Assembly (NCBI GenBank): GCA_043228905.1
Contig: JBHGNT010000013.1
Location: forward strand, 6,634,001-6,698,000
Length of the DNA stretch: 64,000 nt
From: Azolla caroliniana
Taxonomy: Eukaryota; Plantae; Polypodiophyta
Direction of reading: 5' to 3'
Made by a program: the position numbers and the translations under genes. Of the stretch, positions 1-64,000 are shown piece by piece; the stretch's first letter is position 1, and the number at the start of each line of letters is the position of its first letter. Below the pieces are notes generated by a model. The model worked only from the letters and a program-made list of their open reading frames with translations. It made no database searches and had not been told where the DNA came from.

Positions 1-482
1 ATATCTATGTCCTAAGAGCACAAAAGGAATTGTTGAACTTGGGCTACAGTATTTGGATGGAATTATGTGGCTTAACTACATGTGATGGTTTTGGAACCGG
101 GAGCGGATGACAACGGAATCAGGCCGGACGGACGAATGGTGATTGAACCGGAACCGAAACCGGACGGTGACAGAACCGGACCGAACAAATCGGGCTGGAT
201 GCAACTAGACGAACCGGATGGGTGACGGTCGAGACAGACGGATCATGCACGGGCCAAAGTTTACAGATGATAAGATCATGCGGCCAAACTAAAGTAGAGT
301 GAAGTAAAGCGAAGGTTATGTGGACACATATGTTAATAGCACCAAAAGAATGGTTGAACTTGGGCTACAATATCCGGATGGTCTGATGTGGCTTAACTAC
401 ATGTAATGGTTTTGGAACCGGAACCGGACGGAACCAGACGACGACGGGACCGGACTGACGGAACCGTGACCGGAGAGCAACG
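1..482. repeat. Degenerate ~321-bp tandem repeat; second unit split by Copia A1 and continuing at 6328-~6600
   Basis: caaaag..gttgaacttgggctaca..gtggcttaactacatgt..ggttttggaaccgg recurs at ~21 and ~343; gatgcaac..gacgaac.ggatgggtga.ggtcgagac at ~199 recurs at ~6421; related sequence at ~32050-32230. Confidence 0.75.
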
Positions 483-744
483 TGTTGAAAACAGTGCTCG
501 GCCACAACCGATAAATAGGATTAACTCACAGAAAACAGGAAATACAAATGCACGAAGATAATGGAGAGAAGATTACACAGGATGTTTTACGTGGAAAACC
601 CTAAATGGGAAAAACCACGGGAGTCCTCAAACTCCAACTATCACTATGAACAGAGATGTACAATGGTGAAGCTTCAAGGCAACAACCTTGAGCTCACTGT
701 CTTCGCCACAGGCGGCGGTAATACACAGAGGCAACGACCTCTTC

Positions 745-775
<31 letters not shown>

Positions 776-1345
776 CTGCTCTCACTTCGCTCTCTCGGCT
801 AGAACATAAAATGAGCAACAACTATATAACTGTTTGCCCTAAGTCATATTTATACATATATGACTTTCGGGATATTTACAAATATAGCCTCAAGGGCTCT
901 TAGCAAACATATTCACAAATATGTCCCTGCATCCGGATCTCTCTCCGGGTACATTCGTCATCCGGCTCCGTAGCCGGGGTCTTCATCATCCGGATCCGTA
1001 TCCGGGTACTCTTCATCCGGCTTCATGCCGGGTACTCTTCATCATCCGGATCCGTATCCGGGTACTCTTCATCCGGCTTCATGCCGGGTACTCTTCATCA
1101 TCCGGATCCGTATCCGGGTACTCTTCATCCGGCTTCATGCCGGGTACTCTTCATCATCCGGATCCGTATCCGGGTACTCTTCATCCGGCTTCATGCCGGG
1201 TTCTCTTCATCATCCGGATCCGTATCCGGGTACTCTTCATCCGGCTTCATGCCGGGTTCTCTTCATCATCCGGTTCCGTAATCGCAACCGGGCTTGCCGT
1301 CATTCATCTCCGGACATCCCATCCGGAGGGACCGTAATCCCAACA
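483..1345 (-). repeat. A1 3' LTR (863 bp)
   Basis: Near-identical to 5467-6327; by eye 3 substitutions and one CT unit differ. Confidence 0.97.
981..1278. repeat. 56-bp (30+26) CCGG-rich tandem array in A1 LTR U3; second copy ~5963-6260
   Basis: gggtactcttcatcatccggatccgtatcc+gggtactcttcatccggcttcatgcc repeated about 5 times. Confidence 0.93.
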
Positions 1346-1355
1346 AACTCCCCCT
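1346..1355 (-). promoter_or_regulatory. A1 polypurine tract
   Basis: AGGGGGAGTT between the pol stop codon and the 3' LTR. Confidence 0.9.
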
Positions 1356-4300
1356 TCACTTCGGCATGGGATGTCTCTCCAATCCGATCCTCTTCCGGCA
1401 CGCTTCCAGCTTGTCGGGTGTGAGCACTTTGGTCAGCATGTCTGACCCGTTCTCGTCCGTGTGGATCTTCGTCAGCACGAACTCCTGGTCTTCTATCCTT
1501 TCCCGGATCCAGTGATATCTTCGCTGGATGTGCTTCGTCCGGGAGTGATAGGCCGCATTCTTCGCAAGGTGGATGGCACTCTGACTGTCACAATAGAGTC
1601 GGTACTCCTCCTGCCGGATACCAAGCTCTCTAATGAAGTCCTTCATCCAAATTATTTCCTTGCCGGCTTCAACAGCCGCCATGTACTCCGCCTCCGTGGT
1701 TGACAACGCAACCGTTTTCTGCAGCCTTGACTGCCACGAAACGGCTCCCCCTGCATAGGTCATCACATACCCTGATGTGGACCGGCTGGTATCTGCATCA
1801 GCCGACATATCCGAATCGGTGAAGCCGTCGAGTTGGGGCTTACCGGAGCCGAATCGGAGGCACACGTTTGCCGTGCCCTTCAGGTATCGGAGTATCCACT
1901 TGACCGCGTTCCAATGCTCTTTGCCGGGATTGCTCATGTACCGGCTCACCACTCCGACTGCATATCCTATGTCCGGTCTCGTACACACCATGGCGTACAT
2001 CAAGCTCCCGACGGCTGAGGCATACGGCACTTTCATCATATCCTCCTTTTCAGCCTTTGTCTTGGGACTTTGCTTGCTGGACAGCTTGCAGTCTGCCGGG
2101 AGGGTCGTTCCGACCGGTCTTGCTTCCGACATGTTGAACCGGTGAAGCACCTTTGTCACGTACTTCTCCTGTGACAGCCACAACTGCTTCTTCTTCCGGT
2201 CCCGGATGATGTGCATCCCTAGTATTTGCCTCGCCGGACCCAGGTCCTTCATTGAGAAGGTTCGGTGTAGAGCCTTCTTCAGCATCCGTATCTTGACCTG
2301 GTCCCGTCCGACGATCAACATGTCGTCCACGTACAGGAGGAGTATTAGAGAGTCTCCTCCTTCGAACTTCTTCACAAACACGCAGTGATCAGACTGCGTT
2401 TTGTGGTACCCTTCGTCGGTCATGAAGGAGTCGAACTTCCGGTACCATTGCCGGGGAGCCTGCTTCAGTCCGTAGAGGCTCTTCTTCAACCGGCATACTA
2501 GGTGCTCCTTCCCTTTCTTCTCCAATCCTTCCGGTTGCTGCATGTATATCTCTTCTTCGAGGTCACCGTGAAGGAATGCCGTCTTCACGTCCATCTGTTC
2601 TACCTCGAGGTCCATGCTTGCCGCTATGCTCAGCACCGTCCGGATGGAGGTCATCTTCACTACCGGGGCAAATATCTCGTTGAAGTCGACGCCCTTCTTC
2701 TGCTGAAACCCCTTCACCACGATCCTGGCTTTGTATCTCGGGGGGTTTCCGGCATCTCCCGGTTTCAGCTTGAACACCCACTTGTTTCGAAGTGCCCGCT
2801 TTCCTTTCGGCAACTCCACAAGTTCATATGTGTGGTTCTCATGCAGGGAATCCATCTCCTCCTGCATGGCACTTAACCACCTGCGGCTATGGGTGTCATG
2901 CTTCGCTTCTTCAAAGCTCTCCGGCTCCCCCTCGTCGGTTAGTAGCACGTGCTCTGGTTCCGGAAATCTCCGGGGGGCCCTTCTCTCTCTTAGAGGATAT
3001 CTCCGTTTGGGAGCTTCGGTAACCGGTTCTTCCGATTCTTCATCTTCATCCGAATCCATTTCGGGATCGGGGCCGGTTCCGGTATCATTTTCATCTTCTT
3101 CTTCGGCCGGTTCTGTTTCTTCACCGTCTTCGGCCGGATCCTCGAGTGCTAACCGGTCCCTTGCCGGTCGGGACTGCTCCTCGTAGAGTTTATCCTCACC
3201 GGTCGACTTGGAGCTCTTCATCTTCTTCTCCGACTCCCAGTCGGCGAGTGTCTTGTCCTCCATGAAGATGATATCTCGACTCCTGAATATCTTCTTGTCG
3301 ACCGGGTCCCATACTCGGTAGCCGAACTCGTCGTCACCGTAACCGAGGAATATGCATGGCCGGGTCTTTGGATCTAGCTTTCCTCTCCGGTCCTTTGCCA
3401 CATGCACGTATGCGAGACACCCGAACACCTTCAGATGCCGGTAGGATACTTCCCTACCGGTCCACACTCTCTGCGGCGTGTCTCCGTCCAAAGGTACTGA
3501 GGGTGATCTGTTTATCACGTATGTCGCCGTCGACATCGCCTCAGCCCAAAACCCCTTGGGTAATTTCGCATGCGCCAGCATACTCCGGACCCTCTCCATT
3601 ATGGTCCGGTTCATCCTCTCGGCCAGCCCGTTCAGTTCCGGCGTCTTCGGCACAGTAAACTCGAGCCGGATTCCCTTCGAGCGACAGTACTCCTGGAACT
3701 GCCCCCGGTATTCCCCTCCGTTATCCGCTCGTATCGCTTTCAGCTTCTTGCCGGATTCTCTTTTCACTCTCGCGTGGAGTTCTTTGAAGACGCCCAACAC
3801 TTGGTCCTTTGTCTTCAACGGCACCGTCCACAGCTTCCGGCTGTGGTCATCAATGAATGTCACGAAGTACTGGGCTCCGCCATGTGACTTCGTTTCTACC
3901 TGACACACATCAGTGTGCACCAGCTCCAATGGTGCGCTACGTCTCGTCGGTGGCCTTGAGTGGAAGGAGGTCCGGTTTTGCTTACCGGCCAGGCAGTCGG
4001 TGCACTTCTCCAGGTGCACATGCTTCACTGGGATGAGGTTGTCTTCTGCAAGCCTCTTCATCCCCTTCTCACTCATGTGGCACAGTCTCTTGTGCCACAG
4101 CTCACCGGCAGTGTCGGCTGCCACGTTCAGCTCTTCCGGACATAACCGGGCATTCATCAGGTACAACGTGTTGACTTTCCGGGCCCGAGCCACTATCAGG
4201 CTGCCTTTGCTGAACTTCATTACGCCGTTCCGGATGCTACCCGTGTAGCCTTCATCATCTAGCCTCCCGGCCGAAATCAGGTTCAATCGAACCTCCGGAA

Positions 4301-5435
4301 CGTGTCGGACATCCTTCAGCAGCATTTTGCATCCGGTTGATGTCATCAGCCACACGTCTCCTATGCCGGCAATCCGGCACGTACCTTCATTTCCCATCCG
4401 GACACAGCCATGCTCACCGGCTGTGTAGGATGAGAAGTATTTCTTCTCCGGGGTCAGGTGGAACGACGCTCCGGAATCGACCACCCAGGTCATCTCTACG
4501 CCGGCAAGGTTCAGCTCCCTCTCTTCGGTAATGAGCATTATCTCTTCTTCACTTGCCGCGATTGCCGTCGTTCCTTTCCGGTCCTGCCCTCGCCGATCCG
4601 AACCTCTCCGGTCTGTGGCTCCCCGGTATGCACCGTTTCTCTCCGGTGACTTCTTCGAATCGGTGTCGTCGGCTCCGTTGTCCTTTCGGTAATGCCGACA
4701 ATTCTTCCGGAAGTGCCCCGGCTTCCCACAGTGGAAGCATGTGGGTCTTCCTCTTGACTGCGACCGGGTCCCCGACTTCTCCCGTCTTTGCGGACTCCGG
4801 TTCCATTGTCTTCCTCGTTCCGATTCGGTAAGCAGCGCCTTCGAGTCGGAGGCCGGTTCTTTATCTCTCCGACGCGCTTCTTCATTTAGAATACTTGTCT
4901 TTACCGTTTGTAGAGACAAGTTATCTTCGGTGCAGGAGGTGCTGAGAGTCACCACCAAGTTCTCCCAGCTTTCCGGCAATGTACACATCAAGATGATGGC
5001 TTGCATTGCATCCTCCAACGGGAACTTGATCGCCGCAAGCTGGTTCACAAATCCCATGAACGTGCTTACGTGTTCCACCATACTCTCGCCGTCCCGGTAC
5101 TTGAGGTTCACTATCTTTCTCATCAGGGAGGTCCGGTTCAACGCATTCTTCCTCTCGTAGAGGCTCGACAGCTTCTTCCACATCTCGTATGCGTTGGTGT
5201 CGTTCGCCACATGTTGTAGGACGCTTACATCGACATATTGCCGGATCGTCGCTACGGCTTTCCGGTTCAGAAGCCTCCATTCCGTCTCAAGTACCCCCTT
5301 CGGTATTTCCGACCTGTCAATCGGTTCGTACAGGTCCCGAACAATCAGAAGATCCTCCATCTTGATCTTCCAGTCGGCGTAGTTTTGCGCATTCAGCACC
5401 ATCATCCCCGGCTGCCCGCTGCTGCCGCCTTCCAT
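1356..5435 (-). CDS. Copia Gag-Pol polyprotein (gag, CCHC knuckle, protease, integrase, RT, RNase H), 1359 aa
   Basis: Motifs CFHCGKPGHFRKNC, WVVDSGAS, WHKRLCH..CTDC, VHTDVC/RADNGGEY/NGLAERMNR, LLYVDDML, FTDSD..TEAEY..CDSQSA; first ATG after the PBS is at 5435. Confidence 0.96.
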   Translation of the reverse strand: MEGGSSGQPGMMVLNAQNYADWKIKMEDLLIVRDLYEPIDRSEIPKGVLETEWRLLNRKAVATIRQYVDVSVLQHVANDTNAYEMWKKLSSLYERKNALNRTSLMRKIVNLKYRDGESMVEHVSTFMGFVNQLAAIKFPLEDAMQAIILMCTLPESWENLVVTLSTSCTEDNLSLQTVKTSILNEEARRRDKEPASDSKALLTESERGRQWNRSPQRREKSGTRSQSRGRPTCFHCGKPGHFRKNCRHYRKDNGADDTDSKKSPERNGAYRGATDRRGSDRRGQDRKGTTAIAASEEEIMLITEERELNLAGVEMTWVVDSGASFHLTPEKKYFSSYTAGEHGCVRMGNEGTCRIAGIGDVWLMTSTGCKMLLKDVRHVPEVRLNLISAGRLDDEGYTGSIRNGVMKFSKGSLIVARARKVNTLYLMNARLCPEELNVAADTAGELWHKRLCHMSEKGMKRLAEDNLIPVKHVHLEKCTDCLAGKQNRTSFHSRPPTRRSAPLELVHTDVCQVETKSHGGAQYFVTFIDDHSRKLWTVPLKTKDQVLGVFKELHARVKRESGKKLKAIRADNGGEYRGQFQEYCRSKGIRLEFTVPKTPELNGLAERMNRTIMERVRSMLAHAKLPKGFWAEAMSTATYVINRSPSVPLDGDTPQRVWTGREVSYRHLKVFGCLAYVHVAKDRRGKLDPKTRPCIFLGYGDDEFGYRVWDPVDKKIFRSRDIIFMEDKTLADWESEKKMKSSKSTGEDKLYEEQSRPARDRLALEDPAEDGEETEPAEEEDENDTGTGPDPEMDSDEDEESEEPVTEAPKRRYPLRERRAPRRFPEPEHVLLTDEGEPESFEEAKHDTHSRRWLSAMQEEMDSLHENHTYELVELPKGKRALRNKWVFKLKPGDAGNPPRYKARIVVKGFQQKKGVDFNEIFAPVVKMTSIRTVLSIAASMDLEVEQMDVKTAFLHGDLEEEIYMQQPEGLEKKGKEHLVCRLKKSLYGLKQAPRQWYRKFDSFMTDEGYHKTQSDHCVFVKKFEGGDSLILLLYVDDMLIVGRDQVKIRMLKKALHRTFSMKDLGPARQILGMHIIRDRKKKQLWLSQEKYVTKVLHRFNMSEARPVGTTLPADCKLSSKQSPKTKAEKEDMMKVPYASAVGSLMYAMVCTRPDIGYAVGVVSRYMSNPGKEHWNAVKWILRYLKGTANVCLRFGSGKPQLDGFTDSDMSADADTSRSTSGYVMTYAGGAVSWQSRLQKTVALSTTEAEYMAAVEAGKEIIWMKDFIRELGIRQEEYRLYCDSQSAIHLAKNAAYHSRTKHIQRRYHWIRERIEDQEFVLTKIHTDENGSDMLTKVLTPDKLEACRKRIGLERHPMPK

Positions 5436-5451
5436 TTTCTGCACTGCCGTC

Positions 5452-5463
5452 GCTCTGATACCA
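5452..5463 (-). promoter_or_regulatory. A1 PBS (tRNA-iMet)
   Basis: TGGTATCAGAGC 3 nt downstream of the 5' LTR. Confidence 0.95.
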
Positions 5464-5466
5464 GTT

Positions 5467-6327
5467 TGTTGAAAACAGTGCTCGGCCACAACCGATAAAT
5501 AGGATTAACTCACAGAAAACAGGAAATACAAATGCACGAAGATAATGGAGAGAAGATTACACAGGATGTTTTACGTGGAAAACCCTAAATGGGAAAAACC
5601 ACGGGAGTCCTCAAACTCCAACTATCACTATGAACAGAGATGTACAATGGTGAAGCTTCAAGGCAACAACCTTGAGCTCACTGTCTTCGCCACAGGCGGC
5701 GGTAATACACAGAGGCAACGACCTCTTCGTCTCTCTCTCTCTCTCTCTCTCTCTCGGCTGCTCTCACTTCGCTCTCTCGGCTAGAACATAAAATGAGCAA
5801 CAACTATATAACTGTTTGCCCTAAGTCATATTTATACATATATGACTTTCGGGATATTTACAAATATAGCCTCAAGGGCTCTTAGCAAACATATTCACAA
5901 ATATGTCCCTGCATCCGGATCTCTCTCCGGGTACATTCGTCATCCGGCTCCATAGCCGGGGTCTTCATCATCCGGATCCGTATCCGGGTACTCTTCATCC
6001 GGCTTCATGCCGGGTACTCTTCATCATCCGGATCCGTATCCGGGTACTCTTCATCCGGCTTCATGCCGGGTACTCTTCATCATCCGGATCCGTATCCGGG
6101 TACTCTTCATCCGGCTTCATGCCGGGTACTCTTCATCATCCGGATCCGTATCCGGGTACTCTTCATCCGGCTTCATGCCGGGTTCTCTTCATCATCCGGA
6201 TCCGTATCCGGGTACTCTTCATCCGGCTTCATGCCGGGTTCTCTTCATCATCCGGTTCCGTAATCGCAACCGGGCTTGCCGTCACACATCTCCGGACATC
6301 CCATCCGGAGGGACCGTAATCCCAACA
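5467..6327 (-). repeat. A1 5' LTR (861 bp)
   Basis: Direct repeat of 483-1345, adjacent to PBS and TSD. Confidence 0.97.
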
Positions 6328-6724
6328 CAACGGAATTGGGTTGGATGGTCGAACGAAGATGGAACCGAAACCGAAACCGGAACCGGACGAAGATGGAACA
6401 GGGCCGGACGGATCGGGCTGGATGCAACCAGACGAACTGGATGGGTGATGGTCGAGACGGACGGATCATGGACGGGTTGAACTTTACGGATGGTAAGATC
6501 ATGTGGCCGAACTAAAGTAAAGTAAAGTAAAGTAAAGGTTGCCTGCAACTAAACTCAAACTTTATGTAAAGTAAAGGTCATGTGGATGTATGCAATTGAA
6601 CTCAAGATGGAAACTGGAGTTCCTTCACGCAAGTGCGAGAAGGGAGGAGAAAAGCTATCTCTCGATAATCCATAGATCCTTATGGTCCTTAGGGGATCGA
6701 AGGCATCTTTTGGGGGGAACAAAA

Positions 6725-6860
6725 AAACCCTAATTTTCTGATCGAAGCCATAAACCCTAATTTTCCTTACAGAAGCTATCTCTCAAAAACCCTAATTTCC
6801 TTAATGAAGCCATATCTCTCAAATAATCGTAATTTGTTTTTCTTATGAAAGCCATATCTC
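6725..6860. repeat. Short degenerate ~27-37-bp repeats with AAACCCTAA (telo-box-like)
   Basis: aaaccctaattt three times, each followed by gaagc(c/t)at. Confidence 0.6.
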
Positions 6861-6885
6861 ATCAATTTGAAACTTAATTGTTTCT

Positions 6886-7340
6886 TGTAAAGAATCAGGT
6901 ATGATTCCTGTGTAGTGAAAGAGATGTGTGTTATGTGTATGTGTGAGGAATTAGAGGAGGGAAGAGAGAACACAAGATAGATCACTGGGCTTGCCGCTTG
7001 CTCCCACGTTGCATAGTCCGCATCTTTCGGGTCAGGTCGGTTTTCTTGTGCTCCTTTGATGTAACCCCAATAGCCTTGGTCGACAATATATTGGTGCATC
7101 TTGTACTCCCAAGATGCGAAGTTGTTTCGGTCCAACTTCTCGCTAGGGAGAGTGGTCCCCAGTTGAGTATTCATTGTCGATTAAGCTTCCTTTCTTCTTT
7201 TCCTTCTCTCTCGAACATGAGCTATGTAATGGTACTATGATAGCGATGAGCCGGTTCTTCTTGAATGTCGCCGTAGAGAACAACACATGATCACGAGAGG
7301 CGAGTGGGCTAGATCGAGCTACCAAATCGCTCTGATACCA
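6886..7340 (-). pseudogene. Internally deleted Copia B unit: PBS (7329-7340), gag N-terminus (7174-~6983), terminal LTR fragment (~6982-6886)
   Basis: TGGTATCAGAGC; EKLDRNNFASWEYKMHQY..GYWGYIKG Copia gag N-terminal motif; 6886-6982 matches LTR 7341-7435. Confidence 0.85.
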
Positions 7341-7786
7341 TGTAAATAATCAGGTATGATTCTTGTGTAGCGGAAGAGATGTGTGTTATGTGTATGTGTG
7401 AGAGGAATTAGAGGAGAGAGAACACAAGATAGATAGAAAAAAGAATACTCAAGAAGGTGTATATTTCACAAGTAGAATAAGAATTACAAAATGTAGCATA
7501 ACAAGGAATCACAACCAACTTAGTATGAAGTGTGAGGAGGGTGCTTTATATATAGTCATCCTCTCTCTTCATAAACTAACTACAAAAACCACTCTCTCTC
7601 TTGGGGAATGTGAAGACTCATAGTCACGGGGAATATGTAGCTCATTAGTTATGTGTCATAGAATATGATTCTATGACACATAGTTACTTTGTAGAGAGTA
7701 GTGGTGTGACTCTTGACCTTTGAGTAATCATGGATTCTCAAAAGGTGTGTTGACACGTTGTGTTATGTTGAGCTTGATTCTCAACA
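7341..7786 (-). repeat. Copia B LTR (446 bp) with a PPT on one side and a PBS on the other
   Basis: TG..CA ends; PPT-like CTTGAGGGGCCG at 7787-7798; PBS abuts at 7340. Confidence 0.85.
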
Positions 7787-10378
7787 CGGCCCCTCAAGCT
7801 CAACTCGGGTTGGTTCCTTTCAATTGATGTCCGCTTCGGTTGGTATCCGGTTCGGACGATCTCTGGTGTCCGCTTCGGCTCGTACCCAGTTCGGACGGTA
7901 TCCGGTTCTCGCTTGTACTCCCCATCAAGCTTGGCAAGTCAAGGATCGTCAATCTGAGGTCTGACGTGAATTGCCGAAGCTTGTCAACTCCAAGGGCTTT
8001 CGTGAAGATGTCGGTCGTTTGATGATTCGTGTTGATGTGTAGAAGATTGACATCTCTAGCCTGTACGCGTCTCGAATGAAGTGATAGTGCACTTCCATAT
8101 GCTTTGTGCATGCGTGGAACACCAGGTTCCGAGCTAGATATATACTTCTCATGTTGTACCAGTAAATGGGAGTCAGATCCTTGATGGGGACGGCTAGATC
8201 CTTCAAAATCCTCTTGAGCCATACGACTTCACATGCAGCTACTACTGTGTATTCGGCCTCCATAGTTGAAAGTGCAACGGTAGGCTGCTTCTTACTACTC
8301 CAAGATATTGCTCCACTATCGAGTGAGAAGACAAATCCGGAGCTCGATCGTCAATTGGCTTTGTAGCCGGCCCTGTCGGCATCTGTGTACCCTACGAGTT
8401 GAGTTGGTGTGGCCAATGCATAAAGGATGCCATAATCCATTGTGCCGCTCACGTATCGTAATACCTGCTTAGCGCAATCGAAATGGATATCTCATGTAGT
8501 TTGCATGAATTGGCTAAGGAGGCTGACCGGATAGTTGAGGTCGGGTCGCGTGATTGTGAGATAAATGAGGCTCCCGATCAGTTGTCGATATTGAGTTGGC
8601 TCACACTCATTTGTGCCGGAGTCTGCATCCAGTTTGAGGTTTCAATCGAGAGACGTAGCGACCGATTTGCACTCAGTCATCCCGAACTTGTATAATAAGT
8701 TGAGGATGTAGTGCCGTTGGGAGATCATAATGCCGGTTGGAATCCGAATTACTTCGATGCAAAGGAAGTAATTGAACTCCTCATTCATGTCCGTCATCTC
8801 GAATTTTCTAGAGAGGAGGGACTTGACCTTGTTGATGTCGGCTAGAATTTCACCTCCAATGATTAGATCATCCATGTATAGGATGATGACAATTAGGCTT
8901 CTAAGTCGTGTCGTACCTAGAGGGAGTTGTCGGATTTCGACATTCGAAAGCCGATTTGATGAAGATAATGCGTAATCTTCGAATGCCAAGCACGCGGTGC
9001 TTGCTTGAGGCCGTAGAGAGGCTTCTTGAGTTGGCATACGGCTTTCGAATGAATGTTGGGTTCGAAGCCGGGTGGTTGAACCATGTACACCTCTTCTAAT
9101 TCGCCTTGAAGAAAGACGTTCTTGACGTCCATTTAATGGTGGTGTCACCCTTTTGCAGCTGCAAGTACGGTCACGGTCCGCACAGTTGTCATCTTTGCCA
9201 TCGGGGCAAAGGTCTCTTCATAGTTGACTCCTTGTGTTTGTGTGTATCCTTTTGCTACGAGTCGAGCTTTGTAGCAATTAACAAAGCCATCGGCATTATA
9301 CTTCACCTTGTAGATCCATTTGCAGCCAATTGCCATCTTGTGCGGTGAGTGGGGAACGAGATCCCATGTCTCATTCTTGCGTAGTGCATGCATCTCCTCG
9401 TTCATTGCTTCAATCCATCGCGGGTCCTTCGCGGGTCTGGAAGAGGTTTCCGGCTCCCGTATCGTTGCTACCTTCATCATGAATGCATAATGGTATGCCA
9501 TGTACTCATCGTAACTGAATCGGCTTACGGGGTTCTTTTCATGGGTGGATCGGCGGAGCTTCTCGTTTGCGGATTCTATGGCTTTTCTTCACTCCATTTG
9601 TCCGGATGTCAAGGCCTTCGAACTCACTATCGAGGGAGTGAGTTGATTCATTGCCATCGAAGTGATTGTCTTCATACTCCGGCATTTTCACCTTGCCTTT
9701 GTCCAACTTCGAACTCGGCCAAGATGTGCTTTGATTGCTCGGAGGCTCTTGTGGCCCACTAAGTCTTGTTGTAATCAGGCTTTCTTCGAACATGTCCCCA
9801 AGTCGATCTTCATCTTCTATCTCTTGTTCGGTGGAATCCGGATCGAGCGGAATCGAAATCGAAGTTGTCTCTGGTGCGTACCAAGATGCGGACTTGTCGA
9901 AAACGATGTCTCGACTTACTCGAGATTTTTGAGTTGAGGGGTTGGTTATAGCACTTGTAGCACTTTTGGTTCAGTGAGTATCCTATAAGGATACATTTCT
10001 CTGACTTCGGGTCGAGCTTTTGACACTTCTCGTCGGGGATGTGCACGTACGCAATGGAGCTGAATATCTGAACATGTGATAGGTTCAGCTTCTTTCCGAA
10101 AAAATTCTCGTGTGGAGTAAGTTTGTGCACATCTGATGTCGTACACCGATTCATGAGGTATATGGCCATGCTAACCTCTTCTGCCCAATACAACCTTGGC
10201 AGGTGCTTTTCGTTCATAAAGGCTTGTGCTACTTCGAGGATGTGCCAATTCTTTCATTCGGCGACTCCGTTTTGTTGTGGCGTATGTCAACACGAAAACT
10301 CTCGCCGTATTCCTTCTTTCCATAGAAATGCCGAAAATTCGTTGGTAAAGTACTCCTTGCCTCCATCCGACCGAAGAC
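7787..10378 (-). pseudogene. Copia B degenerate integrase-RT-RNase H
   Basis: Fragments [53 protein letters not shown]; many frameshifts and stops. Confidence 0.93.
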
Positions 10379-10394
10379 TGACGCGGAATATGCA

Positions 10395-11379
10395 TGTGCG
10401 GAAGGAATATATGTCGGCCACAACTGAGAGTTCAATCACTTCGTTACAATCACAACCACAGAGGAAATGGGCAATGAAGGTAAATGCACATACACACAAA
10501 TAATATGAGCAAGAGAGTACACTAGATGTTAACGTGGAAAACCCTGAGAGGGAAAAACCACGGGAGCCCACAGACTCCAAACTATCACTATGTCAATAGA
10601 ATACAATAGGGAGCATAGAGGCAATGACCTCGTGCTCACTCTCTTCGCCTAGCGGCGGTTACAACAGAGAATCACTCTCTCTCTCTCTCTCTCTCTCTCT
10701 GTTATGCTCTGTACAGCAGTGACACCAATAACTCTATACAAAAATAATGACAACAACTCAACAATCATACTCAAGAGTTTTCCCTAGGTCATATTTATAC
10801 TAAGATGACTTTCGCGCTATTTACAGATATAGCCCCAGTGGGCTCTCTGGAACATATTTACATATATGTCCCTTCATCCGATGAGAGGGTCTCACTGGGC
10901 TTGAATCATCTGGTTCTCACCAGGCCTTCATCATCCCATCTGGAGGGATCGAAATCCCAACAAACTCCCCGTTCACTCCGGCATGGGATGTCTGATTAGT
11001 CCAACTCGCTTCCGGCATGCATCCAGGTTGTCGGGTGTCAGCATTTTGGTTAGCATGTTCGAACCATTCTCCTCCATGGAGATCTTCGTCAGGACGAACT
11101 CTTGATCTTCAACTCGCTCCCGGATCCAGTGGTACCTCTGTTGGTTGTGCTTCATCCTGGAATGATAAGCCGCATTCTTCGCAAGGTGAATGGCACTTTG
11201 ACTATCACAATAGAGCCGGTATTCCTCTTGTTGGATCCCTAGCTCTTCGATGAAGTCCTTCATACATAGTATTTCCTTGCCGGCTTCCACAGCTGCCATG
11301 TACTCCGCTTCCGTGGTTGACAATGCAACCATCTTCTATAGCCTCGACTGCCACGAAACATCTCCCCCTGCATATGTCA
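10395..11379 (-). mobile_element. Copia E fragment (A-related): 3' LTR ~10395-10962, PPT, RNase H end 10973-~11379
   Basis: LTR shares tcggccacaac, acgtggaaaaccct, gggaaaaaccacgggag and atcccaaca with family A; VALSTTEAEYMAAVEAGKE..HPMPE*. Confidence 0.85.
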
Positions 11380-12584
11380 GGATGGAGTACCCGAGCTCAG
11401 GCAAGCATCAACGAAAGTACGGAAAAGCTATGGAAGGAGTGGTCACAACAGGCAGCGGAGCTGCAGACACTCTGAGCGGATGCCGAGAATCGGAGGAAGA
11501 CCGGTGACAAGTTCTACAAGATGGATGAAGAAAGTATCGTCACCATTCGGGAAGAATTGTCGGAGGATTTCTACACTTTAGCAGAGGAACACCTCAAAGA
11601 AATCCGAGGGTTGGTAGAGAGGTTGGATGACGGGCAGCTCGCAACTCAGTTGGAGTTGGAGAGATACGAGCAGGACCGGTTACGACAGGAAGCTAAGGGA
11701 AGAACGACGCCAATCACGATAAGTGAGGGAGAGCGACCGGCTGAAGATGAACCAACCGACACCGAACAACCCCGACGAGGAATACCCGAAGACGAACTTG
11801 AAGAAGAGCAGGAGCAGACCGATGCCGGAGAAGAAGAAGAGCTGAGACCGGAAGACACCAGAGCAGAGGAAGGAGGCATATCGAGTCGACCAGTCGAGAT
11901 CGGAGAAAGCGACACCGGTAACAGAACAGAGCCAAGAACGGCGGGAGAACAGGAAGAACCCGGACGAAGCGGTGAGGAAGCACCGACACCACAGAATCAA
12001 GCAGAGCCGGAGCAACAAATTTTTACAGAACAACCTACCCAACCGGAGGTCGGAGACCAGGCAGGCAAGGAACAGGAACAGGAGGAAGAAGCACCACTTG
12101 ACACCATCGAGCAAAGTGTGCTCGATATTTTGGAGGAAGACTGAGGCCGGGAGTGGATTCGAAGTGCAAGGCACTTTCCCACGGGCGTGCCATGTGTTGG
12201 CCGGTCAGAAGAGCAAGGACAAGTGGGAAGGCGGAATCGGATCGGATAATAGGAAGTAAATAATAGTAGAATTATTATTCGGAGGGACGGATCCGGTACA
12301 GTTGTACCGATCCGGATCCGGACCGATTCGGATGTCGGTTGCCTAAGCGCACCGATTGTAACCTTGCCGGATGCCTATAAAAGGATCTGATGATTTGTAA
12401 AGTTTTTGGACGGAAGTAATACAATAGTAATTATTGCGTGTTTATCTGTATCTCGTATTGTTTACCGTTTGTGCTTAATTGTAATCATCTTACGCGTGTA
12501 ACCTAGCATCCAATCCTTACCACACCTTTGTAGAAGTGTCGGATAGACACCTGTGTTGAGGCTAGTCCGGCCAGACAGGCAACA
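11380..12584 (+). mobile_element. Gypsy G2 fragment (G1-related): end of extra ORF (to 12144), tRNA-like motif 12153-12192, 3' LTR 12195-12584
   Basis: IREELSEDF..LDDGQLATQL and EQSVLDILEED* match the G1 extra ORF; LTR end (acacctttg..gaagtgtc..tagacacc.tgtgtt..gtccggcc..aaca) aligns to the G1 LTR. Confidence 0.85.
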
Positions 12585-12647
12585 CGATCTACCCGCCAAA
12601 AGAATCCTGTTTTGCGGTTCGGATACAATGAGTACATGGCGAATCAT

Positions 12648-13079
12648 TTAACTCTTCGGGCCGGACAATGGCCTAACACAGGGTGTCTACGTGAGACACT
12701 TCACCAAAGGGTGTTACGGCAACCGGATTAGACTTCAACGCTTAATCCGACTTAGTTAAGTTACTTATTAGGATCGTCTTTCATAACACGTGTAAGATAT
12801 AACAATTAAGACAGAACGGCAATTAACACAGAGAGATAACAACGCTTAAGCTTTCATTAATTAACCGCTAACTATTACATTGTATCCGGGCCTTTAAATA
12901 GGTTTCCGGTCTGTATTACAAAACGGTGCCATCCGCACCTGTTCGGGATCGGTCCGGATCTGGAACGGCATACCGATTCCAGTCCATCCGTCCACACTCA
13001 TAGCTTAATTACAACCACATTCCTACTACTTAATTAGCTCTCCGTTTCCCACTCTGGACTCCTTTGCCGGCCGGTAACA
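12648..13079 (-). repeat. G1 3' LTR (last 4 bp missing)
   Basis: Matches 27400-27831 with 2 substitutions seen by eye. Confidence 0.96.
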
Positions 13080-13081
13080 CA

Positions 13082-13121
13082 TGGCACGCCCGTGGGACAG
13101 TACCTTGTACGTCGAATCCAC
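13082..13121 (-). promoter_or_regulatory. tRNA-3'-end-like hairpin motif at the PPT position of G1 (reads as PBS TGGCACGCCCGTGGGAC on the + strand)
   Basis: GTGGATTCGACGTACAAGGTACTGTCCCACGGGCGTGCCA then TG then LTR; homologues at 12153-12192 and 53543-53582. Confidence 0.85.
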
Positions 13122-13133
13122 AACCGACCCTTG

Positions 13134-15909
13134 CTATTCTTCGTCCAAAATGTCCAGAATGCTTTGTTCGAGAGGCTCCAATGGTTCATCTAGAAGTGGT
13201 TGTTGTTGTTGTTGTTGTTGCTGCTCTATTGCTGTCTGCTGCGGCGGGTCCGTTGGTGGTTGCTGCGGCTGCTCCTCCGTTTGTGGCTCTGACACCGGCG
13301 TCTTCGTCGTTGCTCCCTGTGTCGTAGTGGTCTCCGGTTGACTGGTTCCCGGCAGGCCCTCAGCCGGCGACGGTTCCTCATCACTAAGGTTAACCGTTGT
13401 CGCTTCCTGTGCTTTTTCTTCCCGTACCCGGGACTGCTCGTAGCTTTCAAACTAGATTTGAGCGTCCAGCCTATCATCGTCTAGCTGAGCTACGAGCTGC
13501 CTGACCTGCGCCAGCTGTTCATCTGCCAGGACTTGGAAGTCGTTGGCCAGCTCGTCCCGTATGGCGGTGAAGTCCTCGGAAGTCAACGTATAACAGTCAT
13601 CTCCTTCCTTCCGCCGGTTTGCCACATCCGCCCGTAGCAACTGGAGTTCCGCCGCGTTTTGTGCCCACTTTGTCCACCATTTTACGGAGCTTTCATCAAT
13701 CAAGTGTTTCGTCTGATTCAGTCATGCCCGGAGGATAGACTGAATCCGACTCGTTCCCAATTGCGATTTGGTTTTCGCCGCTTGCCGTTCCTCCTTCAGT
13801 TGTTTGATGATTTTGACGTTGTCCTCCGCCTGCGCCTTGTAATGCGTCAATTGCCTTTGATATGTACTTTGTAATTTCTGCCATACTGTTGACGCTCTCT
13901 CTTTGTCTTCCTGCTGCTGCCTCTGGAGCTCCATCCGGACCTTCTCCGCCTCTTCCAAGCGTCTTGTATTTTCTGCCCGTTCGTCGGCGATCGCCGTCGC
14001 GGCCCGATCAACTGCCTGCTGGAGCTCGGCCATCCGTTCTTTATGCTCCGTTTCCAGCCGTTTGTAGTCCCGGTGCAGGTGCTCAAAATCATCCATCTTT
14101 TGCTTGAGCCGTGCGTTGATCTGACGACGGGCCCGGTCCTCGCGGTCCTTCTGTTGGCGGAGCTCTTCCTTTAGCAGTTCAATCTCTGTTTCCGCCATTT
14201 TCCGCAACTTGTCCTTTTCCTACAGCACTTTGTCTTTCTCCTCCTTTAGCCGGTCGTACGCTTGATGGCCTTTCTGGAGGCTCTCCTCTGCCCGACGGAG
14301 GTTCTCAGCAGTCTTTCTTTAATTCGGCTTCGGTCGGCGTCTTCAATTCTCGTTCATGGCTCCTTAGCGCTTCTTGTGCGGCAAGTTCCTCTCTCAATTC
14401 CGCAAGCTCCCGAGCTTGCGCCGCATCTCTCGCCGGAACGGTTTCCGTTGCCGGGGTCTTATTGCTATGTACAGGTCGTTCCGTTTCTTTATTCTGTACA
14501 CTTACCGGAGTCATCGGTGATTGGATCCGTATTTTGGCCATCTCTGTCGTGACCTGATCCAAATCTTTTTCAAGGCACCGGATTCTGGACCGGGCCGTCT
14601 CTAGTTCTTCGGTTGTGACGAGCAACCGTTCGCTTTGCGCTCTTTCTTCCGCCTCTATATACCCCACTGCTTCGGCTATTTGTTCGCCTATCCACCGGAG
14701 CCACAGGCTACCGGTGCCTTGTTGTGCTTGCACGGAGGTTTGATAGATGGGCTCACTTGTAGAGGGGTGGTCCCGCCTGGTTGCGCCGAGTTGCAGTTCC
14801 TTTTCTGCCCGTGGACCATCCTGTTGTCCTGGTTCCCGTTGCGCTTCTTCTTGGCTGACCGAGGGAGGCTACAGTGACCTTTCCGGCTCTAGCAGGATGG
14901 GACTTGCCGGTGTTGCCGGTGGTGCCGGGGCTTCTGTTTCTGGTGCCATCTGCACCGGTTCCGGTTCCTTCCTTGGCGTGGGAGTCTCAGTCTGGGGAGC
15001 CGGTGTTCCCTCCGTCTGAGGGTCCGAACGTTTCCCGGCTGTCTCAACGATCCTTGCCGACGACCATCGCTGGAGGTGCTTTGTAGGCTCCTCCTCTATT
15101 TCCTCCTCCTGAGCTCCGGCATTGAGCTTTGCCGCCAAGGGGTCCACTTCTCGATTCACCGGTCAGCGGAGTGTGACCTTTACGGGCCGTGCCGGTGGTT
15201 CCTCCTGCGCCTCCGTTGGGCGCTTCCGGCTTCCGCTTCCTGCTGCTGCCTGTTCTGCATCCACCGCCTTTCCCTTACTGGCCTTAGAGGCCAACAACTG
15301 TTGCCGTTTGGAAGCCATCCTTGGGGTGCCGTCCGGCACTCTTCCTCGCTTCTTGGGCTGGACGGTCTGAACGGGTGGCACCAGCAAGGTGAGCCACTGC
15401 GTTACGGCGTGCCATATCCTTCGTCCGTCTCGGCCTTCTTTGCCGTCTTTGCCTCTGACGATCTCGATCGCCGCACACAACCCGTCTGCAATCAATACCG
15501 GCCAATCCACCTTGATCCCTTCATAGGTGGCGATGATCATCCCTGCCCGGTTCTGCGGCATGACAGGGGTTCTAGGGTACACGTGGCCGTACTCATGGAG
15601 CACACGAGCAATTTCGCAGAACAGCATATCCCCGCTGCCCTGTGTCCGATAGCCCTTGCTGGCTAGAGAGTACTCACCAAAATACCTGATGAGTTGCTCC
15701 GGGGTTGGATTGTCGATCGTGAGTATGCCTCCCTCCGGAAGGCCTGTTAATGTTCGAATCGCCTCTGCCGTTATGACCTCTGTATCGATTTCCTTGATCA
15801 CTTTGTCGGCTTCTTTGTGTGGCGGTACTTCCATCATCATCAAGAAGCCCTCGAGCCCGTGTTGCTTCAGCCATGTCTTGGCGGCTTCCGACAACGTTTG
15901 CGGGTCCAT
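13134..15909 (-). pseudogene. G1 3' extra ORF (~920 codons, disrupted): globular N-terminus, Pro/Glu linker, coiled coil, acidic tail
   Basis: Successive minus-strand ORF pieces 15163-16131, 14869-15159, 14305-14733, 13722-14207, 13452-13703, ending LEQSILDILDEE*. Confidence 0.75.
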
Positions 15910-16291
15910 CTCTGTGTCGGCGTCGGATTGCGGTGGCGAGGATGGATGGTGATGAGAGTGGGGTTGAGAAAGAGAGAGTTCAGAAGGCAGGGGTTCTTTG
16001 TGTGCAGGTTCTCGTCTGATGATCTTGCAGCGTTTCGGTGCTTCTGTGCTCCTGGGTTCGCGAAAGTAGAGGGTCTCTACGCGCAATGGTTTTTGTCTGT
16101 GCATTCTGGCGCCTTTTTCGAGTTTGTGCATGTCGCATACTTAAAATAGCATTATGTCCTGTGGTGGCGCTTTAAATGCCCACTACGTACCTTTTCGCTC
16201 CATGCTCTTTCCTCCATTCATTCCTCGCTTTTGCATGATTGTTTTTTTTTTTTTTTTTTTCTTTTCAGTTATTATTATTCTTAGTGTGACG

Positions 16292-19200
16292 TCACATGTC
16301 CGTTGGTCCTCCCGGACCCTTACCGGCCTCATTCTCTCCGGTTCCCGGCTTGCCGTCTCTGCTGTCTTGGTGGTTGTCGTCTCTGCCGTCTTGGTGGTTG
16401 CCGTTGGTCCTTTGCTCAAATGGGTTCTTAGGCATCGGTCCTCTATATGCCTTTAACCGGAATCCGTTGACCCATTTGCCCAGCACTTCGCCGGCAAGTG
16501 TCCCCAACTGGTAGGACCCATTATACTCCCGTGTTAGCCAATATGGTCCGGTCCATCTAAACCTTAGTTTACCCGGCATCTTGCCCATCCGGGTTTGGAA
16601 TACTAACACTGGTTTGCCGATTGCGAACATTTTTTCGTTACCTTTCCTGTGCCGGTTGACGAATGCTTTCCGTCGCCGTTGCTCCAATTCTAAATGTAGG
16701 ATGCTGGCCAACCGTTGTTCCTCCAGCTCACACAGCGCTGTCAACCTTATTGTCTCCGACTCCTTCTCGTTCAGCCGTTCTCGTAGCTGGATCCGTAAGC
16801 TAGGTACTTGAAATTCTACCGGCATGAGCGCCTCGAGTTCGAACGCCAACCGGAACGATGTTGTTCGGATGCTCGTTTTGTATGCCGTCCGGTATGCCCA
16901 AAGCGCGCTATGTAGCTTTGTGTCCCAATCCGTCCGGTTCTCGTTGACGATCTTCCGAAGGATGTTCTGGAGCGTCTTGTTTGTTGATTCCGCTAATCCG
17001 TTCGCCTGTGGATAGTAAGGTGTGCTTCGTTTGTGGACCACGGCATAGAAGGTCATTAGGCTTTCCACTACTTGTCCGAGAAAGTGCCCCCCTTGGTCAC
17101 TTATCAATTCAATGGGGCATCCGTAACGGCACCAGATGTACTCATATAGAAACTTTGCCGTTGACGCAGCGGTGTTATCCCGTACAGCTTTGGCCTCCAC
17201 CCATTTCGTGCAGTAATCCGTAGCAACGATAACGTACCGATTACTCGTTCTCATTGCCGGTGGCTTGAACGGTCCTACAAAGTCCAGTCCCCACTTTTGG
17301 AATGGCTCGAGTGGTAGTACCGGCTGGTGTGGCATACGAGCCTGCTCCGTTGGCTGGCCCATTCTCTGGCATAGGTCACATTCTTTTGCGTACCGTACCG
17401 CATCTCTTAATGTCGTTGGCCACCATAGGCCACTTTGCCATATTTTTCTGGCTGTCGCATCTCCGGCATAGTGACCTCCGGCAACTCCGCAATGGGCTTC
17501 CCTCAGTATCAGTTCCTTTTCATCGCTGCGCACCGCCCGTCTCCATATGCTATCAGCGCCCTTGTGGTACAGTGTGTCTTGCAGTAAGCAGAAATGTCGG
17601 CTTTGTACCGCCAGGCGTTTCCGTTCGTCCTGGTTCAGCTCTTCCGGAGGCAGTCCTGTGCTCAGAAACTGGTGCATATTTGTGAGCCACTTGTCTTCTT
17701 GGGCCACTGTCTCATCTGCTGCCGTCTCCGTAGTGACTCGAAACAGCTCCGCATCCGGAAACTCATCCGGTACTCCGTCACCCGTCTCTCCGGACTCCAA
17801 TCGGCTTAAGTAATCCGCTACGGCATGCTGTATACCGGGTCGGTGGAATATTTCAAACTTGAACTCCTGTAACAATAAGGTCCATCGGGCCAATTTGCCG
17901 GTGAGTGACGCCTTGGACACCAGGTAAAGGAGTGTCGAATGATCTACATGGAAGGAAAACTTCCTTCCCAATAAATAGTGCCGAAACTTTGTCACACTGT
18001 AGATCATTCCTAGAGCTTCCCGTTCCGTAGTAGAGTAGTTCCGTTCTGCTTGGGATAGCTTTCGGCTGGCATAGTACACTGGCTGGTACCACTTTGGTTC
18101 CGTAAGCTGCATCAGTACGCTTCCGATTGCGATGTCGGAGGCGTCCACGAACACGTGAAATTCTTTACTCCAATCTGGAGGTTGTACTACCGGTGCCTGC
18201 GACAATATTACCTTGAGGGCCTTATACGCCCTATCCTCAGTATTGGTCCACTGGAATGGTGTCCGATGTACGGCGGCATGCAACGGTGTAGCCAGGTCGG
18301 CCAAGTATCGGAGCATCCGGCTGTGCCACCGGATCTGGCCTAAGAACCGGCTTAATGCCTTTGCCATTGCCGGCGCCGGTGCTTCGAATATGGCTTTCAC
18401 TTTGTCCGGGTCGACTGCAATACCTTCCTGGCTCATGATATGTCCTAATAAAGTTCCACTGGACACGCCAAATACACACTTTGCCGGATTCAAGCTTAGC
18501 CGGTACGCTCTACACTTTTCTAGACAAAGACGGAGGTGCTGAAAATGGTCCTCCTCCCGGCCATAGACGACTACGATCGGGCTTAGCCATGTCGCTTTCT
18601 TTACCGGACGGATAAAGCCAACTCTTAGCAGTTTGTCGATTTCTTCCTTGACCTTGGCAGCATAATTGGGATTCATCCGGTACCGTCTTTGTGCCACTGG
18701 TTTTGCGTACTTGCTCAAGTGCACTTGATGCTGGTATAACTGAGGGTCGAGTCCTCGCATGTCTTCGTATGACCAGGCGAATACGTCGCGAAATTCCGTG
18801 AGAGGTGTTATCATCGTTGTTTTGTCTCCGGACTTCATCTCCTTGGCGATGTGCACCGGTTTTGCTTCGTCCGTGGTGCCTAAATTCACCTCTTCTAGTT
18901 GCGATGCTTTTACGCGCTATGAAACGGCCATTTCCCGTTCCAACGCTTCCTGCGCTTGCCGTAACTCCCGGATTGCGTCTTTATCCGGTTCTGCTTCCGC
19001 CTCTTCCGGTTGCGGTAAGTACGGTGCTACGGCTTCGGCAATGTCAATTTCAAAGAGGGGTATGATCTTCGGGTTTTCCTGCAGGTATTGAGCTTCTTCT
19101 TCGTCCGCTAACCCTTCGAGCATGTTGACGCATTCTGCATACAACGGTGTACATTCCTTGCCAGTGCTCGTCCTTGGCTATGTTGGTACCCGTACCTTGG

Positions 19201-20634
19201 CTTTTCCTCGCCGGAAGGTAATTATATTTTTTCGCCAATTTTGTTTGATATGTGCCATTTTCAACCATGGCCGCCCCATCAATAGCGGGTATGCGCCTTG
19301 TGCCTGTAATTGTAGCACTACGGCCGAGATGTGAAATGTATGCCCGCCGACGGTGACTTCTAATTTCCGTATTAATCCTGTCGGCCGCACTGAGCTTGTA
19401 TCGGCCATCCGCAACCAGAACGGACACGGCTCCCACTCGTGGATTCCTAGGTCATCACACGTCCGGAGGCTTATTACATTTACCCCAGAGCCTCCGTCTA
19501 TAACTGTGCCGGGGAGTTCTTTCCCTTTTACAATGGCAGTGATTACCGGACTGTTGGTGTCTACCACTGTTGGTCCCTCCTCCGGATTCGAGAAGAGTAC
19601 CGATGCCGGTGATGGTTCTCCTGCCGTCATGGCCGTCTTCAGTCCTTCCGTGAATCTAGGCACGAGTTGTAGGAGTCTTCCTAGTGGTAACGTAATCTGG
19701 CATTCTTGCAACGCCTGCCATGTCTCGTTCTCGGAGTGACTACCGCCGGCAAGCCCTGCGGTGTTCTCCTTTTGCTGTTGTAAGTCTGTGACATTCTGCT
19801 CCTTTGCTTTCTTTACCCATTCCGTTGCTTGTTTGCGGATGGTCTCCTGTGTCTCCCATTCTTTGGCCATGCCCTTCGACCTTGTGGTCACCTGCTGCAG
19901 GTCTGCTACCTCAGGGACTACCATATTTACCGCCGGTCGTTTTTCATAGCTCTTCACCGGGCATTGGTTACTATAATGGCCTTCCTGTCGGCAGTAGTAG
20001 CAGTAGGCTTTCCGGGCATTGCTAGATTCGGCCTTGTCTGTTGTACCCGAGGCAGGTCCTACGGTACGCGTGGGGTTTTGTACCGGTTGGTTACTTGGAG
20101 CGCCTTGTTCCGGATCCCGGGGGTAGCCGCCTTTTTTGAAATGCCGTTTTTTGTTAAAGCTCTTCTTATTATGGTACTCTTGATGGGGTTGCCCGTTATA
20201 TCTGCCGTATTCCTCCCGTTGCTGACGATACCCGGGGGAGTGCTCCCGGTCGTACTGTTTGTATCGTCTATTGTAATCCTGGTACCGATCATGCCGGTCA
20301 TAGTTATATCTCGCCGATCACCGTACCGGACATCATTTTCCCATTGCTCGCCATACCAGACATCATTTTCCCGTCGCTCGCCATACCGGACATCCTGTGC
20401 CGGTCGGTCACGGTCCATTCGCCGCCAGCGTTCGTCTTCTTCATCCCGGCTGCTACGTGGCTCAATTTGTCGGATGGGCCGTGCTTGCCGAGTCAACAGA
20501 TTATACTCGCACCTATCCGTCATATGGCTCTTGGATTGACAGATTACACATTGCGTCCTCATAGTGCATTCTAGAGCCGAGTGTCCGAAATTCAAGCAGG
20601 TTGTGCACTGTATTGCTTGCCGAAACCGGAGGTC
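16292..20634 (-). pseudogene. G1 gag C-terminus, protease, RT (catalytic core deleted), RNase H, integrase
   Basis: CCHC knuckles, VIDGGSGVN, WLSPIVVV fused to YGREEDH, FVDASD..TEREAL..VDH, HCGVAGGH..CDLC, WGLDF/SDQG/NGLAE; premature stops near 19178 and 18917. Confidence 0.93.
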
Positions 20635-20898
20635 TGTTGAAAAACAGTGCTCGGCCACAACCGAGGAATAGGATCAACTCACAGAAAACGGGAAATACAA
20701 AGTGCACGGGGACAATAGAGAGAAAGGTACACTGGATATTTTACGTGGAAAACCCTAAATGGGAAAAACCACGGGAGTCCTCAAACTCCAACTATCACTA
20801 TGAACAGGGATGTACACTGGTGAAGCTACAACGCAACAACCTTGAGCTCACTGTCTTCGCCACAGGCGGCGGTAATACACAGAGGCAACGACCTCTTC

Positions 20899-20933
<35 letters not shown>

Positions 20934-23900
20934 CTGCTCTCACTTCGCATAAAAATGAGCAACAACATTTAAACTGTTCGCCCTAAGTCATATTTATACA
21001 CATATGACTTTCGGGCTATTTACAAATATAGCCTCAAGGGCTCTTGGCAAAACATATTCACAAATATGTCCCCGCATCCGGATCTCTCTCCGGGTACATT
21101 CGTCATCCGGCTCCGTAACCGGGGTCTTCAGCATCCGGCTCCGTAGCCGGGGTATTCATCTTCCGGCTCCGTAGCCGGGGTCTTCATCATCCGGCTCCGT
21201 AGCAAGGGTCTTCAGCATCCAGCTCCGTAGCCGGGGTATTCATCATCCGGCTCCGTAGCCGGGGTCTTCATCATCCGGCTCTGTAGCCAGGGTCTTCATC
21301 ATCCGGCTCCGTAACCGCAACCGGGCTTGCCGTCATTCATCTCCGGACATCCCATCCGGAGGGACCGAAATCCCAACAAACTCCCCCTTCACTTCGGCAT
21401 GGGATGTCTCTCCAATCCGATCCTCTTCCGGCATGCTTCCCAGCTTGTCGGGTGTGAGCACTTTGGTCCGCATATCTGAGCCGTTCTCGTCCGTGTGGAT
21501 CTTCGTCAGCACGAACTCCTGGTCTTCTATCCTTTCCCGGATCCAGTGATATCTTCGCTGGATGTGCTTCGTCCGGGAGTGATAGGCCGCGTTCTTCGCA
21601 AGGTGGATGGCACTCTGACTGTCGCAGTAGAGTCGGTACTCCTCCTGCCGGATACCGAGCTCTCTAATGAAGTCCTTCATCCATATCATTTCCTTGCCGG
21701 CTTCAACAGCCGCCATGTACTCCGCCTCCGTGGTTGACAACGCAACCGTCTTCTGCAGCCTCGACTGCCACGAAACAGCTCCCCCTGCATACGTCATCAC
21801 ATACCCTGATGTGGACCGGCTGGTATCTGCATCAGCCGACATATCCGAATCGGTAAAGCCGTCGAGTTCGGGCTTACCGGAGCCGAATCGGAGGCACACG
21901 TTTGCCGTGCCCTTCAGGTATCGGAGTATCCACTTGACCGCGTTCCAGTGCTCCTTGCCGGGATTGCTCATGTACCGGCTCACCACAACGACTGCGTATC
22001 CTATGTCCGGTCTTGTACACACCATTGCGTACATCAAGCTTCCGATGGCAGAGGCATATGGTACTTTCATCATGTCCTCTTTCTCAGCCTTTGTCTTGGG
22101 GCTTTGCTTGCTGGACAACTTGCAGTTTGCCGGGAGAGTTGATCCGACCGGTCTTGCTTCCGACATGTTGAACCGGTGAAGCACCTTTGTTACGTACTTC
22201 TCCTGTGACAGCCACAACTGCTTCTTCTTCCGGTCTCGGATGATGTGCATCCCTAGTATTTGCCTCGCCGGACCCAGGTCCTTCATTGAGAAGGTTCGGT
22301 GAAGTGCTTTCTTCAGCATCCGTATCTTGCCCTGGTCCCGTCCGACGATCAACATGTCGTCCACGTACAGGAGGAGTATTAGAGAGTCTCCTCCTTCGAA
22401 CTTCTTCACAAACACGCAGTGATCGGACTGCGTTTTGTGGTACCCCTCGTCGGTCATGAAGGAGTCAAACTTCCGGTACCATTGCCGGGGACCCTGCTTC
22501 AGTCCGTAAAGGCTCTTCTTCAACCGGCATACCAGGTGCTCCTTCCCTTTCTTCTCGAATCCTTCCGGTTGCTGCATGTAGATCTCTTCTTCGAGGTCAC
22601 CGTGAAGGAATGCCGTCTTCACGTCCATCTGTTCTACCTCGAGGTCCATGCTTGCCGCTATGCTCAGCACCGTCCGGATGGAGGTCATCTTCACTACCGG
22701 GGCAAATATCTCGTCGAAGTCGACGCCCTTCTTCTGCTGGAACCCCTTCACCACGATCCTGGCTTTGTATCTCGGGGGGTTTCCGGCATCTCCCGGTTTC
22801 AGCTTGAACACCCACTTGTTTCGAAGTGCCCGCTTTCCTTTCGGCAACTCCACAAGTTCATATGTGTGGTTCTCATGCAGGGAATCCATCTCCTCCTGCA
22901 TGGCACTTAACCACCTGCGGCTATGGGTGTCGTGCTTTGCTTCTTCAAAGCTCTCCGGATCCCCCTCGTCGGTTAGCAGCACGTGCTCTGGTTCCGGAAA
23001 TCTCCGGGGGGCCCTTCTCTCTCTTAGAGGATATCTCCGTTCCGGAGCTTCGGTAACCGGCCCTTCCGTTTCCTCTTCATCCGAATCCATTTCGGGATCG
23101 GGGCCGGTTCCGGTATCAGTTTCATCTTCCTCGGCCGGTTCTGTTTCTTCACCGTCTTCGGCCGGATCCTCGAGTGCTAACCGGTCCCTTGCCGGTCGGG
23201 ACTACTCCTCGTAGAGTTTATCCTCACCGGTCGACTTGGTGCTCTTCATCTTCTTCTCCGACTCCCAGTCGGCGAGTGTCTTGTCCTCCATGAAGATGAT
23301 ATCTTGACTCCTGAATATCTTCTTGTCGACCGGGTCCCATACTCGGTAGCCGAACTCGTCGTCGCCGTAACCGAGGAATATGCATGGCCGGGTCTTTGGA
23401 TCTAACTTTCCTCTCCGGTCCTTTGCCACATGCACGTATGCGAGACACCCGAACACCTTCAGATGCCAGTAGGACACTTCCTTACCAGTCCACACTTTCT
23501 GCGGCGTGTCCCCGTCCAAAGGTACTGAGGGTGATCTATTTATCACATACGTCGCCGTCGACATTGCCTCAGCCCAAAACCCCTTGGGTAATTTCGCATG
23601 CGCCAGCATACTCCGGACCCTCTCCATTATGGTCCGGTTCATCCTCTCGGCCAGCCCGTTCAGTTCCGGCGTCTTCGGCACAGTAAACTCGAGCCGGATT
23701 CCCTTCGAGCGACAGTACTCCTGGAACTGCCCCCGGTATTCCCCTCCGTTATCCGCTCGTATCGCTTTCAGCTTCTTGCCGGATTCCCTTTCCACTCTCG
23801 CGTGAAGTTCTTTGAAGACGCACAACACTTGGTCCTTTGTCTTCAACGGTGCCGTCCACAGCTTCCGGCTGTGGTCATCAATGAATGTCACGAAGTACTG

Positions 23901-25758
23901 GGCTCCGCCATGTGACTTCGTTTCTACTTGACACACGTCAGTGTGCACCAGCTCCAATGGTGCGCTACGTCTCGTCGGTGGCCTTGAGTGGAAGGAGGTC
24001 CGGTTTTGCTTACCGGCCAGGCAGTCGGTGCACTTCTCCAGGTGCACATGCTTCACTGGAATAAGGTTGTCTTCTGCAAGCCTCTTCATCCCCTTCTCAC
24101 TCATGTGGCACAGTCTCTTGTGCCACAGCTCACCGGCAGTGTCGGCTGCCACGTTCAGCTCCTCCGGACATAGCCGGGAATTCATCAGGTACAGTGTGTT
24201 GACCTTCCGGGCCCGAGCCACTATCAGGCTCCCCTTGCTGAACTTCATGACACCGTTCCGGATGCTACCCGTGTAGCCTTCATCATCTAGCCTCCCGGCC
24301 GAGATCAGGTTCAATCGGACCTCCGGAACGTGTCGCACATCCTTCAGCAGCATCTTGCATCCGGTTGATGTCATCAGCCACACGTCTCCTATGCCGGCAA
24401 TCCGGCATGTGCCTTCATTTCCCATCCGGACACAGCCGTGCTCACCGGTTGTGTAGGATGAGAAGTATTTCTTCTCCGGGGTCAGGTGGAACGACGCTCC
24501 GGAATCGACCACCCAGGTCATCTCTACACTGGCAAGGTTCATCTCCCTCTCTTCGGTAATGAGCATTATCTCTTCTTCACTTGCCGCAAGTGCCGTCGTT
24601 CCTTTCCGGTCCTGCCCTCGCCGATCCGGACCTCTCCGGTCCGTGGCTCCCCGGTATGCACCGTTTCTCTCCGGTGACTTCTTCGAATCGGTGTCGTCGG
24701 CTCCGTTGTCCTTTCGGTAATGCCGACAATTCTTCCGGAAGTGCCCCGGCTTCCCACAGTGGAAGCATGTGGGCCTTCCTCTTGACTGCGACCGGGTCCC
24801 CGACTTCTCCCGTCTTTGCGGACTCCGGTTCCATTGTCTTCCCCGATTCGATTCGGTAAGCAGCATCTTCGGATCGGAAACCGGTTCTTTATCTCTCCGA
24901 CGCGCTTCTTCGTTCAAAATGCTTGTCTTTACCGTTTGTAGAGACAAGTTATCTTCGGTGCAGGAGGTGCTGAGAGTCACCACCAAGTTCTCCCAGCTTT
25001 CCGGCAATGTGCACATCAGAATGATGGCTTGCATTGCATCCTCCAACGGGAACTTGATCGCCGCAAGCTGGTTCATGAATCCCATGAACGTGCTCACGTG
25101 TTCCACCATATTCTCACCGTCCCGGTACTTGAGGTTCACTGTCTTCCTCATCAGGGAGGTCCGGTTCAACGCATTCTTCCTCTCGTAGAGGCCCGACAGC
25201 TTCTTCCACATCTCATATGCGTTGGTGTCGTTTGCCACATGTTGTAGGACGCTTACATCGACATATTGCCGAATCGTCGCTACGGCTTTCCGGTTCAGGA
25301 GCTTCCACTCCGACTCTATTACTCCCTTGGGTATCTCGGCATTGTCGATTGGTTCGTACAGGTCTCGGACGATGAGAAGGTCTTCCATCTTTATCTTCCA
25401 GTCGGCGTAGTTCTGTGACTTCAACACCATCATGCCCGGAGGCCCACTACCGCCGCCTTCCATTTTCTGTGTTAACCTCGCTCTGATACCACTTTGTTGA
25501 AAAACAGTGCTCGGCCACAACCGAGGAATAGGATCAACTCACAGAAAACGGGAAATACAAAGTGCACGGGGACAATAGAGAGAAAGGTACACTGGATATT
25601 TTACGTGGAAAACCCTAAATGGGAAAAACCACGGGAGTCCTCATACTCCAACTATCTCTATGAACAGGGATGTACACTGGTGAAGCTACAAGGCAACAAC
25701 CTTGAGCTCACTGTCTTCGCCACAGGCGGCGGTAATACACAGAGGCAACGACCTCTTC

Positions 25759-25801
<43 letters not shown>

Positions 25802-26217
25802 CTGCTCTCACTTCGCATAAAAATGAGCAACAACGTTTAAACTGTTTGCCCTAAGTCATATTTATACACATATGACTTTCGGGCTATTTACAAATATAGC
25901 CTCAAGGGCTCTTGGCAAAACATATTCACAAATATGTCCCCGCATCCGGATCTCTCTCCGGGTACATTCGTCATCCGGCTCCGTAACCGGGGTCTTCAGC
26001 ATCCGGCTCCGTAGCCGGGGAATTCATCATCCGGCTCCGTAGCCGGGGTCTTCATCATCCGGCTCCGTAGCAAGGGTCTTCAGCATCCGGCTCCGTAGCC
26101 GGGGTATTCATCATCCGGCTCCGTACCCGGGTCTTCATCATCCGGCTCCGTAACCGCAACCGGGCTTGCCGTCATTCATCTCCGGACATCCCATCCGGAG
26201 GGACCGAAATCCCAACA
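20635..26217 (-). mobile_element. Copia A2 full-length element inserted in G1 gag; LTRs 20635-21378 and 25495-26217; PBS 25480-25491
   Basis: TSD AGGTC at 20630-20634 and 26218-26222; TG..CA LTRs; PPT 21379-21388. Confidence 0.97.
21389..25463 (-). pseudogene. A2 gag-pol with a premature stop (23202-23204) and a +1 frameshift near 21440
   Basis: Colinear with A1; CAG>TAG after KLYEE; extra C in cttcccagc. Confidence 0.93.
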
Positions 26218-26222
26218 AGGTC

Positions 26223-27344
26223 TTCATCGGACGGTAACGCCCGTTGAAGTGCGCCCAGTGTGAGCCAGGAGCTTGTCTTTTCCATCTCTTTCACCTGGTC
26301 GATGGTACTTGTGCGGAAATCGATTACCGTGCAAACCGTGCGTAGGGGTTGCCGGAGCGCGTTTAGGAATATCGTCCGTAATTCCTCCTCCGGGGGTGCA
26401 CGGGCAAGCTGACTATGCATCCGTTGAAACCGGATGAAAAATTGTGGAATGCTCTCCCCTGCCTCTTGCCGGATGGTATAAAATAAGCCTACCATTACGG
26501 TCTGGTCCACCTCCTTTTGAAAAAAATGCATGAATTTAGCTTTTAAATCTGCAAAGGTGTTGATGGTAGACGGGTCCTGCGTCCGGCGCCATCTTGTTGT
26601 CGGTCCCTCCAATGTGACGCCAAACTCTGCTATCTTAGAGCGTTCTTCTTCCTCCGGTGTCAGTCGCTGGGACACATGGTTGGCTTCCCATGTCTGTTCA
26701 AAGGCGTGCACATGAGCTTCCGCGTCCGGATCATCTCTATACTGGAACGACATGTCATCGTCCGGTATCGGTGCGCGGGCTGGTAGTGTTGGTGCTCGTT
26801 CCGGAATTTTCTCTGGTGTCGGTGGTCTTTCCCGATTTGATTCCGGTGTTGGTTGTTTCTCTTCCTTTGGTGAGGGAGGCCTCTCCTCTTCGACTTCCGG
26901 TGTCGGAGGTCGTTCTTCTTCTGCTGGTTCCTGGGGTTCCAGCGTTAGCACTTTCGGTTCCGGTTCCGGTGTCGGTAAGGTATCTGATCCTTCGTCCTCC
27001 GGTTCGCCCGGGGTTTCGTTACTGCTACGGTAGTTCGTGTGCACGCTGTATTCCCCTTCGGAGTCCGATTCATATGCTGAAAAGGCCTTTGCTTCGCCTT
27101 CTCCGTTTGCCAACACGTGGAGAAGGGATTCGGTTTCCCGGAGGCTGCTTAGGCTGCTGCCGTCGTCCGGGTGCGATGTTTGCTGTAACCAGAGGGAGTT
27201 CTCCGCTACTCTCCGGATTACGTTGGAAAATGAGCGATCCGCTCTAATTTCCTGCGCCGCTTGCTAGAAAGCCTCGCGTCTGCTTTGCCTTTCGGCAAGG
27301 TGTCGAGTTCGATCTGTAACCAGGTCGTGCGTTGATCTAGACAT
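26223..27344 (-). pseudogene. G1 gag N-terminal part
   Basis: ATG at 27344 in frame with the 26172-27116 ORF, stop at 27264-27266; DAEAHVHAFEQTW..LEGP..IRQEAGESIPQFFIRF capsid-like motifs. Confidence 0.85.
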
Positions 27345-27380
27345 CCATCCGTGCCGTCGTTCGCTGCAAAAATAGGAATC

Positions 27381-27390
27381 GTGGTCGCCA
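27381..27390 (-). promoter_or_regulatory. G1 PBS (probably tRNA-Arg UCG)
   Basis: TGGCGACCAC 5 nt (GTTTT) after the 5' LTR; complementary to the recalled plant tRNA-Arg(UCG) end GTGGTCG-CCA. Confidence 0.8.
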
Positions 27391-27395
27391 AAAAC

Positions 27396-27831
27396 TGTGT
27401 TAACTCTTCGGGCCGGACAATGGCCTAACACAGGGTGTCTACGTGAGACACTTCACCAAAGGGTGTTACGGCAACCGGATTAGACTTCAACGCTTAATCC
27501 GACTTAGTTAAGTTACTTATTAGGATCGTCTTTCATAACACGCGTAAGATATAACAATTAAGACAGAACGGCAATTAACACAGAGAGATAACAACGCTTA
27601 AGCTTTCATTAATTAACCGCTAACTATTACATTGTATCCGGGCCTTTAAATAGGTTTCCGGTCTGTATTACAAAACGGTGCCATCCGCACCTGTTCGGGA
27701 TCGGTCTGGATCTGGAACGGCATACCGATTCCAGTCCATCCGTCCACACTCATAGCTTAATTACAACCACATTCCTACTACTTAATTAGCTCTCCGTTTC
27801 CCACTCTGGACTCCTTTGCCGGCCGGTAACA
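27396..27831 (-). repeat. G1 5' LTR (436 bp)
   Basis: TGTTACCGG..TTAACACA on the minus strand. Confidence 0.96.
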
Positions 27832-30800
27832 ACCCGTGTAGCAGAAGTGTGTGAGCCGGAGAGCTACGCAGAAGCGGCTAAAAACGCGAATTGGCGTGCC
27901 GCGATGGAGGAAGAGATGCACGCATTGGCGGAGAACGAGACCTGCGACCTGGTTGACGCACCAACAGGGGTAAAACCGATCGGGTGTAGCTAGGGGTGTA
28001 CAAGGTCAAGTACAACACCGATGGCTCGATCAACCGGTACAAGGCTCGGCTAGTGGCAAAGGGCTACGCGCAGAAACAGGGCATCGACTACGATGAGACG
28101 TTTGCGCCGGTCGTGAAAATGACGACCGTCCGTGTTTTGCTCACAGTAGCTGTGGCGAAGGGGTGGCGCCTACATCAGATGGATGTAAAGAATGCGTTCC
28201 TGCAAGGTGACCTTGAGGAACAGGTGTACATGGTACAGCCTCCCGGATGTCACTCTGGAACGAACTCCTCGGCAGTATGCCGACTGAAGAAGTCCCTTTA
28301 CGGACTGAAGCAAGCCCCGCGTGCCTGGAACGCGAAGATCACACAACAACTGCGTCGGATGGGCTTCATCACGTCAAAATCGGACTCTTCCCTGTTCATC
28401 CGGAAAGGTCGACTCGGACCGGTTAGTATTTTACTATATGTTGATGACTTGGTCATCACCGGAACCGACCTAGGTGAAATCGACCGCGTGAAGCTCCAGC
28501 TTGCAGCATCGTTCGACATGAAGGATCTGGAGGACCTTCATTACTTCCTCGGGATCGAAGTGATCCGTACCCCCGAAGCCATATTAATCAGCCAACGTCA
28601 CTACGTGCTGAGTATGCTCTTCAAATTCGGGATGGCCGACTGTAACACCGTCTCAACTCCTCTGGACAGAACCGTCAAGCTTCGTCCCGATACGGGAAAG
28701 GTATGCGACCCGACGAGGTTCCGACAAATTTTCGGAAGCCTCATATACTTGACCATCACCCGACCTGACCTCAGTTATCCAGTCGGGGTGATCAGTCAGT
28801 TCATGGCGTGACCTACCGAGGAGCACCTTTAGTGTGCGCAACGCGTACTGCGGTACGTAAGCGGCACTAAGGACCGCGGACTGCTATATCGGACCGGTGC
28901 AGCCGAGCAGTTAGTCGGCTACACCAATGCTGATTGGGCTGGCAATGCTGCCGATCGCCGATCCACGATCCACGTCCGGATACGCGTTCTCCCTCGGGAG
29001 TGCCACGATCGCGTGGAGGAGTAAGAAGCAGCCGACAGTTGCACTGTCGAGCACCGAAGCTGAGTACCGAGGAGCGGTTGTCACGACATGCGAAGCCATA
29101 TGGTTGAAGCGGCTACTTAAGGACCTGCAAGAGGAGGTGTCAGATCCGACAACGATCTACTGCGACAACCTCCGCAGCATCCAGCTCTCGAAAAACCCCG
29201 TTTTCCACGCATGAACCAAGCACATTGAAGTGCACTACCATTTCGTCCGTGAGCGTGTCCTTTCCGGTGAAGTCAAACTTCAGTATGTTTCGACGGCTCG
29301 GCAGACTGCCGACATCTTCACCAAGCCTCTTGGTCTGGACAAGTTGCGGCAATTCTCCGGTGCGCTCGGATTGCGTCACCTCGACGTGCAAAACTTGAGG
29401 GGGAGAACAGTCCCGAACGACCAAGCAAGGCAGTAGGAAAGGAGCGGAGGCCGCGACACCGAGTCGGTTGACTCGACTGTTGACTCGGTTGTCGAGTTCG
29501 ACTTCGGATCGGCTAAAGAAGCTGAGGGCGGACCCGTGGAAAAGTCCGAAAGCGGACAGAAGGGGAGCAGCCGAAGGAGAGAGCTGAAGCCAACCACGCA
29601 TGGGGAAGATGATGCCACCGAGGGCGAGAAGACCGAAGAAGAGTTGGAGACAGCCAACTCAGACGAGAGCGAAAACCGATCGGGTGTAGCCAAGTCGGTT
29701 CGGATGGTTGATTCAGATACGTTGAATCAACCGAGGCCCAAGCGGAAGAAAAGGCAACAGAAGAAGCGTCGACACCGCAAGAACAGAAGAGCTGATAAGG
29801 GCCGCATGAGCAGACAAGCCGACCGGAAGGGTCGAAGTGCGCGGAGTCGAACAGGTCGAGGAGCGCGAGCGAGGCATGAAGCCAAGAGGAACCAAAGCTG
29901 TGAGCCCGAGGATCCCGAAGAGCCTCGAGTTGAGCTTGAGGGGGAGTGTTGAGAGACAAGCTCAACATCGGCCGGATCGGCTGAAGAAGCCGAGGACCGG
30001 ATCGGTTGGGACCGATCGGTTAGGCCGAGTGCGTAAACCGGGAGGCCGTTAGGAAAGATATTCCGTGATGAATATATTTGGGAGTTAGTGTAGGAGCTCT
30101 TAAAGAGCATTGAAGTATGGTCAGTACTTTGGTCAGTCCTTCGAGGACTTGTATAAAAGTGTTCATGGAACACACATATGTATAGAGTGGTGAATAGAGA
30201 TTGTGTACTTCTGTTATATATTTTTGTGTCTTCTCTCTCACTCCCTATGTCTCTCCCGCGTATACCGTGTCAGCTCAAGCTCTCCATTGAACCTGAGTTT
30301 CCTTCCTTCTGTTCCGTCTTCATACTTGCTTCCGGACGTTACGTTCTACAAATCCAAACCCCACTTTTGGAACGGCTCAAGCGGTAACATTGGGTGATGT
30401 GGAATATGAGCCAATTCATGAGGTTGGCCAGAGCGTTGATAGGCGTTGCAAGTCTTGGTGAAGGCCGCGGCATCACGACTGACCGTTGGCCACCAAGGGC
30501 CGCTTTGCCAGACCTTGTGGGCGGTGATGTCCCCTGCATAGTGACCGCCTTCTATCCCAGTGTGGCAAGAGGTGAGAATATCGGTTATTTCATGGTGGCG
30601 GACTGCCCTACGCCAGATACCATCCGTCGGGCAAAAGTAGAGGATGTCGTCCAACAATAAAAAATTACATCTGCATGCCGCTAATTGTTTCCGCTCATCA
30701 CTGGGGAGGTGTGGCAGTTGCACACCGTTAGCCAAGAAGAAATCCATGTTGTCGAACCAGTAATTGGGGTCGTCGGGTATAGTAGGGGTGGTGGCGACAT

Positions 30801-32296
30801 GGAGGATGGAGGAGTCAGGAAGGTCATCTGGGACTTCCACCCCGCCTTCGCTGCATTCGAGCCGAGAGAGGAATCCGCAATGGCATGTTACGCGCCGGGT
30901 TGGTGAATGACGTCAAACTCAAATTCCTGAAGCAGTAGCGCCCATCGGGCCATTTTACCATTCAATGAGCTCTTAGCCGTGATGTAGAGCAACACGACGT
31001 GGTCCACGTGAAACGTGAATCTTCGCCCAAGCAAGTAGTGTCGGAACTTGATTACACTAAAAATAAGACCTAGGGCTTCATGTTCTGTTGTTGAGTAGTT
31101 GCGTTCGGCTGAGGAAAGACGTTGGCTTATATAGAATATTGGTCGGAACCAACGGGATTCAAATAGTTGCATCAAAACACTACTAATCGCAATATTCGAG
31201 GCGTCCACGAATACATGGAACGGCTCGTCCCAATGTGGTGGTTGCACTATAGGCGCATGGGAAAGGAGTATTTTGAGGGTGAACGCCTCTTGTTTGGTTA
31301 TAGTCCGACGAAACGACGTACAGTGGGCGACTCCATGGACAGGGCTTGCAAAATAGGCGAGGTAGCGCAAGACCCTATTGTACCAACGTACTTGTCCAAG
31401 GAACCGCATGAGGCCCTTGACATTGGTTGGAGTTGGGGCCACAAGGATTTCCTTGACTTTACTTGGGTCGATTGTGATGCCCTACTAGCTGATGATATGC
31501 CCAAGCAACATGCCACTGGATACCGCAAATGCACACTTCAAGGCGTTAAGGTGGAGCCGACTATTGTGACAACGTTCGAGGCATTTATCGAGATGTGCAA
31601 GGTTCTCGCCTTTGGAACCTAAGACTATAAAATCGTCTAGGAATACCTGGATAAACCCGGGTATGTATTCCTGGAAGATCTCCCTTATAATGTTGTCGTA
31701 AAGATTTTTGCCAATGGTGTGAAAATTGAATGGAATGTACAAAATCGAGTGTGGTTCTTCACACACAACATAAAACAATAATAGTGAAGATACTATTTTA
31801 TACTAGTTTAATATCTTGGTACAAAAAGATGGAGGTCTTCAAGAGCTTTTGAATACACTTTACCACATAAGAAACAGACAACTAAGTGACAAGTTATGTG
31901 GGTATGAAGTTTGCAAAGAGGTAGAAAAAAAAACAAAACTACGAGATATCCCACATAGACGGGATAAATAAAGATACCAGAGTATATAACCAGGACCAGA
32001 ATCTATTACTTTGTGTCTATGAGTGGATAATAGAATGTTCAAGGTGACTTGAGTTGAACTAATCGGATGAATGGGTGTGGCCTAACTACTTGTAAAGGTT
32101 TTGGCCGACCGGAACCGGATGGCAACCAGACGACGAGGGACAGGATCGGATCCGGCGAGATAGCGACGGTGACCGACAGGATTGGATTGAACCAGTCGGG
32201 ACAAACGGATCGGTTGGTTGATCATGGTGCATTTTTGAAGATTTTCGGTGTAAATATAAGACCAAAAGCCTTATAGTATTTGGTGTTTTAAAAGGG

Positions 32297-32366
32297 ATGT
32301 GAGCAAGGCTTGAACCTTGCACCTTCAAGTTGAAAGTCAATAGGCTTACTACTAAGCCAACTCATA
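32297..32366 (-). other. tRNA-derived / Pol III A-box and B-box-like sequence
   Basis: TGGCTTAGTAG and GGTTCAAGCC; stems GGCTTA/TAAGCC and GCAAGG/CCTTGC. Confidence 0.5.
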
Positions 32367-32481
32367 TCTTCAAAAGCTTTACTTTGATCATTTTACATGT
32401 AAATTCTCATACATGAGATCTTGAATGAGTGACATGGTTATAATGTAACACATGTAATACATGAGCGCCAAGTGGCAAACA

Positions 32482-32834
32482 TGCATCTCATGCATGTCTT
32501 GCACCCTCACAGGCATCATGTGCATGGGGGCATCTATAAAAGAGTGGATGGAGAGGAAAAACGGGCTAGGTATTAATCAAGAAATTAAGAGAAAGAAAAT
32601 TCGTTATTCCATTTTTGTGATGTATTAATCTTGTGCATCTCATGCATGTCTTGCACCCTCACAGGCATCATGTGCATGGGGGCATCTATAAAAGAGTGGA
32701 TGGAGAGGAAAAACGGGCTAGGTATTAATCAAGAAATTAAGAGAAAGAAAATTCGTTATTCCATTTTTGTGATGTATTAATCAAGAAATTAAGAGAAAGA
32801 AAATTCGTTATTCCATTTTTGTGATGTATTAATC
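32482..32834. repeat. 152-bp tandem duplication plus an extra 52-bp sub-repeat
   Basis: tgcatctcatgcatgtc at 32482 and 32634; aagaaattaagag..gtattaatc at 32579, 32731, 32783. Confidence 0.9.
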
Positions 32835-35800
32835 TAAAGTCAAGCGTTCTACATTCCCCAATTTGTGACAAAGGTTGATTTTTGTTCGTCCTCTAGGGCC
32901 ATGCGAACTTGGTTATAGCCGATGAATCCGTTCAAAATATTATAGAGTTCATGGCCCGCAACTATGTTGAGAATGGAGTCCATGAAGGGGAACAGGAATG
33001 CATCGGTGATTGTATTTGCGTTCAACTTCCTATAATTGACTCAAACTCGAATTTTCCCGTTCTTCTTCGAGATGACCATGATTGGGCCGAGCCACGTGGT
33101 CGTCTTAATCGGCTGAATAAACCCTGCGTCGACAAGTTTGTTAATTTCTTCTTTGACCTTTTCGGCATAATTAGGCTTCATGTTATATCAGCGTTATTAG
33201 GCGGTCTTTGCATCGCCTTTCAAATTAATTTTGTGGTGATAAAATTGTAGGTCAAGCCCTGGCATGTTAGTGTGCAACCATGCGAAAACATCCTTGTACG
33301 ACCGCAATAGACACTCTAGTTGTGTTCGAAAGGAATCAGGAAGATGATTTGCTACTAGGACTATGCGGGGTGCACCCTGCATTCCTAGGTTCAGCTCCTC
33401 CACGTCAATTTCTTGAACACTTTGTGATAGTGTGAGGTCACGTTCCAAGTTTGTGGAGGCTTGGTCAAGCTCGGTTAACGCTACCAACGACTTGGACAAC
33501 TCTACGCATTGCTCAAGGATGTCAAGTATGTCTATCTCGAACAATGGTACAAAATCGGGTTTTTCCTCTTGCTACGTGTCGATTTCCTCTTTCGTCGTGC
33601 CTTCACCGTCAAGCATGTTGACTGTTTCACCCCACACTAGAGTGACTGCCTACAACGGTGTAGGGGCCGTAGTCGTGTCGACGCGGATTTTGTGACCATT
33701 GCGACAGATTGTGAGCCGATTATTCGGCCAGACCTGCTTGATCTGGGCTGCACGAAGCCATGGTCGTCTGAGGAGAGGATATCAACCGTTTTCGGTCAGG
33801 TGCAACACCATTGTGGAGATTTGGAATGTTTTGCTGCCTACCATGATAGGGAGGTCTTTGAGCAACCCCAGCGGCTTCACTGCACTAGTATCTGCCATGG
33901 GGAGATGGAAGGGGCAATGAGCCCAATCCGACATGACGAGGTCACTGAAAGTGGCCTCACTGATCACATTGACTTCCGACCCACGGTCGATGACAACCCC
34001 TTGCACATGTTGACCGTTGATGTGGAGGGAGAGGACAGGGAAATGTTCATCGCGCAAATTGGGGTCTACGACCGGGTTCAATAGGCATGACGAAGCAGTC
34101 GGACGAGGTTGAAATTTCTCCTCCAATTGGGTACGAAATCACAGGATAAGGTCCATGAGATGACCCAACGAGAGTGTAATATTACAGGGATCTAGGAGCC
34201 GCATGATGTCCTCTCCTGACAGAGTGTCGGCCACGTCGTTTGCGGCTGACCCCACCTAGGCTTGCGTTTGGCAGCGCACTTCGTCCTGCGCCTGCCATAT
34301 TGCTTCCCGTGTCTGAGACTGAGTCTGGACCATCTGTACATCTGCCATGATCAAATTGATTGTTGGTCTATTGTCTGTGGTGGGATGATGCGGGTAGTCG
34401 TTCTGAAAATGGCCCAACTGGTTGCAGCAGAAACAGAGAGGGACGAGGTTTTGTGTGGGAGGGGCTGGTGGGTCTTGTGTCAATTGCTCTTGGTGGTGTG
34501 ACTAGTTGTTGTATCGTCCTCCATATCGTTGTCGCGGCCGATTCTGGCCCTGGTGCGGTTGATTACGCGCATCTTGAGACTCGAACCACTGCTTGGTGTG
34601 AGGGCTGTGCGAGTAAATTGTACTCGCAATTGGCAATGATGTGTGCAAAGCAACAGAGTTGCAAAGGACACAACCAAGGGGGCATTCCAACACTGAATGG
34701 CCCGCCTAGTAGCAACGTGTGCAAAACATAGCCATTAGAGATTGCGGTGGTTGTGTGGCCAGCTATTGGGGCTCTACGGTGAGATATCTTATCCGTGGCG
34801 GGGTGCGAAGTGTGTTGTATGTTGGGGCGACAGTTGTGGTGCCAGCTTGAATGGGTACCATGGATATTGGGTCAACTAGGGAAGGGTTGGCTGGCACCCA
34901 AGGTGTGTGCTCACAAAAGAGTGCTTGATCGAATACATCCTCTAAGGTGGATTGTGTGAAGTCTAGCTGGACGACGTAAGTCAATAGAGCTAGGCAGAAA
35001 CCCCAGATATACGTGTCAATTTGGTCCTCCTTCGGTGGAGGAGTGGGCAAGCGTTGCATGAGGGTCTGAAACCTCAAACTTGCATTGTTGAGTAATAGGC
35101 AATGCAGAGCTGTTTCAATGGTACACGACGTTGAAATAATTTCTTGAAGCGTGCGGCAAGGTTATCGAATGTCGTAAAGGTGGTCAAGGGTTGTGCCTTG
35201 AACCATGTGGCGGGTGGGCCATCTAGTGACAGACCGAACTCCATCACTTGTGAAGCCGCCAAATCCGGCCCCGCTAGACGTTGGCCAATGTGGTTTACCG
35301 TCCACATGCGGAGTTATGCGTGTAAGTGCTCCTCCGCGTCACTATTCCTAGAGAAAATGGAATAAGGGTATGACATGGCAGTGACAAACGACCAATGTTA
35401 TAATTGTGTGAATGTTATACAATTACACAATTACACATTCACATAACCACATTAGAACATTACGAGGTGTGAGTGAGTGACTAGTGTGAATGTCCAAGGG
35501 GGCTTGCACTTTTATGTATCTACCATTTAACCCCTTATGGGAAATGAATGAAGGATAAAAGGAACATTTCTCTCTCTTGTCATCACTCTCTCTCTCTCTC
35601 TCACCCTTACGTTGAACCCCCTTGGGAAGGGGTGAAGCCATTCTAGGCACCACCTCCCACCCCGTAATGATTCTCAATGCTTATCAACATCTTCGCCATA
35701 GCCATCAACCCCTCAATGCTTATCAATCTCCCCATCACAACCCTATTCTACCATTTCTATCTTTATCATCAATCATCATCACAATCATAGTCATTAACCA

Positions 35801-37217
35801 CAACCCTAAAACCTACAACACTATTTCGGCGACCACTAAGGCAAACCCCCTTTGGAGACGAAGTCGTAGACTAATACGTAGCAAAGACATGGCAACGACA
35901 AATTGTGCGAGAAATCAAATCGGCGATGTGTGGGAAATGGTGATGGTGATTGGAAGCCGTCGAGGTGGAGAAATGCAACACGATGATGTTGTGCGAGAGG
36001 ACGTTGCAGAAGGATACACGTTACGGACGTATGTGCAAGTGTGCGGTTAGCGACAATGTGCGTGTTGGGGAAAGCGTGGTGCGAGAGACAACCAAAAAGA
36101 CTACGACGAACAATGACATGGCCAGATGAACAATGACAGAGAAGGGACCGACAAAGAAATTTCGGATACAAGTAGCACATAGAACCGGTTCCAGCACGAC
36201 AGGAAAGAGAAGCCCACCAGGAGACTGCGGAGGAAGAAGCAGTGTGTGGAGCGGATGCCGATAGGAAGTGATGAGAATGCACATGAGATGGTTACAGAAG
36301 AAGTAGCGGGGAGACAACCGGAACCAGAACCAGAGTTCGTTAACATAGAAGGGCCAAAGTAGACGGAGAAGGAGACGCTAACGCAAACCAGACATCGACG
36401 GCTCGAAAAGTAGACAACACCGGAAAGACACGGCCAAACGCACCAGGCATGGACGACCGCAAAGACACTATGTACTGAAACGGATTGCAAGGACATGGTT
36501 GAACCAGAAAAATAAAAGGCACAACCAAACCGGAATGAGGCAACCGGATAGGCTGGCTCGCACAGGCACAAACAAAGATGAACGAACGGGCCAACGGGAG
36601 AAACGGACAGAAGACCGGGAAGACGGACCAGATGCACGGCCGGAAGACAGTAGCCGAAGCAGAATAGAGGCGGTCAGGATGAACGACGACCGGACAAACG
36701 GAGACAATCTAACCTAATGGATGACGGAGACAGCCAGACGGTAGACAGTCGGAAAGAGACAGACCGGATAGATACGGTCAGTCAGATAGGCCGAACATAT
36801 GGACAACGACATTGACAGAGACTACGACTGAAAAAGGATGGAGTCTACCGCGAATGGAGGGACCGGATAGATGACAATGGCCAGGATGACGACTGAACTG
36901 AACAAACGAAAACAAAGAGTGACAATGATGGACAACGGACACCAGATGCCGTGTTGGGAATTTGGTCCCTCCAGATGGGATCCAGATGAGAACCGAACGA
37001 GCCGGATGAAGGAACAGGATCCGGAAGGATTCCGGATGACACCCGGAAACCGAATCGAGTGAATCCAGATGGATTCGGTGCAAACTGGAACCAAGGACAT
37101 ATGTGTAAATATGTTTCATAGTGAGCCCATCGAGGCTATATTTGTAAATAGCCCAAATGTCATATAAGTATAAATATGACATAGGGCAATCACTTTAAAA
37201 TGTGATGTGAGTTGTTG

Positions 37218-37283
<66 letters not shown>
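37218..37283. repeat. (TA)n(GA)n microsatellite in D 5' LTR
   Basis: Seen directly; not expanded in the 3' LTR. Confidence 0.95.
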
Positions 37284-37285
<2 letters not shown>

Positions 37286-39243
37286 CAGAACTAGTTTCTA
37301 TTTATAATCGCCATTGGCGAAGATATAGAGCTCGAGGTCGTTGCCTCTAAGTCTCACTTTGTATTCCTCCTCTCATAGTGATAGTTGGAGTCCGCGGGCT
37401 CCCGTGGGGTCCCATGGTTTTTCCCGTTTAGGGTTTTCCACGTAAATATCATGTGTCATCTCGGTTTCAGTTTGTTCTCTTCTATTCCTTGTTGAAGACT
37501 CGGTTGTGGCCGAGCGGTATTTCCGTACAAACTTGTATCTGAGTGAACAAAGGAAACGGAAGAATCACCGGCTCCAACTACCTAGTGTGGAAGTTGAAGA
37601 TGAGGGACATGCTTGTGGTCAAAGATCTCTGGTTGTTGGTACAATTCGAGAACAAGAAACCAAACAAGATCGATGCCACGACATGGGAGGTGATGCACAT
37701 GAACACAACGGTGTACATTCGGTGCTTCATCAACATGAGTCTATATAACAACTTCAATGAAGAAAGTAAAGCTCATGTGCTCTAGGAGAAAATCGGCACT
37801 ACGCTGGAGAGTAAAAACTTCATAAATCGGGTTTCGGTATTCCGGAAGTTAGTGACACTCCGGTACCAGGACGGATCCAGCATGGCAGAGCACATGAACG
37901 CATTTCAGGGGCTCATAAATCAAACAACTTCGCTTGAAGTACCTCTGACTGAAGAGGTACTTGCATTGCTCCTGCTCGTTTCCATCCCAGATAGTTGTCC
38001 CTAGCAAGGGTAAAATCAAGCTTGCTAGATGAAGAAGCTCGTCAGAAGGACCGGGAGTCCAGAACCGATCCGAAGGCCTTGGTCACGGAAGATGACCATT
38101 ACCAGGGAAGAGGCCGGTATCGGAGTCCCCAAAACTGGTACAAATCAGGAACGAGGTCGAAGTCAAGGGGGAGGCCTACTTGCTTTTATTGTGGGAAGCC
38201 AGGGCACTTCCAAAAAAACTGTCGGCATTTCCAGAAAGAGAAAGGAACTGACAGTGCCAATTCAAAGAAGGGTTCGGACCGGAGAGGCTCGGATTGGAAG
38301 GGAACGTCGGCAATCGCGACAAGTGAAGAAGAATTGATGCTTATTACCGAGGAGAATGAGTTAAACCTTGCAGCAACGAGACAACGTAGGTTGTCGATTC
38401 CGAAGTGTCGTTCCACCTGACCCCTGGCCGGAGATGCTTCTCATCCTACACAACCGGAGATTGTTGACGACATTAACCGCATGCAAGTTGTTATTGAAGT
38501 GTGACACGTTCCAGAGGTTCGGTTGAACCTGATATCAGCTGGTCGGCTTGATGATGAAGGCTACCCATGGGTAGCATCCGGAACGGAGTTATGAAGTTCA
38601 GCAAGGGAAGCTTGATTGTGGCTCGAGCTCGGAAGATCAACACATTGTACCTAATGGAGGCCCGGATATTCCAGGAAGAAGTGAACGTAGCATTCGACAC
38701 TACCGGTGAGCTATGGCACACAAAGTTGTGTCACATGAGTGAGAAGGGGATGAGAAGACTTGCCGAAGATAACCTCACGTCATAGGCAGGATGCCACATG
38801 GAATGGTGGGGGTTGAACCTATGACCTTTTGGTCTTATTGGGCAACCTTACTAATTGAGCTACATCCATCTATGCATTATTGTATTGTGTAAGACTCAAC
38901 TTATTTCATTATAGATTGATCACTAGAACTTTCAAGAACCTTCTAAAGAATGCATCTTCATGCACTCTCTAAAAGTCTTTTAGCTTTCATGCATACCTCC
39001 ACATTCTTGTATAAATACTGGGGTGCACCTTGATTACAATCAAGGTGAACTACACCAGTTACGAAAGCATATACAATTCTTGTTTATTTGTCTATCCTCT
39101 CTCTTGCTTGTTCTCTTGTCTATGCTCTCTCTCCCACTATCTCTTAATATTGAGCCTCTTCTACTTGTCCTTGACAATCTTGTGATCTTGCTTATGCTCT
39201 CGCTCTCTCTTAGTACTTAGCCTCATTCCACCCGTTCGTGACA

Positions 39244-39255
39244 GTTGTTCACCTT
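39244..39255 (+). promoter_or_regulatory. G3 self-priming PBS
   Basis: GTTGTTCACCTT directly after the 5' LTR, complementary to LTR consensus AAGGTGAACAAC (39042-39053) ~25 nt after TATAAATA (39010-39017). Confidence 0.75.
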
Positions 39256-41644
39256 CCCATTTTCTAAGCCTCAACATGTCAAATCTTACCGAGAGAATAA
39301 ATCACCTCATGGAAGCCATGCATCAACTTCAACTTCAGAATGACAACCTTCAGGAATTGTTACGGAAGCTTCAGGTTGGAACACCGATGGAACTCAAAGA
39401 AAAAAAACAACTCTCCTCCTACATCAACAAAGCGAGATTAAAAATTTACTACTCAACTTTCTGGAGCCTACAATCGGTTGTTTGAGCTTCATCAAGAGGA
39501 ACGAGCAACTTCAAGGTGCAAAGCCTCTTCGAGATCTTCTCCATCGTCATCGTACGATGACCCCGTGCCAATGGAAATTGATCGAGCTCGCGCCCCGCCA
39601 CTCACCGAGGGTGAATGGAGGTATCCCCGAACCAACAGACTATGTTTATATTGTGGTGCATCCACCCATCTCATTTGTTTTTGCCCAATCAAGAATAATC
39701 AACGACTAATATCTACAAACAATACGACAAGACGACCCCAACAATCGGAAAACGATGGTGTCCAACTATAGTAGGAGCCATGTGGTTGGACAATCCGCAT
39801 TCGTGTCGCTCCCATAGTTCGGCTACCTCTACAGAAGATTTCTCCTTTCCGGTAAGCATCCATTTCAAGTCAATTTCAATTAGATCTTTAGCACTTCTAG
39901 ATGCCGAGGCAACAACGTATTTTATGGACAAAAGGTTCATTCGTAAACACAAATTCCCGGTTGTCTAATTGTCCAAGACAATCCAAATGGAAGCTCGATG
40001 GACACATGTTTTCTTCGAGAGCAGTCACCGAAGCCACTGTCCCACTTATCTTATAGCTTGGGGACCACCAGGAGGCCTAAATGTTTTATGTTATCACTTC
40101 ACTGCGACATTCGGTCATCCTCGGTTTGTCTTGGCTGAAGGCACAAAATCCACTTGTTGATTAGCGCAATCACTCGATTACTTTCTCCCAAACCAGCTCG
40201 GAGGTGCAAGGAATATCTCATGTTATTGCAGGCGCTCACCCTCCCATTAATGCAGGAATCAACTCCAAGGCGGATGCTGACATCCCAATCACAACAAGGA
40301 AAATAGTGGATAGTGCCTCGTCGAGCAATCCAATGAGGACAACTATTGACTCATTACCGTCCAAGTATGAAGACTTCAAGGACGTATTTGAGAAAAAGAA
40401 TGTTGATCACTTGCCTGAGCATTGACACTACGATTGTCTGATCGATCTGCAAGAAGGTGCCAGTCCTCCCTTTGGCCCAATTTATGGGTTGTTAGAACTA
40501 GAACTCAGGCACTCCGAACATATCTCGACGAGAACCTTGAAAACGGTTTTATTCAATGCTCAAAATCACCAGCAGGAGCTCCTATTTTGTTCGTGAAAAA
40601 GAAAGATGGATTCTTACGCCTCTGCGTCGACTATCGGGGTCTAAACAAGATTACTGTTCGGAACCGCTACCCACTGCCTCTCATCCCAGAGTTGTTGGAT
40701 CGACTCCGGACTGGGAAGATCTTCTCTAAGATTGACCTACGGGGGAGCATACAATTGGTACATATCAAACCTAGAGATGAATGGAAAACCTCCTTTAGAA
40801 CACGCTATGGACATTTTGAGTATAAGGTATTGCCTTTTGGCCTCACTAATGCTCCTGTAGTATTTCAGCATATGATGAATGACACCAAGAATATCTAGAT
40901 CACTTTGTTGTGATCTATCTAGATGATATCTTGGTCTCCTCTTCGAACATCAAGGAGCATACTCAACATGTCAGGTTAGTCCTCGCCAAACTTCGTGAGC
41001 ACGGACAGACTCTATGCTAAAAGTGAAAAATGTGAATTTGATCGTACTTCTGTAGAGTTTCTTGGGTATGTCATTTCGACACAGGGAATCACAATGGACA
41101 CATGGAAAGTCAAGACTATCCAACAGTGGGTTGTCCCAACTCGGGACAAGATGTGCAATCATCCCTTGGTTTTGCCAATTTTTATCATCGCTTCATCAAA
41201 GGATTCTCAATGATCGCACAACCTCTCATTGCTCTTACCCGCAAGGATGCTACTTTTGAATGGACAACAACTGCCTAAAAGGCGTTCGACTTGTTGAAAC
41301 AAGCCTTTACCATGGCACTAGTCCTTTTACATCTTGACTAAACTAAGCCTTTCCAAGTCGAAACAGATGATTCCGATTTCACCCATTGGGGCGATCCTCT
41401 CCCAGCCAGATGAGGTCAGTGTGCTTCACCCGGTGGCTTACTACTCCCGCAAATTCACGGCCCAAGAAATCAAATACCCCATATATGACAAAGAGCTTCT
41501 CGCTATTATTGTTGTTTTTAATGAATAGAGATCCTATTTAGCCAAGGCGCAACACCGTATCCAAGTGATTACCGATCACAAAAATCTAATATACTTTTCT
41601 ACCACATGAACCTTAAATGTAGACAGGCGCGATGGTCAACCTTC

Positions 41645-44600
41645 TGCTGCAATCAGCGCTCGGCCACAACCGAGGAATAGGATCTACTCACAGAAAACAA
41701 GAAATACAAAATGCACGAAGTACTGGAGAAAAGAGTACACTGGATGTTTTACGTGGAAAACCCTAAATGGGAAAAACCACGGGAGTCCTCAAACTCCAAC
41801 TATCACTAAAACAGAGATGTACAATGGTGAAGCTATAAGGCAACAACCTTGAGCTCACTATCTTCGCCACAGGCGGCGGTAATACACAGAGGCAACGACC
41901 TCTTCGTCTCTCTCTCTCGGCTGCTCTCACTTCGCTCCCTCTTCATGGAAAAACAGAAAGTATGAGCAACAACGACAAAACTGTTTGCCCTAAGTCATAT
42001 TTATACATATATGACTTTCGGGTTATTTACAAATATAGCCTCGAGGGCCCTTGGCAAACATATTCACAAATATGTCCCCGCATCCGGATCTCTCTCCGGG
42101 TACATTCGTCATCCGGCTCCGTAGCCGGGGTCTTCATCATCCGGCTCCGGAACCGGGTCTTCATCATCCGGCTCCGTAGCCGGGGTCTTCATCATCCAGT
42201 TCCGTAACCGCAACCGGGCTTGCCGTCATTCATCTCCGGACATCCGACCATCCCATCCGGAGGGACCGTAATCCCAACAAACTCCCCCTTCACTTCGGCA
42301 TGGGATGTCTCTCCAATCCGATCCTCTTCCGGCATGCTTCCAGCTTGTCGGGTGTGAGCACCTTGGTCAGCATATCTGACCCGTTCTCGTCCGTGTGGAT
42401 CTTCGTCAGCACGAACTCCTTGTCTTCTATCCTTTCCCGGATCCAGTGATATCTTCACTGGATGTGTTTCGTCCGGGAATGATAGGCCGCGTTCTTCGCA
42501 AGGTGGATGGCACTCTGACTATCGCAGTAGAGCCGGTACTCCTCCTGCCGGATGCCGAGCTCTCTAATGAAGTCCTTCATCCAAATTATTTCCTTGCCGG
42601 CTTCAACAACCGCCATGTACTCTGCCTGCGTGGTTGACAACGCAACCGTCTTCTGCAACCTCGACTGCCACGAAACAGCTCCCCCTGCATATGTCATTAC
42701 ATACCCTGATGTAGACCGGCTGGTATCCGCATCAGCCAACATGTCCGAATCGGTAAATCCATCGAGTTCGGGCTTACCGGAGCCGAATCGGAGGCACATG
42801 TTCGAAGTGCCCTTTAAGTATCGGAGTATCCATTTGACCGCGTTCTAGTGCTCCTTGCCGGGATTACTCATATACCGGCTCACCACTCCGACTGCATATC
42901 CAATGTCTGGTCGAGTACACACCATTGCATACATCAAGCTCCCGACGGCAGAGGCATATGGTATCTTCATCATATCCTCCTTTTCAGCTTTTGTTTTGGG
43001 ACTTTGCTTGCCTGATAACCTGCAGTTTGCCGGGAGAGTCGACCCGACCGGTCTTGCTTCCGACATGTTGAACCGGTGAAGCACCTTTGTCACATACTTC
43101 TCCTGTGACAGCCACAACTGCTTCTGCTTCCGGTTCCGGATGATGTGCATCCCTAGTATTTGCCTCGCCGGACCCAGGTCCTTCATTGAGAAAGTTCGGT
43201 GAAGCGCTTTCTTCAGCATCCGTATCTTGGCCTGGTCCCGTCCGACGATCAACATGTCGTCCACGTACAGGAGGAGTATTAGAAAGTCTCCTCCTTCGAA
43301 CTTCTTCACAAACACGCAGTGATCGGACTGCGTTTTGTGGTACCCTTCGTCGGTCATGAAAGAGTCGAACTTCCGGTACCATTGCCGGGGAGCCTGCTTC
43401 AGTCCGTAAAGGCTCTTCTTCAACCGGCATACCAGGTGCTCCTTCCCTTTCTTCTCGAATCCTTCTGGTTGCTGCATGTAGATCTCTTCTTCGAGGTCAC
43501 TGTGAAGGAATGTCGTCTTCACGTCCATCTGTTCTACCTCGAGGTCCATGCTTGCCGCTATGCTCAGCACCGTCCGGATGGAGGTCATCTTCACTACCGG
43601 GGCAAATATCTCGTCGAAGTCGACGCCCTTTTTCTGTTGGAACCCCTTCACCACGATCCTTGCTTTGTATCTCGGGGGGTTTCCGGCATCTCCCGGTTTC
43701 AGCTTGAACACCCACTTGTTTCGAAGCGCCCGCTTTCCTTTCGGCAACTCCACAAGTTCATATGTGTGGTTCTCATGCAGGGAATCCATCTCCTCCTGCA
43801 TGGCACTTAACCACCTGCGGCTATGTGTGTCAAGCTTTGCTTCTTCAAAACTCTCCGGCTCCCCCTCGTCGGTTAGCAGCACGTGCTCTGGTTCCGGAAA
43901 TCTCCGGGGGGCCCTTCTCTCTCTTAGAGGATATCTCCGCTCCGGAGCTTCGGTAACCGGCTCCTCCGTTTCCTCTTCATCCGAATCCATTTCGGGATCG
44001 GGGCTGGTTCCGGTATCAGTTTCATCTTCCTCGGCCGGTTTTGTTTCTTCACCGTCTTCGGCCGGAACCTCGAGTGCTAACTGGTCCCTTGCCGGTCGGG
44101 ACTGCTCCTCGTAGAGTTGATCCTCACCGGTCGACTTGGAGCTCTTCATCTTCTTCTCCGACTCCCAGTCGGCGAGTGTCTTGTCCTCCATGAAGATGAT
44201 ATCACGACTCCGGAATATCTTCTTGTCGACCGGGTCCCATACTCGGTAGCCGAACTCGTCATCGCCATAACCGAGGAATATGCATGGCCGGGTCTTTGGA
44301 TCTAGCTTTCCTCTCCGGTCCTTTGCCACATGCACGTATGCGAGACACCCGAACACCTTCAGATGCCGGTAGGATACTTCCCTACCGGTCCACACTCTCT
44401 GCGGCGTGTCTCCGTCCAAAGGTACTGAGGGTGATCTGTTTATCACGTATGTCGCCGTCGACATTGCCTCAGCCCAAAACCCCTTGGGTAATTTCGCATG
44501 CGCCAGCATACTCCGGACCCTTTCCATTATGGTCCGGTTCATCCTCTCGGCCAGCCCGTTCAGTTCCGGCGTCTTCGGCACAGTAAACTCGAGCCGGATT

Positions 44601-47137
44601 CCCTTCGAGCGACAGTACTCCTCGAACTGCCCCCGGTATTCTCCTCCGTTATCCGCTCGTATCGCTTTCAGCTTCTTGCCGGATTCCCTTTCCACTCTCG
44701 CATGGAGTCTTTGAAGACGGACAATACTTGGTCCTTTGTCTTCAACGGTGCCGTCCACAGCTTCCGGCTGTGGTCATCAATGAATGTCACGAAGTACTGG
44801 GCTCCGCCATGTGACTTCGTTTCTACTTGACACACGTCAGTGTGCACCAACTCCAATGGTGCGCTACGTCTCGTCGGTGGCCTTGAGTGGAAGGAGGCTC
44901 GGTTCTGCTTACCGGCCAGGCAATCGGTGCACTTCTCCAGATGCACATGCTTCACTGGAATAAGGTTGTCTTCTGCAAGCCTCTTCATCCCCTTCTCGCA
45001 CATGTGGCACAGTCTCTTGTGCCACAGCTCACCGGCAGTGTCAGCTGCCACGTTCAGCTCCTCCGGACATAGCCGGGAATTCATCAGGTACAGTGTGTTG
45101 ACCTTCCGGGCCCGAGCCACTATAAGGCTCCCTTTGCTGAACTTCATGACACCGTTCCTAATGCTACCCGTGTAGCCTTCATCGTCTAGCCTCCCAGCCG
45201 AAATCAGGTTCAATCGAACCTCCGGAACGTGTCGAACATCCTTCAGCAGCATCTTGCATCCGGTTGATGTCATCAGCCACACGTCTCCTATGCCGGCAAT
45301 CCGGCATGTCCCTTCATTTCCCATCCGGACACAGCCGTGCTCACCGGCTGTGTAGGATGAGAAGTATTTCTTCTCCGGGGTCAGGTGGAACGACGCTCCG
45401 GAATCGACCACCCAGGTCATCTCTACACCGGCAAGGTTCAGCTCCCTCTCTTCGGTAATGACCATTATCTCTTCTTCACTTGCCGCGAGTGCCGTCGTTC
45501 CTTTCCGGTCCTGCCCTCGCCGATCCGGACCTCTCCGGTCCGTGGCTCCCCGGTATGCACCATTTCTCTCCGGTGACTTCTTCGAATCGGTGTCGTCGGC
45601 TCCGTTGTCCTTTCGGTAATGCCGACAATTCTTCCGGAAGTGCCCCGGCTTCCCACAGTGGAAGCATGTGGGTCTTCCTCTTGACTGCGACCGGGTCCCC
45701 GACTTCTCCCGTCTTTGCGGACTCCGGTTCCATTGTCTTCCCCGTTCCGATTCGGTAAGCAGCGCCTTCGAGTCGGAGGCCGGTTCTTTATCTCTCCGAC
45801 GCGCTTCTTCGTTCAAAATACTTGTCTTTACCGTTTGTAGGGACAAGTTATCTTCCGTGCAGGAGGTGTTGAGAGTCACCACCAAGTTCTCCCAGCTTTC
45901 CGGCAATGTACACATCAAAATGATGGCTTGCATTGCATCCTCCAGCGGGAACTTGATCGCCGCAAGCTGGTTCACGAATCCCATGAACGTGCTTACGTGT
46001 TCCACCATACTCTCGCCGTCCCGGTACTTGAGGTTCACTATCTTCCTCATCAGGGAGGTCCGGTTCAACGCATTCTTCCTCTCGTAGAGGCCCGACAGCT
46101 TCCGCCACATCTCATATGCGTTGGTGTCGTTCGCCAAATGTTGTAGAACGCTCACGTCGACGTATTGCCGAATGGTTGCAACGGCTTTCCGGTTCAGAAG
46201 CCTCCATTCCGTCTCTATTACCCCCTTGGGTATCTCGGCATTGTCGATCGGTTCGTACAGGTCTCGGACGATGAGAAGGTCTTCCATCTTTATCTTCCAG
46301 TCGGCGTAGTTCTGTGAGTTCAACACCATCATGCCCGGAGGCCCACTACCGCCGCCTTCCATTTTCTGTGTTACCGTCGCTCTGATACCACTTGCTGCAA
46401 TCAGCGCTCGGCCACAACCGAGGAATAGGATCTACTCACAGAAAACAGGAAATACAAAATGCACGAAGTACTGGAGAAAAGAGTACACTGGATGTTTTAC
46501 GTGGAAAACCCTAAATGGGAAAAACCACGGGAGTCCTCAAACTCCAACTATCACTAAAACATAGATGTACAATGGTGAAGCTACAAGGCAACAACCTTGA
46601 GCTCACTATCTTCGCCACAGGCGGCGGTAATACACAGAGGCAACGACCTCTTCGTCTCTCTCTCTCGGCTGCTCTCACTTCGCTCCCTCTTCATGGAAAA
46701 ACAGAAAGTATGAGCAACAACGACAAAACTGTTTGCCCTAAGTCATATTTATACATATATGACTTTCGGGTTATTTACAAATATAGCCTCGAGGGCCCTT
46801 GGCAAACATATTCACAAATATGTCCCCGCATCCGGATCTCTCTCCGGGTACATTCGTCATCCGGCTCCGTAGCCGGGGTCTTCATCATCCGGCTCCGGAA
46901 CCGGGTCTTCATCATCCGGCTCCGTAGCCGGGGTCTTCATCATCCGGCTCCGGAACCGGGTCTTCATCATCCGGCTCCGTAGCCGGGGTCTTCATCATCC
47001 GGCTCCGGAACCGGGTCTTCATCATCGGGCTCCGTAGCCGGGGTCTTCATCATCCGGTTCCGTAACCGCAACCGGGCTTGCCGTCATTCATCTCCGGACA
47101 TCCGACCATCCCATCCGGAGGGACCGTAATCCCAACA
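41645..47137 (-). mobile_element. Copia A3 full-length element inserted in G3 RNase H region; LTRs 41645-42279 and 46393-47137; PBS 46379-46390
   Basis: TSD CCTTC at 41640-41644 and 47138-47142; PPT 42280-42289. Confidence 0.97.
42290..46362 (-). pseudogene. A3 gag-pol with a frameshift near 44708 and stops at 42845 and 42455
   Basis: Colinear with A1; ORF split into 44668-46362, 42845-44758, 42455-42799. Confidence 0.93.
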
Positions 47138-48549
47138 CCTTCTTGGCAGACTATGATTTTGAGATAATCTTTCACGCTCAACACACGACGGCAGATGTCT
47201 TATCCCGTCGGTCTGAGTTCGAGCTCACTCCGGAGGATGAAGCCTATGTTCAGTAGTTCTAGAGTTTGTTAAAGCCTAACGAATTCTACAATTTCGCGAC
47301 TTGCTTGCTCCGGGATGACTCTTGGGTCAAGCAAATAGTAGAAGCCACTACGACTAACAAGTTCGCCACAGAAGTCAAGGCAAGTATCACAAACCCCTCC
47401 AATGAACCCAAAAGACCTGATTTAGCTCGTTTTACAATTTAGGATAATCTTTTGTATGTCCAAGAAGGTCCTTGTCGGACAAGGGTGCTTCACAAGTGTC
47501 ACGATGATCCACTTGTTGGTCATTTTGGTGTTGCGAAAACCTTGGAGTTGATATCTCGGGGATACTGGCGGCCACAACCATGGAAATTGGTCAAAGAGTT
47601 CGTTAAGTCATGCCATGTCTATGCTCGCTCTAAAGCATCTCATCATCGACTATATATGTCTCCTTTGCCCTCTCCCAATCCCCAAACGGCCTTGGGCATC
47701 TCTTTCCATGGATTTCATCACTGACCTTCCCTTTGTTGGTGGTTATGACTCGGTATTCGTCATGGTCAATCGCTTCACCAAGATGGCTCATTTTCCTCCA
47801 TGTGCCAAAACCATTACTGGAGAGGAGACAACCGATTTGTTTTTAAAAAATGTGGTTCGACTACATGGACTCCCAAACAATATCACTTCTGATCCAGAAC
47901 CACAATTTGTTTCCAATTTCTAGCGGCACCTTCTGCAAACCTTTAATTGTACTCTGAATCTATCTTTCGCTTATAGTCCGCAAACCGATGGACAAATGGA
48001 GTGGGTTAACCAAATCTTTGAACAATACTTGCGGGGCTCTCTTAGTTACCAACAACACAACTGGGTTTACCCTCTCCCACTTGCCAAGTTCACCTACAAC
48101 AACTCTCTGCATGCATCTATGGGAGTTACTCCATTTTTCACCAACTACGGTCTCCACCCCCGCTTCAACATTTCGCTTCCCTCTGACTCTGTCAATCCTT
48201 CTGCGAAGGACCGCGCACATCTCTTCGAGGATGTCCATCACGATCTTTCCTTAGAGCTCACCCTCGCTGGCGAATGCTACAAGGAGCAAGTTGATCGTCA
48301 TCACTTAGATGCTCCCTGGTTCGAGGTAGGAGACTTTGTTTGGCTTCTCCGTCGCAATATAGCCACCACTCGTCCTTGAACGAAGCTTGATTACAAGAAG
48401 TTAGGCCCTTTCCAAATCATTGAGAAAATTGGTTCCATCCCACTTTCGTATTCATAATGTATTCCATGTCTCCCTTCTAGAACCTCGCCATATATCTGAA
48501 ATCCCCAGTCGACACCCATCTCCTCCACCACCAATCCAACTCTCAACCG

Positions 48550-48715
48550 GAGAAGAACATGAGGTCGACCAAATTCTTGACTCTCGTCTCTTCTGTCGCC
48601 AGCTTCAATACCTTGTCCTCTCGAAAGGGTACCCAATCTCCGAAGCAACATAAGAGCCATCACATCATCTCAACCATGCCCCAGACATAGTTCGAGCATT
48701 TCATGAACGTTCTCC
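48550..48715 (+). pseudogene. G3 integrase C-terminal chromodomain (decayed)
   Basis: EEHEVDQILDSR..LQYLVLSKGYPISEAT*EP..HL. Confidence 0.85.
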
Positions 48716-51700
48716 ACAAAAACCGACCACGGGTCCAAGGAGGATAATGTCATAAACAATATGCCACATAGAATGGTGAGGGTTGAACCGATGACCTTCT
48801 GTTCTATGATTGAGCTACATCCATCTATGCATTATTGTATTGTGAAAGACTCAACTTATTTCATTATAGATTGATCACTAAAACTTTCAAGAACCTTCTA
48901 CAGAATGCATCTTCATGCACTCTCTAGAAGACTTCTAGCATTCATGCATACCTCTACATTCTTGTATAAATACTAGGGTGCACCTTGATTACAATCAACG
49001 TGAACAACACCGGTTACGAATGCATATACAATTCTTGTTTATTTTTCTATACTCTCTCTTGCTTGTTCTCTTGTCTATGCTCTCTCTCCCGCTATCTCTT
49101 AATATTGAGCCTCATCTATTTGTCCTTGACAATCTTGTGATCTTGCTTATGCTTTCGCTCTCTCTTAGTACTTAGCCTCATTCCACCCGTTTGTGACACC
49201 TCATTCCAGAGGTGAAAGACGTGCATCTTGATAAGTGCACCGATTGCTTAGCCGGCAAGAAAAACCGAACCTCCTTCCGGTCAAGACCATTGTGGAGACG
49301 GAATGCACCACTGGAACTGGTGCATACCGATGTGTGTCAAGTCGACACGAAGTCACATGCTGGATCGCAGTACTTCATGATGTTCATGGATGACCACCAC
49401 CGGAAGTTGTGGATCTCACCATTGAAGACGAAGGATCAGGTGTTTTTTATCTTCAAGGAGCTGCATGCAAGACTGGAAAGAGAAACCGGTCGGAAGCTGA
49501 AGGCAGTTCGAGTAGATAATGGAGGAGAATACCAAGGGTAGTTCAAGGAGTATTGTTGGTCAAAGGGAATCCGGCTCGAATTCACCGTGCCGAAGACGCC
49601 GGAATTGAACGTGTAGGCCGAACGGATAACCCGGACCATAATGAAGAGAGTCTGAAGCATGCTAGCACATGCAAAGTTACCCAAGACTCTTTGGGCTCAG
49701 GCGCTGATGATGGCAACGTACGCGATTAAGAGGTCACCCTCGGCACCCTTGGAAGGAGAGACACCACAAAGAGTATGGACCGGTGAAGATGTGTCTTACC
49801 GGCATCTGAGGGTGTTCACGATTCTCGCATACGTGCATTTTGCAAAGGACAAGAGAGACAATTTGGATCCGAAATCCCGGTCCTGTATATTCCTTGGATA
49901 CGGCGATGATGAGTTTGGTTATCGCTTGTGGGACCTAGTCGACAAGAAGGTGTTCTGGAGTCGGGATATAGTCTTCATGGAAGACAGGACCATTGTTGAA
50001 TGGGAGTCGGAGAAGAAGGTGAAGAACTCTAGATCATCGAATGAAAACCGGTTTGAGAACACAAGAACCTATCTGGCTGAAAACCGAAAGTTAGCCGGTA
50101 ACAAATTGACACTCGATGAACCGGCCGAATTAGAACAAGAAACCGAACCGACTGAAGAAGAGGAAGAAGGAGGAGGAGACACTGGAACCAGAAAGGACCC
50201 CGAATCAGATTCGGATGAAGAATAAACGGAGGAACCAGTAGTTGAAGACCAAAGGCAGAGATGCCCTCTCAGGGAAAGAAGAGCCCCCCAGATTTTTCTG
50301 GATACAGAGCACGTATTGTTGACCAATGAGGGGGAGCCAGAAAGCTTCGAAGAAGCAAAGAAAGACACCCACAGCCGCAAGTGGTTGAGTGCCATGTAGG
50401 ACGAGATGGATTCCTTGCATGAGAACTACACATACGAACTAACGAAGTTGCCGAAAGGAAAGAGGGCACTCCGGAACAAGTGGGTGTACAAGCTTACACC
50501 GGGAGACGCCAGAAATCCACCAAGGTACAAAGCCCGAATTGTAGTGAAGGCCTTCTAGCAGAAGAAAGGAGTGTGGACTTCGATGAGATCTTTGCCCCAA
50601 TAGTAAAGATGACATCCATCCGGACGGTATTGGGCATAACGGCAAGCATGGACCTCGAGGTAGAGCAACTGGACGTTAAGACGACATTCCTACAAGCGAC
50701 CTTGAAGAAGAGATCTGCATGCATCAACCGAAAGGATTTCAAAATAAAGGGAAGGAGCACCTAGTGTGCCGGCTGAAGAAGAGCTTATACGGATTGAAGC
50801 AAGCCCCCCGGAAATTGTACCGGATATTTGACTCCTTCATGACTGATCAAGGGTACCACAAAACGCAAGCCGATCACTGCGTGTTTGTGAAGAAATTTGA
50901 CGTAGGCGATTTCCTAATACTCCTTTTGTTCATGGATGACATATTGATCATCGGACCGAACCAAACCAAAATCGGGATGCTAAAGAAGGCCTTGAACCGG
51001 ACCTTCTCCATGAAAGATTTGCGTCCAGCAAGAAAAATCTTAGGGATGCACATTATCCGGGACCGGAAGAAGAAGCTATTGTGGTTGTCACAAGAAAAAT
51101 ACGTGACAAAGGTGCTTCAGTGGTTCAACATGTCGGATGCAAAACCGGTCGGATTGACGATCCCGGCAAACTGCAAGCTATCCGGAAAGCAAAGACCTAA
51201 GACAAAGGCAAAGAAGACGGATATGATGAAGATACCATATGCCCCTTCCTTTGGGAGCTTGATGTACGCAATGGTGTGTACCCGGCCAGATATCGGATAT
51301 GTAGTCGGCGTGGTGAGTTGGTTCATGAGCAATCCTGGAAAAGAGCACTAGAACATGGTCAAGTGGATACTCCGGTATTTGAAAGGCACCTCGAGTATGT
51401 GCCTCCGATTTGGCTTTGGAAAACCCCAACTTGACGGATTCACGGATTCGGATATGTCGGCTAATATAGATACCAGCCAGTCTACATCCGGATATGTTAT
51501 GAATTATGCAAGGGGAGCCGTATCATGGCAATCGAGGCTGCAGAAGTCCATTGCACTATCAACAACGGAAGCGGAGTATATGGCAGTTGTGGAAGCCGGC
51601 AAGGAAGTAATCTAGATGAAGGACTTCATCGGAGAGCTAGGGATCCGACATGAGGAATACCGGCTCTACTGTGATAGTTAAAGTGTCATCCACCATGCAA

Positions 51701-54700
51701 AGAATGCAGCCTACCATTCCCGGACCAAGCACATCTAGAGGAGATATCACTTGCTCTGGGAGAAGGTAGAAGATTAAGACATCGTGCTCACGAAGATCCA
51801 CACAAAGGAGAACGGATCGGATATGCTCACCAAGGTGCTTTCAACCGACAAGTTGGATGCGTGCGGAAGATGGATCGGATTAACAGGAAATCCTATGCCA
51901 GAGTGAAGGGGGACTTTGTCAAGAATTTGGTCCCTCCGATTGGGATCTGGAAGGGTTCCGGATGAGACTCGGAAACCGGATCGAGTGAATCCGGATGGAT
52001 CCGGTGCAAACCGGATTCAAGGACATATGTGTAAATATGTTTCATAGTGAGCCCATCGAGGCTATATTTGTAGATAGCCCAAATGTCATATAAGAATAAA
52101 TATGACTTAGGGCAATTACTTTAAAATGTGATGTGATTATTGTGATTTGTTGTATACAGAGAGTGTAAGAGAGGGAGAGAGAAAGATATAGAACTAGTTT
52201 CTATTTGTAACCGCCATTGGCGAAGACATAGAGGTCGAGGTCATTGCCTCTGATTCTCACTTTGTATTCCTCCTCTCATAGTGATAGTTGGAGTCTGTGG
52301 GCTCCCGTGGTTTTTCCCGTTTAGGGTTTTCCACATAAACATCATGTGTCATCTCAGTTTCAGTTTGTTCTCTTCTATTCCTTATTGAAGACTCGGTTGT
52401 GGTCGAGCGTTATTTCCGTACATGCCGAACAAATGGAGACGGGCGATCCGGATAGCCGGCCGAACGGAGAAACATCGACAAAGACGAAGATGGTTGGACA
52501 AGGCCGGTGACGACGAGAAGTGGAGACGGTGATGGCCGAGACATAGATGATAAGTGCGGGGACGATGGTTATAACAAACGGAGACGCCAGGATGAATAGC
52601 AACGGTAGGAGAGCTGGCGGGATGAACAGACAACAACATAGACGCCGAAATGTGGTTGGACAACAGCAGAGCGGCCGGAATGAGCAAACAACCAACGACC
52701 GGAGTGGAGGCCAAACAAGGTGATGGATGATGGCCGAAGCAATGGCCAGAACACCAACGATTGGGCGGTGGCAGTGCCGAACACAGAGCTGCCGAGCGAT
52801 GGAGACAACGACGGACAACCGACCCACGGGCAGAGGAAGAATGGGAAAATGACGTCGTATAGGGAAATGATGAAGCAAAGTGGAAAGAGAAGCAACGGTA
52901 GCATAATATAGAAAAAGAAGAAGAGAAAGATAGAAGAAAGGGAAGAAGAGAAGAAAGACAAGACGTAGGAAGAAAGCAAGGAGAAGAAAGAAAGGAATAT
53001 GGAAGAACATAGATGGAAGAGAAGAGATACACAACCAAGAAGATGGAGTCAAAGAGAAAGACAAAAGAAAAGAAGAAGAAAGCATAAACTGACACAGGCA
53101 GGTAGAAAAGACCAACAAACACGAAAAGAGAAGAAATGAGGAAAGATAGGAAGACGAAACAGAAAAGAGAGGGGGAAAAAGAGAACCATAATGAGCATCC
53201 TAGAATTTCGAAAGGGCATTGTTGGAATTTAAAATAAAAAATAAAAAATCACGAGGTTACATAATATAATATTTTTTTAAAAACCAAAGGGCCTCACCAA
53301 AATTTTGAAAACTCGCAACTACTCACACAAAATCAACAAAAGGAATATACACATACACACAATGTTTTTTGAAGACCCAAATGATGATACCAATGTTTGT
53401 GAATCGACAAAACGAGAATCTTCATGTTGAGGAAGATTCGCTGACCAAAAGAGATGTTCGAGTCAAGCGTTCCGATAGAGAGAGTCGATCGATGAGAGGA
53501 CAGATGGAAGTTCAGGTCGAGGAAAGATGACGATCAAGGCATGTGGGATCGACATGCGAGGCACTCTCCCACGGGCATGCCATAATGTGTTACCATACGA
53601 GCTGTATGGAGACTGAGGGTGGAATGTTATAATGTTGTTTATGTGAATGTCTAAATGTGTAACTGTAATTGTGAGTGTGAGTAATTACGTTGTCGCGAAG
53701 TTTCGCGTGCGTGTGTTACTTGGGCGGGACCACAGGGGTCTTGGACTAGGGACTACTCAAGGGAAAAATAATTATTTATTTATTTATTTTAAATCTTATA
53801 AATATAAAGTACTCTTCGAACCCACTCTACGAACTCACTCTACGAATCCTCTCTACAAACTCACTCTACGAATCCTCTCTATGAACGCACTCTGCGAACC
53901 CTCTCTACGAATCCTCACTCTATGAATCCTCCTCGACCAAGGGCTCGTTGCCCTTTGTTTTATGAGGTCAGTGGCTTTCGTTGTTCATGACTCATCGACC
54001 TTTCGAGATCACCGCACGAGCCAAGTGATCAAACGGGTACAAGCAAAGATGAGTACGCAAGATGAACGCACAAGGGGACGATAACACAAACACGAATGAT
54101 ATCAGCCAAAGAAATAAATACGTGTTCAATTCCAACGCTAGAGGACCCTTTATAAAATAGGGTTTGATTACAAAGGCAACTTCTAGTCAACCACAAGCTC
54201 AACCAAAACATAAATACTAAATGCCCTTAGAGACAAGAGCAAAACCAATCACAACGAAGATGAACACACGAGCACCACCAAAATGCCAACCCCAACGAAC
54301 CACGACCACCCAAACGGCGAGCACACGGGCTTGCAACGACAAACGGAGCGAAGCAACATCGAACCAACGAAGCTTGGGCTCATGAGCACTTCGAGTGCCA
54401 ACACAAAGAAGACGAGCACGTGGCGATGAGGGGTATGAAGAGATGAAGAGAAGAGGTGAAGAAGAAGATGAAGAGCTCCGAAGGAAAAATGGCGATAGTC
54501 TCCTCCCAAAACGTTCCCCCCCAAAATGAGCCCCCCTCGACCTCCTTTTATAGGAAAAAAAGAAGAGGGGTTGCCAATTTTGTCTTCAATGCAAAAGGAA
54601 TAAAATTCTTTAAATCATGTTGCATTGTAAGATCGGATTTGAACCGTGCACCTCTAGCTAGAGGTGAATGTCATTATCCACTAGCCCATTAACTCTACCT

Positions 54701-56672
54701 TTTATCTCTCCTCTCTCTTACTTTTTACACGAGCTTCTATACATCCTTTCCACCCTTTCTTTTTCGTTTTAATTTGAATATGCACAATTAATCGCCTTTG
54801 TGTGCACACACATTGCACATGCACATTTTTACCCCCCCCCCCCTTTACTTTTCCTTGTTACATTTTTCTATTTACTCCTATGTTACAATTTTCCTAAGTA
54901 TCTGTGCAATGTTGCACATCTCGCTTTATTCGTTCCTCTCGGGTTTTCTCACCATTGTCGAAAATCCTCACAACATCTGCCCCCACCAAACCGCACATCC
55001 ACCGATATGTACCAAGAAAGGAGAAGAGGTGAGATTTTCGACAATGGTGATCAACCAGGTTCCGTTGTGTCCTTGTTGACCTGGCTTGACTTCGTCTTCC
55101 ATTTCGAGCACGCTCGTCCCTTCCACACGAATCACCATAGCCTCCCGAGCCGCCAAGTTCTCCACACGTCCTTGAACCATCGACTCCATCTGATCCGCCA
55201 TATCCAACGTTCACACCTTCTTCCCTGATCGGTCCTCCCGAACAACATTGCCAATCCGGTCACTCTTCCTTTGTCCGCCGCATATGTCCTCCGGATGCGC
55301 TCTCAATCCCTTCGTCGCATGCTGCGTATGTCGCTCCTTCGGTTCGATTGTCTCCGCATCCCGACCACCTCGACGTTCCGACTCTCTCCACTCCACACTT
55401 GCCTTCCGTAGGCTCTTCCTATGTGTTGATGTTGTCCTCCAAATACACGCTCATTCTATGGTCCTTATGTGACCCTATTACATGCTCCTCGCTTCTCCCT
55501 TGCTCGTCGTATTCTCTCGCGGTGTACCCCACTTCGGCGTTGTTTGCGACTCTCGTTACCGCTTCGTCTTGACTCGTGCCCTCGTGGCCCACCTGGCTTT
55601 GCATGCCCTTCGGAAAGCCGCACTTCCTCTTCCCAGCACGTAGCCCTTTGTTCTCCGCGCACCTCCTCTGGTTTCAAAGACACATCCTTCCGCTCATGCC
55701 GTCCCTCCGTCGATCCCGGCACCTCACCGCTCCGTCCTCCGTCTCGTACTTGCCTCTCAAAGGCTCAACCAGACCGCTATCACCAGTCACTCGTTGCCGC
55801 TCTTCCGGGTGCATGCTCGTTCTTTGGCCCTCTATCGACCGTAATGCATGCTCCGTATTGCGCCGTAGTGAGTTACATGCTTCTCTCGCCGTAGTCCCAT
55901 CCTCTACGTCGACCTCTTCTCCCTTCGTTGCCCTAACCCCTTCCGACTCCGGCTTATCGTCTTGGCCCCGCTCGTCCTTCATTCCGTATCGGATACCTGT
56001 TTCGGTAACCTCGTCCTCTTCGACTTCCGACTCCTCACCGCCACCCGCCGTCTCCCCAGTCTTACGTCGATCCACAACCGCCAAAGTCTCTAGAATAGGG
56101 TTCCTCTTGTTTCCGGTCTTCCAACGGACCGTAGTCGTTGCGTCCGGTTGGTCTCCTTTTCATGCTCACCGGCTCCCACCACGTGTCATGGCTCGTGTAC
56201 CTCGACCTCCAATCATGTCGGCATAGCCCTTGCCCGGATCGGTCTCGGCCAATCAGGTTCCGGTTCGGTCGGCTCTCTTCCATGATCGTAACCAGCCGGT
56301 ACGGGTACAACCAAACAATCCTAGCCTTGTTGGCTCTTTTTCGGTTCGGACCCGGTTGACCGGACCCCGCTCCAATCTTCGTCCGCGTCATCTTCCGGTC
56401 ATGTCAGATTACCAACCGGTTCATCTTCCGATCAGGTCGGTTCCCGATTCTCCCCTCTTTGCCACTCCCGGCCTCCCTTTCGGTCCTTCCGCACGTGCCC
56501 GCTCCGGGCCTCGCATCCTCACCGTCACCGCCCATCTCTCCGGTCTAAGGTTGGTATTCAATTGCCGAAGTCTCCGGCCCCGGTGTTGAGGGATCTTCCT
56601 CGTTCTCGTTTCGGTCACCCGCCTTGCCACCGTCAACGTTCGTCACTCTAGGTCTCACACCGACTCTCTCTC

Positions 56673-57485
56673 CTAGCTTGCACTATTTGGAGATCTCGCA
56701 CCATCTCTCGATGATGCTTCAACCACGTTTCTCTCGGGGACGAACCTTGCATTTGCTTGCTGACTTTCTTGAGGTATTCTACCACCTTTGGGTTCGTGTG
56801 TCTCACTAATGGAGATTGTGGATGTTTGGCCGTTCAACGGAGACCCGTCGTTCCATTCCGTTCTCTTATCGAAGCGACTACAAACCCATTTTACCATAGC
56901 CCAATCTGTCGTGAGCCCATCATCAGTTTCGAGGAGGGACCTTACCTTCTCTCCGTCTCGTGCATCAACAACCTTTATGAATAGTAGGACCTTTCTTGTC
57001 TCAAGCACCATCCTATCGAGAGCCGAGAGTTGCGCGAAGCGCTTCTCAAATTCTTGTAGAAGTACCATAGTATTTCTCCCCTTGCCAGGAAGCTCAACCC
57101 ACTCCATTAGATCCCTTTCCGAAATTCTGAGTGAGTCATCAAGGCCGTACTTCTCGAGGAGTCTTTCTTCTAACTCCATCCAATTGCAATAGTCCGCTTG
57201 GATCTCGAGTACCTCTATGTGGATACTCGTCATTACCACTCTAGCGAATCCGGTTAGCCGCCTATCTTCGGGGACATTTCGCATAAGCATTTCGGCCTTA
57301 TAGGCATCCAAGTAGCTCATGATATCTCTTCCACTGAACCGACCCGTTGTGTTGACCATCGTCTCTATGGTCCGTCCTAGGCCGGTGATACCTTCTCGGG
57401 CATTTACCAAGCGGTTCACTGCCACTGCAATCGCTTCAACGAGCTCTCCTCCACGCATCTTGGTTCTCCCTTGCCGCCCTTTCAC
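56673..57485 (-). CDS. H1 gag-like ORF (start uncertain); truncated duplicate at 57733-58275
   Basis: Starts at the PBS; GRFSGRDIMSYLDAYKAEM..WMELEERLLEKY..FEKRFAQL resembles a Gypsy capsid. Confidence 0.65.
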   Translation of the reverse strand: MKGRQGRTKMRGGELVEAIAVAVNRLVNAREGITGLGRTIETMVNTTGRFSGRDIMSYLDAYKAEMLMRNVPEDRRLTGFARVVMTSIHIEVLEIQADYCNWMELEERLLEKYGLDDSLRISERDLMEWVELPGKGRNTMVLLQEFEKRFAQLSALDRMVLETRKVLLFIKVVDARDGEKVRSLLETDDGLTTDWAMVKWVCSRFDKRTEWNDGSPLNGQTSTISISETHEPKGGRIPQESQQANARFVPERNVVEASSRDGARSPNSAS

Positions 57486-57498
57486 GTCGGGTTCACCA
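57481..57498 (-). promoter_or_regulatory. PBS for tRNA-Trp (copies at 58271-58288 minus and 62441-62458 plus)
   Basis: TGGTGAACCCGACGTGAA, complementary to the plant tRNA-Trp end TTCACGTCGGGTTCA-CCA. Confidence 0.9.
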
Positions 57499-58392
57499 AT
57501 TTATGTCCCGAAGTTTCGCACACGTGTGTTACTTGAGTGGGACCACCGGGGTCTTAGACTAGGGAGTACTCAAGGGACAAATAATTATTTATTTATTTAT
57601 TTTAAATCTTATAAATATAAAGCACTCTACAAATCCTTAGTCCACGAATCCTCAATCTACGAACTCACTCTACGAATCCTCTCAAGAAGTGGATGAAGCG
57701 GAAAGAAGGGTCCAGGAATTGACGGCCAAAAGTCAAACTCTTTCTCCTCTTGCATCAACAGCCTTTATGAATAGTAGGACCTTTCTTGTCTCAAGCACCA
57801 TCCTATCGAGAGCCGAGAGTTGCGCGATGCGCTTCTCAAATTCTTGTAGAAGTACCATAGTATTTCTCCCCTTGCCGGGAAGCTCAACCCACTCCATTAG
57901 ATCCCTTTTCGAAATTCTGAGTGAGTCATCAAGACCGTACTTCTCGAGGAGTCTTTCTTCGAACTCCATCCAATTGCAACAGTCCGCTTGGATCTCGAGT
58001 ACCTCTATGTGGATACTCGTCGTTACCACTCTAGCGAATCCGATTAGCCGCCTAACTTCAGGGACGTTTCGCATAAGCATTTCGGCCTTATAGGCATCCA
58101 AGTAGCTCATGATATCTCTTCCATTGAACCGACCCGTTGTGCTGACCATCGTCTCTATGGCCCGGCCTAAGCCGGTGATACCTTCTCGGGCATTTACCAA
58201 GCGGTCCACCGCCGCCGCCATTGCTTCAGCGAGTTCTCCTCCTCGCATCTTGGTTCTCCCTTGCCGCCCTTTCACGTCGGGTTCACCAATTTATGTCGCG
58301 AAGTTTCGCACGCGTGTGTTACTTGGGTGGGACCACGGGGGTCTTAGACTAGGGAGTACTCAAGGAACAAATAATTAATTATTTATTTATTT

Positions 58393-58932
58393 TAAATCTT
58401 ATAAATATAAAGCTCTCTACGAATCCTCACTCTACGAATCCTCAATCTACACACTCGCTCTACGAATTCTCTCTACGAACCCACTCTACGAACCCTCTCT
58501 ACGAATCCTTTCCGAGCAAGGGCTTGTTGCCCTTTTTTTTGTGAGGTCGGTGTCTTTCGTTGATCACGACTTGTCGACCTTTCGAGATCACCGCACGAGC
58601 TAAGTGATCAAACGCACAAGGGGACGATAACACAAACAAGAATGATATCGGCCAAAGAAATATAAATCTTATAAATATAAAGCTCTCTACGAATCCTCAC
58701 TCTACGAATCCTCAATCTACGAACTCGCTCTATGAATTCTCTCTACGAACCCACTCTACGAACCCTCTCTACGAATCCTTCCCGAGCAAGGGCTTGTTGC
58801 CCTTTTTTTTGTGAGGTCGGTGTCTTTCGTTGATCACGACTTGTCGACCTTTCGAGATCACCGCACGAGCTAAGTGATCAAACGCACAAGGGGACGATAA
58901 CACAAACAAGAATGATATCGGCCAAAGAAATA
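58393..58932. repeat. 270-bp tandem duplication in H1 5' LTR, containing ~14-bp ctctacgaa repeats
   Basis: taaatcttataaatataaagctctctacg at 58393 and 58663. Confidence 0.9.
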
Positions 58933-61699
58933 AATATGTGTTCGATTCCAACGCTAGAGGACCCTTTATAAAATAGGGTTTGATTACAAAGGCAACTTCT
59001 AGTCAACCACAAGCTCAATCAGAACATAAATACTAAATGCCCTTAGAGACAAGAGCAAAACCAATCACAGCGAAGATGAACACACGAGCACCACCAAAAT
59101 GCCAACCCCAACGAACCACGACCACTCGAACGGCGAGCACACGGGCTCGCAACGACAAACCGGGCTCGCAACGTCGAACCAACGAAGCTTGGGCTCACGA
59201 GCACTTCGAGTGCCAACGTAAAGAAGACGAGCACGTGGCGATGAGAGGATGAAGGGGTATGAAGAGATGAAGAGAAGTGGTGAAGAAGAAGATGAAGAGC
59301 TCCGAAGAAAAAATGGTGATAGTCTCCTCCTCCCAAAACGTTCCCCCCAAAATGAGCCCCCTTGACCTCCTTTTATAGGAAAAAAAGAAGGGGGGTCGCC
59401 AATTTTGTCTTCAATGTAAAAGGAATAAAATTCCTTAAATCAAACTACATTGTAGGACCGGATTTGAACCATGCACATATAGCTAGAGGTCAATGTGACT
59501 ATCCACTAGCCCATTAACTTTGTTGTATATAGTATATAATTCTATCTCTACAAATTCATAACTTGTCTCCCCTCTACCTATCTCTCCTCTCTCTTACTTT
59601 TTACACGAGCTTCTATACATCCTTTCGACCCTTTCTTTTTTGTTTTAATTTAAATATGCACATATAATCGCCTTTGTGTGCACACACATTGCACATGCAC
59701 ATTTTGTCCCCCCCCTTTACTTTTCCTTCTTACATTTGTCTATTTACTCCTATGTTACAATTTTCCTAAGTATCTATGCAATGTTGCACATCTCGCTTTA
59801 TTCATTCCTCTCGGGTTTTCTCACCATGGCCGAAAATCCTCACGACAACATATGTGTACACATGCACACGTGTGTGCATGTGGACGGATACGAGGAGGTG
59901 TGAGTGAGTGACTAGTGTGAATGTCGAAGGGGGCTTGCACCCCTATGTATCTACCATTTTGTAACTGTTTAACCCCTCATGGGAAATGAATGAAGGATAA
60001 AAGGAACATTTCTCTCTCAATTTCTCTTTCTTGTCATCTTTCTCTCTCTCTCTCTCTCACCCTTACGTTGAACCCCCTTGGGAGGGGGGTGGAGCCATTA
60101 TAGGCATCACCCGCCACCCCGTAATGATTCTCAATGCTTATCAACATCTTCGCCATAGCCATCAACCCCGCAATGCTTATCAATCTCCCCATCACAACCC
60201 TTTTCTACCATTTCTGTCTTCATCATCAATCATCATCACTATCATAGTCATTAACTCCAACCCTAAAACCTACAACTAGTGAGGGTGAATGGAAGGGGCG
60301 TAAGTGGGATTTGTGGTGGTGTTTCATAGGCCATGAGATGGTGGAAGGGTAGGGGTGGTAGGAACCAATGGGGTGAGGGATGGTGAAGGACAAACCGGAG
60401 ACGAGGGAAGAAACTCTGTTGTTGGAGGAGAGGGTGTGCGGCTCAGTTGGGCCACTGTTTGGTGCGACCACCTGTTCGGATCTTCTGGCAACGTTGTGGC
60501 CAACATCCCAAGTCCGGGCAAGGGAGGTGGGGCCGTTTCTAGTGGTTACTGTTGTAATAAGCGCGTAAGAGATCATGTAATGCGGCGAGCTAGGGCCAGC
60601 GATTGGGGGGACTCTGACAACATCCACCAACGGGGCGTTGCAAAAGCGCTAGTAGGATCGCTAGTGTTGTCGACCCGATCCGTTGGGTCTACTCAGGTTC
60701 TGTTGGTGGTGTCTGCCTACCGCACTCCCAACCCTAAGGGGTGGCTCACACCACATGGTTCCTCCACTACAAGAAGAAGAAGAAGAAGAAGAAGAAGTTG
60801 TGGTTGCAAAAGGAGAAAGAAGATAGAAGAAAAAAAAATGAGGACGAAGATAGAAGAAAAAGAAGAAAAAAAAAAAACTAACTTAGAATGAGGAGACAAA
60901 CACTTACTATTCTCAATAGTATACCACCACACCCTTACATCCCAAAAAGGGCATATATATATATATATATGGTTTGGTTGGCCCATCCTACTTCACACCG
61001 GGCCGGCCAATAACATCCATAACCCCAGTAGTTCCGCCTCACGATCCGCACATACTCAAGGATTTTCACGACATTGTGAGTCTATTTTTGACATGGTTTG
61101 ATCTATTTATTTGAAGTGATAAACCACATAATGAAGTTTGGTAGTGTGGATAGAATATTACCAAAGTGGTCACCCAATTTAAGTGTCAGTGAACAAGGGA
61201 AAACCCTGAAGAGAATGACTATGTAAGGTTCAAAAAGCCTTGATGAATTTTGGATTGTGTGGCTAGATTATAATGAAGATGCTACTTTAATGGTCGATAA
61301 ATAACATTTTTTGCAATACTCAACCTTCCCAAAGGTTGTCTTATTGGCTAGACAACTACTTGGTGGAAACTCTTTGCATCCAACTTCAAGCATGGTTATG
61401 CACTCCATATCGAGTTGAGTATGTAGCGAGGCTCCACTTAATGCGAAGAGCTTCCCAATTAATCGGAAATTTGTAGAACAATCGTAGCCTTGTATGTATT
61501 GTAGCAATGTAATTTAGTAAGAATCACATTAATGATAAATTCATTACTTTTTTATTAGTACGTTTTCAATAGTTCAACTTTAAAATAATGCAATTTACCA
61601 AAACAGGTTTGTTTTACAAGAGTGATCATGTACTAGAGTAAACTTTCTGTAATTTGTACAAGAATTAGTTGAGAGTAGTCAATGATGATAGAATTTTGT

Positions 61700-61746
61700 A
61701 AGTCGTGACTGCCACGACACTACTCCCCTCGCATAGGTCATCACGT
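61700..61746 (-). pseudogene. Short Copia RNase H fragment (target of H2)
   Basis: VMTYARGVVSWQSRL. Confidence 0.75.
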
Positions 61747-64000
61747 TGTCGTGAAGATTTACGTCCACGAGCGGAAACCCGAGCAACGAGAGCCAAAGAA
61801 CGATGTGCAACGTTGCACACATACATAATGTATTTGTAATAATAATAATAGGGGTAAAGGGTATGGTGCTAGAAATGCCCCATAAGATCCCTAAGGTATA
61901 AAGGCGATGTGGTCTTGTGCGCACATCCACGCGAGAGAGAGAGAGAGAGGTACTATGCGGTACATAGGTACCTAGTTGTTTGCGAGGAGGTGGGAGTTAA
62001 GGGGCCATCAATCTCACCCTCCCCCAAATCAAGGCAAATATCCCCTTTAAATGAAAGGGGATATTTTAGTCTCGTTTTTGTAAACGGTCTTCCCTCCTTG
62101 TGCTATAAAAGGAGAGGGAAGGCACCATTGTGAGGGTTGCCTATTTTGAGTGTGCGAGGTATACCACATAGGTCGAGCATTAGGGTTAGGGTTAGGGTTT
62201 CGAGTAGTCGTTTGGTGCGGCCAATGCGGCCACCATTTTGTAATCGTTCATTTCGTTTTAATACATCTTGTTGATCATCTTGTCTCCATCTTCCTCTTGT
62301 TCGATCTAATCTCGTGTTCATTCTTCTTCTTCTTGAGCAAAGCTTCCATTACCTGTCTGATTCCTTCTCCTCCACTCCTTAGTCCAAGACCCCCGTGGTC
62401 CCGCCCTTCTCCACGCACGCGTGTAGCAACGCGACATATTTGGTGAACCCGACGTGAAGAGGCGACAAGGGAGGGAGGATATGGAAGACGAAGACATCGC
62501 GGAAGTAATTACGAGAATGGCAAGGGATTACGCAAGAAGGAGAGAAAGACGGGAAGAGGCGTACAAGTACGATCGACGCGAGTTCGATCTATGGGTGTCA
62601 TCGGCAAAGGCTCCTCGAAGCGCAGTGAAGGCATTCCGGGAGTTTGATCTCCGGTTTTCCCAACTTTCGGTCCGGGATCAAGAATCGGTGGGGGCCGACA
62701 AGGTCCCACTATTCTTGAAGTCAGTCAACGAAAGGGGGAGAATGACCTTTTTTCCCTACCTCGAAGACGATGAAGGGGCGTACAGCCTCACCGAAGATTA
62801 GAACGAGGTGGAATGGCGTGTATACAATGCGATGAGAGGCGGTCGGCCACAACGCGGCCCGCGAGCGGCGGAGAAGAGAGAGCGGCGACCGATTACGCAC
62901 TACCGCCGGAAGAGAGCTCAACGCAAATCGGTTCAGAGGAGCTCGACATCGAAGCCTTGGTGCGGGAAGCGTACGAGATCTTAGAGGCACAAATCAAAGC
63001 CGAAGAAGGGCTTATTGCGGAGCCGGGCCGAGCGGATCAGAGGATGAGGAGGACGAAAGAGAATGGTACATCGGTACCACGGGAGAGGGTGCAGAGCGAG
63101 CCACCCTCTCGACATGCGGAGAAAGATTGACCGAGGACGAGGTCGGGGACGGTGAGGCGGCGATCGCCGGTTCGAGCGGACATGAGGGAGTTCGGGCATG
63201 GAGGCCCGAAACATCGAGCGGAGAGAAGACGGGCGGTGGTGCCGGGACCTTACGCACACCGGGCCTAGAGACTCCGGCAACCGGCCCGAGAGCCGGTGTG
63301 AGACCTAGAGTGACGGGCGGTGGCGGCGGCAAGGCGGGCGACCACGATGGTGACATGGGAGAGGGTGCAAAAAGAGCGTCTCTCTCGTCTTGCGGCGAAT
63401 GGACGGCCATGGAGGCCGGTAACTACAGATTCGGGACATGGCGGCCTGAAACATCGAGGGAGGAGGAGACGAGCGGCGGTGCCGCGACCTTACACACACC
63501 GGCCCTAGAGCCACTGGCGGTCGGCCCGATTGCCGGCGTGAGACCTAGAGCGACGGGCGGTGGTGGCGGCAAGGAGGGCAACCGAGACAACGGTAAGGAG
63601 ACCGTGGAAGAGGAGGCGGCAAGCATAATTGATGTTTGCATATATGGAGGCGGGGTAGCCACGGACGTCGATGTCCGAATGGAGGTGGCTACGGGCATAG
63701 CATCGACGAGCGGCGGCGTTGCTACCTTACACGCACCGGTTCAAGAGACCCCGGCGGCCGGCCCGAGTGCCCGCGTGAGACCTAGGGTAACGAACGGTGG
63801 CGGCGGCAAGGTGGGCGACCACGGCGACGATGTGGGAGAGGGTGCGGAGCGAGCAAACCTCTCGACTTGTGGAAAGAGGACGGCCATGGATGAGGCCGAT
63901 ATCTACGGAGCAATGGACGCCACTTCGAGAGTGGGCGAAAGTTTCGGGACGCGGTTGCCCGAAACGTTCTACGAGGATTTCGCGAGCATACTCGAGGCTT
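61747..64000 (+). mobile_element. Element H2 (H1-related), 5' LTR 61747-62436, Trp PBS, gag-like remnant 62454-62801, runs off the window
   Basis: LTR start TGTCGTGAAGATTT..AAACCCGAG resembles H1; FREFDLRFSQLS..KVPLFLKSVN matches H1 gag. Confidence 0.85.
63230..63850 (+). repeat. ~240-bp degenerate tandem repeat inside H2
   Basis: accttac.c.caccgg..gtgagacctag.g..acg..cggtggcggc at ~63247, ~63487, ~63724. Confidence 0.8.

Follow-up and report, generated by a model that had tools for sequence, protein, structure and literature searches.

A Ty3/gypsy clade in which a tRNA-Arg 3'-arm copy stands in place of the polypurine tract, and its probable role in plus-strand priming

How does an LTR retrotransposon start its plus strand when no polypurine tract (PPT) precedes its 3' LTR? 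In LTR elements a tRNA primes minus-strand DNA at the primer binding site (PBS), the strong-stop DNA is then transferred, and the RNA is degraded by RNase H. The combination of a tRNA at the PBS with a PPT is the canonical arrangement of Ty3, retroviruses and plant LTR elements in the pertinent sections of two accounts (PMC5371799, PMC12789967). The question is raised by G1, an element in a stretch of 64,000 nucleotides of Azolla caroliniana DNA (the window), for which the original prediction held that the PPT is missing and that a copy of a tRNA-Arg 3' end stands in its place. Our analysis bears this out, and the copy turned out to be larger than first noted. G1 is a Ty3/gypsy LTR element on the minus strand of the window, with two LTRs, a PBS, and gag followed by the order RT-RH-INT:

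27398..27831, minus strand: 5' LTR of G1, TGTTA...TAACA, with a 7-nt spacer to the PBS
27359..27390, minus strand: PBS of G1, TGGCGACCAC, and a downstream T-loop contact (CGAAC, a T-loop complement, 28 nt from the PBS start)
26172..27263, minus strand: gag ORF of G1, with a Retrotrans_gag match
20635..26218, minus strand: nested Copia element with a 5-bp target-site duplication (TSD), inside G1 gag-pol
16292..20317, minus strand: pol of G1 (protease region, RT, RNase H, integrase), with about 100 aa of RT deleted
13134..16140, minus strand: broken 3' extra ORF region of G1, in sense orientation and common to clade members
12648..13079, minus strand: 3' LTR of G1, terminal CA missing, no TSD

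The two LTRs, compared over 27400-27831 and 12648-13079, are identical at 430 of 432 bases. Compared with its intact relative P0001, G1 is defective, with 2 frame changes, 2 stops and an RT that lacks about 100 aa. It has RNase H motifs, and the search for an extra archaeal-type RNase H (aRH) gave no further RNase H family match in the G1 ORFs. All ORFs, as well as the TATA-like and CT-rich parts of the LTR, face the sense direction. No TSD is found, the right end is damaged and both flanks read as one Copia linker; we infer a small deletion behind the missing terminal CA and the absent TSD. A second element, G2, is inserted 63 nt away in the opposite orientation, in the same Copia integrase-RT linker (12585-12647; 27832 onward). 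The nested Copia belongs to a family with three copies in the window (483-6327, 20635-26218 and 41645-47137), whose LTR carries 28/56-nt tandem repeats and a (GA)n tract and one copy of which has an open 1382-aa frame.

As had been described, the sense strand before the 3' LTR reads ...GTCCCACGGGCGTGCCA-TG-TGTTACC. The last 20 nt before the LTR contain 9 purines with a longest run of 3, and the nearest purine run of at least 8 lies 332 nt from the LTR start; ordinary purine tracts are present in the Copia elements of the same window. The other strand of the site reads LTR-CA-TGG..., which is indeed the geometry of a PBS, and the 5' LTR has its own PBS, TGGCGACCAC, at 27381-27390, where the original prediction had placed it. 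Beyond that description, the match continues across a 13-nt hairpin (13099-13111) to tRNA positions 49-58, so that the site comprises 40 nt, GTGGRTTCGA + 13-nt insert + GTCCCAC-GGGCGTG-CCA:

13112..13121, minus strand: copy of tRNA 49-58 (5' strand of the T-stem and T loop)
13099..13111, minus strand: 13-nt hairpin inserted between tRNA positions 58 and 59, with compensatory changes across families
13082..13098, minus strand: copy of tRNA-Arg(UCU) 59-76 with one base (65/66) missing; its plus strand is the PBS-like site
13080..13081, minus strand: 2-nt spacer, TG, between CCA and the LTR start

The RNA of the element and the tRNA hence differ by the 13-nt insert and one base. A search for a tRNA gene or a full mimic at the site found no cloverleaf, acceptor stem or intact T loop, and no ARAGORN or Rfam match. 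In G1 the stop of the 3' extra ORF lies about 12 nt before the site. A sense extra ORF occurs throughout the clade (G1 13134-16140 on the minus strand, L011, L027, L066 and G2); it has no Pfam family, appears coiled-coil-like, and its conserved end, ...ILDIL(D/E)xx and a stop, lies shortly before the tRNA-like site.

The tRNA end given in the original prediction is correct: according to the supplementary table rows of PMC8662596, nuclear ArgTCT of Agrostemma and Silene ends GTGGGTTCGAGTCCCACCGGGCGTGCCA. A match of 11 nt ending in CCA is provided by this plant tRNA-Arg(UCU), which is an angiosperm sequence and may not be that of the host. In the same rows, plant ArgTCT isodecoders differ by C or T in CCCAC-C/T-GGGCGTG (14 and 16 rows), and this variable position is the one at which the site lacks a base (65/66).

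Could the site be a peculiarity of one damaged element? With up to 3 mismatches, the tRNA-like motif has 4 matches in the window against a mean of 0.11 in 100 shuffles, and motif and LTR start occur together 3 times, against none in 200 resampled windows. The match at 28989, inside Copia coding sequence, was rejected as chance. Outside G1, the site belongs to the following features:

12153..12584, plus strand: G2, a 3' fragment, with the site at 12153-12192, a 2-nt spacer and a different LTR at 12195-12584
near 35395-35820, plus strand: likely 5' LTR of E3, with a damaged PBS at 35826
53543..53587, plus strand: site and 5-nt spacer of E3, an old and apparently non-coding element, before the LTR start at 53588

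E3 (35395-37016 and 52423-60276, plus strand) looks non-autonomous, with about 2.4 kb of internal sequence, a PBS of the G1 type and the 3' site. There is a difference of about 38 nt between the starts of its LTRs. A decayed Gypsy relative of G1 at 30346-35400 (minus strand), with 64% DNA identity over RNase H, is cut inside the integrase and has lost its 3' end. The LTR element at 53691-59847 (minus strand) is Phygy-like: its PBS, TGGTGAACCCGACGTGA, we take to be of the tRNA-Trp type, its flanks ACGT/ACAT resemble an NCGN TSD, and its LTR start, TGTCGCG, is like that of L004. It carries an internal duplication (56957-57683/57747-58473), and no pol match was seen in it.

Relatives were collected by a protein-based scan of metagenome contigs that was blind to the motif, from the best 80 of 528 confirmed stretches in 7 of 64 parts scanned. 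Four of them (L011, L014, L027 and L066, with integrases 70-90% identical to that of G1) reach the 3' LTR junction; all four have the site and none has a normal PPT, other close loci ending within 1.7 kb of the integrase and standing outside this count. In L014 the site lies at the contig start, before LTR and PBS, an arrangement that is likely a collapsed repeat. Before the LTR the longest purine run is 3 in each of the seven site-bearing elements, compared to 8-11 in the 4 outgroups measured. Among 8 outgroup loci with LTR pairs, purine runs are clear in 5 and decayed in 3 (L063, L074, L077), and the site occurs in none. A fuzzy motif match in L013 was rejected for want of a hairpin and an LTR start. 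Two motif scans of IMG/VR gave one unrelated-looking match and none, respectively; a protein scan there found only 2 distant loci, and a PBS-pattern scan no plant element. ARAGORN found no plant tRNA on 84 loci; L002 carries at 298-391, on a viral contig, a 94-nt tRNA-Arg(UCU) whose variable region is unusually long.

Summed contig depth in public runs (two organism labels and a leaf metagenome) also peaks on the site: in X1 it amounts to 954,000 at 13090-13093 and to 47,000 and 67,000 on the flanks, values that do not represent copy number. Because many contigs diverge at 13073-13076 and 13119-13122, many families appear to share just this block, with the qualification that contig placement on the window favours motif-bearing copies and that seven elements were read. 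In one public-run comparison the sole variant of at least 1% inside the site is 13090 C>T, which is wobble-compatible. A second comparison showed 13117 T>C (25% in X1), which restores full complementarity to the tRNA, 13108 T>C (about 9% in X1) without a change of the partner base, and 13114 G>A (up to 3%), which mismatches the tRNA.

In an integrase tree, G1 and the four relatives fall into one 14-row clade (SH 100), a branch apart from Athila-like rows (SH 99; angiosperm and conifer), Tat-like, Riccia and other rows. The tree was built with FastTree from the integrase only (61 rows, midpoint root); 45 rows, mostly near-duplicates and short pieces, were left out, and L014 and L066 were added below the length cut. 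Eight rows are labelled as having a PPT, of which L063, L074 and L077 have only decayed purine runs. The clade as a whole has indeed lost the PPT and has a tRNA-Arg arm at that position. In the tabulated descriptions of PMC6317226, the clade resembles Athila, Phygy, Selgy and Tat in its RT-RH-INT order, the lack of a chromodomain match, a PBS for a tRNA other than Met and a 3' extra ORF; the lack of an aRH match is shared with Athila, Phygy and Selgy, and sets G1 apart from OTA/Tat, which requires aRH. According to the same descriptions, the PBS of OTA/Athila is mostly tRNA-Asp (72%), Asn or Ala, Phygy has a tRNA-Trp PBS and a 4-bp NCGN TSD, and Selgy has a tRNA-Ala PBS and a short size, and they report no PPT replacement for any of these groups (PMC6317226). 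The G1 clade, in contrast, has an Arg PBS instead of Asp, Trp or Ala and does not group with OTA/Athila, and the flanks of G1 and G2 are not NCGN. G1 is a non-chromovirus-like Ty3/gypsy element without aRH, set apart from Phygy and Selgy by the tabulated PBS and TSD patterns. Protein matches place the source of the DNA among the land plants; for one Copia protein the named matches do not exceed 72%.

Which parts of the site are held constant, and which are free to change? Across the seven elements, the tRNA arm is reproduced at 177 of 189 compared positions (one extra base of L014 set aside); over its last 28 nt the reference arm does not differ from plant ArgTCT. Of the 12 differences, 7 are wobble-compatible (G-T/G-U, if the tRNA pairs with the minus strand) and 5 are mismatches; this excess of wobbles is slight (4 sites vs 1 among transitions) and might reflect decay by methylation. 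In G2 position 59 goes with the hairpin rather than with the tRNA, and in E3 it is a mismatch. The distance from CCA to the LTR start is 2 nt in six of the seven elements (TG, TG, GG, TG, AG, TG) and 5 nt in the old E3. The insert measures 13 nt in all seven. Its stem is paired in 94.8% of cells, compared to 32-52% in slid controls, and it covaries in 3 pairs (both partners altered in 7 cells, 0 of 500 shuffles), the structure having been drawn from the same seven sequences that were tested. The six tRNA-like pairs of the site show no variation. The hairpin folds on either strand, a long hairpin folds in the sense RNA of G1, G2 and E3, and whole-site folding is no better than that of shuffles (z -1.3 to +0.4). 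When cofolded with the tRNA, the minus strands of all seven form a split duplex with the hairpin looped out (-14 to -33 kcal/mol, vs -1 to -9 kcal/mol for the sense strand and shuffle minima of -11 to -13 kcal/mol); these values were obtained with RNA parameters and a bacterial surrogate tRNA, identical over the last 28 nt and found with a motif-made pattern. The GTDB scan with a motif-made pattern, which is not independent, gave 14 bacterial tRNA-Arg genes, 13 UCG and 1 UCU.

The PBS of the clade has the same split design. It is of the Arg type in G1, L011, L014 and L027. Among the available rows of plant tRNAs, that of G1 has a 10-nt match to tRNA-Arg(UCG), and G1, L014 and E3 share this Arg-UCG type although their 3' site is Arg-UCU. 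In L011 and L027 the PBS is of the ArgTCT type (13-14 nt), i.e. it uses the same tRNA as the 3' site, which implies such a tRNA in their hosts. In all four coding clade members a short PBS (10-14 nt) is followed by CGRAC, a complement of the T loop, at 28-34 nt, and the 3' site has its parallel in CGAAT at 32 nt. This pattern, recognized post hoc, is found after the PBS in none of 12 outgroup stretches (for L076 a look-alike was caught instead of its PBS), is absent in E3 and has a background of 2.6% per window. The spacer on the PBS side is 4-7 nt long (G1 27391-27397; L011, L014, L027), compared to 2 nt on the 3' side, and in the same four elements both spacers begin with C after AACA on the strand ending there.

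We hypothesize that tRNA-Arg anneals to minus-strand DNA at the site and primes the plus strand, which we regard as probable; comparative sequence evidence supports the original prediction that a second tRNA may serve as plus-strand primer. The cycle would begin with the steps established for LTR elements, from tRNA priming at the PBS to removal of the RNA. From the sequence and the computed fold, the cleared minus-strand DNA would then display the complement of tRNA 49-76, leaving one tRNA base bulged and, at 58/59, the 13-nt hairpin of the DNA looped out. Either the whole tRNA or a 3' half no shorter than 28 nt would anneal, and RT would extend its CCA end by 2 nt and then through the LTR. 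RNase H would remove the primer and integrase would trim the 2 extra bases. The internal site would be copied from the RNA of the element and not from the tRNA, and the gap and the wobble variants would be inherited in this way.

A plus-strand primer sets the left end of the LTR. CCA lies 2 nt before the LTR in six of seven elements and those 2 nt vary, which favours tRNA priming; whatever primes the plus strand here should therefore end at or next to CCA and be either a tRNA or RNA of the element itself, and because G1 has RNase H motifs an ordinary RNA stretch is expected to be degraded. The same reading is favoured by a sequence that is fixed where it matches the tRNA and elsewhere free but paired, by the gap at the isodecoder-variable base, by the split duplex in seven of seven minus strands, by the split design of the PBS and the use of the same tRNA there in L011 and L027, and by the variants 13090 C>T and 13117 T>C. 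Against it count the strand-neutral hairpin that folds no better than shuffles, position 59 in G2 and E3, the weakness of the wobble bias, the 5 mismatches among the 12 differences, and the variants 13114 G>A and 13108 T>C, the latter suiting a G-U pair in RNA over one in DNA. In the main rival explanation, RNA of the element itself would serve as primer. Shielded from RNase H by its hairpin, it would be cut after CCA, and its 10-nt tail would stay on the minus-strand DNA as a tRNA-like built-in primer. The long hairpin that folds and covaries in sense RNA, position 59 of G2 and the 13108 variant are consistent with such a primer, which would also make a second host factor unnecessary. A primer matched to its own cDNA would tolerate any change, yet the tail is tRNA-identical across integrases that are 70-90% alike. 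Moreover, the sense RNA does not mimic a tRNA (an acceptor stem is missing, the T loop is split by 13 nt, the G53-C61 pair is broken in three of seven, and ARAGORN and Rfam give no match), and the gap at the isodecoder-variable base and the matching design of the PBS would be left unexplained. We consider this explanation unlikely.

Might the site instead act as a PBS on antisense transcripts which undergo reverse transcription of their own, as in a mirror replication, or serve another tRNA-guided control of antisense RNA? The LTR-CA-TGG... geometry fits, and both LTR ends show AACA-C before the primer site; sense replication would still be without a plus-strand primer, and the ORFs and the TATA-like and CT-rich LTR parts all face the sense direction, so that we judge this very unlikely. 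That the site pairs with the element's own PBS, joining the RNA ends for strand transfer or packaging while another signal primes the plus strand, would suit L011 and L027, where PBS and 3' tail are complementary over 10-11 nt. It seems highly improbable, considering that G1, L014 and E3 combine an Arg-UCG PBS with an Arg-UCU site and that the neighbourhood of the LTR start is free of purine tracts. A one-off accident (an assembly error, PPT decay or the PBS of an element nested head to head) might be suspected in an element that is defective, nested and damaged at its right end. This is scarcely credible and already largely refuted by seven elements with the same site and spacing and different LTRs, by the continuity of the site with the shared extra ORF, and by public runs under two organism labels, in which summed depth is high and many flanks diverge.

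For tRNA priming of the plus strand, the wider proposal is that a whole and abundant clade of plant elements dropped the PPT and relies on a pair of host tRNAs as primers, the first on RNA and the second on minus-strand DNA, with the same split docking (acceptor arm, hairpin, T-loop contact). Among LTR retroelements this would be the first case of a plus strand primed in trans by the host, a proposal that we hold to be rather likely. Our search of the full-text literature, with subscription papers, Repbase notes and large REXdb supplements outside its range, returned no account of a tRNA site replacing the PPT.

Split contacts with a tRNA are found in other retroelements. In the HIV-1 primer activation signal an acceptor-arm duplex is likewise combined with a T-arm contact and a loop between them, in genomic RNA and at the minus-strand start. 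As described in the relevant section of PMC5371799, the bipartite PBS of Ty1 and Ty3 also has a short acceptor-arm duplex, a second T-arm contact and a loop between; there the tRNA complement is in genomic RNA and starts the minus strand, whereas in the G1 clade it is present only on minus-strand DNA, at the plus-strand start. The site works like a PBS turned towards minus-strand DNA. As far as the sections cited above describe canonical elements, the clade shares with them the order LTR-PBS-gag-pol-LTR, the tRNA-primed minus strand, RNase H and integrase, and a primer ending just before U3, and it differs in having a tRNA 3'-arm copy at the position of the PPT. The Helenus and Cassandra TRIMs also contain tRNA-derived sequence within an LTR element; in the passages of PMC10886601 concerned with it, this sequence serves as a Pol III promoter within the LTR, a PPT is still present and the author rules out a role in priming, whereas in the G1 clade the tRNA-like sequence is internal, replaces the PPT and ends in CCA. 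The pertinent part of PMC10986323 deals with PBS priming only.

Whether the primer is a host tRNA or a built-in hairpin, the start signal would be new in either case, and annotation tools relying on a PPT would likely miss or downgrade the G1 clade. Reviews, in their sections on priming, treat PPT priming as a feature shared by retroviruses and LTR retrotransposons; the success of a lineage that lacks it would mean that the plus-strand primer is replaceable. The finding also raises the question of how RT and RNase H would deal with a DNA-bound tRNA and achieve its exact removal. In such a lineage both strands would come under the control of the host's supply of tRNAs and tRNA fragments.
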